DNA of 64,000 nt, taken from NCBI RefSeq assembly GCF_036588685.1, contig NC_086382.1, forward strand, positions 44,578,001 through 44,642,000. Reading direction: 5' to 3'. Shown in pieces: positions 1 through 64,000 of the stretch. Origin of the DNA: Mytilus trossulus (taxonomy: Eukaryota). How positions within the stretch are numbered: position 1 is the first letter of the stretch; every line of letters starts with the position of its first letter. The position numbers were made by a program, and so were the translations under genes. A model generated the notes under the pieces. It saw only the letters and a list, made by a program, of their open reading frames with translations. It was not told the DNA's origin and did not search any database.

Positions 1-1670
1 ATGGCATTGTAAGTTTATTTTCGATCTATGAGTATGACTGTCCTTCTGGTATCGCTCGCCCCTCTTTCAAAAAACAAGCACGGTGACCTATATATTGTTT
101 TTGCTCTTTGGATTCCTTTATTAATTCCCTATCTATATGAACTAGTGTTTTGAAAAGTTAATTACTTTGAAACTGAGAAGCAAACTCCCTTAAAAAAAAA
201 TAAAAAAAATAAAAAAAAAGGAATTTAGTTTTTTGTACTGACAATGACTGACAGCAACAGTGCAAACATTAGAAATTTCATATAAAAATGCAACATGATG
301 CAAATATATCCCAGCTCAATTTCACATGTATGTTCAACGAAAGAGTAAGCTATTATCTGCTGAATGCACCCATCATAAAATGCTGATTCTTGGTGACAAG
401 GCATGTTGCTTTATATCTTATTTATTTTCTTTTGTTGGATTATTCATAAACAGGCCTAGAAGTAAGTTCAATTATAATAGTTTTATTTTTCTAATTTCTG
501 GGTCTTTTATAACAACTATGTGAAATGTATTTTGCTTGTTGTTAGCTTCTACGACATTTGGTCTCTGGTGGAGATTTGACTTATTGGCATTGATATATTA
601 CATCTTCATTTTTTTCTATATGAAAGAAGAAGAACAAAGGATTCCGGTAAATGCAATATGTATCAAATAAATGGTTTTGTACAAAATGTATATCGCATAT
701 CGAGAGAGAAACCAAAGATCTTATATTGCCATATGAAACAATGTTGTGACATGCCTTAGGGACAGCAATATATTCATAACGTTGAAGGTAGTTTTTGCCT
801 AAGATATTGACCGTTTGGTTTTAATGTACTATACTTTGTATCAACGAGCTCCCTACTCTAACCTATATCACAAAAGCACGTCTCTCTCTCTCCGCAGTTG
901 TTCCCACTGAAAGTTATTACAAATTTAAATTTGATTGTGAATTCACAATTGAATTATCAAAATAGAATTGCATGAAAAAGTGTTGATTTCATTTTTTACC
1001 TTATTACTTTTCTCACTAACACAATGCTTTTAAGTTGCAGAATTCACAATTGAAAAACGGTATGTGCATAATTTTTTTTAAAAGTGACACAACGAATTGT
1101 CTTTACAGTGATCACAGACAATAACAGGATTGCTATGTTTCAATTTTTCTATTGTTTTTATATACTGTGAATGGATTGCATGACCACACCAGTTTTCATC
1201 GGACATTGTTAGTGTTCAATTGTATTGACTTTTTGAGAAAAAAAAAGGATGTGGTATTATTGATTAAAGTGTTTTTTCATGTTTGTTTGGTCATCACAGC
1301 GGTATGCTGAACCATTATAGATATAAAACCAGAAACACTTCGCAGTTGTGTACAATAATACAGTGCATGCAAAATGATGCAAACAAAATATGCCAACACA
1401 GTTAAATGTATTTCCATACATAGTTTACTTCGCTTTAAGTATTGGCTTTTGATAAGATGTGTCATTATACGACTGGTATCTTTAATGATTGATAATATAT
1501 TTCATAAACTGGTCGTATTCATCGGTAGATCTTTTTTGGCAATTTGGACGGGTTTTTTTTGTAAAGCAATCGCTTTTGTTAGTTTGGTCTGTACATGTAA
1601 AAAAAAACTAGTTCGATGATGATCTAACTTTATTTCATTTTCACTTGAATATTTCTTTCTTCGTGTTCTT

Positions 1671-4600
1671 TTACACACCTGTAAAAAATAAGAAATATGT
1701 CAAAATGGTTTTTCCACTAATCTAACTTTTTACATAGTGAACATCTGTTTCCTTTACTTTCTCTACTTTCAAGTTCAATTTCCGTATACCATAAATACTT
1801 TTCAGTATATCCGTTATACACAAAACGATCACCAATCATTGAATTTCTTTCTTTTTTCACCTCAATGTAATGTTATGTAATATTGACCAAACAAGAAAAA
1901 TTTCGATCTTAGTATTTGTCTTGTCATAGGATGATAACATATATCAAAACAAAAAGCGGGAAAAATTCAGATTTATGAAAATTTAAACGCTCAAGACTCA
2001 TAATTCCGTGAGATTAATCTAACCGATCGAATATCAAAATCAATAATCATTCATAAAGACCGAATATTTATTTTAAAAAACCCAGGAAATATAAATTTAG
2101 ATATTCAAAGATGAAAGGTAAAAATAAAAAACAAACGTAATCACTTATTTTTGCAAAATTTAACGGTTCTTATTTTGCTTCACGAGATGCGTATTTCAAT
2201 TAACAAAATCTGTTTAGTGACGTTCGGGACCAAACACATAATACAAAACATTCATGAGATTATCTAAAGTGAAAGACCAACAGTTACATTAATATTCATA
2301 TACATGTAAGTCCAGGGATTGAGATGGATTAAAACGTAATATTATATCATACTATTTTTAATAATTTGATATGTAAGTACAATATTAAGAGTCCAATTTA
2401 AAAGATGCATGTAGTGAAGATAAATCATTGACGTTTAATTATGACATAATAATAACCTCAATTGGTTGTTCATCGAAAACATTTTTTTATATTTTGGGAT
2501 CGCGCTTACATGTGTAACCCCGCCATATTCAGTATGTATGTGCATTTCCCAAGTCAGGAGCCTGTTTTTCAGTTGTTGTTGTTTGTTTATGTGTTACATA
2601 CTTGTTTTTCGTTCATTTTTTTTAAAATAAATTTGGCTAGTAATTTTTTCGTTTGAATTGTTTTACATTGTCATTTCGGGGCCTTCTACAGCTGACTAGT
2701 TGAAGGCCGTACGGCATGTACGGTGACCTATAGTTGTTAATTTCAGTGTTATTTTGTCTCTTGTGGAGAGTTGTTGCATTGTCAATCAAACCACATCTTC
2801 TTTTTTTATATACAGTCCATGAAAGTTTTGTATATAAAAAATTCAAGACGCTAGCGAATTCACAAACGACGAATCGTCTTTCAACGTTTTTTAGAAAAAT
2901 TGGTGTGCCATAAATTTAGGCAACAATACTTTACCAATATTCAAATCTCGAAAATCGACCAAAAGGAGCAGAACAGAGTTTGTCGACAGGGAAGCCTCTC
3001 CTGCTACGCATGCATCATCTGCCATGCGAAACAAGGGAATATTATATTTCTGCACTTTTATTTAAAGAACTACGACAACGAAAAAATGTCACTGTGAATT
3101 GAAACACCAACATATCGGATTGGTCAACCAATGTGTGATCAATAACTGGATCAAATATAAGAAAGGTAAATGTTGCACTTACATTTATCGGTTTCACAAA
3201 TATACTTCTGTGGTTGTTTGCAGTTTTGGTTTCTCCAACCGTCTTCATGACCCCAGAGGCCGACACATTTAGGACTATTATCTACAAAGATTTGTACGTG
3301 TTGCTGTATATTTTTTGGCCTAATATTGTGTTACTGAACCCTGTTTTGTATATATATATAGAGGGTTACTGCTCATAAGGAAGCTATTAGCTGAAGAATT
3401 CTAAGTGGTAAAGTTGAAATAAATCCTACATAAATTTTACGGACGGCATCACGAGTTGGTTGACCGTTATCGAATATTTGTTTCACAGATGAGAACTGAT
3501 ATTTTCCATTTGTCATCAATAAAATTCTGTACTTACCCTCCCAGAGCACATGCGATCACCTAGAGTTTAGTGTAGGGTTCGTGTGACTCAGTCTTTAGTT
3601 TTCTATGCAGTGTTTTATGTACTGTTGTTTGTCTGTTGTTATGGTTTTTGGTCTTTTTTAGCCATGCCGTTGTCAGTTTATTTTCGACTTAAGAATTCAA
3701 ATGTCTCATTGGCATCTTTCGCAAACTATTTTGAATGATGTTATACGACCTCAACAATGATGTCGTTAGTGGTTGTATGTTAAAAAATAGTTCCCTGAAA
3801 CTGACAAGTTATCCTCTTACAACTGCTCATTTATTGACAGAAAACCATTTTTTTTGGCAAGTGCCCAAAATAGTTATTTGGTGGAATAGACAATAAGACA
3901 TGTACTATAATTGCAAATTACTATTTTTTCACCTACATAAAGTTGGTACAATTCATAACTTGAGGTAATTAAAAAAAAATGCCTGAAAAAGACTATATGG
4001 TCCAGTATATAAAAGTCGGTATCTAGAAGCCACATAGGGGGGTCTCGGTGGCCGAGTGGTCTACATAGTTAAAGTACTGATTACCAGCAAGAGTTAAAAT
4101 CACGCACGTGGCATGTGTAATCGACTCCAATCTTAATCGACTAGTATTATCAGTTTTTCTTCAGAACGTTCACTCCGGCAGCTCCAGCTTCCTCCACTAT
4201 TTAATCTGACCGTAAATCAGCACTATAGCGTAACACCAATCAATCAATCAATCAATTGATAGAAACCAAAATAGTTTCCAACACTTTCCATTCCCTACAT
4301 ACAATGTAATTAAAAACCGTTTAGTTTTAGAAACAGTGGCATTGACCTTTGACTTGGTGATTCAAAAATCAATCGACTACTTCCCCTATCCTATATATTC
4401 AATTTGTATAATAACATTGACGTTACCAATTTTACTACACTAGATGCACAGTTCGACGGTCAATGTCTCTTCAGTTGAGCTCAAGAGCTGGGAAAACAAA
4501 TAAGAATCCAAACTGAAACCAAACAGAATATGGAATCATAGGAGATACACGTACTCCTTTATTTTGAATAATTTCAAAATTGTACAACTGGACATTTAAA

Positions 4601-7600
4601 CAAATTGATTACGGTATCTTCATATACAAATGTAAATGATTAATTCAAGCCAGGCATCATCTGGAAACATTTTTTTCCCATCTTTTTTAATTCTTTTGTA
4701 ACAGTAACATTGACCTTTGAGATGTTAACCCAAAAATTATTACACTTTTTCTTCCTACCTCAATTTACATTTTATGTGTGTAAGTTATAAGTTCATCAAG
4801 CAGAAGAAACTCGACCGACGGGCAGTATATGTATTTCAGTCGCAGTATTATATGAAAACAAATCCTACATTTCATTGCAAAACAAAGAATTCTTTGTAAA
4901 ATGATACGATTTCAAGCAAAGAAAGTCATTACTGTATTAAAATAATCGTTTTATATTAATTAGATCTAACAAATTATTGTTCTTAAAGTATGTACATAAC
5001 GCTATAACCTGCTTATTGAAGTTGCAAGAATAACCAGGGCATGGGTTGTTGTTGTTTGAAACAAATATTTTATTTTCAACTTTAATTAAAAAAAATGTTT
5101 TTTATCATGGATTGTCATGTAGGACTGAAACCATTAGAATCCTTGTATTTGATCAAATGTTTTCTGATATAGATTAAGTCCATATAACTGTCCATTTCCG
5201 GGCCATTATGACACGCAGGCCTACCGGAACGATGTCCATTACTTGAGTATTTTCAAGGAATGGACAGTTATTTGGATTTTCGCTAACTTTAAATATACCT
5301 TAAATTTTAAAATGAATCTTCAGAGTTTCTATTTGGCAAGGAATCTCAACACCAATTTTTTATATGATTGAATTGTGTGTGCCTTTTTTACAGACCAGTA
5401 TCCTGAAACCCTGAAGCCCATACCGCATAGTCAGCTATAGAAGGCCCCAAAATTGACTCTTGTTTTTAATTATCCCAGAATTGGTAAAGTTTTCAATATA
5501 TGAAAATAAATTTAAATATCCAATGTTAAATTAAGGACATTTTGTGTTATATTGCACTTACTAGACTTCTTAGGCCATCCTGTTCTAAACTGGATGTATT
5601 CTGCATTCTTTTTTTCATGAGCCCAGGTCCACTTATATGGGTCTTCTGCATATAAACCAGTCCAGAAATTACCAGCTTAAGATAGAATAGTGTGTATATA
5701 GAAACCTTATAATTATATCATGTATTTTATTTAAGGTAGTACGCATAGGACTTTACTATTAATTAAAATCGACTGTTAAACAATTAGTCAACAAAGGTGA
5801 ACTGTTCATCAAAACATCAGTAATAAATTTACAGGAGAAATTAGTTATTCAAAGGAAAACCTATACTGCATTTAATTTTTCATTCCACTAAAAGCCAACA
5901 ATAATAATGAAGCCTTCAACAAAATACTATTTATCAAGTAAATATTATTATACATAAGTGATAGTGATTGTGTTAGTAGAATAATATGTTTCAGCGGGTT
6001 TCAAAAGTAATATGCTAAGGCAGCAACCATTTGATTTTCTGGGGGGTAGGGGCTATGGTTTTTTTTGGAAAAAAAGTTTGTTTCCAGGTGTTGGTGAAAA
6101 AAATAATTTGTTTTGGACCCTGAGAAAAAAATTTGTTTGTTTCACCCTCAGCTGCCACTATATGTAATGCTAACATTGAAAGAAAAAAATGTTTTCGGTT
6201 TGTCACTAAAAAAATAGATTGTTCTTCGCCGAAGGCAAAAAAAAAAGTTTGAACAGAAAAAAAAACCATAGTCCCCCCCCCCCTCCAGAAAATCAAATGG
6301 TTGCTGCCTAAGCATTTAGTTGTGAGTAATGGTGTCATCTTTTTCATATGACTTAGGTAAAGGTACGACTGGGGTTTGGGAACACTTTTGAGGTTTTTGT
6401 TTGTGCCTGTTCACACTGATGCTCATATACATACAATAATATACTTTTGTCTTTCGTGTTTATAGGTGTTTCTATTTTGCACAAGTGGACAACACGTAAA
6501 GCTAGTTTGCTTTTTTTTTATGATTATGATGCTAGAATGTGTTCTTTTGATAAAATCTGTTCTTTTACTCTACTGATAGTGAACAGAATTATTATTATTG
6601 CAATTAGTACTTTAAATGAATTGGCACGAAAGTACATATAATACATTGAATAAATATGAAGACAAGAGTACAAAAGAATTGAAATGAGCTTTAGAGTTTA
6701 GTGGCATATTTTGTGTTGGTTTGTTTTTACTTTCATATACAAATGTATACTGTAGCTAGCCAAATTAAAATGCCTATCAATTATCATTTTTTCTTCTATC
6801 TCTGTCATTAACAGTCATTGAGTAGTTTCTGTCATAGACTTAAAAAAACATCTTGGTGTTTTAGAAACTGGTAATTACATACTTTTTTTCGCGGCACGCT
6901 TCATCACCCACGTGTTTTCCTTTGCATTGTCGATTTTAACTAAATAACCACATATTTCCTGACATCTTTTCTGTAAAATATATAGTTATATATTTGTTAT
7001 TGATATAGATTTCAACAGTACATTTTCTTGATACTTGATATTAAGAGCCCATTGAAATTCCCAAAAATCATTCTAATGATTCAAAGCGTTAAACTGATCT
7101 TAAAGGTGTAGAATGACGATATGATTAATTGCATCATCAATATCAAAAGCATCATTTTTTTCTTCTGCAAATGGATTATAAATATCTAATACAGTTGAAT
7201 ATTGAAATAAAGGTTGAATTACAAATAAATATTATATATAATTCCGATGGACGATGGACGAATCTATCGTAGAGTTGTCACTGATTCAGACGTGTTACTT
7301 ATAGATATAATTATTTCTGTGACTGTATCTTGCATTTATTTGTAGGTTCCTTTACAAAAGATAATTCAACTTATCTGTAACAATACCATCTTCATGCCTT
7401 ATATATCATGACTGTATACGACGCTAGATTAAAACTGACGAGGAAAGGTAACACCCGTTAACCGAAAGCTTTATCATTGTGAAGGTGATCGAGTGGTTTA
7501 GCGCGTCGGATAGAGTGCAGGCGATTTGGTGTCACGATATCTCAGTAGCCTGAGTTCGAATCCCTGCCAGGAAAGAACAAAAACAAATTGCGAAAGCAAA

Positions 7601-9154
7601 TTTACAGATCATACATTGTTTGGCTGATGTATAAACGAGTTGTATATATATATTTTAGCCTAAATAAATGTTGTCTATTTCGGTATAGCATAATATATAT
7701 GTTAAAGTAACCTATATTACCTGCATGCTTTTGAAATTACATACTCAAGTACGAACGTTCATAAAATGATGATGAATATACAAATGCATATGATTTTGAA
7801 TTAATCTAAAGGTCAGCAAAAAATAAGTGCTCCGTTCTTTTGCATGTATCGAGTATGGAAACACTGGAAAACACAGATGTGGACAAAAATACTTTGATAT
7901 ACCTCAATAAACTAGGATCAACCCTTAAAAGTTTGATATATTTTTACAAACCTTGGCCCCTTGCCACATTAACAAATCTTTAGAGAAAATATAGCAATGT
8001 CCATTATGTTTTTGTTCATCTGACCATTTTCTTTCTGAAAATATGAATATTTTGAAAATCATTTACAAATAAGTTGATTTTTTTTTTTAGAATATTGGAT
8101 GTTATGTTTCATTTCATTATAAGAATAGAAATAAACCATTTTCAAGATGTCACGATTATGAAGTCCTACACCGGCAAAATAGTGGATAGAATGTTTTATC
8201 TGACCATAAGTTAATTGCATCTTATTGAATAGTAATAATTGTATGTTTATGCAGTCTACTGGTTCATCGGAATTCGACGTTTTGATAATTAACTAAAATA
8301 AGATACGTTCATTTACAAATGTAACATAGCTTGTTTGAAATTGAGTCCGTCGAGGTTACACATCATTAAATCTTAATTCACTGTAGCGTCCATGAAAAGT
8401 AAAACCATTCCCTAGTGCAATAGTAGGAGGTCCAGGAGATATTGAGGAAAGGGATATACTAAAATACTGATGTCTAATACCTGTATCGGTATCTTGGTGC
8501 TCGGAGTAAGTTACTAGTAATATTCACTTTTGGGAATTTTTGTATTATCCTTAATGCCATTGAGCTGTAATATTTAAGTTTATAACTGCTTGTTCAAGTA
8601 TATGTATCTTCATAACTACATTCATTCATTTGTGCAGGAGTTTTGCGCTACGTTGAAGACCCATTAGTGGCCTTCGGCTGTTGTCTGCTCTATGGTCGGG
8701 TTGTTGTCTCTTTGACACATTTTCCATTTCACTTCTCAATTGTATTGTTCGAAAACAAGTAGTATAAGAGCAAAATGCTTGAAAACATGCTGATCACTTT
8801 CATTATATTCCTTGCTTTTTTAAGCCATTTTTATATTCGAAACATATTATCATCCTACAAAGGGAAAAATATAACTGACTTATTGTAAACACATTTGTTA
8901 AACTTACCGTAGAATATTTTATTCACTTCTTTAAACTGTTTCTCCAACTGTTCGATAGAGCGCCGAATTGTTACGATTGGTTCTTTCGTTGAGTATGGTC
9001 CATAGCATTTTCCAAGGAATTTTTCTATATTCTGTAACGGTTCTCTTGCAGTTTCATACTCTTTTAGTGCCGAAAGGGAAATACACGAAGAAGACGCCAA
9101 CACATACGAAACACACACCAGAGTACACACACTAAAGACGATCATTCTTATCAT
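1671..9154 (-). CDS. Secreted C-type lectin domain protein (perlucin-like), ~212 aa, 6 coding exons
   Basis: Exons (minus) 9154-8908, 8034-7952, 6970-6883, 5675-5562, 3281-3183, 1678-1671; all GT-AG with matching phases, total 639 nt. Translation: signal peptide MIRMIVFSVCTLVCVSYVLA, coiled-coil IVTIRRSIEQLEKQFKEV, then CTLD HCYIFS..W..AK-KRC...GYLVKIDNAKENTWV...FWTGL...W.W...C...W....C....YICE. The last 8-nt exon is the least certain. Confidence 0.85.
2500..2810 (+). repeat. High-copy dispersed repeat (…gctgactat…gttgaaggccgtacggtgacctata…ccacatcttcttttttata)
   Basis: Further copies at 28030-28360, 28830-29180, 41960-42150, 47630-47765, 48700-49000, 51690-51835 and 32290-32400 (-). Confidence 0.75.
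3183..3281 (-). CDS. C-type lectin exon 5 (NNSPKCVGLWGHEDGWRNQNCKQPQKYICETDK)
   Basis: tttgtag acceptor, gtaagt donor, CTLD C-terminal C...W....C......ICE motif. Confidence 0.85.
3360..3720 (+). mobile_element. 3' fragment / terminal repeat of the same Penelope-like family
   Basis: Continues the RT 3' sequence seen at ~26910-26955 and shares the gtcagttta..ttcga..tttgactgt tail with 9410-9760, 27000-27140, 1-65 and 57150-57360 (-). Confidence 0.55.
4038..4258 (+). mobile_element. tRNA-derived SINE
   Basis: A-box TGGCCGAGTGG, (CAAT)n tail, degenerate TSD tagaa(g/a)cca. Confidence 0.7.
5562..5675 (-). CDS. C-type lectin exon 4 (TGNFWTGLYAEDPYKWTWAHEKKNAEYIQFRTGWPKKS)
   Basis: WIGL-type motif FWTGL, W.W motif, gtaagt donor; acceptor is aag. 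Confidence 0.85.
6019..6308. mobile_element. PIF/Harbinger-type MITE
   Basis: TIR GGCAGCAACCATTTGATTTTCTGG, TAA target duplication on both sides, 290 bp, no ORF of substance. Confidence 0.8.
6883..6970 (-). CDS. C-type lectin exon 3 (KRCQEICGYLVKIDNAKENTWVMKRAAKK)
   Basis: ttttacag acceptor, gtatgt donor, CTLD C...G.LV.I....EN motif. Confidence 0.85.
7255..7652 (+). mobile_element. Copy of the tRNA-box (TA)n-associated repeat in a lectin intron
   Basis: Collinear with 35652-36050. Confidence 0.7.
7952..8034 (-). CDS. C-type lectin exon 2 (ERKWSDEQKHNGHCYIFSKDLLMWQGAK)
   Basis: ttttcag acceptor, AAG|gtttgt donor, CTLD N-terminal CY.F...W..A motif. Confidence 0.85.
8908..9154 (-). CDS. C-type lectin exon 1 (signal peptide + coiled coil)
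   Basis: Acceptor tttacag before 9164, ATG 9154, donor G|gtaagt; overlaps ORF 8855..9187. Confidence 0.85.
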
Positions 9155-10729
9155 TCTAAAGATTCTGTAAAGTAATGGTTTTGTCATTTAGTTAATTGTT
9201 TGTATTTGATCATTATTATTTATGAATACATCGCTGTTTAAAAGTGATGAAGGGAGAAGTCATTGTGACCAAACATGCATGATCATTGATATGGTCATTA
9301 TATAAAGATGAACTGTTTACAAAAACAAGTAAAATAGCAAAAACACCGAAATTCTAATGAAAAATCAAAACAGAAAGTCCTTTAACAAATATTTATATTT
9401 CCTCTAAATAAGAGACGAAAGATACCAGAGGGATAGTCATATTTACAGATGATATCAGATATGTTCCCAATGTCGTAACTACAATACCCTTCCCTTTTTT
9501 CACAAATGTGACCTACCGAATTAGACTATTTACCGGATTTGTAACAACATAAGCAACACGACTGGTACCACATGTGCAGCAGGATTTGCCGACCCTTCCG
9601 AACCACCTGAGATCATTCCCAGTTTTTGGTGGGGTTCGTGTTTCTTAGTCTTTAGTTTTCTATGTTTTGTCTTCTGTACTATTATGTGTCTGTGTTTGTC
9701 TGTTTATTATTTTCAATCTATGAGTTTGACTGTCCCTCTGGTATTGTTCGTCCCTCTTTTCTGCTCGGACACTGGCAATGTTTTATAAAGTCTGAAAAAG
9801 CAGTTGCAAGCTCTTGAATTCGATTGGGTGTGGAAATGTACATCCCATTTGCTGGTGAAGTTGGTATAAGGTGGGGCAAATTACAAAAAAATAAGATTCT
9901 ATTTGTATTTTTTTTAATACTAAGGTTTTTCTACCCCAGGGATAAACTCAAGTACATGTAGCTGTTTTTGGAAAACCCTTTCGAAATATTTGGTCATTGA
10001 TGCTCTACAACTTCGGACTTTATTAGCCAAACGCGACTGAAGAGTTTTTGTTTAGGTAAAAGCGTGTCTGGTGTACACCATTTTAATCTTAGTATCTATG
10101 ACCAGTTCATTTTCACTTTCAAGTGAAAAAGAGAACTGAAAGAACTCAATGGCTCGTTTGCAGTTTAACGAGCATTACCATTATTATTCTTGTAAAGACA
10201 AGCATACAAGCATACATATAAGATAAGGAATCCATACGTGAAATGTAGTAATTGAAGTTAGTGTAGGTAAATTAAAACAATGATAAGCCATGGATCAGTT
10301 TCAACGAAAGAAAAGAAGAGGTATTCAATTCTTATAGAACAAGAAATATAAGTTTATTTGATAGGTTTTCTATACAATTACAGATACATAGTACATTATT
10401 ATTTATTGCATAACATTAGAAAATATATAGTGAACATTGAAAGATATACAATTTGCTTATTACATAAAGTTTTATAAAGATTTATATCTTATAAATCCGG
10501 CCCTTGTACATAATCAAGATATTCTACTTGAAAGTTGAAATATGTGTACTATAGTGTCAAGAATTCTATCAACTACTTCATCATGTGGTTAAAACGTGAC
10601 AAAATTGTTTTTTTTTGTTTTTAAAAAAATGTGTTCATTTACTCTCTATATATATACTCTCCAATTCATCATACATTATAAGAACTAATTATGATAAACA
10701 AATGTTTCATTAACAAGAGCAAGATATAA

Positions 10730-12900
10730 TAGAATATTATTAAGACGGGGATATTAATCTAAAGGGAGTTTTAAATGCCCACACTAATGATAATGATTCT
10801 GACTATCTCACAAACGAAGTTGATGATAATCTAGATGATTTTCCATTTCTACCTATTAATCATATAGCAGGAAAAGTGTTTAAAATTTTCCAAATCTCCA
10901 ACAGGTATGGGAAACAAATTTTATCTTGTATTTCATCTCAACCAAGAATTTTAAATGGAAGAACTTAAGAGATTTGAAAGGAAAGAGTTAATTACATGGA
11001 ATTTCTATTGATGGTTATTGTATCTGTAGTTCAAGGTTGTATCATGAATCTGATAGTTGATAAATTTAAACCAACAGTATCAGTACGTTGTCCAATGACA
11101 GTAAATATGTTATCCCAAATATATCAGCAACAAGAAAGCATACTTATAGAACATAACAAGGACTTATGAACGCGAAAGAGTTATAACCAATTATAACTGA
11201 ATTGGATAGTCTCTCAGAAATGAATTCTATTCAGAAAATTTTGGTATCTTGTATAGAACAGAAAATTAGTACACCAGTGTCAAATATGTCAACGTTTTGG
11301 TTATAACGCAGCCGTCCTTGTATTTAAAAGAAACTGCAGAAGAGCGAGTTGAAAGAGTAAATGTAGAAAAGTAAAATAACCCTTTTATGGCAATGAATTG
11401 AAGCACACTTCAGAGCTTTCAAGCATCAAGCCAGAAAACTATATAATAACCCTGAAATAAAGCACTAAGATTACAAGTACTGTCCAAAAATAAGGCATTT
11501 CAAATGCTATGATAAAAAAAATATAGACAATTTGGAAACAAAATGCTGACTTAGCTCTTAGAATCAAATAATTCTACAGGTGAATTTTGGAAAACTATCA
11601 ACACTTTTAAAAAGAAAGAAATCAATGACCCAAGTTCGAATATATAAGCTAAAGAAGGGTTTGAATATTTTAGAAATCTAATGAACACCTATCATAACAA
11701 AAATATGATGTAAATTCATGTATTGGTAAAGACATTTCAATATGATTAGTTATCAAAAGTACCAGGATTATAATTTAGTACTCCAGACGCGCGTTTCGTC
11801 TACATTAGACTCTTCAGAGAGTTAAGTATTTTTGTGATTTTACTTTTTTCATATCAAAATATTTATAAAGCCAAACGGGTAAAAAATTTACGAGCATTGA
11901 GGATCTAAAATCCCAAAATATTGTGCCAAATAGGGAGAAGGTAATCTATTCCTAGGATAAAAAAAATACTTAGTTTTTTCAAAAAAATTTAAGTTTTGTT
12001 AACATGAAATTTATAAAGTGGAGAGACACGTTTAATAATCTATATTTAAAGGGGGATGTTCAATTGACCCTTCACACTGCAGAGGTATAGCCCTTTCTAG
12101 TTGTTTTGTTAAAACAAATTCTAGAGTTCTATTTTTAATCGTTCAGAAAAATACTTGCCATCAACTAAATAGGATTCAAAAAAAGGATGTAGAACAAGCC
12201 ACCATATTTTAACATTAAAAACTAATTGATAGAGATTTTAAATCTTCCAAAAAAATATATGTCGGGTTCATTGACTTTAAAAAAAAAAGAAGCTTTTGAC
12301 ACTATAAACAGATAAGTCCTTCTCCACAAACTTTTCACATGTTGCATAATAGGATTTTTTTGTGAAATTTTATAAGACAGGATTTAAAATGTCCCATTTG
12401 CAGTTAAAATTCCTGATAGTATTACTGAAAAGTTTCATATTATAGTTGAAGTAAAACAAAAGTTTATCTAAAGCTCTTTTTTTTTATATATATATATATA
12501 AATGACTTAACCTCCTTTTTTGATAGTACGCGTGACCCTGTTACTTTATACGACATAAATGTATCCTTTTTTAATTATTTGGTGATGATTAAGTAGTAAT
12601 ATCAGAATCAGTAGATGGATTGCATAATTGTTTTAACAAGTTAAAAGTCAACTGTGAGAAATGGAACTTAACAATAAATATTGAAAAGACAAAGGCAGTG
12701 ATAATTAATAAACGTAGGGAACAAATTGCAAAAGAAGCCTTAGCAAAGAAGGTCCGGGAAAGTAACAATACATTTTGGAAAAATAGCCTTTTAATGATGA
12801 CAATTTAATGAATGGAAATAAGTTAAGAACTTAGAGAAAATTTAAAGTAGGAACTTGAAAAATATCTTTAAATAAATTTAGAAAAACATATTATTAAAAA
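10730..12900 (+). mobile_element. Highly degenerate non-LTR retrotransposon (CR1/L2-group-like EN+RT relic)
   Basis: Broken motifs G.FNAHT (~10765), FIDFKK-AFDTIN (~12270), YINDL (~12497), LFGDD (~12576), WNLTINIEKTK (ORF 12620..12808); interrupted by a hammerhead repeat at 11750-12015. Confidence 0.7.
11780..11821 (-). ncRNA. Degenerate type I hammerhead ribozyme
   Basis: CUGAAGA GUCU-AAUGU-AGAC GAAA CGCGCGUC UGGAGU; 5' stem I disrupted. Confidence 0.55.
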
Positions 12901-13791
12901 CTGTTGCTTGCAAATAAACGTCTTAGAAAAGTCGTCACTACTGCTGGCTCTCGTGTTTGATTGAAGGAGAATGCAATATGATTTGGGGACCATCTCAAAA
13001 ACTACAAATGCTAAATATTTTGTTACCTGTTTGGGATTGTTCGATACCGCTGAAATTAATGTTAAGCAATTGATTTTTTTTTAAAACGCAGGAGAAAATC
13101 AATTTTTATTTCAAGAACCAGAAAATGTTTATCAAATTCATTTTTAAAACATTTTCTTCTAACATTTTTTATAACAAATGGTGGGAGGGTGTGGTTTTTC
13201 TATCTACGAAAGCCATAAATGGACCCACGCAAAATAATCAACCCGTTTTCTCGAATTGGCAATCTGTGATCTGACACGACTAATCTTTGATAGATAATCT
13301 GTGATGATGGATTTGTAATCTGCGATCTCGGATTGACAATCTATTTAGTCATGACAATGGATTCACTTTTTTTATAAGATAGTAAAACTCGCATTTACTT
13401 AAAACTAGCTTCAAGTCATAAATAATTAAAAAATAATGCAAGGTCTCTATAAACATACGGAAGCCGTTGTTATTTGCTTTATGCTAGCTTTCAGTAACTG
13501 CGAGTTCTCTAATATTGGTAATTTGTGTTTTCTGACGATATGTTAGTTGTTTTTTCGGCAATATAATGAGTTGACACGTTACTAACTCATTTTTACAGTA
13601 AGTACTAATAAATGTTGTACTGTTAAAACTAACACCACTGTCCAAGGTTAAAAGGAGGGTTTCAGTGGCCATACAGGATATCAAATGTTTTATACCTTTG
13701 AAGATGACCACAGGTCGTATTGAATTCGTCCTCTATCCAACACGAGCGCCAACAGTAGTATCGACTTTTCTAACACGTCTAAATTAAACCA

Positions 13792-14528
13792 TCATAGATA
13801 CCAGGACTAAATTTAGTATAGACGCTAGACGCGCGTTTCGTCTTCTAAAAACTCAGCAGTGACGCACGAATCCCAAAAAGTTTAAAATGCCAAATAAAGT
13901 ACGATGTTGAAGAGCATTGAGAACCAAAATTCCTAAAAGTTTTGCCAAATACAGCTAAGTTAATATATGCCTGAGGTAGAAAAGCCTTAGTATTTAAAAA
14001 AAATTCAAAAATTTGTAAACAGTAAATTTATGAATATAACCATATCAATGACAATTCATGTCAGCACAAAAAGTGCTGACTACTGGGCTTGTGATACCCT
14101 CGGGGAAATAAATCTCCACCAGCAGTGGCATCGACCCAGTGGTTGTAAATCAACTCATCATATATACCAGGACTAAATTTAGTGTATACGCCAGACTCGC
14201 GTTTCGTCTTCTAAAGACTCATCAGTGACGCTCGAATCCCAAAAAATAAAAAATGCCAAATAAAGTACAAAGTTGAAGAGCATTGAGAACCAAAATTCCT
14301 AAAAGTTTTGCCAAATACAGCTAAGTTAATATATGCCTGAGGTAGAAAAGCCTTAGTATTTAAAAAAAAATCAAAAATTTGTAAACAGTAAATTTATGAA
14401 TATAACCATATCAATGACAATTCATGTCAGCACAAAAAGTGCTGACTACAAGGGTTGTTATACTCTCGGGAAATAAATCTCCACCAGCAGTGGTTGCAAA
14501 TTAACTCAATATAGATACCAGGACTAAT
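13792..14528 (-). mobile_element. Tandem dimer of a ~366-nt hammerhead-containing repeat (retrozyme-like non-autonomous element)
   Basis: ccaggactaa recurs at 13801, 14167 and 14518; each full unit carries a hammerhead (first copy core mutated to CUGCUGA). Related fragments at 11750-12015, 20438-20660, 23920-24115 (+), 35183-35400. Confidence 0.8.
14188..14233 (-). ncRNA. Type I hammerhead ribozyme (subfamily 1) in tandem repeat
   Basis: GAGCGUCA CUGAUGA GUCUU-UAG-AAGAC GAAA CGCGAGUC/UGGCGU. Confidence 0.82.
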
Positions 14529-16770
14529 TGACACGGTAGGTTTAAATATTTAGGAAAAGAGGTTGTGCCCTCTATGTAATATAGAGGTTAGAATAATTTC
14601 AAGCTGCAGTAATGAGTACACAACTCAATAACTCTTGAATAAAAATGATTTATGAAATTTATGATACTGATCTTAGTTTTATTTCAATGAGTAACGTGGG
14701 AAACTTTTTATTTTATTTTCTCTTGTAAAGAATATGATATTTTGATAATTATTCCTTATGACATAAATGATATGTATAATTACAGAAACAGTGTTGGTAA
14801 CTGTGTATGAGCTGTTAATATCATATGTACATTTTGTTTTCTACACTTAAATCAAAATAATATGAATGAATAATTTGGAGTTAAGCAGCATTTCCTTTAA
14901 ATAAAACAATGTTAAGCTTCTTTAAATGAAAGGCATGTCGTCTTACATTTTTTTTTTTTTGTAAATGTTACATTATTTATTGTTTATTTGTGTTTGTTTT
15001 TAGTTACATCATATTGTTTGGAATTTATAGTAATTATATATTTTATCTTATCTTATCTTATTAAAACTGATCTACGGGAACATTTTCGTACAGTATACAA
15101 TATCAATAGATTTCGATACTTCAAAATCTTAAAAAAATCAAGTATTTGTAATAGAAAAATCGTTCTAACCGCTTTTGTGTAAAACAAGAAAGTAGTATTA
15201 TTATAAATATTTTTAACAAAACATGAATAAAGTGAATAAAGAGAGTAGGCCTACTTACGTTTAGTACAGTTGTTTGACTTCTTCGGTGGAAAAGTGGCGT
15301 GCACTGTTGATATGGTAATCTGATATTAACAGCTGTATCATTAAAATGAAATTTGACTAAAACAGATCAATAATACCAAAATCATCAACAACACATCTTC
15401 AACACGTTTTATCAGATTCTGCACAACAAATCACATTTTCAAATCTCCACTGAAACCAATATTGCATAGGTAATTTGAAGGAAAAATCTATTATACTCCA
15501 ATATAATTTGCCATTCCCAGACGTCCAAACTAAGTGGCAAAAAACGAGAAAACTCCAAATATTTTACAAAATAAGACAGTGGAAATTGATTTAACATTGC
15601 ATACTTAATACATGAAAGTATGAGTCAATTAAGGTGCTAAGACACATTACTCATTACGTGTGTGTTAGTATCTGAATATCCCGGTTTTCAAACGATGCCA
15701 TTCAATCTTTAATTTGCATGAATATATTCTATGAATAACTCGTGCAAATATTTGTGAAAAACGAGTTTTAATTATAATCGTGATTTCACAGATATAAACA
15801 ATATTTTCACAGCTTTCAGAAAATTGCAACAATAAGAGCTATGTACACAGAGTACGTGATATGTATTTAAGTCAAAATGTTTGGAATCTACAATAGTAAC
15901 AACTTTAACTTACTCGATTTTCATCAATATTGGAGACCTATATTTCATATAGTTTAGATATGCTAATCAATAGCTGCATTAGTCTCCGACTTTTCAGCAT
16001 TGTTTCCCTTTCAATTGTTTTGAAATATTGATTCATTTTGAATAAGATAAAGACTTTGAAGTATTTATATCTTAGAAAAAAGTAAAATAACAAAATATAA
16101 TCTAAAATTAATCAAAACGAAAATCAAATGACGAAACCAAAAGCTTAAACGCATTAAACAAATGTATAACAACTTTCATAATATTCCTGTCTTGGTACAT
16201 TTATAGCAACTTTGAAGCAAATAACTTTTTATTGTTATCTATGTGTTAAAGACCAAATTTCATATTCTAAAATGGAAAATTATGATCGTTGTTTATTCTC
16301 TGAAGTGTATGTTTCTGTATATTTTTTACCTGCATTGTCTGATTTCCGACAGAAGAATTCATTGTTGACGGGAGATCATTGGAAGTCTGTTTTCAAAATT
16401 TTCTTTTTGAAATATTCTAGATTCGGAACCATTTAGATATTTCCAACGTGTGCAAACATGTTTTATTTGTGAAGATGTAGATGTATTTTTGTTATTTGAA
16501 TAGTGGAATTACTTAAAATATTGGTGAATTATCCAAATTTATTTTTATTCACAATAACGAGTGCATTTGGTAGTAAAAAAAGAGACCTTTAATTTTGATC
16601 AATGTTATTTAGTTGGAAAGTAATTTACGCTATTTACCAGCTAGTAGCATGTAGTATCGTTTTGATAATGAGACAATTGTAACAATTCAATGGCAATTAT
16701 ACATATATATATCTGTTTATGAACAAATAGAAATTAATAGAAATTATTATATCATCTAATATTCGTTTAA

Positions 16771-17530
16771 GGTCAAGGAACAGTAAATGGGCTATGTCGC
16801 AGATTTTGCCCAAAATTTGCATACAACCGTGGCTCGTTGAACTACAATTAAAAATCGAAAAAATAGTACATTTATCTCTTTTATTATCTGAAAAATTGCA
16901 GATTGATTTCTGTTAATATGGTTGAATATTTGTATAGAAAGCACATAAAATCTAATTCTACTCCATAGATTTTTCTTAAAAAACTATATATTGTTGACAC
17001 ATAAATTTCTGTTTTAATGATATAAAATAATCATAGGGTCACCGACTCCGTTTTTTGTCTAACAATCAATTTGTTACCTTGTTGGTAGTGAAAAACGTCA
17101 AAAATAAACGTTTTACGGCCTGCAACGCGATACCGTTACGATTATTTCGACGTTTTGTTGGATTTTTTCACAAAGAACGCAACTTTGAATGATGAATACC
17201 GTAAAAACGAAGTCGGTGACCCTATCTTTATTTTGCATCATTATAACGGAAATTTATGTATCAACAATATATAGTTTTTTAAGAAAAATCTATGGAGTAG
17301 AATAAGAGATTTGGCGATTTTAAGACAAATTTTAGAAGGGTTTTCGCCGATTTTATGTGCTTTCTATACAAATGTTCACCCATTTTGTAAGAATTCAATG
17401 AGTAATATTTCAAATGATAATTGAGATAAATGCATTATTTTTTCGATTTTCAGTTGAAGTACATTGAGCTAGAGTTGTATGCCAAATTTTACTGAAATCT
17501 GTGACATAGCCCATTTACTGTAACTTGACC
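16771..17530. mobile_element. TTAA-targeting foldback MITE (Kolobok-like GG..CC ends)
   Basis: Near whole-length palindrome; TTAA at 16767-16770 and 17531-17534; empty site with a single TTAA at 41371-41374. Confidence 0.85.
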
Positions 17531-18262
17531 TTAAGTGTTTAATATGTCAGTCCTTTGTGACTATCAAACAACTTTCAGCGCCATTCACATACAGGATAGA
17601 TCCACCATCCTTGTTTTGTTTTCTGCAATGAAAGTCAGACATGATTGTTTATAGATATACAAATAAAATGCGTTATGTTTGAAAAGAAACAATCTACAAT
17701 AGAATTTAAATGGATCTCAATATTCAATACCTGGGTGTTGAATTTTAATTTTCCTCTACACAAAATGTGGAATTATATTTTCTGTAAGTGACTGGAATTA
17801 GAAAAAGTATAACAAATATATCAGACTCCGAGGTAAATAAAAAAATATATAGTACATAAAAACTGACAAAACTGTAAAGATTCTTTGCTATAGCATTAAT
17901 TGATACTGTTTAACATTGTTTTTTTTTCATATTTTTACAGTTTTTTGTTGATGTCTTTACTACCGATAATGTAAAATTAAATGATTTTTCTTATAAATAA
18001 AAAGTTTTATCGCCACCGAATTTGTAATTTGTAAATGTATCATCCCATTATGCATGTCGTATTTAAAAACAGTGAAAATTAACATGCCGATGAACGACGC
18101 AATGCTTGTTAAATTTATTGTTTGAATTGAAATTTGTGATTTGCTCAAATACACAATTTCAATCCTTGTATCTATGATGAGTTGATTTAATTATTTTTGC
18201 CTTTTAAAGAATTTTTTCTACGTGATATATTCAACTATTAATAATAATACTCCGTATCTTAA

Positions 18263-18541
18263 GGTGGTATCCAACACTTTCACTAAAATTAATTTGGCTC
18301 GTTCAATTTTCATAAAATTTTGACCATGTACTTACTTTGACCTATTTAAAGAAAATATAAAAAAAAAATTAAAATTTTTGAGACCTACCATTTTATCCGA
18401 AAAATTACACTGGTAATATATAGCAGTTTGACAAACACACATTTTGTTCATTGAGACGCTTAATATTCCCTTAACAACAAACGTAATTAAAACGTTGAGC
18501 TGACTTTACAGAGTTATCTCCCTGTAGTGTAAGGTACCACC
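18263..18541. mobile_element. TTAA-flanked non-autonomous DNA transposon (Kolobok-like)
   Basis: TIR GGTGGTA..; TTAA on both sides; absent from the paralogous position near 42200. Confidence 0.7.
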
Positions 18542-20468
18542 TTAACACTTTTCCCATCAATAAAACGAAGGTGTTGTTGGTTATTATTACAACATTTTAT
18601 GGATTTGATTTGTTTTTTAGTGTTTTTCTCTGCTCTCTGCAATTCACTTACAACAGAGACATATAATACAATATAATTGTATTTATATGTCTCTGCTCAC
18701 AATAATGCTAATGACACATAGTAATCTGCTTACTTTGAAAGAATGTTAAACTGATCAGATATTTTACATAAGAGCCGCCGTCTAGTAAACAATGTAAATA
18801 ATGCAATTTGAGAAAAAAGATGATAGTTACGATACTGTGTATCATGTTTACATTTATAGTGACATTTATCGCTATTTTTTGCATTTTTCTTTTGATATTT
18901 TTTTGTGATAATTTTCATATCATTCTTCTCGCTTGAGATGGAATAATTATCACTAGAAACTAAGGAGGCCACGTGGCGTTGCTAACGAAATTGACATGAA
19001 CATGATGAAATTGACAACGTCGTCATAGGTAAAATAGCGATAAATAGATTATCATTGTTCATCTCAACTCGATTGCTTTTCTCACTTTCGCTGTACCAGC
19101 TCAAGCGAGAAAATCAATCTCGTTGAGATGATCAACGATAATCTATAATTATCATTTTGTTTTTGTTTACTGTAATTTATATTCAAAGGTGAAAAACTAA
19201 GATAAAAAGGTATATTTATTGTAAACTAATTGAGAAATTGACCATTTATTAACCTGTTTCGTCTGGAAACAGCTATTTATTTATGATCTTTGGAACGACA
19301 TTTTTATGAGCAAATGGTTTAAAGTATGAGAAATTTATTTATTGTGTGTTAAGCTTTGTTTGTAAAACGTGAATACAGACCTTGAAATATTTTCCGCCTC
19401 TTGTATACTTTGAGGCAATGGCATATTTTTAGTTTCTGGAAGTGCAAACGATAGTAAACCAGCACAAATACCAAAAGCACCAAATATTACCAGCGGTAAG
19501 GCAACACCAAATTTTGTATCAACCAATACACCCTACAAATATATGAAATGAATTGAATGGAATTGTTTTCTACTTGAATTTATTATAACTGTTACATGAA
19601 GATCTGTCAACTGTAACTTATGTTATTATTATTTAACTGTTTTTATTTTTTTGCTTTCGAAGGTTATTTCTATTCCTATCATGATTATGTATGTTCTTAT
19701 TTTACCTTTATCATAGCATGCCTCTAGTGTTTATGGTTTTTTTTATTCTTGAAATCGTATTTTTATAAAGCAGAAAATTAACAGAACCCCGCAAGCTAAA
19801 TTGTGTTTTGAAAAAATAAAACTTTATATACATCTTGTTAAAATTTCGTGATTAGTATGAAAATTTATCATCATACAGAAATAAATATGAAATGATCTCA
19901 ATAACAAATATCTACCAAATCACCAACATAAGCGGACACCATTGATCCAGCATACCCAGCTGAGCTGAAAATTCCAAGCGCAAATGATCTGAGGTTAGTT
20001 GGGAAATTTTCCGCCACCATCAGATAAATATTAAAGTATGCCACTGATATTGTGAGTTTTCCTATCATAGCCAAGGTTATCGTCAACCAGTGTAGGGCTG
20101 TAGTAGACAAAAGAAAATAGGATTAATTAATACTGAATAAAAAATTATATCTGCTTATAGAATACGAAAACACATGTTATGATAAATTTTCAGGCAATTT
20201 TTTTTTCTCTTTTAAAAAACAAACTAGGTATCATAATTCATCCGTCGAGATTTCATTGTATTTAAATAAAAAAAAAATTCAGAGAAAGAATTAAAAATGT
20301 GCAGGACGGACTTTAAATCAATTAAGGTTGATGTGGTACATTCAGTACAATAAAGGCAACAGTAGTATACCGCTGTTCGAAATAAATCGATTGAGAGAAG
20401 AACAAATCCGGGTTACAAACTAAAATTGAGGGACGTAGTTATCAAAGGTACCGGGATTATAATTTAGT

Positions 20469-20514
20469 ACGCCAGATGCGCGTTTCGTTTACATAAGACT
20501 CATCAGTGACGCTC
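20469..20514 (-). ncRNA. Type I hammerhead ribozyme (subfamily 1)
   Basis: GAGCGUCA CUGAUGA GUCUUAUGUAAAC GAAA CGCGCAUC/UGGCGU; mismatches in stems II and III. Confidence 0.7.
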
Positions 20515-21309
20515 ATATTAAAATATTTATAAAGCCAAACAAGTACAAAGATGAAGAGCATTGAGGATTCAAAATTCCAAAAAGTTGTGCAAAATACGGC
20601 GTAGGTAATCATTGCCTGGGATAAGAAAATCCTATGTTTTTCGAAAAATCCAAACTATTGATATTCATTTTAACCCCGAAGACTACTGGGCTGGCGATAC
20701 CCTCGGGGACGAAACGTCCACCAGCAGGAAACATATCAAATATAAGAGAAGACTACTGGGCTGGCGATACCCTCGGGGACGAAAAGTCCACCAGCAGGAA
20801 ACATATCAAATATAAGAGAAGAAAGACACAACAGAAACACAACATTGAAATGTAACACACACAGAAACATACTATAATATAACAATGGTCATTTTCCTGA
20901 CTTTGACAGGACATTTTAAGAAAAAACTGGTGGGTTGAATCTGGTTTTGTGGTATGCCAAACCTCCCGCTTTTATGTTTATATTAAATGTAATATTAAAA
21001 TGGCAACATTTCATGACAGGACTACAACACAAAATAATGGAAGAAACATATAGAACAGATAAACACACGAATACATGCAATAGCTAACAAAAGGTACCAG
21101 GTTTAAAATGATATACGCCACACGCGTGTTTCGTCCACACAAGACCAACCAGCGACGCTACAACCTATATAAAAGAATTTTAAAAGAAGTCTAATCATGA
21201 TATGTAAACAAGACAATTATTTCAGTATGTGCGCTCTTCTTTGTTTTCTTGCATATATGGATATGGGTGCAATGTTTCGGTTCAATGCGTTTTTATTGTT
21301 ATACCCCTG

Positions 21310-22790
21310 TTGACAGAACCGACCTCTTCATATATGATTTATCGTAAGAGCATAAAATGTGTTAAACTTTTTTTTTATTATTATGACCGTTGAACATTGA
21401 AATTTAAACACAGCCGACCTCTCATAGCAACTCATCTTACAAAATTTATCAACATCTTTGGATGTAGGGTCAATGTTCCGGTTCCAAATTTTTTGTTTGG
21501 GGGTTATGCTATTTTGAACTAGAAACAGTTTGATAGGTCCGACCTTGTCATCGTAACTGGTTATCTGAGGGTTATCGCAACATCATAAAAACTACCACAT
21601 TGTTAGATCCATCATATGCAGATGTTCATGTCATTTGAGTCTTTTGTCAATTTGCCCATTGAACTTTAAAATATTGATATAACCGACCTTGTTGGCATCA
21701 CAACTCCTCATACATTGTTTATCGTATTAGCATAAAAACTTATTCATCGGTAGATGCTAAAATGCAGATGTTTGTTTGGGAACGATGTTCCGGTCCTTTG
21801 GTTTTTATTAAGTCCTTTGTACTTGGTAGAAATTTAAACAAAACTGACCATCTCATTCAACTCCTCTTACATGACTTTACATCATATATATGGATGTTGG
21901 ACGCATGATCGGTTCAATGCCATTTTGAAATAGGAAAAGGAGTAGGTCCAGTAAGACCCATTTTTGGCCCCAAAATATAGCAGTTTTATAAAATTGTTAA
22001 AATGTAAACTTTTAGTTATTTATTGGACAGCAGAATGCTTCTTCTCTACATAAATATGGACTGTTTTTGACAATACAATGCACATATATCGGGTACTTGC
22101 ACCATTAAGTCATGCTAAATTACTGAAATCTACACAATTCTATCATTTAAGTTAAATTTTAAACGGTTTTCGTGTAAAACGAAAGAGACCGCATTCGTGT
22201 TCATCCATAATATTGAAATGTAAGTTGTGTTTTATAATAATACGTAACATATATAAAGGTTGAGGATGAACACGGATGCGGCCACTTTCATTTTTGACAA
22301 AAACCATCCGAAAATTGACATTTTTCGGCATATTTGGTAGATTTTTCATATTTGATCTTGAATTGGATCGTTTTTAATGACTAAATCAGTTAAAATCTTT
22401 CACATACACTTATTGATTCAAATGAAATAGACGCTTGAGTGTTTAAAAAGGGGTCAAAATCTTTCGTCAGATAAGCCTGATATTTGAGGCCAAAATCGGT
22501 CCTTACCGGACCTACTCCTTTCGATAAAGTCGACCTTGTATCTCAATTCATCAAACATAGTTAAACGTATCTTCATTATACTTCTCCATTGTTAGATCCT
22601 AATTTAAAGATGTGCATGCGCATAAGATGTTCCTGTCATTTCGTTTTTAATGCTCCCCCTTTTAGTTTTTGAATTTTGGCAGAACTGCCTTTGTCATCGC
22701 AACTCATTCTACATGCTGATATCAATTTACATGTAAACTCAATAATTTCTTGCCAAAAGCATATACGAAATTATAATACTAATATCTATG
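21310..22790. repeat. Degenerate ~140-bp tandem repeat (Helentron/HINE-like core), split by a TIR element
   Basis: gacc(t)tgtcatcgcaactc motif recurs near 21320, 21416, 21541, 21684, 21846, 22531 and 22687. Confidence 0.55.
21936..22521. mobile_element. Non-autonomous TIR element, superfamily unassigned
   Basis: TIR AAAGGAGTAGGTCC(A/G)GTAAG; no clear TSD; inserted in a ~140-bp satellite. Confidence 0.7.
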
Positions 22791-24038
22791 CAAACTCCCC
22801 CGCAGTTCCAACTCCGATCCGCATACGGGTCCGCATACTACTCTACACATTGATGATGTGCAGGAAAATAGTAATAGGAACGGAAACGATCACTGTACGG
22901 AGTTCGGTATCTATGATGAGTTTATTTACCACTTCCACCGCATCGTTGATTAACGGGTGCATATGGCTGATATACGGCGAATCTATGAAATTCATAATAA
23001 AAATTCAGACCAAATGTTTCATCAAGAATTGAAAGTTGTGTATACAGTTAATTTACAATTATGATTATACAGTATCAGTACTGGACTGGTGATTCCCTAG
23101 AGGAATAAAACTCGACCGGCAGTAAATCGGCCAAGTAGTTGTAAAGGAATTCATCATATTAAAGCTTGTTAAAAAGTGTTTAATGTACTACTTACATGGG
23201 CCACCGTACAAAGATGAAAATATTGTACACAGACAACCGATGCCACAAATTAACATAGAAGAACTGAATATTTTCTTTCTTCCAAGTCTTTCCACAACAT
23301 AAAGACATATGAATAAGGCAATTACTTCAGCTGACGTTGATATTAAATAATTCACATAGACATCCCCACCTAAGTTACCAACTTTCATTGTGATCCCAAA
23401 ATAAGTCATACTTATTGAAAACCTGTAAAACAATTCAATATTAAGCTACATTTTCACCATAACAGAAGAAAGTGTACTAACACATTTTGTACCAAACACA
23501 GTCAAAAACAGTGCAAAAAATATTGTTTTTTATTTCATCATACTATCTCTCACAATCAGTTTTTTTTTTTTTTAGAAAATTTGAAGAATAATATTATTAA
23601 ACGTACACGTTTTATTTATAACACATACAACTTTATAGCGATCTCGAATACGTCAGTGATTCCATGTTTACTTAAGAATGTGTTAGCAATTCCTTTCAGT
23701 TTTATATATCATATTTTCATTTTTTAAATAACTTTTTGTTCGGTTTCCCTTTTTAAAGGTAAATATAATAAAAATAAAGTTTATCAAATACGTGTTGCTG
23801 GTATGAGGAGAAATGCAAACTCCGTCAATTATAATTGTTTTTACAGCTACATCTACATTGTGCCTTTTGTCTGAACAGCATTACTGGAAACTGCTGGGAA
23901 CTGGCAAATACAGTTGTTCAATCTGTGCATATTTTGTAATTCCAGGCATTGATTACCTTAGCCGTATTTGGCACAATTTTTTGGATCCTCAATGCTCTTC
24001 AACTTTGTACTTGTTTGGCTTTATAAATATTTTGATAT

Positions 24039-24084
24039 GAGCGTCACTGATGAGACTTCTGTAGACGAAACGCGCGTCTGGCGT
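24039..24084 (+). ncRNA. Type I hammerhead ribozyme (subfamily 1)
   Basis: GAGCGUCA CUGAUGA GACUUCUGUAGAC GAAA CGCGCGUC/UGGCGU; one stem II mismatch; predicted cleavage after 24078. Confidence 0.8.
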
Positions 24085-25734
24085 ACTAAATTATAATCCT
24101 GGTACCTTTGCAAACTATTGTAACTTTTTATAATAAGATAAAATGTGATATGATTGCCTATAACTAACCATCAATCGTTCAAATGCATTAAATAAAAGTA
24201 TCATATATGATTAATATCATTATTGAGTTGAAATTGCTTTGCCTGGACACGTCATAAAATGAATACATTTCTTGGCATAGTGGTAGAACGATTGCCTTCA
24301 GTGTGATATAGTGTGCTCGATTTCAGGTAGTTTCAAATGAAAGCCTTGACCTTTTACCTCCCTGCCAAATATGCGTCCTCAATTAGAACAGACTGATCGA
24401 TTTGAAGTCATAAGTGTGTGGGTATGATAACATGTCCATTTTCTAGCTTTTAGCTTGTTAAATAGCACATTGAATATCCGGCTACGCGTGTCGGTCAAAT
24501 ATAAAACTGTCACCGGACGTTCAACAATAATTCAAACTTCCATGCTGTCATAATATGGCATTGCTTTATAAAATACTCCAAAATATTGCTGCCAATAAAT
24601 TGATGTACTAACTAATTTACAAACGTGTTTAGGTTATTGTTTCAAAATACTTACCAATTAAACATAAAAATAGACAATCGAACAGTTAGAATTTTTGACT
24701 TGTAAAGCTCTCCGACGGCTGTACAAAATGCAACCTTTTCATGTTACTCATCAACCTTAATTTTCTGAATGTCAATTTCGAAATTAGCATTATTTTCTTT
24801 TGCAATATCCTTTAGAATCATTTCAGATCTTGATGACTTCCCCTTCGCTATCAACCATCGTGCCGACTCTTTCTGGAATCTTAGATATATTATTGCTAAC
24901 TATAATTATTTGCGTTCGAAATGAAAATTGTTTGAGGGGCTATCATTTTCGTACGCTGTTGATAATATTATGTAGACGTAATGCACTTTTGGCGTACCAA
25001 ATTGTAAGCCTTGGATAATTGAATATTTTTTGTTAAAACTTTTTTACCAATTCAGATAGATCTATATTGTAAAATCTGTGTTTATTCAGTCGCAATTAAA
25101 ACACAAAAAAATGCTTTATCGAGTATATAAATTTTATGGAAACTTATTTAACCAAAATGTCAAATGGAGAACAGCAATACCATTACTGTTCCTTTAATCT
25201 TTGTGTTTCCATGTACGCGTAGTGATTTTGTGTCTGGAATTGTTTTGCCATATCCTGTCGTTTCCTTAAATTAAATTTATTCTTATAGTTTTGCTGCATT
25301 TAAAATAAAGCTATGTATTTGCTATGATAATACTTGATATATATATATCTTTCTTTCTACTTTCGAAAATATGGTTTAACATGTGGCTATCTATGAACGA
25401 ATAAACTCAGTTAAAATATACGGCTTCATTATATTACTTGATATATATCTACATACAGTAATGAGGTGAGAAATATACCAACAACTATTGATGTTGACCA
25501 GCCCAGAATACGCCAATCCCTGATAAAGTAGGCAAAAATAACAAGCACGTATTCTCCAATGCAGAAGGAGAAATAATAGGCAAAGTTTGCGAAAACTCTT
25601 TTAGAGGGATCCACCAATTTGGTAGCTAGAACGAAAACATCTAAACTGATGAACATCATTAATATGCACAAAACATATTTATATCCTACAGATTTTGAAC
25701 TGTTACAGTGAGGTTTTTGATACAAATCAGAATT

Positions 25735-27140
25735 AAGAAACTGAATTGGTCTATCAATGCCCATGCTACGTCAATCTTTAAAGACCATCAATGTTGTAAA
25801 CACGTATCCTACCTCCATGACAAATTTGTTGTTGTCCCCGCAGAGAATCCCGAAACAACATCTAACCAAAGAAAATATCCTGGATAATCATAGGTCTTTA
25901 CTAACTTCCTTTGGAATTTCAACCAAAGATGAAGAACTGGGTCTTCAATCACTGTATTGCATACCTAAACTACTTAAGTGTCCTTACAAACCATGGTATA
26001 TTGCTGGGTCTTCCAAGTGCTCCACGAAACCTCTTCCTAAATTATTTACATCCATTTTGACAGCAATATTAGGCGGACTTTGAAGTTATTGTGAAGCTGC
26101 CTATTCTAGAGGTGGTATGAATCAGATGTGGCTACTAAAAAAATCCAAAGATCTTTTAGAGTACATACAATCTAACTCTCTTTCATCTGTAATATTATTA
26201 AAACATTTTACTTTTCTCCACTTTACAAAAGTATTCCACATTTCAAACTTTAAGACAAATTGAAAGAGTTGGTATTGGTTTATTTCATAAAAAAGAATGA
26301 CCAACGTAGATACAAGTATATTGTCTTAGGGAGGGATAAATCCTACTTTGTAAAGAATCAATCTGATTAAAACAAAAAATTCTTTGAAACTGACATTATC
26401 AAGATCTTGATTTCTTGATTGACAACATATTTGTATCGTTCGTAGGACGTGTTTTTCAACAGACTGTCAGAATTCCAATGAGAAGCAATTGAGCCCCTCT
26501 TCTTGTCGACTTATTTCTTTATTATTATGAGGCTGTCTTCATACATGAACTTCTTAGGAAGAAAGTTAAGAAGTTAGCAATATCCTTTAATTTAACGTTC
26601 CGCTATATAGATGAATTTCTCTCACTACATAATTTGAAAATTGGTGACTATGTTGAACGCATGTATCCCATCGAATTAGAGCTAAAGGATACAACAGATA
26701 CAGCTAAGTCGACCTCATATCTTGACATACATCTAGAAATTGACAGTGAGGGTCGTCTGAAAAAAAAACTTTACGAGATGATTTCAGCTTTCCAATTGTG
26801 AACTTTTTATTTCTAAGTAGCAACATTCCAGCAGCACTTACATACGGGGTATATATCTCCCAATTGATACGATATTCCCATGCTTATATTTCCTATCATG
26901 ATTTTATGATAGAGTGTTTCTATTTACAAGGAAACCATTAAACCAAGAGTTCCAAACCATCTGATTAAGACTATTTACCGGATTTGTTTACCGGATTTGT
27001 TATAGCATGAGCAACACAACGGGTGCACATGTGGAGCAGGATCTGCTTACCCTTACGGCATGTGTACTATTGCTTGTCTTTTCCATTTTTAGCCATCGCG
27101 TTGTCAGTTTAATTTCGATTTTTAAATTTGACTGTTCCTC
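25735..27140 (+). mobile_element. Degenerate Penelope-like retroelement (RT relic plus terminal repeat)
   Basis: LY(C)IPKL.K.PYK...IAGSSKCSTKPL in ORF 25757..26083, then broken Q..(G)IPM...APLL.DLFL and FRYIDE (RYIDD) near 26600; multiple frameshifts; absent from the equivalent intron of copy B. Confidence 0.8.
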
Positions 27141-29244
27141 TTGTATCTTTTTCTCTCTTTTTTAATAATTGACGTAAAGTTGAATTATTCCAAATGAGAA
27201 TAGCAAATTTATTATTTTCGCTAACTGTAATTGCAATGCATCATCTAAAATAGAATAAATTTTGAATGCCAATTTTATGAGTCTTCAAATTCGCTGTCAT
27301 GTTTCCGTTTAGTGAACGTTAAAACATATCCCTACTAATCACATACTTTTATGGGACACAGCATACCTAGAATATAACCTGGATCATACACAAGCATGCT
27401 GAAATAACCGTTCGCAAAAATCAGGAAACCAACAAGTGGAAGAGACGAAACGAAAGATCTTATCAAATTTGGTAACATCATTCCTATAAGCGCTGTTGTC
27501 AAAACAGGTCGTCTACCTAATCTGAATTTGAAGAAATATATTGTGTATGAGTTGGTTACCAAATTAAACAAAACAGCTTGAACAGTATGTTCCTTCTGGT
27601 GGTTTTATTTAAGAAACTTATTAACTAAACAGAATCGCTTATTAAGTTGATAGAGACGTGATATGATCTTGATGTAATCAGTCATAATTTTAAAAGTGTT
27701 AACACAGTGATTTGTTTCGCCTGAGTGTCATTTCGGCTACGTAATTCAAAAATTAAAAAGCAAACACTGAAATCTGTTCACTATGCCAACGTTTCAAAGA
27801 CAGTAGACTTTCGAGGAGACGGCGGCGCCAAGTGGTCTCCACGGAAATAAATGTACCAATACCAATTGAACTTCCTACCAAATATTATTATGACGTATTT
27901 ACACTTAATCCGTTGGATGTTGGATGCCTATTACATGATAACTTAGTCTTAGAAGCATGATTTTTTATTATTTGTTATTGGCTGTTTATTCAATTGGTTT
28001 AATACTTATAATGAATTGTAACATCATGGTCCTAGATTAGGGGAGGATTGGGATCCACCTAACATATTTACCATATTTACATTCTATATGTATGTTACTG
28101 ACCCAAACCAAGAGCCTGTAATTCAGCAGTTGTCGATTTTTGCTATGTTACATACTTGTTTTTGTTCAGTTTTTTGGAACATTAATGAGGTCGCGAGTTT
28201 TGTATTGATTTGCAGTTTTCATGTTGGTGACTTTCATAGCTGACTATACGGTATGGTCTTTGTTCATTGTTGAGGGCCGTATACTGACCCGTAGTTGTTA
28301 ATTTTTGTGTCACTGTGGAGAGTTGTCTCATTGTAATCATACCACATCTTCTTTTTATATATACAGTAAGTTCAAACAGAATAGGACATACACTCTAACT
28401 ATTACGGAAATGTTGTATACCTAGCCCGGAAATTGAAATATGATTCAAGTAAACGTACCGATCTTTTTCAATTAACTTATACTAAAATGTTACTAATTCA
28501 ACAATGTTATTAGGTCTTTAAATGTTGTTTTTAAGTGTAAAAATATTGATTTTGCTATCAGGAAATCAAAACCAAATAAAAAAGTATAGTATATAAAAAT
28601 GCATATGCACGGAATTACAATCTTTTAATACCTGTAATTAGGTATGGCACGTTTTTCTCGGACTGCTAAAGACGTCTTTGCACTTAATTCATTGGATTTT
28701 GGATGTGCACTGATTGATATTTAAGATACTAATTTTTCAGTCGGTGTTATTGACTTCAAATTCATTGTCAGTAACTCAGAGTATTCTCAGATTTGTAACC
28801 TGTAATTTTGTATTGTGGGATGTATAAAAACCTCCACTGTCCAAGGTTAAGGGAGAGTGTGGGGCCTCCAAACATGTTTAATCACGCTATATTCTGTATG
28901 TGTATGTACCAAGTCAAAACCTGTAATTCAGGGGTATTCGTTTGTTGCTGTAAATCATATTTTTGTTATGTTCATTGTTTTGAACATAAACCAGGCCGTT
29001 AGTTTTCTCGTATCAATTATTTACATTTATCATTTAGGGGCATTTTATAAATACCTATGGAGTATGTATTTTGTTCATAGTTGAAGGACTAAGAATGACC
29101 TATGGTTGGAAATTTATATGTCGTTTAGTCTCTGGTGGATTGTTGTATCATTGGCAATTATAAAACATTATATTATTCTTATAATATATGCGATAATTAG
29201 TTTGTCTCAGGTGAGATAATAAAATTAACGGTACCAATTTTCTT

Positions 29245-29290
29245 GCACCAGATGCGCATTTCGACAATACATGTCTCTTCAGTGATGCTC
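29245..29290 (-). ncRNA. Type I hammerhead ribozyme (subfamily 2), all stems intact
   Basis: Minus strand GAGCAUCA CUGAAGA GACA-UGUAU-UGUC GAAA UGCGCAUC/UGGUGC; stem I GCAUCA:UGGUGC, palindromic stem III AUGCGCAU, AUC cleavage triplet. Confidence 0.85.
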
Positions 29291-32200
29291 GTGGCCAAAA
29301 GATAACACTCTAGAGAAAATACAGCAATGAGCATTTTGATTCTAAATCTTCAAATATAATAATGGCGTTAATTTCAAATTAGACAAAAAGAAATCATATT
29401 TCAGTACTATTATTTGACATCTAAAAAACAATCTTAAAAACATAATTATTAAAAAGTTTTTACTTTTTTCCCTTTGCTGTGCGTATCTGATGTAGAACAA
29501 AGGAGACTTGTCATCAGATAGCCGTACGACATATGTCACTATAGGTGCAAACCTTTATAGAAGTTCGGAAGATTTATTTATTGCTTAAAGAACCTTTGTT
29601 TTGTTTACTTTTGTGTCTTTGTTTTTTTTTGTAGCCATACTGTCGGCTATTTTTCAATTTTGTGTACTCTTTACGAATGTCGAATGACGTGTATGCATAC
29701 GTACGTGTCCGAAAACATTCCATACGTCATAGCACAGCAAAAAAGTCCAATATAATAACAAAGCATCGTGTGACTTCTTACGAATTTGTTGTCGCATACC
29801 ATATCCAACTGAAAAATGGTAACCCGTGAATAATTTTCTTGCACAAACTGTAAACATCAATTTGAATGTGAAATACTAATGTACAAATAAGTTGTTTGTG
29901 TTGTGAGCATTTTACTTGGTTAACACGCTTTGTGTTATTGCTTTCATTGACTTCATTTTTAACTTACATATTCGTTTGTTATTCAGCATTTAAACCCGTT
30001 GTATTTGTATGCAACCGTCGATATCCTGTTGTTCATTGGTTGTCGTTTGCTGGTGTGGATATATATATATAGTTGTTCATGTCTGTCGATTTTTTTATCG
30101 ACAAGATAACTGTTTTGAATGACTTTGGACTAATCAATTTGGGGCTCTTTTGAGCTTAATGTTCGGTGTAAGCCAAGATTACTAGTTGAAGGCCATACTT
30201 TTATTTAATTTTTTTAATTTTTAAGGCAAATTAATCGGAAGAAGTTTCACCCCTTCTCCCACCCCCACTCACACACAAAAACACATACAAGATAAAAGAA
30301 AAAAGTTGAATTAGAATGACAGCAGCGGAAAAGAAGAAAATCTTAAGTGATAAATATTACATCAGATGTTAATATATAAATAATTATTACTATGAGAAAC
30401 CATCTACTTTTCACTAGTGCGACTGTTATCTGTAAGAAATGTCAAAAAGCTAAAAATCTAGGAAAATTTTTTATTTTCTGCAGAAAAAGCACGTTATGGT
30501 TAATTATTCAAATGTTCATTTTTAATTTAATATATCTATATGTCATACTCCGCTTAATTCTTTCATTGATTAGTATAATTTGTGTATAAATGTTATATTA
30601 TGCAGTATATTATCTATTGGATATTTATGTTGTGTAAAACCAATAAGCTGCATTTGCGCACGGAAATAAAGTTTTATTAAGTTAGTTGTACGCAATACTT
30701 ACTGTTGAAATAAGTGTAGATTTGTACTGACTTTGATCGTAGACCCACTCATTACAGGCTGTTGTACTTCCATTTTGATATACAAAACATTCAGAAATGT
30801 TGCAGCCCTATTAAGAGTACTGTTAAATGGATCCACCATGGTTTTTGGCATTTGGCATCTGCAATATATTGACAAATGAATCAATTTTTACAGGAAAGGT
30901 TTTCAAATTAATCCGTATGCAATTCGCATTTATCATATAAAATTAAATCTTCGTTTAGTCTGAGGTCACAGCAGACATATTTTTAGAATGCCAATATTTT
31001 CTCAAGATTGAGACAAAAAAAAAAACCATTTCAATGTTGTTGTCTGCTTGTTTTTTACTCTATTCGACATTTTACTTTTTGATTGTTCCTTGATATTTTC
31101 TCTCTCTTTTTTTTCTTCTTTAAAAGTCAGAAAAATAACAATTGAATCGTTTCTCAACGGCTCAACAAGATGTACATCTGTACAATTTTTCTATTTCTTT
31201 GGTGGCTTTGTACGTTTTTTCGTAACGTGTTATCGAACCGTTTTTTGGAAGGGAAGTGTCATGACCTCATATTCAGATGTTTACAATGAACGATCAATCA
31301 GCATTTTCTGTGTCAATGAATCAGCTGTTAAAAAGTAAAATCACAAAAATACTGAACTTAGAGGAAAATCAATTCGGAAAGTCAATAATCACATGGCAAA
31401 ATCAAATAACAAAACGCATCAAAAACGATTGGACAAGAACTGTCATATTCCTGACTTGGTACAGGCATTTTCAAAAATAGTCTTAAAATATAATATGTAT
31501 TGTTTAACACATCTTCAATGTCGATTTATAAAGGAACAACATAATTGCGTACTTATTAGAAACGTTTAAATGTACCAGGACTACTTACTTAAAAATATAA
31601 CCTACACCGGATTCCCGGATATCACTACGGCATATACAATTATTGCGTTTTTAATTAATAACAAGTGTATCGCGTATTGTAATTATCAGTAAAAAAAATT
31701 TCTGTGTTTGAACAGCGGTATACTGTTGCCTATATTTATCGCGTATTGTTGTCTGGCATTCCGATTGAAAAAACTACTTACCTGTGCTTATGATCGCCAA
31801 GTATAAATGTCAGCATGTATGAAGTCATGGGATCCAAAAACGGAGGAATCAATAACAGAGCCAGCATGCGTTTCTGAAAACGACCAAACCCGCCAATCTC
31901 TATTAGAAGCTTGTCGTAATTCATGTTGGTCCTGACAAAAAAGTCAAATCGGCAAACTATTTTGTTTGGATAAAGTATTACCACAAGTAAAGAGATTACT
32001 TGTAAAAGAATTATTTTTTTGCGAAAAAATGTCCAACATTGTTTTTTTTAAATCCGCCTCATTGGATCACTAGTGGATAGTAAACAATCGTACAGCAGAT
32101 ACTGTTTATGCTATAATAAATCTAAATCGGATGCATCTAAATAAATGAAGCACTATGAATGAACGTACTATATTGGAATTATGCTTAGAATGCATTTTCC

Positions 32201-32644
32201 CCCGTTAATCTTCAACACATGCAAGAAAAAGGCCACCATTGCAGTTTACGTACTTGGCTTTATTGAGTAATTATACAATATATACACAAAAGAAGATGTG
32301 GTATGACTGCCGATTAGACATCTCTCCACCAGAGACAAAACGACGTAGAGGAAGCAATTATTGACAACAACGAGCAAAACCAATACCGCATAACAAGCTT
32401 TTTTTTATATTTTAACATTGATTAGGATAGAAAAGGTTTCTTTTCTGAAAATGATCGAGTTTCTTAAAGGGGATAAGCTGTCAAATACATGTTCATTAAT
32501 TCAACTCTGAATCTTAGTTATTATCCATTTGTTTTTTGGGTGTTTGGGCTTTTCTTTTTGCCATTTGAATATGGACTTTTCCTCGGAATTCTGTATTTGC
32601 GTTATTTTATTATTTGCTCGTACTTAATTACAAAAAAAATAATG

Positions 32645-33380
32645 AAAAGAAAATTCACAAAAATACTGAACTCCGCGGAAAATTCAAAAAGGAAAGTATC
32701 TAATGAAATGGCAAAATCAAAAGCTCAAAGACATCAAACGAATGGATAACAACAGACTTGGTACAGGCATTTTCTTATGTAGAAAATGGTAGCTTAAACC
32801 TTGTTTTAAAGCTAGCTAAACCTCTCACTTGTATGACAGTCGCATAAAATTTTATTCTATTGACATTAATGCGTGAACAAAACAAACAGACATTATAGGT
32901 AAACATGTTGAAAAAAGGAGAACAGCAGTCAACGTGGTGTTATGATATTAATCACTATAAAACAAACAAATATTTAACAAAATAGCACAAATGGCATACA
33001 GCCTAAGGTTTTTAGCAACAATTAAAGACAAGAATACACAAATTTATTTAGGTAAAATAACACAATGATGGGATGCATAAGTACAGAGCCACTTCATATG
33101 TATGAAAAGAAAACCAAAAGCCACATAGACAAAGCAAATTAGCAAAATTGAAAGACAAGAATATGGAAATTATCATAGAACATTAACAAAATGACGGTAT
33201 GGACAAGTACCGAGCCACGTCAAATGGATATCAATAAAAAACAGACTAAACTGTAAAATTCATATACATAAAGACAAATAAAAGAAAAGTATAACACGTC
33301 ATTAAGATAACAAACAACGTCAGTACCCGGAATATATACTTCAAGACCATCGCGTATTATTTGTCATGTTGATACGGAAT
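32645..33380 (+). repeat. Dispersed repeat (aaaagtaaaatcacaaaaatactgaactccgaggaaaatt… family)
   Basis: Shorter copies at 31330-31475, 60170-60360, 60680-60845 and 16080-16200. Confidence 0.65.
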
Positions 33381-33877
33381 ATTATACCTTCCGAAAACAT
33401 CTATTAAATATACATAACGTCCTTAATAAAAAAAAAATAACAATGCATGGAGTTGTTTCAATATATCATAACTTCGTGTGTATTTTTGAATATGAGTCAT
33501 ATAATTTCCATCGGGATCGTCTCTTAAGAAATTTGTAGGCCATAGACATTAATAAACATGAAGCATGTGCAATCGTATAATGAGCAATTTTCCTGATTGT
33601 CATACACTAAAAATAGTATCTTATAGCAAAACATTATTCGCTTTGTACATGTTTGGAACATCATCAATATAGTATGATTTTTTTTGTCCACTTCGTAGCT
33701 CATTCCCTTTTACCCATCATCAAATAAAAGAGATTTTGAAGTATTTTGTAACAACATATTCCACTTTTGTAAGAATTTTATATTTGCAAATTGGTAGAAC
33801 TTAGTATAGCTCGCTAAATTCTTACTTTTCAAAACAAATAGGTTCATAAGATCTGTTCAACAACACAAAGTTCTTAC

Positions 33878-33985
33878 CTTTAAATCTACGTCATCAAATA
33901 TTCTTTCAAAATGAATCGAATCGTTATTACAATTGCTATCTAGAGAGAAATTTCTAATTCTATAACACTCACACAAATCAGTAAC
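33878..33985 (-). other. Putative non-coding first exon of SLC22 copy A
   Basis: Paralogous to 59331-59430, same AAAG|gtaaga donor. Confidence 0.45.
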
Positions 33986-35211
33986 ACTTACAACTGATAA
34001 GATGGCAATTTAACTGGTATGTTATTTATTTGTTTTTTGGGGGGTTTGTGACCCGGATTTGTTTAAATAGATTGATGACTTTTAAACAATTTGTCCAAAA
34101 TGGCCCACAGTATAGTCATACACCAATTCAGTGGGGTTGTGAGGAAACTGAAGTTAATAGCGTTACCGATTTACAACTATTAAAACAAATCTATTAAAAA
34201 AGGGAAGAAAGATACTAGAGCAACAGTCAAACGCGTCAATCGAAAATAACAGACAACGCCATGGCTCGCTGGCCAGAAAAATTCCTGAATGGGAAATTAC
34301 CTTAAACAATAGAATTACCCCTATACAAATATGTAAACATTATTTCACATTTCAAGAAGTCCTGTTAGTGATGTCATTACATTAATCTTCTTAAATGAAG
34401 TTACGATTACTAAAATCCGTAAAGTTAAAATAATTGTAATTTTGTAATTACCCTTTCATCTAACATGTACCAATATTCTTACATTCCGGATTTGGTTTAC
34501 ACATTTGTATAACAAATTAGTGCTGTTTCAAAATCATGTTTTAATTAGATCAAAAACATTGAACGAATTCGTCAATTTATTACCGAAGAAGCATGCAAAA
34601 TGTGAGACCTGCTTTTTATAGTTCTTAAAATATTTCAATATTATTGTAATTTTTAAGCAATTATATTTTTAACTTTTAACGTACCTTTTGGGGTAATTTT
34701 AGAATTTTTTAGCACATATTTTTGAAGTTTTAACTTACTTTTTTGGTACGGTTTCAATATCTCCTTTAATTTCAGCATGCCAATTTTACATGCATTTTAT
34801 TGTTTATTTGTGCAATATTTTTTTAAATCTGTTTGCTTTAGGAGTTTTTTACATGGGCTTTCATATTTTTTTTTAATTTGAAATTTACTCTGTTTGATGA
34901 TTTAATCAATGTAAATATCATCATTAGTTATAAATATATATGAATGAAAGTTCTTAATTCTACGGATCATTTTTCTACCCGAACAACAAAAAACTAATCA
35001 TGCAAACACATCTTGCTTTTAAGAAAGCTCAAACTTGTAATTTTCTTTATTTTCAAAGTGTATACTATTGTTGCGTTTCATTTAAGTCTGTGTCAACAAA
35101 GCGTTTACCAGAACGTAATAGGTGTTAGCACATAACGTACTATGTGTTTGTACATAACTTAATTGGTGTTTGCACATAATAGATATCAAAGGTACCAGGA
35201 TTATAATTAGT

Positions 35212-35257
35212 ACGACGGACGCGCGTTTCGTCTACATAAGACTCATCAGTGACGCTC
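35212..35257 (-). ncRNA. Type I hammerhead ribozyme (subfamily 1), stem I weakened
   Basis: CUGAUGA GUCU-UAUGU-AGAC GAAA CGCGCGUC intact; 3' strand of stem I mutated. Confidence 0.7.
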
Positions 35258-35651
35258 ATTTCATAACCAAAAAGCCAAACGAGTACAAAGTTGAAGAGCA
35301 TTGAGGATACCAAAAAGTTGTGCCAAATACGGCTAAGGTAATCTATGCCTGGGATAAGAAAATCCCTAGTTTTTAGATAAATTCAAAGTTTGTAACAGGA
35401 AAGGACTAGGGGCTATAAGGGCCATTTTTGGCCCCACCCCCAAATTTCATTTAATTTGTCATGTTGTAAGTCTATACCATAGACCTTCTGAAAATAATCG
35501 AATTTTGGGTCTAGCTCGTTTATTCTGTTGCCTAGCAACCACTAAAATGGCGGGGTTAAATTCATCAAATATGATTATTATACAGCTTTAATATATCTTT
35601 ATTTGAAATTGAACCTGTTTAGCATGTAGTGAACTTTACACTTGTACACTA

Positions 35652-36039
35652 TGGATACATCTGTTGTAGGGTTGTCACTGACTCAGACGTACTTATGAAT
35701 ATAATTATTTTCTGTGACTGTATCTTACATTAATTTGTAGGATCCTTTACTATAGATAATTTAGCTGATCTGTAACAATAACATCTTCATGCCTTATATA
35801 TCATGTACTGTAGTACGCCGCTAGATTAAAACTGACGTGGAAAGGTAACATATGGCCACCGAAAGCTTTTTTTTTGAGAGCCCAGGTGGTCGTGTGGTCT
35901 AGCGGGACGGCTGCAGTGCAGGCGATTTGGTGTCACGATATCACAGTAGCATGGGTTCGAATCCCGGCGAGGGAAGAACCAAAAATTTGCGAAAGCAAAT
36001 TTACAGATCTAACATTGTTGGGTTGATGTTTAGACGAGT

Positions 36040-36070
<31 letters not shown>
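35652..36070 (+). mobile_element. ~440-bp repeat with internal tRNA-like A/B boxes, ending in (TA)n
   Basis: A box TGGTCGTGTGG (~35887), B box GGTTCGAATCC (~35954); further copies at 7255-7652, 37205-37360, 61180-61308 and 61310-61550 (-). Confidence 0.75.
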
Positions 36071-36074
<4 letters not shown>

Positions 36075-36200
36075 TTTGTTTTTTTGTAGTTTTTGTCAAT
36101 GTGACTACTTTACTTTTCGCCTTTACTAATCTTAGTGTCGTATGACTTGGTCTTTGATCATCATGACAATATTCATTATATCTTCGTCAAAATTATTGAA

Positions 36201-36575
36201 AACAAGAATGTGTCTTTAGTACATGGATGCCCAAATTGCAAGACTAACAATGGCCAGGAAATCCTAGGTTAGGACAGGCCCAAAAAATCGGCAGATTTAA
36301 ACATGTTATTTTTGCTATCTCAAACCCCCTCTCCCTTTACTTCTAGGCAAAGTAGAAAAAAATCAAACACACAATACACACAGTAAAATTTACTTAAAAA
36401 AAAGTCTGAGTCTGATGTCAGATTCAACTACCTTGACCAAACACTTAAACCTGAAGCGAGACACAAGGACAATCGGATGAACAGACTGACATACGCACGG
36501 ACGAACAGACTGACATACGCATGGACAAACAGACGCATAGACCAGAAAACATAATGCCCACAAATGGGGCTTAAC
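36201..36575 (+). mobile_element. Helentron-associated (HINE/pearl-like) non-autonomous element remnant
   Basis: AACAAGAATGTGTC start, (GACA/CGGA)-type microsatellite, terminal hairpin atgccc..ggggc. Confidence 0.5.
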
Positions 36576-36735
36576 AACAAAGCCGGGTCACATTTTAAAA
36601 TGTACACTTCATTTTTACGCATGATTATAAAACTATTCAAAACATAACCTTTAAAAAGGCAACAGACATGTAGTATGCTTACAGACTTCAGGCTCTTGTT
36701 TCTATGCATGGAAAGGTCAATTATCCATATATATA

Positions 36736-37171
36736 ATCCCCAAGGGTGACTGGGGTATAGAAATATGGTCACTTGGTCTTCTCCCGACCGGCAGTAACAC
36801 ACTTGCCGAAGTGGGGCGTCCGTTTGGCTGTGCGGGATGTAACAAGTTCACAGTCACGTCCGGTCAGAACTTGAGAAGGGGGACGTTAAATCCGATACCT
36901 CGTGTAAAGAGAGGGCCACGCTCTTTGTGCGTTTAGAACCTTTGCAACAACTCTCTGAGGGGTCCGTAGGTGGTCTGTTGCAAGGCAAAATTTCTGTCCC
37001 TATCCAATATGCCCTCTTTTTCCGGTGGCAGTCCAAATTTCTCTGACCTTCATCCCAGATGACCTCTATTGTATCAACCTACCTATTGTATTTATTGTGA
37101 ACTTGTTCTCGTACTGAATATGCATGAAATATTTGCCACTGGACGTTAAGCAACCAACAATCAATCAATCA
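36736..37171 (+). mobile_element. SINE-like retroposon with possible Deu/Nin-type central domain
   Basis: 13-bp TSD ATCCATATATATA (36723-36735 and 37172-37184), (CAAT)n tail, central GGACGTTAAA-CCGA...GAACC block. Confidence 0.65.
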
Positions 37172-38329
37172 ATCCATATATATATATATATATATATATA
37201 TACATTTGCAAATTTACAGATCTTACATTGTTGGGTTGATGTTTAGACGAGTTGTATATACATAATGTACATAGCCATGTATCACCATCACTGCTGGTGA
37301 TACAATGGATAAATCTGTTGTAGAGTTGTCACAGGCTCAGGCGTACTTATATAATTATATATTTCTACGTTTATACGGATATATGGATAGTCTACCTTAT
37401 GCTGTTTCCATTTTTTACCATCAAATTTTTAAGAACTTGTTCTCTATGCACATTCCCCACAAAAACACATCCAATTGGAATATAGGTAGGATCATTTTCG
37501 AAATAAATCTCGTGTTTCTCGTCAATTATGGAAATTTAAGTAAAATACACCACCCCCCCTTTTTTTCGTTACATAAATCATGGATCTGACCCTAATACCA
37601 GAGAGAGAAGATTGCCCCATTCAAACAACAAATTTTGAATTTATAATTAGCAAAAACATCAGAAATGTACAGATTTTGTTATATTGAAGGTCTATCTAAA
37701 ATTTCATAATAAAAAAAAATGTCCTCAAAGTTGTTATTGACTGCCTTACACATGAAGGTCATTGCTGTCGGATTTTTTTAAAGAACCTTAACTAGATATA
37801 CTTAAGAAAATATATAATTAGGAATACACTTAACATTCATAAACAAAAAGAATAAGTTTCTATAGGCATAAGAATGTACAAATGTATAAACTAAACTTTG
37901 TCAGATGAAAAGGTCCAATTTGGACTGCAAATTTCAGCTTTTTATTGCTCCGCTTGGCTATAAAAAATATAAAATAAACTATCGCACCAACCTTGCACCA
38001 AAAAGATTTTTTATCCGAAGTTTGATATGTATGAACCTGTCAAAATGTTAAAATTTCTAATTGGTGCAAGCATGGTGTGGTGGTCAAAATTTAGAAAAAA
38101 CATCAAATTTTTGGTATTTTTGCTTATTTTCCCAATAATGACGTCATTTACACCTACCATTGTGACGTCATTGAACCTTTTTTAGTTAAGTAAAAACATT
38201 TTTTTTAAATAATTTACTCATATTCTAATAATTTATGGAGAAAAATCTGCTCTGTTAGAATTTTTATTATCTTGTAAATCTGGGGCCATTTTAGGCCATT
38301 AAAGCCCATACTAAATGACCACATTATGA

Positions 38330-38725
38330 TCGATGTTTTGACATAATGTAATAGGCATTTGTACATAATGTATATAGGTGTTTGAACATAATGAAATAGG
38401 TATTTGCACATAATGTAATCGGTGATTGAATCTACTGAATTGGGTGTTATGCATAACGTAATAGGTGTTTGCACATACTGAATTGATGTTTGGACAGAAT
38501 GTAATAGGCATTTGCACATACTGGCATAGGTGTAATAGGTATTTGCACAAAACGTAATAAGTGTTTGCCCCCAACGTAAACGATGTTTGCACAAAACGTA
38601 TAAGTTGTTTGCACATAATGTTATAAGAGCTTGCAAATAATGTATTAGCTGTTTTAACATATGGTAAAATGCATTTGTACGTGACGTAATGAATGCTAAC
38701 AGAGTGTAACAATTGTTCAGCAAAA
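38330..38725. repeat. ~22-bp minisatellite (GCACATAATGTAATAGGTGTTT)n
   Basis: Tandem periodicity; the same unit occurs at 35110-35180; explains ORFs 38214..38723 and 38311..38772. Confidence 0.85.
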
Positions 38726-41169
38726 CGCATATGAACTATACGATGATGTTTTTTATGTTTTTCACTGGACATTTAAAGTATAAATACAGCATAGACCCGT
38801 TAGACTATGATATCATGAGGTTTTCATATAAGAAAGATATATCAAAACATAACGCTTAGAATATTCAGAATAGCAATCACATTTGAGACAGGACGCAACT
38901 ATTTACTGACTTACGTAGAGGAAGAATAGACACAACATAGAGAAAATGTGAAAGAATAAAGTTTAGGGATATTGACAGAATCTGTAGTATTTACAACATA
39001 GTTTAATACCCATTGCGCACAACAAAGTGTAGGCATAGTCCCTTGATTTAAAATAGTAAACATGTCCATTAAATCCTTTCGGACTTGAAGAAAATATTCT
39101 TTGTTTAATATGTTGTTTTTTCTCTCTTTCATTGCTGATTCCGATGGCTTGTAACCACTTTTTTTTTAGCGCTAATACAATTGGCCCATAATACTGTAGA
39201 AACATGGGTTTCTTACATCTACATCTACATCTACATGGGTAATCCGTAAAGAGTCGATTGACTCATCACACGAATGTATCAAAATTAAAGTTGTGTCATC
39301 CAAACTGTGCTCTTTTAAAATCATATGTACAGCTGCCAGTGCAGAACGAGTTTAGAAATTCCAATATTATTCAGACATTCATATTGTTCAAATTGGAAGA
39401 CTTCATGCTGATATCTTTATGCAATTTGGTTATTTGAATAGTTCAATTACCTCATTGTTGGTGAATTATACAAATATTTGTTTGATGTTGTTTTTTTGTA
39501 CAGTTGTTTGTCTTTTTGTCCTATTTCTTTTTATCCATGGCGTTGTTTTTTTTACTAATGAGTTTAACTATGCCATACTTAGTTATTACAATAACCAAAT
39601 GACCCTTTCATGAAATCCAGAGATATGAGTTGAAAATATAGAGAAATATGATTGCTTGTTGAAAGAAGTCAATTTACAGGGCTGCAAAACAGATATTATA
39701 AAGTACAAAATAGTTTGTATCAAATCTGAACTTTTTTGTTCCCATGGTAACCAAAAGCAGATCAATTGTAAATTAACTATTTAACTGTTGAGTATAAAAT
39801 TCAAACTCCATTATTTATATGTATCTAATACCTAGAAAACCATGTATTTGATGCTGATTCTGAATTAATTCAGCAATTTCAGACCGGTTGCTAGGGCTTT
39901 TTTTGGTTGCTATTGTCTTTCAGTCACTTAAATTAAAGCTTATATAATTTTTTATCATTTTCAAACAAATCATAAATTTTATTGTCTGTTAAATTACATT
40001 AATATAAAAAAAATAGCAAACATTTTGATAATGAACCAGTATTGTGTTTTGTCATTTATATGAATTTTACCAATTTTTGTTGCCATGGTAACAAAAAATT
40101 TCAAAAACCCAGATATTTTTTTCCTGTTTTTTATTATTCAATGTATCAACTTTAAGATGCAATCTTAGTTTATAATGAACTTGTCTGCTCAATGTCAATT
40201 TTTCTTGATTTAATAAATAATATTTAAGCTATTTTCACAAAATGTCAAAATACAGATTTTTGCACCTTTTTAAATACCATTTTAGCCCGATATCAAAAAA
40301 ATATTTCACAACCTCAACATCAAAATATAAACTTCCAATAATGCCTAATAATATGTTGAAAATTTTTTTCTTCTTGAAATTGTCGTTATCATAAAATTGC
40401 TGCAACCAAAAAGTAGACATTTTCCAATTTTCATGTCTGATTTCATCAGAAATTCCTCAAAAAAATGGCTGCATGTTTCCATAGCAACCGTTCAACAATA
40501 TTTAAAAAAAAAGCTGGAAAACTTTATTTCAATCTTAGCTGCCTATTATATAAAAGAATAAAGCAGTTCTGAGACATGACATGAATCACCCCCTGCCTGG
40601 ATCTTACAAATAGCTGTACTTAAGTGTTTCTTTTTGGTATCTTTCGCTTCTCTTTAATTAACAATTGTATGCTGGAGTAAAGAAACCGGGTTATTCACCA
40701 GATCTTTTCAATTTTATTTCGTAGAAAAGTGAATAACATTATGCATAAGTTAAAGAGACAATTGTAAACATTTTATGGCAGTTATACATATTTATCTCAC
40801 CTCCTATACATTTCTAGGAATATGATTGGTTAAAAGCGTCCACGTTGAGACCGTGTATATTCCATAATAGGTTGATAGGGAGGGGGCTTATTTCAATACA
40901 CGGTTTGTACTGGAGTTACGACTTTGGCACTATGTGATTATTCAAATGTGTTGAATTTTCTGTTTAATGACTTTAATATTGTCCTATCAAGGTTGTTGAT
41001 ATTAAATTGTTATTGTTGACATTAGGTTTTTGTGCAGACCAATGGAAGTAGGTTCTTAAAATTAAACACTTGAACTCCTTAATAGAAAAATAAAAAGATG
41101 TGGGATGATTGCAAATGGGACAACTCTGGTCTAATTTCCACACATAAAGATAGTCGGAAAGATAAACTC

Positions 41170-41307
41170 GTTACAAAGTGTGCTAGTGACCTCATACGAT
41201 ATATACGGATCAGAAAATTCCATATAGTGTTCCAGCTTCACTAACACCCAATATGGAATTTACTGACCCCATATATATCGTATAAGTTCACTAACACACT
41301 ATGTAAC
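41170..41307. repeat. 138-bp imperfect hairpin (small MITE-like)
   Basis: gttaca.agtgtg.tagtga…aattccatat paired with atatggaatt…tcactaacacactatgtaac. Confidence 0.65.
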
Positions 41308-42630
41308 TAATAATATCAGTTTATAAACCAAAAAAAATTAATAGAAATTAATATATTATCTAATATTCGTTTAAGTGTTTATTATTTCAGTCCTTTGTGA
41401 CTATCAAACTACTTTCAGCACCTTTCAGATACAGGATAGATCCACCTTCCTTGTATTGTTTCCTGTAATGAAATTCGTGCATGATTGTTTATTAATATAC
41501 AAATAAAAAGTAATCAAAGGTACCAGGATTATAAAATGCGTTATGTTTAAATAGAAACTACAACAGAACTGATTCGCCAATATCCTATGACTGTTGTCAA
41601 ATTTTGATTTTCTACTCACAAATAGTATAATTGAAATTTCCTTAAGTAAATGGAACTAAAAAAGGTATATCGAACTCCGAGGTAAATAAAAAAAATAAAA
41701 AAATGTGCAGTCTTTAAAAACTGACAAAACTGTGAAGATTCTTTGCTATAGCATTATTTGATACTGTTTAACATTGATTTTACGTTTTTTTTTCTTTTTC
41801 TATACTACCAATAATATAAGGTTAAATGTTGAAAATACTTTTTAATTAAAAAACACTGTTGTTGCCACTGAAACCTATATTTTTTCTGTTTAAATAAGTC
41901 CAGCGTGTGTTTCGTATCTTAAGAACATTGAAAAATAATATGTCGATGAATGACTTCAAGTCTCATAGTTTTCTCGTTTTAATTGTTTATATCAGTGATT
42001 TCGGGGTCTTTCATAGCTGACTATGTTGTATGGGCTTTGCTCATTGTTGAAGACCATAAGATGACTTATAATTTATAATTTCTGTGTCATTTTTGGTCTT
42101 TTGAAAGAGCTGTGATATTGGCAATCATACCACATCAACTTCTTTATATATATTTTTCCACCTGATATAATCAACTATTTATACTCGTACTCCGTTCTTT
42201 TACACATTTCCCCATTAATAAAACAAAGATTTCGGTGGTTATTATTACAATTTTTTATGAATTTGATTTGATGTTAAGTGATTTTCTCAGCTCTTTACAA
42301 TTATGATAATGACAAATAGAAATGTGTTTCTTTGACAGAATGATAAACTGTTAAAATAGAGCCGTCGCTTAGTCACCAATGTAAGTAGTGTAAAGTAAGA
42401 AAGAAAAAAGTAATTACAATACTCTGTATCATGTTTACATTTCTAGTGCTACTTATAATTTTGTATGTGTTTACTGTTAAGTCCTTTTGATAGGTTGAAA
42501 ACTAAGATAAAAAAGTATAATTTAATGAAATCCATTGAGAAATTGCCCATTTGTTACCTATGTTTTATCTGAAACAAAAAATTTCTTTTTTAAATGTATC
42601 TTATGAACGACATTTTTATTAGCAAATGGT

Positions 42631-42855
42631 TTAAGGTTTAAAATCATTTGAGAAATCCATTCCTTTAATTTTAGGTTTTTGTTGATTAGACATAAAAACA
42701 GACCTTGATATATTTTCAGCTTCTTGTACACTTTGAGGCAATGGCATATTTTTAGTTTCTGGAAGGGCAAATGATAGTAAACCAGCACAAATACCAAATG
42801 CACCAAATATTACCAGCGGTAAGGCAACACCAAACTTTGTATCAACCAATACACC
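42631..42855 (-). CDS. SLC22 copy B terminal coding exon
   Basis: LPLVIFG...LPETKNMPLPQS, read through to TAA at 42631. Confidence 0.8.
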   Translation of the reverse strand, partial: GVLVDTKFGVALPLVIFGAFGICAGLLSFALPETKNMPLPQSVQEAENISRSVFMSNQQKPKIKGMDFSNDFKP

Positions 42856-45800
42856 CTACAAATATATAAAATGAATTTACCGGAAATTAACTAATCATAA
42901 TTGATAATTGAAGAACCTGGGAAATGTCACTTAAAAGTATCATTATTTTTTTTTATTTTAGGGTTATTCGTTTTCCTTTTATGCTTCTGACTGTTAAATC
43001 TTACTTTCATTAAAGCATGCTTCTCATGATTATTGATTTTTCATATTTCATAAAAGCAAGAAATTAAATGATTTTTGAAATCCTAATTTGTTTTGATTTG
43101 GTAAAAGTAAAATATATATGTAAACATCTTGTCAAAATTTCTTTCCTCGTTTCGAAAAATGGTCACCATAAAAAAAATGAAATATTCAAAAACACATATT
43201 TACCAAATCACCAACATATGCAGACACCATTGATCCAGCATACCCAGATGAGCTGCAAATTCCAATCGCAAATGATCTGAGGTTAGTTGGGAAATTTTCC
43301 GCTACCATAAGATAAATATTAAAGTATGCCACCGTTATTGTGAGCTTTCCTATCATAGCTAAGGTTATCGTCAACCAGTGAAGGGCTGTAGTAGACAAAT
43401 GAAAATACTATAAAAAACATGTTATTATACTTGCATACAAAGTTTTTGTCCGACGTGGTTTAAATGCATTTAAATATAACATAGATGCAGAGAAAGAAGT
43501 CAATATAAGTGGGAAGGACTTTTAAGTGCATTTAGGTATTACTAGCTATGCTCATTTTAACTAAGAAATGTTGATTAAACAAACCTTGTCATTGTTATTC
43601 CTTCTACATGTCGTATCTACATGAAACTACATTACTATATGCTAATGCATTCGTGGATTAACATTTGAGTTCCATGATGAATGGATATAAGTCATATTTT
43701 ACAAAGCCGAATTGTATAAATTGACTTTGTAAAATTCAGTTTAAAAATTATCAGTCTGAATAGTTGTGTATTTTTCATAGTTTATGAAATTGATTTGGAT
43801 CAATGCTAAACAAGGTATTAATTCCAATGGAACGATAGCAAAGAAATTGCATATATATCTATGATCATATCACCTGATATCATTGATAACTAACAGAGAA
43901 ATATATGATGCATTTCAAGAGCTAATGATGGGAATGGAAAACGACAAAAAAGTATGTTATCTTAGTGTAACAAGCAATTTCAAGTCTCTTACAATTGATG
44001 ATATTAGTGCGACCCAACCTAAATTTTCTACATATTCATCTGCTATTGTTCAATCTATTTTAACTTTTTTTCAGTTCTATTGTTTTATTGAGTGAACACA
44101 ATAGCTATTGTTCTGTGTGTAGTCTATTCACCGGTACCTTTAGATTTATTCGCAAATAAAAGTTTAAATAGATTGAAACTGTGTAAATGTTTCATTTGTT
44201 TCGCCATATTTTTTTCATGCAGTTTGTGCATTTTAAACCGTTCGCTAAAATAAGATAGAAAGCAAATATGAAAAAAAGTCATTGACTCAAAAAAAAAAAC
44301 CACCAACGAATTATGTTATGATACAGAGTCTGGAAGCAAGTATATGTTGGGTCGCTATGAACTGTACCTGATTATAGAAAAAATAATCGTTTGCGTATAG
44401 AAAGTTCCAAAAAGTTCCCCTCCAATTATTGACAGTGAAAACTATACTATTTGTTTCACATCTATTAGCAAATGGAAATGCGAGATGAATTGTACATAAT
44501 ATAATGCATTTGCAATCATCGATGGAAATGTTCACATTGGTTGAACTCCTTTACAAATACGTACGTTATTCGGCATGTTAAGAAAGCTCATATATACTAA
44601 AGTTATGTACTTAAGGGGCTTTTTCAAAAGTCTTTATTACACTTTGATTGTAACGAAAGCATTTAAAAGTGTTCATAATTCTACTTACATGGACCACCGT
44701 ACAAAGATGAAAATATTGTACACAGACAACCGATGCCACAAATTAACATTGAAGAACTAAATATTTTTTTTCTTCCAAGTCTTTCCACCACATAAAGACA
44801 TATGAATAAGGCAATTACTTCAGCTGACGTGGATATTAAATAATTCACATAGACATCTCCACCTAAGTTACCAACTTTCATTGTGATCCCAAAATAAGTC
44901 ATACTTATCGAAAACCTGTAAAACATATTACAATATTATTTAATAGCTCTTTTTTTACCATTACACCATAAAGTGTAGAAATATCACGCAAACGTTTGAT
45001 AAAAGTAAAAGAAAATAACAAAACGAAAAGTTTTAAAAACAAAACATGCATTGTTAAATTCTATTGAATTGTCAGTTTTCAGTGTTGACTTGATAATGCA
45101 TTGGCTATTCCTTAGATTTTCGTTTATTTCATAACTTATTGATGGTGATTTTTAAAGACCTTGACTTGCTTTACAGCCCTTGCACGGTCGGTTTAATGTT
45201 TTCGTGGTTAACAGTAAATATACATGTAATATAGTTATCCAATAAATGTAATTGATGGGAAAAGAAATGCTTACTCCGTTAATTATAAAAGTGAAACTGC
45301 TGCGTCCACAATGTGCCTTCTGTCTAAACAGAAAACTAGAAACGGTTAGAAATTGGTATGCAAATACCGTTGTTCAATCAGTCCATATTTTCTGGCTTTT
45401 TATACAAAAATAAGATATGGTATGATTGCAAATAACTATTCAACAATCGTAATACTTTCAAATATGATTTATATCAATATTGAGAGAAATTGGTTTTTTT
45501 TTATTGCAATTCAATGGTAAATTGCTTTGCTTGGGCATGCTATGAAATGAATATACCGATTAGTATCATGGTCTCATGATTGCCTAGAGTGCATGATATC
45601 GTGTGCTCGATTTCATGTTGTTTCAAATAATATCCTTGACCTTTTAGCTACATCTCCGCTAAATATGCGTCCTTAAGTAGTAAGAAGAGACTGATCAGTT
45701 CAAAGTCATAAGTAAGTGTCTGGGTATGGTAACATGTCCTGCTGCTATATTTTAGCTTGTGACGTTGCATATACGGCTTAGCATGTCGGTCAAATATAGA

Positions 45801-48800
45801 ACTGCGTTCAAAGTCATATCACATTAAGACGCTCTTGTCCTTATATGCACACACTATTTGTCATCGGACGTTACACAACAATTCTGTCTTCCATGCTGCT
45901 ATATCATGACATTTAACAGCTAATACATTGATTGATGTACATGCTGATATGCAAACGTGTTTATGTTATTGTTTCAAAGTACTCACCAATTAAACATAAA
46001 TATAGCCAATCGAATCGTTAGAACTTTTGACTTGAAAAGCTCTCTGACTGCTTTACAAAATGCAACCTTTTCATGTTTTTCATCAACCTTAATTTTCTGA
46101 ATGTCAACGTCAAAACTAGCATTATTTTCTTTTGCTATATCCTTCAGAATCATTTCAGCTCTCGATAATTTCCCCTTCGCTATCAGCCATCGTGCCGACT
46201 CTTTCTGGAATCTGAAATAAAGTATTTCTAAGTATAATGATTTGCATTTCTAAGAGAAAATAGTGTGAGGGTCTAAAAATAACGTGCGCTGTTCATTGGT
46301 ATTTTGTCTGGTTTCTTTACGATATTGTTTGTTAAAACTTTTTCTCGAGTTAAGATAGATCTATATTGTGAATTCTACCTTCATTTAATCAAATTTAATT
46401 AAAACACAAATAAATGCTTTATTTAATTTGACAGAAAGAACAAACGAAAAAAAAATATAGTACTATTCCTTGAATCTTTGTGTTTCCATGGACGAGTAGT
46501 GATTTTGTTTCTTGAAATGTTTTGCCATATCCCTTCTTTTCCATAAACTGTCCAAAGTATTTTTTATTATTCTATTGGATTTAAAATAAACTATTTAGTT
46601 GCTATGATTATACTTGATATATATCTACATACAGTAATGAGGTGAGAAATATCCCAACAACTATTGATGTTGACCAGCCCAGAATACGCCAATCCCTGAT
46701 AAAGTAGGCAAAAATTACCAGCACGTATTCTCCAATGCAGAAGGAGAAATAATAGGCAAAGTTTGCGAAAACTCTTTTAGAGGGATCCACCAATTCAGTA
46801 GCTAGAACGAAAAATATCTCAACATGTGTTTATATGCACACACCTAATTATATCTTAACTATTGTGAACTCATAAATCGTTCTTTTTAAAAAATGGATTA
46901 AATGGGAAAAACAAAAGCTCAAACACTTACATCCATCTATTATTAAAGCATATGAAATCTTACGCATAGAATAAGAATAAGATTATTCATTGAATCCAAT
47001 TAAAGGGCATATACATCTATATACATACAAATAAGGTAAACAAATTACCAGCAGTACTTATGGTTACTATTATTTAATAATGAACGTTATGTTGAATTAT
47101 TGTAAATGACAATCGCAAATTTTGATTTTTGCTAACTCTGACAGCAATGCGTTATAAAAAATAAAATTAGTGTTTTTTTGTTATTTGATTTCTTATTTTA
47201 TTAGTCGTCAAATTTGTTGTCATGGTTTTGTTAGATTAACATTTAGACATACCACCCCTCCCCCAATCACATATACAAACAGCGATATATAATGTCAGCA
47301 TCATACCTAGAATATAACCTGACTGATACACGAGCATGCTGAAATAACCGTTCGCAAATATTAGGAAACTAACAAGTGGAAGAGACGAAACAAAAGACCG
47401 TATCAAATTTGGTAACATCATTCCTATAAGCGCAGTTGTCAATACGGGTCGTCTCCCTAATCTGAATTAGAAAAAAAATATGATTCTGTGTGAATTGGTT
47501 ACCAAGTTGGTTCTTCTAGAAACATATTAACTATCACAATAAAAATCAACAATGTAATTGTGTCTTTAAAAGTTGTTTTTATTGGTAAACATATTGATTT
47601 TGATATCAGTAAATTAAAACCAAATAAAAAAGTATGGTTGTTCGGTGTGAGCCAAGGCTCCGTGTTGAAGGCCGTACATTGACCTATAATGGTTTACTTT
47701 TTTAGATTGTTATTTGGATGGAGAGTTGTCTCATTGTCACTCACACCACATCTTCTTATATCTATTATATACATATGAATATTCCCGATACCTGTAATTT
47801 GGCATTGTACAAGGTCATTTGTCTCGAACTGCTAATGACGTCTTTGCACTAAATTCGTTGGATGTTGGATGTGTACTGTTTGATGTTTTAGTCTTAGATA
47901 CAAAATGTTTTATTATGTATTATATGCTTTCAGTGACTGAGAGTATTCTTGGTCTAGTAAGGGGGACTGTTGTATTGGAAATCAAACGGATTACATCTTC
48001 TCATTTATGATGAGTTTTAATTTCAAGGGCGCATCGACCTGTGACGTCAAGTCCCCAGATTTTCAACTAAATTTCACGATTTTGAATATGACACTCTTGT
48101 GATTACATCTACATTTTACAAGTCGAACTTTATAACTATATTCTCATGTGCGCGGCTGATGAAGAAAAATGAGGCTTGTCATCAGATAGCCCTACGACGC
48201 ATGTAACTATAAGTGCTAACCTTCATAATATTTGCAGCGCTTAAGTTCAGAAGTTTTTATGTTGTTAATGATTTGATTATTGTTAAAAAGACCTTTGATT
48301 TCTTTTTGTCTGTGTTTTCTATTGTTGCCATGTATTTTGTTTTTCTTTACAATTTTTGTGTACTCTATACGACTGCAGATCACGTTTGTGGATACGTACG
48401 TGTCAGAAACCATTCCATATGTGAAGGCACCACAAAATATTCCAATATAATGACAAAGCATCGTGTGACTTCTTACAAATTTGTTGTCGCATACCATATC
48501 AAACTGAAAAATGGTAATGCCTGAATAATTTTTAATGCAAGGACTAACTGTAACTAACAATTTGAATGTAAAATACTAATGTACAAAAAATGTGTTTGTG
48601 TTGTGAACATACTGCTTGGTTTACAATCTTTAGGTTATTGTTTTCATTGACTGTATTTTTAACGTATATATTTGTTTGCTATTCGGCATGTTACGTTTAA
48701 ACCCACTTCTTTTTTGTGCACCAGTCCTAACTCAGGAGCATCTTTCACTGATTGACGTTGGTGTGGTTAATATATAAGTGTTTTTGTTTCAAGTTTTTTT

Positions 48801-50344
48801 TATAAAGACCAGACAGTTGTTTTGAATTGCTTACCACCAGTCAGATTGGGGCCTTAATAGCTTGCTGCTGGATGTGAGTCAAAATTCAGATGTAAGCCAA
48901 TATTCCTTGTTGAAGGCCATACTTTGACCTATGATTGTTTTAGTTTTATACATTGTGAACGGGATGAGGAGATGCCACATTGGCACTACTTACGTCACAT
49001 CGTATTAATAATATAGTTTCTTAATTTAATTTTTTAAGTTTAGGGTGACGATTTTATAGAGGATTAATGGGTTTTTTTCGTAACCCCAATTATTGCATTA
49101 CTTGTATATTTCATATTTATGTCTTTACTCTTGTAGTTAAACATTAAGATTGTCTTTAATAAAATATGTTTACATCAACAATCAGCACGTTCGAATGCTT
49201 GATTTTAGAAAAAAAACAAAATTGAGAAAAATTACATTTAAGAAATATTTTCTAGAAGTAGTTCCATGGATTTCATCAGTATAATCGTCGTTGTTTGGGA
49301 AGTGAGGCTCATAAATTCGAAAATACTTTATATGTGTACATTAAGGATCATTAAGATTGCAGTTTGCTTTTTAACATCCTAAAATCGTAATTGAACGCAA
49401 TACTTACTGTTGAAATAAGTGTAGATGTGTACTGACTTTGATCGTATACCCACTCTTTACAGGCTGTTGTACTACCATTTTGATATACAAAACATTCAGA
49501 AATGTTTGCAGCCATATTTAGAGTACTGTTAAATTGATCCCCCATGGTGTTTGGCATTTGGCATCTGCAATATATAGTGAAAATGCATAAACTTTAACAA
49601 GAAAGATTTTTTCAAATTATCAATATTCAATTCATATTCATCATATAAAATTAAATTCTTCGTTTAGCTTTAAGTCACAGCAGACATATTTCTAAAATGC
49701 TATCCTTTTACATATTAACTCAATATAGAGATAATTAAACAAATATTTCAATTGTATTGACTTAATTTCTGGGTTTTGGGTTTTTTTTCTTTAAAAAATC
49801 TGAAAAATAACGATTGCAGCTTTTATCGACCGCTAAACAAAAAATATTTTTTGTGGCTTTGTACGTTTTTTCGTAACGTGAGATATCGTTTTTTTGGAAG
49901 GGAAGTGTCATGTCTTGAAATGTAATAACTTGTAGATCAGATCGTCAATGTCGATTTATAAAGGAACAAAAAAGAAGCTTATTAATTAAAAACGTTTACA
50001 TGTAACACGACTACCTATTTTTAAAACAAGCATTACATACACCGGACTACCGGCTGTCACTATCATTATTACGTTTGAAATTAATAGCAATCCTTTTTTT
50101 CTGTAGTGTATCTTGTATTGTTATTATCAGAAATTAGTTTTTCTGTGTTTTATCGCGTATTGTTGTCTGTCACTCAGATTGCAATTTGAAAAAAAACTAA
50201 CCTGTGCTTATGATCTCCGAGTATAAATGTCAGCATGTATGACGTCATGGGATCCAAAAATGGAGGAATTATTAACAGAGCCAGCATACGTTTTTGAAAA
50301 CGGCCAAACCCTCCGATTTTCATTAGTAGTTTGTCGTAATTCAT
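42631..50344 (-). CDS. SLC22 family organic cation/anion transporter-like protein (MFS), copy B, intact, ~528 aa
   Basis: Exons (minus) 50344-50202, 49564-49408, 48503-48400, 47461-47307, 46801-46633, 46211-45987, 44915-44689, 43385-43204, 42855-42631; phases consistent, 1587 nt with no internal stop. SLC22 motifs: IGGFGRFQ, HRC...C...C.EWVYD, STFDMVC, SDTLGRRP, TELV, ESARWL, ERLGRK, AENFPTNLRS, LPETK. The terminal exon could instead splice at AG|gtctgt. Confidence 0.92.
43204..43385 (-). CDS. SLC22 copy B coding exon 8
   Basis: LAMIGK...AENFPTNLRS; 182 nt. Confidence 0.9.
44689..44915 (-). CDS. SLC22 copy B coding exon 7
   Basis: FSISMTYFG...VERLGRK; 227 nt. Confidence 0.9.
45987..46211 (-). 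CDS. SLC22 copy B coding exon 6
   Basis: FQKESARWLIAKGK...FMFNW; 225 nt (not in the ORF track). Confidence 0.88.
46633..46801 (-). CDS. SLC22 copy B coding exon 5
   Basis: ATELVDPSKR...IRDWR; 169 nt. Confidence 0.9.
47307..47461 (-). CDS. SLC22 copy B coding exon 4
   Basis: LGRRPVL...GYIL; 155 nt. Confidence 0.9.
48400..48503 (-). CDS. SLC22 copy B coding exon 3
   Basis: FDMVCDNKFVRSH...GMVSDT; 104 nt. Confidence 0.9.
49408..49564 (-). CDS. SLC22 copy B coding exon 2 (large extracellular loop)
   Basis: CQMP...CKEWVYDQSQYTSTLIST; 157 nt. Confidence 0.9.
50202..50344 (-). CDS. SLC22 copy B coding exon 1
   Basis: MNYDKLLMKIGGFGRFQ...; donor gttagt. Confidence 0.9.
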
Positions 50345-50399
50345 CTTGGTCCTGACAAAAAAGTAATATTTCATTAAATGTACAAAAAATCGGTAAACT

Positions 50400-51508
50400 A
50401 TTCAATTTGCAATAGTCGGCCTTGTTATATTACAATAATTTTAAATAAGAAGGCACCAGAGAAGAGTTTTGCAAATGGTCTTTGAGCTGTGAAAAGTTTC
50501 TTCCGATCTGAGAGTAAAGATTTGCAAGTTTTGCTTTAATATGGTAAATAAAATATGACTATCTGTCTAAGAACTCAATGTCCTGCCCCTTTGCAAGAGT
50601 AGAAAGTCATGGTTGGGACGTTTTTTATCCGTTGTTATACTTTCTACAGATTTATTTGCAGTACTGATTTAAGCCTATTCTTTCAAATAAATCAAATGGG
50701 ACATCTATCTGAACATACATTAAATCTGGACATCAACAGTTTATTATGTGTACTGTTAAACTACGTATCGTAAATCATTAGTGTAGAACTGTCCACGGCA
50801 AAGAAAGAAAGTTGTCACACATTTTGTATAACTTTATGATTTTAAGATATTCATAGAATAGTTGTAAGATTGAATGGGTCATGTTTATAAAAAAATATTC
50901 TTGATATATCTGGTTAGCACAAAATGGCTGAATGATACTTTAAAACAGAAGTTATATAACCAAATGTCAACAAAACTGGCGTTCAGATATATGCAATTCG
51001 TCAAAAGGTTTACCATATAGATTATATAACGATAAGTTTGAATTCAAAAACATATTTAGATTTAGAACTGGTAATCAAAAAAAAAAAAAAAAAGATTACC
51101 AATTGAAACTTGAAAATGGATAGGTTTAGATAGAGAAAAGAATATATTGTAATGTATGTCAATCTCAAGAAAAAGGTGATGAATTTCACTTTCTTTTGAA
51201 TTGTAGATCCCTAGACGACTCAAAAAAAATGTTTTCGGATAATTATTATTGTAACAGAGAAAATATATATATTTTTAAATTATTACAAACAACACATAGG
51301 CATAAGTTAAAAATATATGCAAATTTATAAAGGTTACATATTCAGTAGCAGGTATTTCTGGTTAGCCTTTTCTATTTATTTTTTTTTCTGTTATAATAAC
51401 TTCTTGCATAGATATATATTTATATGAAAAGTAATGGTAGCATTCCTATCTCATCATATCATGTGCACAATTATGGTTTAAAAGAATAAAATTGTCTTGT
51501 CTTGTCTT
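50400..51508 (+). mobile_element. 3' fragment of a LINE (C-terminal CCHC region and tail)
   Basis: FRTGN...LPIE...R..C.VC.....GDEFHFLLNC at ~51060-51205; AATAAA followed by (TTGTC)n tail; left boundary approximate. Confidence 0.65.
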
Positions 51509-52447
51509 ATTTTGATATTTCTTCGGAATTGTCGGAATACTAGATACAAATCGTCTTTTATCAAATTAAAATCCTACTTATAACCAATTTTGTTTGAGAA
51601 ATAATAAAGGGTTGTCACGTCTACATTGTGTTGGTAAATACGGCTCCTGTTGAAAATTTTAAAAAATCATACCTGCAAAAAAGGCTTACCGGGGCCTTTT
51701 ATAGCTGACTATGCGGAATGAGCGTTGCTCATTGTTGAAGGCTGTACGGTGACCTGTAGTTGTAAATGTCTGTGTCATCTTGGTATGTTGTGGATAGTTT
51801 TCCCATTGGCAATCATACCACATCTTCTTCTTTATATTAACCATTTTCTGCGCAATGAATTGTTTTTGCATACGCTGTTAACATATAAAACGTCATAAGA
51901 GATTTTTTCATTGGAGAGGTGATGCCAAGAAGGCAATTTTAGGTTAAAAAAAACAATACCATTATAAGGAATGGTAATGTGTGAATTACAGTATATGCGG
52001 AGACTTCGAAGCGAAGAATGTTTTCAAGGTAAGTAAAAGCATCAAATTTTGTTTTGCACGGAATGCTCCGACAAAAAAAAAAATATTTCCAGCAAGCCGA
52101 AGTAGACGCACTTAGTGATCTGTTTTCTTAAACACCCATCATTGAAATGTATTTTGTCGTACGAATATACATATTTCGATCTGACATTCGTTAAAGCATG
52201 TTATAATATCCATAGGGTTCCATAGTAAACCGCTTTCTTCTCTTGACCCCTAAAAGTATCTTTTTATACCTCAATGCACTAATACACCTTTAAATTGAGA
52301 GAATATGCAGTCCAGAATATTGTGGAATCCTAAGTTAATCTGACCAGCGGTTTATGAAAACTGCAGCGAGCAAGTTCAACTTGAATGCCGTGGAGAAAGA
52401 AAATTCAGTTTTTCTCCTCATTATTAATAATAATACACCTTTTATTT

Positions 52448-53140
52448 TACATGTATCTGATCCTTCTTTTTCCATCTATCTGATCCGTCATTTTCATGTA
52501 CTTAGTATCTGTACTTCTTTAACATGTATCCGATCCTTCTTTTTCCATCTATCTGATCCGTCTTTTCCATGTATCTGTACTTCTTTTGCATGTATCTGAT
52601 CTTTCTGATCCGTCTTTTCCATGTATCTGTACTTCTTTTGCATGTATCTGATCCTTTTTTAATCTATCTGATCCGTCTTTTGCATGTATCTGTACTTCAT
52701 TTGCATGTATCTGATCCTTCTTTTTTCATCTATCTGATCCTTCTTTTCCATGTATCTGTACTTCTTTTGCATGTATCTGATCCTTCTTTTTTCATCTATC
52801 TGATCCTTTTTTTACATGTATCTGTACTTCTTTTGCAAGTATCTGATCCTTCTTTTCAATCTTTCTGATCCGTCTTTTCCCATGTATCTGATCATTGTTT
52901 TACATGCATCTGATCCTTCTTTTCCATGTATCTGATCCTTCTTTTGCATGAATCTAATTCATCTTTTACATGTATTTGATCCTCCTTTTCCATGTTCCAT
53001 GTAAATGATCCTTCTGTTGCATGTTTCTGATCCCTCTTTTGCGTGTATCTGATCCTTTTTTTTTACATGTATCTGATCCTTCTTTTGCATGTATCTGATT
53101 CTTATTTTACATGCATCTAAATCCTTCTTTTACATGTATC
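52448..53140. repeat. ~21-bp minisatellite (CATGTATCTGATCCTTCTTTT)n
   Basis: Direct tandem periodicity; explains ORFs 52354..52599 and 52569..52868. Confidence 0.9.
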
Positions 53141-53329
53141 TAATACTTTCCCTATTTTAGACATTTAGAGTGACTTTATTACTAAAAAAACTTCTTACAC
53201 TTTTTTAACACTTGCTCCTTGTCTTTATTAATTGCGGTTTTTGTAAATGTTTTGTATAGTTAACTTGGGGTTTCTTATTCCTTCTTACTACAAATTATAC
53301 CATTCTGCTACTGCATTGGAGTTGTTATA

Positions 53330-54632
53330 CAGTCTGCCAAAAGTTAAGCACCACCGAAATATAACTGGCAATATTTTTTTAACTATTGCGAAAAAAATAT
53401 TAATGTTTGGTGTTATGAATTACCTTCAACATACACTAAGAAAATCAATTACGACCAAAACGATTGAACTCCGATAAAGCAGTCAAGCAACCTCTTATCA
53501 AATGTCATCTGCGCGTTTACAAATACACAGTTTCTCCAGGTGGTCGTGTAAGTGTTCGTACATTGGTCAGTCGACTTCTCAGAGGCAACTGAAGAGCAAG
53601 TTTTGGTGTATAGAGACCTGTACTTACAGGAAGGCACTCCACCGTCAGGTTTTAATGGGATAATGACTATCTATGCTTGAACATAAGAAGCTGACAAAAC
53701 ACTCATTGTTCAGATGGTAGTCAGTTTCTTTTACTGCCAGTAGACGCCAAAATACGAATTTCGCGGGGAAACAAAACGGCCTATGACCAAAAACAATGTT
53801 TGCACAAGGACTGCATTCAGTGTTGGTGGTGTTCCAGTACGGGGTTGCTTCTCATACTGTTATAAGCTGGGTATGCATGTTCTGCAGGGTAGCATAAACG
53901 GACAGACAAACAGAGATTTGTAGCCTTAAAACATTTTAGTCTCTCATTTTAATAATCCCCCACTTGCGTCGACATTGCCAAGACTCTTGTACATGGACGA
54001 CAACGCTAGAACACACAGAGCAAGGATTTTAACTGAGTCCAAAGAGCAAAAAGCCATTTTCACTATTGTTTAGCCTTCCATGTCCCCATACATAAACCCT
54101 ATCAAACATGTCTGAGATACCATTGGCGGAAATCTCAATCACAGAGATCCACCTTCACAATATTTTGTCGATTTAAAAGTGGTATTTGTTGTTTAATGCA
54201 ACAGATTTCCTAAACTAAAGCTTGAAGGCTTATTCCGAGAATGAAACGTCGTGTTTTGAAACTCTACCGGAAGTGAGGTTGTTATGCATGCTGTTGACTC
54301 AAATGTTGTCATTAAAATTGCCAAACATACCAAAGCTTATGTGTAGAAAGTTTTAATAATATTGGGTGATCATTTTTTGTAGAAAAATAAAATCAAAGTG
54401 AAACTTAAATTCTGTTTCTGAATTCAGTAATTTACACTATTTCTATGAATGGAAAACCTACATGCATAGAACCTTCATAAGTGACTAAAATTACATTTCT
54501 GGTTTGTTTATGGTATACATTAGCAAAATTGCTATATGATTGTTTTATTTTTTTCGTGGAATAATTGATTTTTTAAATTTGAAAAAAAATCTGTGCAATA
54601 AAAACAGGTGGTGCTTAACTTTTGGCGGACTG
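53330..54632 (+). mobile_element. Tc1/mariner element, decayed transposase
   Basis: 26-bp TIR CAGTC(T/C)GCCAAAAGTTAAGCACCACC with TA TSDs; relic DDE motifs MDDNARTHRA (53993) and SP..NPI.HV.D (~54085). Confidence 0.88.
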
Positions 54633-57600
54633 TATATATGTTTTGAATACTGATTGGAATGGAATATTTTTTTCAGTACTTTTTGTAAATTTTCAGGTTG
54701 ATTAGGATGACGAATGAAATGTTAGAATGAACAAGATATAATAAGAGGCTCAACTTTTGCAGCAAAAAAGGAAACACAAAAGTAGCAACATCTGGCTAAT
54801 TTGTAAATTTGATGTTATAGTATAGGCAGACATGAATGAACATTTATCTGCTTATTTCTAATTAATGTAATAATTCTTTAGTAGTTTTCTATTTTTTTCT
54901 CATTCGAACTAATCAGGTTTCTTGTAGATTCATTCTTTCTAAATGCAATCAAATACTGTTAATGATTGTCCACAACCACCCCTAACTATCACCTGTGTGC
55001 TGCAAAATATGCAATCCCGTGCAAAACATTACATTTAGACGAAGTATTAATATTTGAACCAAGAAATTGGTAATTTGATTCTGTGATATTGAGTCAATTC
55101 TATATACGAAATACCGAAATAGGTCTCCGAAATTATTTTTTTGTCTTTAGCTTCAAAATCTCCGACACAAAAAACTCAGGAGCCTTTAGAAAACTGTGCA
55201 ATGGTTACGTCTGCTTCTCCAATCTGGAAATAAATCAGGAATCATTCTTTTCTGTGCAAAATAGTATTTGGTGTTTACTTTTCCCAAAAAAAGAAATTTT
55301 ATACTGTTTCTTACCTTTGTCTTTTTTTAAGCTTCGAAGCCGCCAACTATGTCAAACATAGTGAACATCCCAAATGAGGCGTTCAACACAGTTATATATG
55401 TGCGATTATATTTCCATTATACACAAAAAACCATTTAGACGTTAAGTATACACGGTAAGAGCAATAGCAATCCTACAGTACTATAAAACCAAAATAAGGT
55501 ACATAGAGGTCACTTTCCTGTGTCTTGATGGAAAAAAATACCTTAAATGTCTGTCTGTTCTGTTTACAGGTATTAATCAATTAACCACAATAATCTCTAT
55601 CCGCGGAAATATTGGTGATCAAAGTCAAATATTTATAAAAATTCGATTAAATATTAGACTTCCTGATTGAAACAAGTAAATAGGGGCTTAAAACAAAAAA
55701 AGATATAACTTCAGAATATTTCTTTTTCTTTATAAAAAGTACGTGTAGTGGGGTTTTCATCTCATTAGTAAAAAATCTCACTAGTTATCTATTTCCCTTG
55801 TTTACAAATAAAAACATTTACATTTGTATAATAATTGATTTGAATTTTATAGTGCATATTTCAAAATTATGTATGTGTTGAAATATTTCTATCTTCTAGC
55901 GGGGTTTTATTTTCTTATTTTAATTTATAAGAGCACTGAAAATTGAGAATGTAAATTGGGAATGTGTCAAAGTGACAATAACCTGAAAAAGAACAGAAAA
56001 CACCCGAATGCCACCAATCGGTCTTCAACACATGGAGTGGGCTTCGGCTGACCCCTTAACAAAAATTGTGTACAAATTCAGTGAAAATTAACGTTACACT
56101 GAACTCCAAAACAAATGGATGAAATTTAATTAAAAACAAAACATACAAGACCATCAAGACCAGTAAGGAACTTGCGTATTGATATGCTAATGTCAGCATA
56201 AGATAACGAATCATTGGATATTCATCAACAGTGTGAATTTAAGGCACAACAAAACGAAAACACGAAGTCTTGTTGACATTTAAAGTAGGACAACAACAAA
56301 TTGAAGTTTTTAAAGACCTTGACTGGCAAAACAGCCCTTGCATGGTCGGTTGAGTAAGACAGAAAAAATAAAGACAGTATTTTCATTACATGTATATCTG
56401 TGTTAATCATCATATAATTTCACAGTCAGAACTTACAGAAAATACTGTCCTAAAGTAAGACGGATATTATTAAGACAGTATTTTCTGTAATTCACACTGT
56501 TGATGAGTATCCAATAATTCGTTATCTTCTGCTGACATTAACATATAAATATGCAAGTTCCTAGTCTTGCTGGTCTTGTATGTTTTTTAATTTTATTTCA
56601 TTTATGTTTTGTTTGTAATAATTGACAAAATTTATTATATTATATATGCTGATCAACACAGATATACGTGTAGTGAATAACGTTTTGGTGATTATTATTT
56701 TTTTTTAGTGTCGGCTGATAATTTATTCTTTATGAAATATTAAAAAATCCTTGTTAGAAATGAAGTGTATTTCCCTAAGATTCGGATCTAATTGACATCT
56801 ATGGGGATGTTCTTTCAAGTCTATATACAAACATAGAAGAATCAAGTCGAAAATGATGTATTAGTATTCTATTTAATAACATGTAACTACTTCATTTCTA
56901 AAGAAATATGAAAAAATCATCATTAAATTTTTTTTTTACTTGCATTAAATCTTAAATTGGGTTCACAGACATCCGTGTACTTTCAAAGGTTATCTGACCG
57001 ATATAAAAAAACATTCAAACAAAATTCGTGAAAGTCTAATTTGAAATGTACAATTCATTTTCAAATGTATAAACATGTATAGGTTTCAAGATACGTTAAA
57101 GACACTGGCCTGATAAGTGTTTCAACTTGACTGGTCAACGTTGTCTTAAAACAAGTGACGAAAGATACCAGAAGGACAGTCAAACTCATAAACTCATAAA
57201 TCGAAAATAAACTGACAACGCCATGGCTAAATATGAAAAAGATAAACAGACATTCAATATTACACATGACACAACATAGAAAACTAAAGAATAAGCAAAA
57301 CGAACCCCACCAAAAACTAAGTAGGGGGGGGGGGGGGGGGGGTTCTGAGGTGCTCTGGAAGTTGATCTGTTTTCGTTTTAGACTTCCATTTTTAATTTGT
57401 CAACGTCTGTTTTTCCTTGATTTCCTTAAATTCATGTTTGTTTTTTTCAAACTAATAGACTGATAGACAATATGTGCTGTGACTAACTGTCATTTACACA
57501 TTGTCCTCTTTGTAATAACATTACTCACATATTACTCTTTGTAGTGCAGATATATAAATATATCATTTTGGAAATCAAGGATAAGATACATTTATACTCT

Positions 57601-59330
57601 ATTGCTGTTTATTCTGTTTTTAGACAACTTCTAATTTTTTGATTTGAGTTTTTTTTTTAGATTGAGCGATGATTTGTTTAATAGTTTGTTTTTTTAGAGC
57701 CATAAGCTTAAAGAGTTGTTATATTATTTAGTGTAGTAAATTAACTCATCATAGATATCAGGACTAAACTTGATGGGGTTTAATCGATCGACACTATAAA
57801 GCTTCCAGTGTAAGGTAATTTAATTATTATCATTAATTTTTCACTCGCACTTGCGCTTTGCGATTGTTGAAGTTCTAACATAAAGTATTGGAGTTAAGGT
57901 CACTGAATACGCAAAAGTAAAGACGAACTAATGCATGGGAAGAAAATATTTCAATAGCAATAAATAAAATACGTAAAGGATTTTGTTTGTCAAAAAAAGT
58001 TATTTACCACACTTGAATGAAACTATTCAATTATATAAAACATTCAACTTTTATTTTTAATTTGAAGTTTCATATCACTTTAAAGTGCATCACATCAATT
58101 TTAAATCGAGGTCTAATTTTTAATTCCAGCTACAAGTTTAAAATATTTAACAGTGACCTTAATATTTAAGGTTGAACTGTTTTGCGGACAAAGATCTGAA
58201 CATATAACTTATATCGCGTGACTTATATTAACTAAAGACATTTAGAGCCCTTTTTCCATCACTTTAATTTTATAACTTTACAACTTATTTTATTCAAAAC
58301 AAATATTCATGCTTAATTGACCACTTTTACGTCTATTTAAAGACCATGAAAAAAGTATCTCAAGGTTTGTGTTAACTTACTCACGTCGTCTTTATAACAT
58401 TGAGGGATGACTATCTGCAGGTGTAATACCACCATTGATTTCCCTCTATAAGTCTTTGTTAATTTTGCACTTTTCAAAATATTGTGCAGAATTTATCTCT
58501 GTTTCAAATAAAGAAATACTGAGTAAAGTTTTACCCTGTCCAGTACTATAGAAAAAATTTCACATAACAGGTCATTGCACTTAAGAAAATAATCATCACT
58601 GTAAGTTAACCTATCAAATTTCTCCTTTATTTGACCTTTGTACAAGCCTTAGTAACCATGTTACCTCAAATTTACAAAATACTCTATAGAAACCCCAAAT
58701 AAAACAAAAATGGTGCACAAGACATATGTTTATGAAACAGAAATGTTTTACTGCAATAAAATGTACGATTATTACCTAAAACTGTCAAATTCAAGGGAAT
58801 ATATTTATTCGACCTATTTTCGTATAAATACGGATGTGACGTACCATGATTTGGTGGTATTAGTATTACGCCTAAATCACTCAAAATGAAAAATATCTTG
58901 AATTGTTTTACAATACGGTGGCCTGTATTACGATTTTTTTTTAAATAAACCTATCTATGATATCAAATGTTTCGATACAGTAATACCACAAGTAAAGAGA
59001 TTAACAAAATTATTTATTTTTTTTGCGAAAAAATGTTCAACATTGTTTTTTACATTCACATCGGGTAGTCTCTGGTAGATGGTTAGCAATTGTACAGCAT
59101 ATACTTTTTATACCATAATTAGAACAAAATTTTAATTGTACTATTTTGTTGTCAACTTCATAGCTAATGCCCTTTATACCCATCAAAAAATTAAACAGAC
59201 TTAGAAGTATTTTGCAACAGCATTTTCTACTTTTGTAAGTAATTTTTATTATCAAGTTCATAAAAGTTAAATTCTTACTCTTTAAAACGAATAGGTACAT
59301 GAGATCTGTTCAACAACATAAAGTTCTTAC

Positions 59331-59430
59331 CTTTAAACGATCTTTTAATCTTTGTCATCAAATTTTCTTTCAAATGAATAGTTTTTATTACTATCTAGAG
59401 AGGTATTCTAATTTTATAACACTGACACAG
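59331..59430 (-). other. Putative non-coding first exon / TSS of SLC22 copy B
   Basis: The coding exon has an acceptor 7 nt before the ATG, so an upstream exon is needed. This block is conserved with 33780-34020, ends in AAAG|gtaaga, and has an Inr-like TCAGT at 59425-59421. Confidence 0.5.
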
Positions 59431-61179
59431 ATCAGTAAGAATACTGTTACGATGGAAATTTTAGTAGGATCTATTTCACCCTGTCGCAATGTCGTAAAAT
59501 ACGAATAACATATTACATCATGATTGTCACAAACATAAACTTTCTCTCTCGTATTTCATTTTCATGTTTACAATTTGAGATTGTTATGCATACCTGATAG
59601 GAATTTAATTTTAATTTTTCTAATGTTTACTCAAGAGAATCTTAGAATAAAAAGCGTATGAAAGATGCACTAGCAGCTCTGTGAAAATAATTATCATGTT
59701 TAAACAAATAAGTAATCTAATTCACTTTTGAATCTTTTATTTAGTGATGAAATGTGATATTCCTTAGGATTTAGAAGATCTAATTGCTTTCATGAATGTC
59801 CTATTTTAAAAAAAATATTTTGGCAACGGTTGTGCCTCAGCACTAGCTTTGACGTTTCGTGACCAACTCTACTAGAACCAAGACGTAGAGTAATTAAACA
59901 ATCTTACCCCTCGTATAATATTATTTCGTAATTTTTCCAACAATTCACGATGAGATCAGTGTATGAATTTAAGTTTTTATATAGTGAATTGGTTCACTTT
60001 TCACATGGCTGGCAGTCAATGAATTGAGATTCGGGAAAAGCGGTTTAAATCTCAGTATTCCTCAATGCTCTTCAACTTCGTACTTTATTTGGACTTTTTT
60101 AAAAACTTAATTTGATGTCTTTTGTAGACGTAACACGCGTCTGGCGAAAATGCAAAAAAAAAAACACAAAAAAATACTGAACTCCACGAGATAATTTAAA
60201 ACGGAAAGTCCCTAATCACAAAATAACAAAACATATCAAATGAATGGAGACAACTGCTGTCATATTCCTGACTTGGTACAGGCATTTTTAAATGAAGAAA
60301 ATGATGGATTGAGCCTGGGTATATAGGTTAAACCTCTCACTTGTATGATTGTCGTATCAACATTTCAATCCTGGTATCTATGATGAGTTTATTTTACTGA
60401 CGGGTCATTTACAAAACTTCATTCTTCATTCTCCTTTTCAATCAGTGATTACCGAAATCATTTTTCTCAAAATTTCAATTTCTTTTTTGGGGCGGGTTGG
60501 ATCCGTATGCGCACCAAACCCAATGAAGTATAATCAGTTCGTTAGTTGAGGATGAAACAAAACGAAGACAGAAATAAGTTTTACTAGGCGTGAAAAAACA
60601 CTTTAATAGCCATCATTACTAGTAGTTTCTGATTATGTTTTGCACGACTCTAATGCAACGTCCTCAAGCAATTGCGATGTAAAAAGTAAAATCACAAAAA
60701 TATTGAACTCCGAGGAAAATTTAAAAAGGAAAGTCCCTAATCAAACGGCAAAATGAAAAGCTCAAACACATCAAACAACTGTCATATTCCTGATTTGGTA
60801 GAGAGATTTTATTATGTAGAAATGGTGGATTAAACCTGGTTTTAAACCTTTTCTATTTATTGCCTATTTATAGTTTGTAACAATGTACGTATTTTTTGCT
60901 AACGGAATAAAACTAGGGAAATATGGTAAATCTGTCATCTGCAACGATATATTTTGGTTTAACTTTTCGGAATTTTGGTCGTCAATGCTCTTTAACTTCG
61001 CACTTTATTTGGTATTTGACTTCTTCTCTGATTCAAGCATCACCGGTGAGTCGATTGATGACGATACAACGATACAATTACACTATGATGACGAAATAGT
61101 TTAATTTCATAATTTTTCTTCTACTTTCTTCATTTAACATGTTTAACTTTATTATTTTGTTTACTTCAGCATCTATAAA

Positions 61180-61560
61180 GGTAACACACGGCCACCGAAA
61201 CCTTTATTATTGTGAAGCCAAGGTGGTCGTGTGGTCTAGCGCACCGGATACAGTGCATGCGATTTGGTGTCACGATATCTCAGTAGCATGGGTTCGAATC
61301 CCGGCGAATATATATATATATACAACTCGTCTAAACATCAACCCAACAATGTAAGATCTGTAAAATTTGCTTTCGCAAATTTTTTGTTCTGCCCTCGCCC
61401 GTATTTGAACCCATGCTACTGAAATATCGTGACATGAAATCGCCTGCACTGTAGTAGCTAGACCACACGACCACCTGGGCTTCATACAAATAAGAGCTTT
61501 CGGTGGCCGGGTGTTACTTTTCTAAGTCAGTTTTAATCTAGCGTCGTACTATATATATAT
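61180..61560. mobile_element. Inverted pair of the tRNA-box repeat
   Basis: 61180-61308 (+) and 61310-61550 (-) joined through (TA)n. Confidence 0.7.
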
Positions 61561-61877
61561 ATATATAATAAAAATTAATTGAGACAATTTCTATTTTTTT
61601 TTAGATATTTTTTTCTGTGACAAAATTTCAAAAATACCAGAAATCTTTAGAATTACTCTAAAATGCGTGTTTTGCGTACCATATATTTAGCATAGTAACA
61701 TAATGCAGGATACCGAGCAAAACGATATTACCAAAATAGATTAAATAGTGTTAAAAAGTGTGTTTTTTCCTGGAACAAGTTTAAGGGTGGTGTACTTGTA
61801 TCGGCGAATTAAGATACGGAACACAAATTACCAATGCATTTCTTAAGATTTTAATCAGATAAATGATTTTCCCATAC

Positions 61878-63950
61878 AAAATAGTCCACGTAAACCTGTT
61901 TAAAAAAAACATAGCCATACAAGTAAATAAAATATTCAACTTTTTTTTTCATTTAAAGTTTCATCTGACTTTAACGTGCAACGCACTATACAACGCACTT
62001 TAAATAGATTTCAGTTCCAGGTACATAGTACAAATTTAAAATATTTGACTTTTTGCAGTTTCGAATGACTGAAATTAATAACCAGTTTAAACTGGATTCA
62101 TTGAACTCCATAGCATATAACAAATATACACTAAGCGGTTTCAGAACCATGTTTCCGTCACTTTAATTTACATCTTTTATGTTCGATTTTTTTTATGGTA
62201 AATTGACTTCTTCATAAGTTCTAAAAGAGATTTATTTCAAGGTTTGAAATAAACTTCGTCCGGTAAATTTAAAAGTGATTGACGACTGTCTGCTTTATCA
62301 GAAAAGAAAGTTATTTGAATTGTGTTACAATCCAATTAAATTATTCAATTAAAAAGAAAATAAGTGTAATGATACATATATAGAATAACCATACATTTTC
62401 TCGAAATATCAATGTTATTCGCACATGGCTTCTAAACAGGTAGAAAGCGAGGCTGTGCCGAGCATTTCTATCTGTTTCGAGCCGAGTACAAATAACATTG
62501 ATATTTCGAGACAATGTATAATTATTCTTTATATACTGCAACTCTTATAACTGTTCTAAATGAAGTTTTGAGGGTAAAAACCATCATTTTTTTATTTTGA
62601 GCGAAAGACGTAAAATTTCCGCGAACCTGTATGTTTTAGTGACGTCATAACTAAAACTCTACGGAAACACAATTTCAACGTCATAAACAAGGTGATATAC
62701 GGTCAGTAACTGTATATCACATTTGAATATACGGTCAATGCAATTTGACAGCTCAAAAAGCACAGCTGCAGTATATATATGATTCAACCATGCAAAGCAA
62801 GCAAAATGACATTCCAAATATGCATTTGATAACAGGAATTTATAAAAAAAAATATGCAATTCTAATGATTTTAACTATGAAAACTCGGTGGAACCGGTTA
62901 AGTTGAATTTTAAAAACATTGAAAATTTATTTATCTATTTATGCAAAACAAATGTTTTAACTATCAACAAATCATTTATCTTTTCTGTACTTTGTGTACT
63001 TGCTACCAAAACACGTTAAAAGGTGAAGTGGTATATAAGTGGTATACAAGTTAATGAAAACGACAATGGAACTGTCTTAAAGCAGCCTTAAATTTATAAA
63101 TAGTTGATTAACTTTCAATTTATATATTGTTTATGAAACAACCATGCTTCCATATCTTACGACTTCTATGGTAAATTTCTAATAGTATTTCTGGTCTTTA
63201 TGTTAACTTAGTTTTATAGATTTTAAGAGGATCTGGAATTTTTATGATACATCACATATCTTTACGTCTATCGACTAACATAATTGACTTGGCCAAACAT
63301 AGAAACATCGTCGTTCGAGTCTTATATTCTGCAGAGTTCACTGTTGATTAAAATGGTGATATTATTGAGATACAGGTGCATTGTTTATATTTTCATTTAA
63401 TTTTTCAACTATTTAATTCAGGTTGATTTTTTTTATTCATTGCCTAGCAAAACAATGTTCATTGTTAAATTTCTTTATAAAAAAAGTACATTGATAGTTT
63501 AACTAAACAGCGAATTAAAGAACAGGAAAACAAATTGTCAATGTACTTTTTTAAAATAGTCCACGTACATTTGTTTAAAGTAAAACTTAGCCAAACAAGT
63601 AAATAAAACATTTTTTTTTCATTCGAAGTTTCATCTGACTTTTAGCTTTGATAACTAACTATTTAACGTGAAACGTACTTGTAATCGATCTTAATTCCAG
63701 GCACATTGCACTTTGTACAAGTTTAAAATATATTTTATGTTCGAAAAAAAAATTATTTATAATAAATTAACTACTTTTACACATATTTAAAAATGTGTTC
63801 TCGTAAATCTTCATAACTTCTAAAAAAAAAATAGTTCAAGGTCTGAAATAAACGTCGTCGGTTTAAATTAAACATGAGTGACGACTGTCTGTTTAATCTG
63901 AAAGGAAAATTATTTGAATTGTGTTACAATCTAATGGAACTTTTTAATTA
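61878..63950 (+). repeat. Direct ~400-bp repeats at 61878-62345 and 63553-63950 (third diverged copy ~58000-58400)
   Basis: Shared aaaatagtccacgta…tttcatctgacttt…gacgactgtctg…ttatttgaattgtgttacaat. Confidence 0.7.
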
Positions 63951-64000
63951 AACATATAGTTTTCCTGTATATTTCTGAAGGGTACATTTCAAAAATTTCC

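Follow-up and report, generated by a model that had tools for sequence, protein, structure and literature searches.

Non-LTR retrozymes have been known in the genus Mytilus since 2020. In M. galloprovincialis, about 5000 type I hammerheads were found in two similar families with 350-390-bp repeats (PMC7229834). A single cloned mussel repeat self-cleaved co-transcriptionally at about 0.1/min, the RNA was mostly circular in vivo, and the circles were abundant in gonad and mantle by northern blot; RtcB ligation in vitro and Penelope-like elements (PLEs) as candidate mobilisers were reported in the same study (PMC7229834). Amphibian relatives in design are newt satellite 2 and the axolotl Amex1 and Amex2, which resemble the locus described here in their 330-350-bp tandem units, type I hammerhead, palindromic stem III region and circles (PMC7229834). 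PLEs share with it a partial tandem layout, 5′ truncation, a terminal extension of about 33 nt and a fixed 3′ end downstream of the hammerhead (PMC4209133, PMC8557442, PMC11167929), the PLE tail measuring 30-40 bp (PMC8557442).

Combining repeat comparison with contig depth, we mapped an array of about 2.04 head-to-tail units to the minus strand at positions 13780..14527 of the window, that is, of the whole 64-kb stretch of DNA analysed. Four of 24 listed sequencing runs were matched to 13300-14240 at a likeness of at least 85%; X23 and X24 are raw RNA reads, while X15 and X17 consist of contigs, probably of DNA, whose kind is unrecorded. The left boundary, first placed at 13792, had to be moved to about 13780, where contig depth in X15 steps from below 45,000 to above 1.6 million. 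Positions 13780-14079 and 14146-14445 form a 300-nt direct repeat (94% identity, 366-nt spacing), and a third, partial piece of 30 nt at 14498..14527 (minus), the 5′ copy of the 3′ extension, is 87% identical to 13781-13810. The two units plus the start of a third, with lengths of 366 and 351 nt, given in the original prediction were thus recovered. Read in the sense direction, the array starts about 16 nt after one cut site and ends 48 nt after another, with a terminal redundancy of about 33 nt. Its first (5′) unit (14194..14527, minus) lacks the first 15 nt or so after the cut site and carries a 14-nt and a 1-nt deletion; the second unit by position numbering measures 351 nt because these 14 + 1 nt are missing. 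The sole cut-to-cut monomer (13828..14193, minus) has 366 nt and 36% GC, and the 3′ extension past the cut site (13780..13827, minus; 48 nt) has the end that is common to most dispersed copies. The monomer is 62% paired in the circular fold, the linear strand gives a weak fold signal (z -1.8), and a GC-rich branched hairpin region lies at 14080-14130 within the unit.

The longest stop-to-stop frame touching the array has only 61 aa, in line with the predicted lack of an ORF. The repeat comparison of the array revealed no LTR layout, with PBS and PPT judged by eye only, and the array is absent from the TRF listing. A crude scan found no exact match to Pol III SINE-type A and B box motifs on either strand; a bacterial promoter scan, irrelevant for mussel DNA, stayed at chance level. 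No clear target-site duplication was seen at the array ends, the nearest being a 6/7 match offset by 1-2 nt with its left copy inside older host sequence. In the search for an empty site, the stretch was spanned by no listed contig, and the inverted host arm at 12902-12999 had no continuation on the right flank.

Between 13900 and 14079 (a comparison to which no strand applies) the two units are nearly identical, differing at 3 of 180 positions compared with 24 of 202 outside this tract (Fisher p 7.5e-5, boundaries picked after inspection). Judged from these differences, the tract is likely a product of gene conversion between units, and the higher divergence near the unit ends than in the middle suggests age plus a conversion tract. 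Among the positions listed (40 of 115, with subfamilies mixed), most X24 reads differ from unit 1 at 22; at these, unit 2 agrees with unit 1 in 12 cases, with the family in 9 and with neither in 1. Such a pattern is compatible with a single template for both units.

Pattern search and alignment mapped one minus-strand hammerhead to each full unit, again as predicted. Hammerhead A (14187..14233, core 14225-14194) is a type I motif with an intact core, made up of a 6-bp stem I, CUGAUGA, a 4-bp stem II, GAAA, and a stem III of 2 bp with a GCGA loop, which we take to be of the GNRA type. Its stem III is ACGCGAGU (AC-GCGA-GU), and its predicted cut lies between 14194 and 14193. Hammerhead B (13821..13867, core 13859-13828) has the broken core CUGCUGA (13856), a stem I mismatch at 13826 and a palindromic stem III, ACGCGCGU (AC-GCGC-GU), with a nominal cut between 13828 and 13827. 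The core adenine lost in hammerhead B is invariant in hammerheads. The family majority departs from hammerhead B at 13856, 13850 and 13826, CUGAUGA being present at 13856 in 95% and 88% of the reads of the two RNA runs. A self-complementary octamer had been proposed as the family consensus of stem III, and ACGCGCGU is the majority by both measures: G stands at 14197 in 85% (X24) and 93% (X23) of RNA reads, and in 81% (X15) and 91% (X17) of contig depth.

The intact-core pattern occurs six times in the window against 0.14 expected, a number reached in 0 of 100 shuffles. In the alignment of 10 hammerhead motifs, 92.5% of cells are paired and 4 of 12 pairs have two-sided changes, all four stemming from one sequence at 29251-29282. 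At the gathering score Rfam gave zero matches for the array. Hammerhead matches below threshold were obtained at 14196-14234 (31.4 bits, E 0.0021) and 13830-13868 (25.1 bits, E 0.13); the best Hammerhead_1 (RF00163) score in the window was 30.7 against a cut-off of 34 bits, at 11780-11823; for the two array motifs it was the type III model that matched, likewise below the cut-off. The RF00163 consensus has the hammerhead core and the ACGCGCGU stem III. A literature search for a 15-nt hammerhead motif gave no match. At 29244-29290 (minus), the window also has a single copy of a diverged type I hammerhead, with stem III still palindromic (AUGCGCAU) and four two-sided compensatory changes relative to the array family; by its sequence it probably belongs to another family.

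Metazoan non-LTR retrozymes are non-coding tandem units of about 150-450 bp with GC below 50% and one canonical type I hammerhead per unit, in high-copy, expressed families; they lack LTR, PBS and PPT, give unit-length circular RNA and may have target-site duplications longer than 4 bp. Here, the units of 366 and 351 nt are non-coding with 36% GC, each has one such hammerhead (one of the two mutated), and the family is high-copy and expressed. With the M. galloprovincialis elements (PMC7229834; MN642551-MN642576) the array shares its genus and an abundance of RNA; in both, non-coding tandem units in the 350-390-bp class contain less than 50% GC and a single canonical type I hammerhead, and there are two similar subfamilies. 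This copy is decayed, and the likeness lies in genus and anatomy. On that footing, the array likely belongs to the mussel non-LTR retrozymes already published. We regard it as very probable that the locus represents a high-copy Mytilus repeat, likely this published retrozyme, in an old copy of two units, and that it is a predicted dead end through one broken core. The proposal of a retrozyme giving unit-length circles and mobilised in trans is probably right, fits the mussel family (PMC7229834) and is not new: circles were already shown for mussel retrozymes, so the predicted circle is published for the genus. As an ordinary decayed copy among thousands, the locus by itself matters little, and the shared 3′ end described below is a useful by-product.

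BLAST of the window with the array and the copy at 20436 as queries identified 17 other family pieces in the 64 kb, belonging to two tail subfamilies and including one diverged motif at 29251-29282. Most of them are single and truncated, not tandem. A pattern scan of metagenomes added three copies (L001-L003), all single and truncated, and all with a GCGC loop although the search pattern had left the loop free; the same family pattern gave 0 matches in viral contigs and 0 in bacterial or archaeal genomes. The array repeat is high-copy in Mytilus.

Family RNA was detected in both RNA runs, with 6370 of 7,335,232 records (X23) and 2767 of 12,728,340 records (X24) matching at a likeness of at least 85%. 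X23 has a strand bias of 3.3:1 towards the read orientation expected of minus-strand RNA under most stranded protocols (that of X23 is not on record), and X24 is unbiased (ratio 0.96); the family RNA is likely sense-biased. The cut site was crossed by RNA reads, 664 of them at 14185 in X23, and in none of the four runs did read ends pile up over 13300-14240. The tail-to-body junction (14143), which single truncated copies lack, was crossed by 882 reads in X23 and 107 in X24. Loose read ends at this junction carry the tail of the other subfamily, and at 14107 about 76% of the sense-direction reads of X23 have that subfamily's version, which suggests that the other subfamily dominates the family RNA. 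Going-back joints were present in the RNA runs but also in X15 and X17; since these are probably DNA, such joints, the back-splice signal suggested earlier as a check, leave circles inseparable from tandem DNA or a tandem transcript. Only 25 of 6370 (X23) and 12 of 2767 (X24) reads, all from other individuals, were at least 99% alike to the locus, and the flank downstream of the array had almost no RNA reads, so that the reads speak for family RNA and are not evidence for this locus.

Cleavage had been predicted to depend on dimers, as in newt satellite 2 and ASBVd, the octamer being judged too short for a stable hairpin in a monomer. This was overstated. A weak amphibian class with one base pair and a palindromic tetraloop is distinguished from an invertebrate class with two pairs and a tetraloop (PMC7229834); Amex1 is of the first kind and needs dimers, whereas the array motif has two pairs and a tetraloop, like Amex2 and the invertebrates. 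Dimer assistance is plausible, and the palindromic octamer, kept in 8 of the 10 aligned motifs including the diverged AUGCGCAU with its two-sided change, makes such help likely. In our reading, the family hammerhead is monomer-competent and probably dimer-assisted. That it cleaves only as a double hammerhead, with only tandem transcripts processed and circles protected from recutting, seems improbable to us. The conserved octamer and the GCGC loops of L001-L003 argue for that stricter mode, as do a palindrome duplex of -13.3 kcal/mol against +2.4 for the isolated hairpin, the dimers proposed for such motifs (PMC4209133, PMC3088659), and the axolotl 2-bp type, whose monomer reached only 22% cleavage in 1 h and whose dimer cleaved much better (PMC7229834). 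Set against these are the cloned mussel repeat, which cut as a single repeat (a dimer of two transcripts in trans may be possible there), and a review in which most invertebrate type I motifs have a stable helix III and cleave efficiently as monomers (PMC7761336); moreover, the same octamer is the Rfam type I consensus.

Folding energies were obtained with Turner 2004 parameters and refer to secondary structure only. When four hammerhead stretches were folded in isolation and unconstrained, the active fold did not appear (z 0.45, 1.0, 0.25 and -0.36), which speaks neither for nor against it. Under constraint in the native 426-nt context, the cost above the minimum was +7.3 kcal/mol for monomer A, +13.2 for the double hammerhead, whose A-B fold has two unpairable positions, and +17.8 for monomer B. 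The GCGA loop hairpin of hammerhead A (+1.6 kcal/mol) is 0.8 better than the palindrome hairpin (+2.4), and the same change makes the A-B duplex 5.7 kcal/mol worse. The locus had been thought possibly inactive on two grounds, of which the broken core CUGCUGA stands; the change in the second palindrome is not inactivating, because GCGA slightly favours the monomer hairpin. As core B is broken, unit release from this locus is probably absent. From these models, one cut by hammerhead A at 13780-14527 is plausible and two-cut unit release unlikely. The two consecutive complete hammerheads by which an active retrozyme is recognised in the Li et al. 2026 preprint are not present here, core B reading CUGCUGA.

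We consider it very unlikely that the locus is itself active, yielding its own 366-nt RNA by SLC22 read-through, with core A cutting site B in the double fold and its own site in the monomer fold. Core A is intact, and the last SLC22 exon, encoded on the same strand, lies about 3 kb upstream of the array; the rarity of reads at least 99% alike, the nearly read-free downstream flank (in other individuals) and the +13.2 kcal/mol double fold with its two unpairable positions argue against such activity.

Of the 17 dispersed window copies, eleven terminate at one common motif lying 39-52 nt beyond the cut; their 5′ starts vary. Six of them are single 5′-truncated copies that cross the cut site (11747-12017, 20436-20822, 21082-21159, 23931-24117, 35180-35402 and 9902-10113), the copy at 20436-20822 having an internal 70-nt tandem duplication. 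The other five consist of tail sequence only, are 26-41 nt long and lie entirely on the downstream side of the cut (18149-18189, 22906-22932, 41509-41534, 57733-57771 and 60369-60396). Among the remaining pieces, four end elsewhere (9273, 23079, 60059 and 60953) and two could not be placed (24968 and 29248). All three metagenome loci also end at the tail motif. On a 366-nt unit, the chance of such clustering is p 2e-10, or 4e-4 for 6 of 12 when tail-only pieces are left out, with end positions called by eye and in one window only.

Such a common 3′ end is reminiscent of the Penelope tail and suggests that reverse transcription was primed internally. For an anole PLE, internal priming downstream of the hammerhead was reported, and in vitro unprocessed RNA served as template and hammerhead cleavage was not needed (PMC11167929). 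A preprint argues that animal retrozymes derive from PLEs and relates Xenopus retrozymes to PLE pLTRs; mussels and tails do not appear in the accessible part of it (10.64898/2026.07.22.740005). In the literature searched, supplements and subscription papers aside, retrozymes are nowhere described as sharing a 3′ end, and the accessible main text of PMC7229834 has no shared 3′ end, tail or truncated dispersed copies.

We tentatively propose, at rather less than even confidence, that mussel retrozymes carry a Penelope-type tail, that a fixed internal site, some 45 nt beyond the cut, is where reverse transcription begins, and that longer copies need a cut-spanning template. With such a start, a cleaved linear monomer would yield only tail-sized pieces, like the five in the window, and copies crossing the cut would call for a template continuous across it, either a circle or an uncut multimer. 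If true, this would be genomic evidence for the template and would pinpoint the RNA element recognised by a specific PLE protein, so that the mobiliser could be tested in vitro. The enzyme that mobilises animal retrozymes is still only a proposal (PLEs); with a fixed priming site, a defined substrate would become available for the in vitro PLE assay of PMC11167929. Coming from one window, the tail observation is a modest lead.

No autonomous PLE signature (an ORF with RT and GIY-YIG) was found in or beside the array, and the array differs from PLEs in having no ORF and in its canonical hammerhead with full helix III instead of the minimal PLE variant. Elsewhere in the window, a frameshifted and decayed reverse-transcriptase-like fragment, presumably of Penelope/Naiad type, lies within an SLC22 intron at about 25770-26900 (+). 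Pfam assigned no family to any of five ORF pieces, including this fragment.

Alternatively, the repeat could be the end fragment of a Penelope element, non-autonomous and templated by uncleaved multimeric RNA; circles would then be a by-product, and arrays such as this one would arise from local DNA duplication. This reading differs from the preferred explanation mainly in the template, and we judge it unlikely. The fixed 3′ end with 5′ truncation is like PLE insertions, the anole PLE used unprocessed RNA in vitro, Xenopus retrozymes are related to PLE pLTRs, and the homogenised tract would reflect DNA-level exchange between units. Against it, the units differ by about 12% at both ends, hammerhead included, which is unlike a recent simple duplication; mussel retrozyme RNA is mostly circular in vivo (PMC7229834); and we found no similarity between the ends of the 25770-26900 fragment and those of the array.

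In the retrozyme explanation that we prefer, tandem copies would be transcribed on the hammerhead strand; family RNA was seen, and the strand is suggested by one library. Each hammerhead would cut alone, as published for the mussel clone, probably with help from the double-hammerhead palindrome, and the unit RNAs would be ligated into circles by a host ligase, for which published circles and in vitro RtcB ligation provide the precedent. A Penelope-type enzyme would then likely start reverse transcription about 45 nt past the cut and copy back across it. Judging from the genomic ends, the products would mostly be 5′-truncated singles with one common 3′ end, and sometimes copies of more than two turns, such as the array. 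After insertion the units would have decayed and been partly homogenised, and at this locus hammerhead A may be able to cut once, the usual two-cut release of a unit being unlikely.

The window also contains two tandem SLC22 organic cation transporter genes on the minus strand (31924-17550 and 50344-41390), which explain the long two-copy repeats D6, D7, D9, D10, D12, D15, D17 and D19. About 3 kb separate the array from the downstream end of the first gene (31924-17550). The flanking SLC22 exon places the host in Mytilus: four SLC22 proteins of Mytilus edulis (four matches among 21 candidates) are 93-95% identical to it. An old inverted repeat (72%) was mapped to 12902-12999 and 13697-13794, its right arm ending at the left boundary of the array. 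Long inverted repeats or hairpins at 16767-17534, 22160-22312 and 56166-56562 (I1, I3 and I6), with miRNA-like matches below threshold, are probably MITE-like elements. In addition, 22-nt minisatellite arrays were found at 35112-35179, 38337-38669 and 52445-53148. Finally, a dispersed repeat family adjoining (TA)n runs was mapped to 7417-7653, 35811-36056 and 61221-61551.

Follow-up and report, generated by a model that had tools for sequence, protein, structure and literature searches.

Hammerhead ribozymes of probable non-LTR retrozymes in a Mytilus genome and a conserved predicted hairpin beside their insertion ends

Hammerhead ribozyme cores lie scattered through a stretch of Mytilus trossulus DNA (NC_086382.1, positions 44,578,001 to 44,642,000; the whole stretch of 64,000 nucleotides is the window), and they raise the question of what carries them and how their carriers are inserted. 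An earlier note, made from the letters alone, had described two covarying subfamilies of minimal type I hammerheads and related them to Penelope-like elements (PLEs) and to retrozymes such as those of mussels. We consider it very probable that the motifs belong to non-LTR retrozymes. With good though somewhat lower confidence, we read them as type I hammerheads of non-coding Mytilus tandem units of 350-366 bp, which form at least three related subfamilies; most of the copies here are fragments that have their 3' end in common, with a borrowed reverse transcriptase of Penelope type as the likely agent of insertion.

The window has a GC content of 28-36% and holds two tandem SLC22/OCT paralogues, 17550-31924 and 41390-50344 (-). 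One SLC22/OCT exon is 95% identical to Mytilus edulis OCT. This, with the non-coding tandem units of 350-366 bp, bears out the mussel origin and the retrozyme context proposed before. Relative to the second paralogue, the first has a one-base frameshift near 30801 (pseudogene or assembly error). Other repeats share the window. They include a dispersed family without a hammerhead (2508-2816, 28029-28367, 28839-29183, 32278-32349, 41966-42152, 47657-47773 and 51690-51839), 22-bp minisatellite arrays (52445-53148, 38337-38669 and 35112-35179, the last abutting the retrozyme copy at 35212), and a further family (7251-7653, 35648-36061, 37208-37358 and 61177-61565), two copies of which end at TA microsatellites.

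Hammerhead motifs in the window and beyond

All seven hammerhead cores that had been named were found at their place and on their strand: 29245 (-), 14188 (-), 24039 (+), 20469 (-), 35212 (-), 11780 (-) and 13822 (-). A hammerhead-specific pattern matched six times in the window, against a mean of 0.00 in 100 shuffles, and a looser core pattern nine times, against 0.85 expected from shuffles. The helices of the motif at 29245-29288 (-) are as claimed (stem I GCAUCA:UGGUGC, stem II GACA:UGUC, stem III AUGCGCAU), and its predicted cut falls after AUC, between 29251 and 29250. The stems quoted for subfamily 1 hold as a majority reading, but most single copies deviate from them; all 12 pairs and the core are kept in only two of the seven named copies, 14188 and 29245. 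The division into two subfamilies also needs amending: subfamily 2 is distinct, but 'subfamily 1' is two subfamilies with different tails, one comprising 24039, 20469, 35212 and 11780 (1a) and the other 14188 and 13822 (1b). Nor are these ribozymes 'minimal', since a helix I of 6 bp, a helix II of 4 bp and a helix III of 2 bp with a palindromic tetraloop are dimensions that PMC4209133 terms canonical.

Four of the five decayed copies reported earlier (21115, 60117, 2182 and 4437) were found by a search model built from 12 copies, with E values of 9e-6, 0.015 and 0.076 for the first three, 4437 being one of the model's own training sequences. The fifth, at 10030, was not found, and what speaks for it is solely a flanking match to the repeat unit. 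Of the five, 4435 is a subfamily-2 copy and 2180 probably another.

Beyond the window, we scanned metagenomes for hammerheads that have the stem III of subfamily 2 and obtained 12 loci. The 29245 motif is present in three of these (L007-L009); the other nine share the ribozyme alone and were excluded from the mussel counts. These nine (L001-L006 and L010-L012, presumably animal genomes) have the subfamily-2 stem III octamer with different stems I and II and no common body, and terminal repeats in L003 and L011 imply units of 1349 and 1230 bp. A first pattern scan of genome contigs gave no match, as did pattern scans of viral contigs for the hammerheads. We rejected 31 bacterial 19-mer matches in genome contigs as chance, because they do not extend (best 38 bp, E 0.005).

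The Rfam Hammerhead_1 search proposed for 29245 came out negative: neither 29245 nor 20469 was listed at E<=1. The copies at 35212, 11780, 24041, 14196 and 13830 were listed, all below the gathering score; the best RF00163 scores were 31.1, 30.7 and 24.9 bits against a gathering score of 34 bits, which no copy reached. Even at E<=10, the model misses an L007 motif identical to 29245. RF00163 thus misses the whole subfamily-2 family, and hammerhead counts in mussels that are based on it are too low.

Folded as monomers, the isolated 44-nt motifs show no preference for the hammerhead (z -0.6 to +2.0 in 10 of 10 folds). Each of the two stem III octamers is a palindrome by which two copies could pair, with 8-mer self-duplex energies of -10.5 and -13.3 kcal/mol.

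Repeat units and selection on the ribozyme

Self-comparison of the window shows that the hammerhead motifs are parts of a longer repeat. At 13780-14527 (-), two subfamily-1b units of 366 bp form a head-to-tail dimer, as both self-comparison and unit alignment indicate, with one hammerhead per unit: 14188-14231 (-), in which all pairs are kept, and 13822-13865 (-), in which core A6 is changed. Subfamily 2 has a unit of its own, of which L007 holds 1.35 copies of 350 bp with the 29245 motif present twice. The 366- and 350-bp units agree at 248 of 339 paired positions (377 columns), with an alignment score of 204 against -45 +/- 14 in 200 shuffles. This whole-unit homology makes subfamily 2 a sister of subfamily 1 and not an independent element. 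The earlier suggestion of a separate lineage therefore stands insofar as subfamily 2 is a distinct amplified family, but it is a sister family only.

We aligned the contigs of four of 24 listed sequencing runs (four organisms, four studies; one of them, X1, possibly from the same source as the window) to one permuted subfamily-2 unit. Between 10,050 and 33,779 contigs aligned per run (22,264, 10,050, 33,779 and 16,176), a depth that is not equated with copy number, and in all four runs the end of the unit was joined to its start (29, 26, 37 and 21 contigs). These contig numbers and end-to-start joints show that the subfamily-2 family is abundant, tandem and common to these organisms. L007:1140-1520 and L009:175-585 share a 3' flank, with 1.35 units in L007 and a solo hammerhead with another 5' flank in L009; the difference is either an allelic rearrangement through the ribozyme or a misassembly.

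The units have a GC content of 36-39%, their longest ATG frames encode 48 and 72 amino acids, and no reverse transcriptase-endonuclease frame was found in or beside them in the window or in L007. As whole circles, they are predicted to be 62% paired, and their folds are modestly more stable than those of shuffles (z -1.9 in either unit). Several features of non-LTR retrozymes are present: a canonical type I hammerhead in each unit, head-to-tail repeats within 150-450 bp, GC below 50% and no frame.

The two hammerhead variants differ in a way that bears on RNA structure. Compared with the majority of six subfamily-1 copies, 29245 has 12 differences. Four pairs are changed on both strands (one in stem I, two in stem II and one in stem III), and the remaining differences are one G-U to G-C change, two in loop II and one at variable core position 7. 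When changes were placed at random, an undamaged core with every pair retained came out in 1, 2, 18 and 43 of 60,000 trials, the number rising with transition and CpG bias. The double changes that had been taken as compensatory covariation are thus real (at most 43 of 60,000), but they amount to four events, all on a single branch, and two of the four are CpG-type transitions.

Further comparisons draw on more copies. Among 11 distinct copies, 87.9% of the cells pair, against 75.7 +/- 2.1 in shuffles and 18-43% in slid controls. In the alignment of mussel copies, paired cells and covariation score both lie beyond the column shuffle (0/500), and the count of doubly changed pairs (four) does not exceed it (220/500). 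An alignment that includes the nine ribozyme-only loci has double changes in 7 of 12 pairs, although it is model-fitted and stem III was fixed by the search pattern. Within subfamily 2, variants at a frequency of at least 8% affect three of five loop-II positions, as against none of the 39 other hammerhead positions (p 0.0008); the invariance of stems and core relative to the rest of the unit is not significant (0/39 versus 15/217, p 0.14). The hammerhead structure is under selection. Because most copies in the window are broken, this selection concerns the replicating lineage, the masters, and not these loci.

Could subfamily 2 instead be a decayed subfamily-1 copy, with CpG transitions mimicking covariation? 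The double changes in stems I and III are indeed CpG-type transitions. Both stem II changes, however, are double transversions, and the simulations just described include a tenfold CpG bias. The same letters also recur in L007, L008, L009 and 4435, with no variant at 8% or more in the four runs. A fixed family sequence with its own 350-bp unit refutes this explanation, to which we give almost no weight.

Insertion ends and the hairpin domain

Most of the copies in the window are fragments. The motif at 29245 lies in an 80-bp, 5'-truncated subfamily-2 copy (29220-29299, -) made up of 11 nt upstream, the hammerhead and the tail, with candidate 6-bp target duplications at 29300-29305 and 29214-29219. 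At 82 of 84 bases the copy agrees with L007, and at the other two it has the letter that prevails in three or four of the four runs; it is thus a young insertion, and 29245 is intact because it is young. The copy lies sense within an intron of the first SLC22 paralogue, and an intact ribozyme in that position might be thought to be kept by the host to cut SLC22 pre-mRNA. We find this very improbable: 29245 equals the family majority and is simply young, no counterpart was aligned in the paralogous intron (where alignment is poor), neighbouring copies are broken or antisense, and this copy of the host gene is frameshifted near 30801.

Four subfamily-1a copies are in varying condition. The 178-bp, 5'-truncated copy at 23940-24117 (+) holds a hammerhead (24041-24084) with one stem II mismatch and is flanked by a 6-bp target duplication (23934-23939 and 24118-24123), supported by the paralogous gene, where a site near 45390 lacks the insertion and matches in length. 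At 20436-20797 (-), a rearranged copy, locally duplicated as a 70-bp tandem (20678-20822), contains a hammerhead with two mismatches (20469-20512) and part of the hairpin domain described below. The copies at 35180-35402 (-) and 11747-12017 (-) are 5'-truncated; stem I is damaged in the hammerhead of the former (35212-35255), and an insertion disrupts the 5' strand of stem I in the latter. For 29245 and 20469, no empty site could be aligned in the paralogous gene.

Older material accounts for the rest. A decayed subfamily-2 copy at 4408-4480 (-) is 82% identical to the unit and ends at the same unit position as 29245, and 2160-2234 (-) is strongly decayed and probably of the same subfamily (unit match E 2e-4; model E 0.076). 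A unit match also places 9902-10112 (+), missed by the model, with subfamily 1b; its hammerhead is barely recognisable. Self-comparison and the model both detect decayed subfamily-1 sequence at 21079-21159 (-) and 60059-60146 (+), the latter a fragment with a partial hammerhead that stops before the tail. Two decayed fragments were absent from the earlier note, one of subfamily 1b that ends in a ruined core (60953-61067, +) and one of subfamily 1 (24968-25011, +; E 2e-5). There are also a tail-only insertion without a hammerhead (18149-18189, +), further tail-only pieces at 57733-57771 (-), 60362-60394 (+), 22906-22932 (+) and 41508-41534 (-), and an old fragment (23079-23159, -) that extends from the tail past the usual end point and into the hairpin domain.

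The 3' ends of these copies recur at fixed places. Five subfamily-1b pieces in the window end at unit positions 47, 48, 48, 52 and 52, where the hairpin domain starts at 52; two subfamily-2 copies end at position 34, with the domain at 38; and four subfamily-1a copies share one end base, 4-6 nt before the domain by loose-end consensus. Insertions of the three subfamilies tend to end 0-6 nt before the hairpin domain. The distance from the predicted cut to the end differs between subfamilies (33-34, 39-41 and 47-52 nt), with the gap to the hairpin constant. The 5' ends vary, from 27-bp tails up to the 748-bp dimer. Exceptions to the fixed end are 60059, 60953 and 24968, which stop early, and 23079, which crosses the boundary.

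The sequencing runs place the end of subfamily 2 at the same point. In four of four runs, contigs leave the unit for unrelated flanks (agreement 0.37-0.40) behind L007 positions 858-859, with loose ends there in 492 of 5,095, 281 of 2,827, 452 of 4,855 and 418 of 4,351 partly aligned contigs. Of 2,252 loose-end rows, 24 were inspected individually, and among these 24 there is one cluster of ends. Target duplications of at least 6 bp flank 4 of 17 copies, compared with 21 of 272 cross pairs (p 0.04, with ends set by hand from BLAST); the 6-bp duplication is clear at 24039, and 29245 and L009 have plausible ones. PLE-type internal initiation has an ATT target motif; at many junctions here A is followed by TT, possibly through homology to the template.

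Just 3' of the tail, and of the fixed insertion end, lies a GC-rich domain of about 80 nt. The earlier note mentions neither this domain nor the fixed end nor the repeat unit. Identity between the two units is 83% in this domain, 63% in the AT-rich body and 54% in the tail. The domain is predicted to fold alike in both units (z -3.9 and -5.5); in the dimer it occupies 14054-14146 (-), with a predicted fold of -40.1 kcal/mol (z -5.5). Eleven domain variants reach a frequency of at least 8%, five at unpaired and six at paired positions, and the pair is kept in six of the six paired cases; these variants are unphased and mix subfamilies, and three of the partner changes come from the loose-end consensus. 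Two double changes can be seen by comparing the window with L007 directly. With four partial rows as input, RNAalifold gave a different, three-way fold.

An Rfam search of the domain returned nothing credible and no family, and we rejected a twister or HDV-like fold as a poor fit by eye to the consensus. The start of the domain (window 14131-14141, -; L007 868-878) lies one mismatch from the polymerase III B-box consensus; runs of T further along the unit speak against transcription of its full length by polymerase III. On the opposite strand of the subfamily-1a domain, 20691-20718 (+) resembles a broken minimal hammerhead (a core with A6 changed, and GAAA followed by a 4-nt palindrome). As the other subfamilies have a different loop, this likeness is probably chance or a vestige.

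A domain that folds this well invites an explanation at the DNA level, in which the units spread by satellite amplification or through a rolling-circle DNA transposase that acts on the hairpin, with the ribozyme carried along as a passenger. Both strands of the domain are predicted to fold well as RNA (z -2.7 to -5.5), the copies end in T-rich sequence, and 13 of the 17 copies have no clear target duplication. We nevertheless think such spread improbable. Most inserted copies stop at the fixed end and so do not include the hairpin; the one-sided truncation and the duplication confirmed by an empty site fit target-primed reverse transcription; and G-U to A-U and G-U to G-C changes, with an invariant catalytic core, fit selection at the RNA level.

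A possible route of mobilisation and comparison with known systems

In M. galloprovincialis, retrozyme repeats self-cleave during transcription at about 0.1 per min and accumulate as circles, RtcB circularises them in vitro, and PLEs have been proposed as mobilisers (PMC7229834). A PLE enzyme starts reverse transcription inside its own RNA, downstream of the hammerhead; it depends on RNA lying 3' of the start site, and the ends of genomic copies coincide with start sites (PMC11167929). According to a 2020 review, animal retrozymes have no conserved motif that points to a mobiliser (PMC7761336).

From our analysis of ends and folds, we give about even odds to a Penelope-type initiation positioned by the hairpin, and we suggest, tentatively and at slightly less than even confidence, that the covarying hairpin domain of about 80 nt could be such a cis signal of the mobilising machinery: it would position a Penelope-type reverse transcriptase 0-6 nt upstream, set the 3' ends by hairpin distance and force the cDNA across the hammerhead junction. 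By this scheme, transcripts of tandem copies would self-cleave to monomers and a host ligase would close them into circles, as in the M. galloprovincialis literature. The enzyme would dock on the hairpin domain, nick AT-rich DNA and begin the cDNA just 5' of the domain, copying the tail of 33-48 nt and then crossing the hammerhead junction. A cDNA that crosses this junction implies that the template would be a circle or an uncleaved multimer. The enzyme would fall off after anything from 27 bases to two or more rounds, with early termination giving solo copies. Selection would keep ribozyme and hairpin in those masters that complete the cycle, and a solo copy like 29245, which has a single ribozyme and lacks the hairpin domain, would lead no further.

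The window also holds a decayed reverse transcriptase-like remnant at 25745-26970 (+), in an intron, which is 65-81% identical to unnamed proteins and which we take to be of Penelope/Naiad type. Its relatives led to no Pfam or PDB match, and nothing in its sequence matches either unit. Copies of its 3' region occur at 1-67, 3535-3697, 9529-9760, 34194-34266 and 57121-57318. Naiads lack canonical hammerheads, according to PMC8557442.

A different template is conceivable, namely that solo copies including 29245 are 5'-truncated pseudo-LTR ends (pLTRs) of autonomous Penelope-like elements and do not derive from non-coding circles. PLE pLTRs carry type I hammerheads and leave truncated solo motifs (PMC4209133), and Xenopus retrozymes are described as homologous to pLTRs in 10.64898/2026.07.22.740005. 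The remnant just described could be read in the same sense, and an 80-bp fragment alone cannot separate the two templates. We judge this origin unlikely, because the only full units found are non-coding and head-to-tail, the helix dimensions are canonical and not minimal, and the remnant has no sequence in common with either unit. The analysis found no autonomous element with homology to the unit, and homology to pLTRs could not be shown here.

For the retrozyme reading, the practical value may lie in the hairpin. A fixed end tied to a conserved hairpin provides a defined template, a start site and a mutational test for an in vitro PLE assay, and the domain is a motif by which the autonomous partner might be found. 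Among the literature titles and abstract openings searched, which covered few subscription papers, we found no fixed end or hairpin domain in retrozymes. Figures S4, S5 and S9 in the supplement of PMC7229834 may bear on both features.

The closest known system is within the genus. M. galloprovincialis has about 5,000 hammerheads in two similar families with repeats of 350-390 bp (Cervera and de la Pena 2020, PMC7229834). Those non-LTR retrozymes and the units described here agree in genus, type I hammerheads, two similar families, low-GC repeats and the absence of a protein. Compared by genus, unit length and family number, our units are likely identical with the two published families, and it is most likely that the two hammerhead variants of Mytilus retrozymes were already known. 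Loop II is not conserved here, in agreement with the lack of the usual tertiary contacts stated for M. galloprovincialis. Unlike our analysis, the main text of PMC7229834 describes no fixed insertion end, conserved hairpin domain or third subfamily, and its cleavage and circle data are not assignable from the text to either of its families.

Rfam RF00163 (Hammerhead_1) has the same topology, and its consensus stem III octamer is that of subfamily 1. In the minimal PLE hammerhead (Cervera and de la Pena 2014, PMC4209133), helix III is absent, helix II has 7-8 bp and helix I 4-5 bp, and a base is added at 9/10.1. The PLE motifs resemble ours in being type I, in having a palindromic helix III region able to dimerise and in leaving many truncated solo copies. 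Our motifs differ: helix III is present, helix II measures 4 bp and helix I 6 bp, position 9/10.1 carries no additional base, and no reverse transcriptase frame flanks them. Vertebrate non-LTR retrozymes likewise occur as monomers, dimers and truncated copies with proposed PLE mobilisation (Li, Clavereau and Pollet 2026, 10.64898/2026.07.22.740005); in the accessible portion of that study, molluscs are unsampled and the argument comes from homology to pLTRs and not from insertion ends.

The insertion ends themselves have a parallel in the Anolis Poseidon PLE (Frangieh et al. 2024, PMC11167929). That element is autonomous and protein-coding, unlike ours, and starts about 85-90 nt after the cut, as against 33-48 nt here. 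Its main in vitro template is unprocessed linear RNA, and two start sites 30-40 nt apart define its tail, only one of which has a counterpart in the 24 loose-end rows inspected. In both systems, however, genomic ends are fixed inside the RNA downstream of the hammerhead and lie beside AC-rich structured sequence, with AT-rich targets, and Poseidon needs RNA further 3'.
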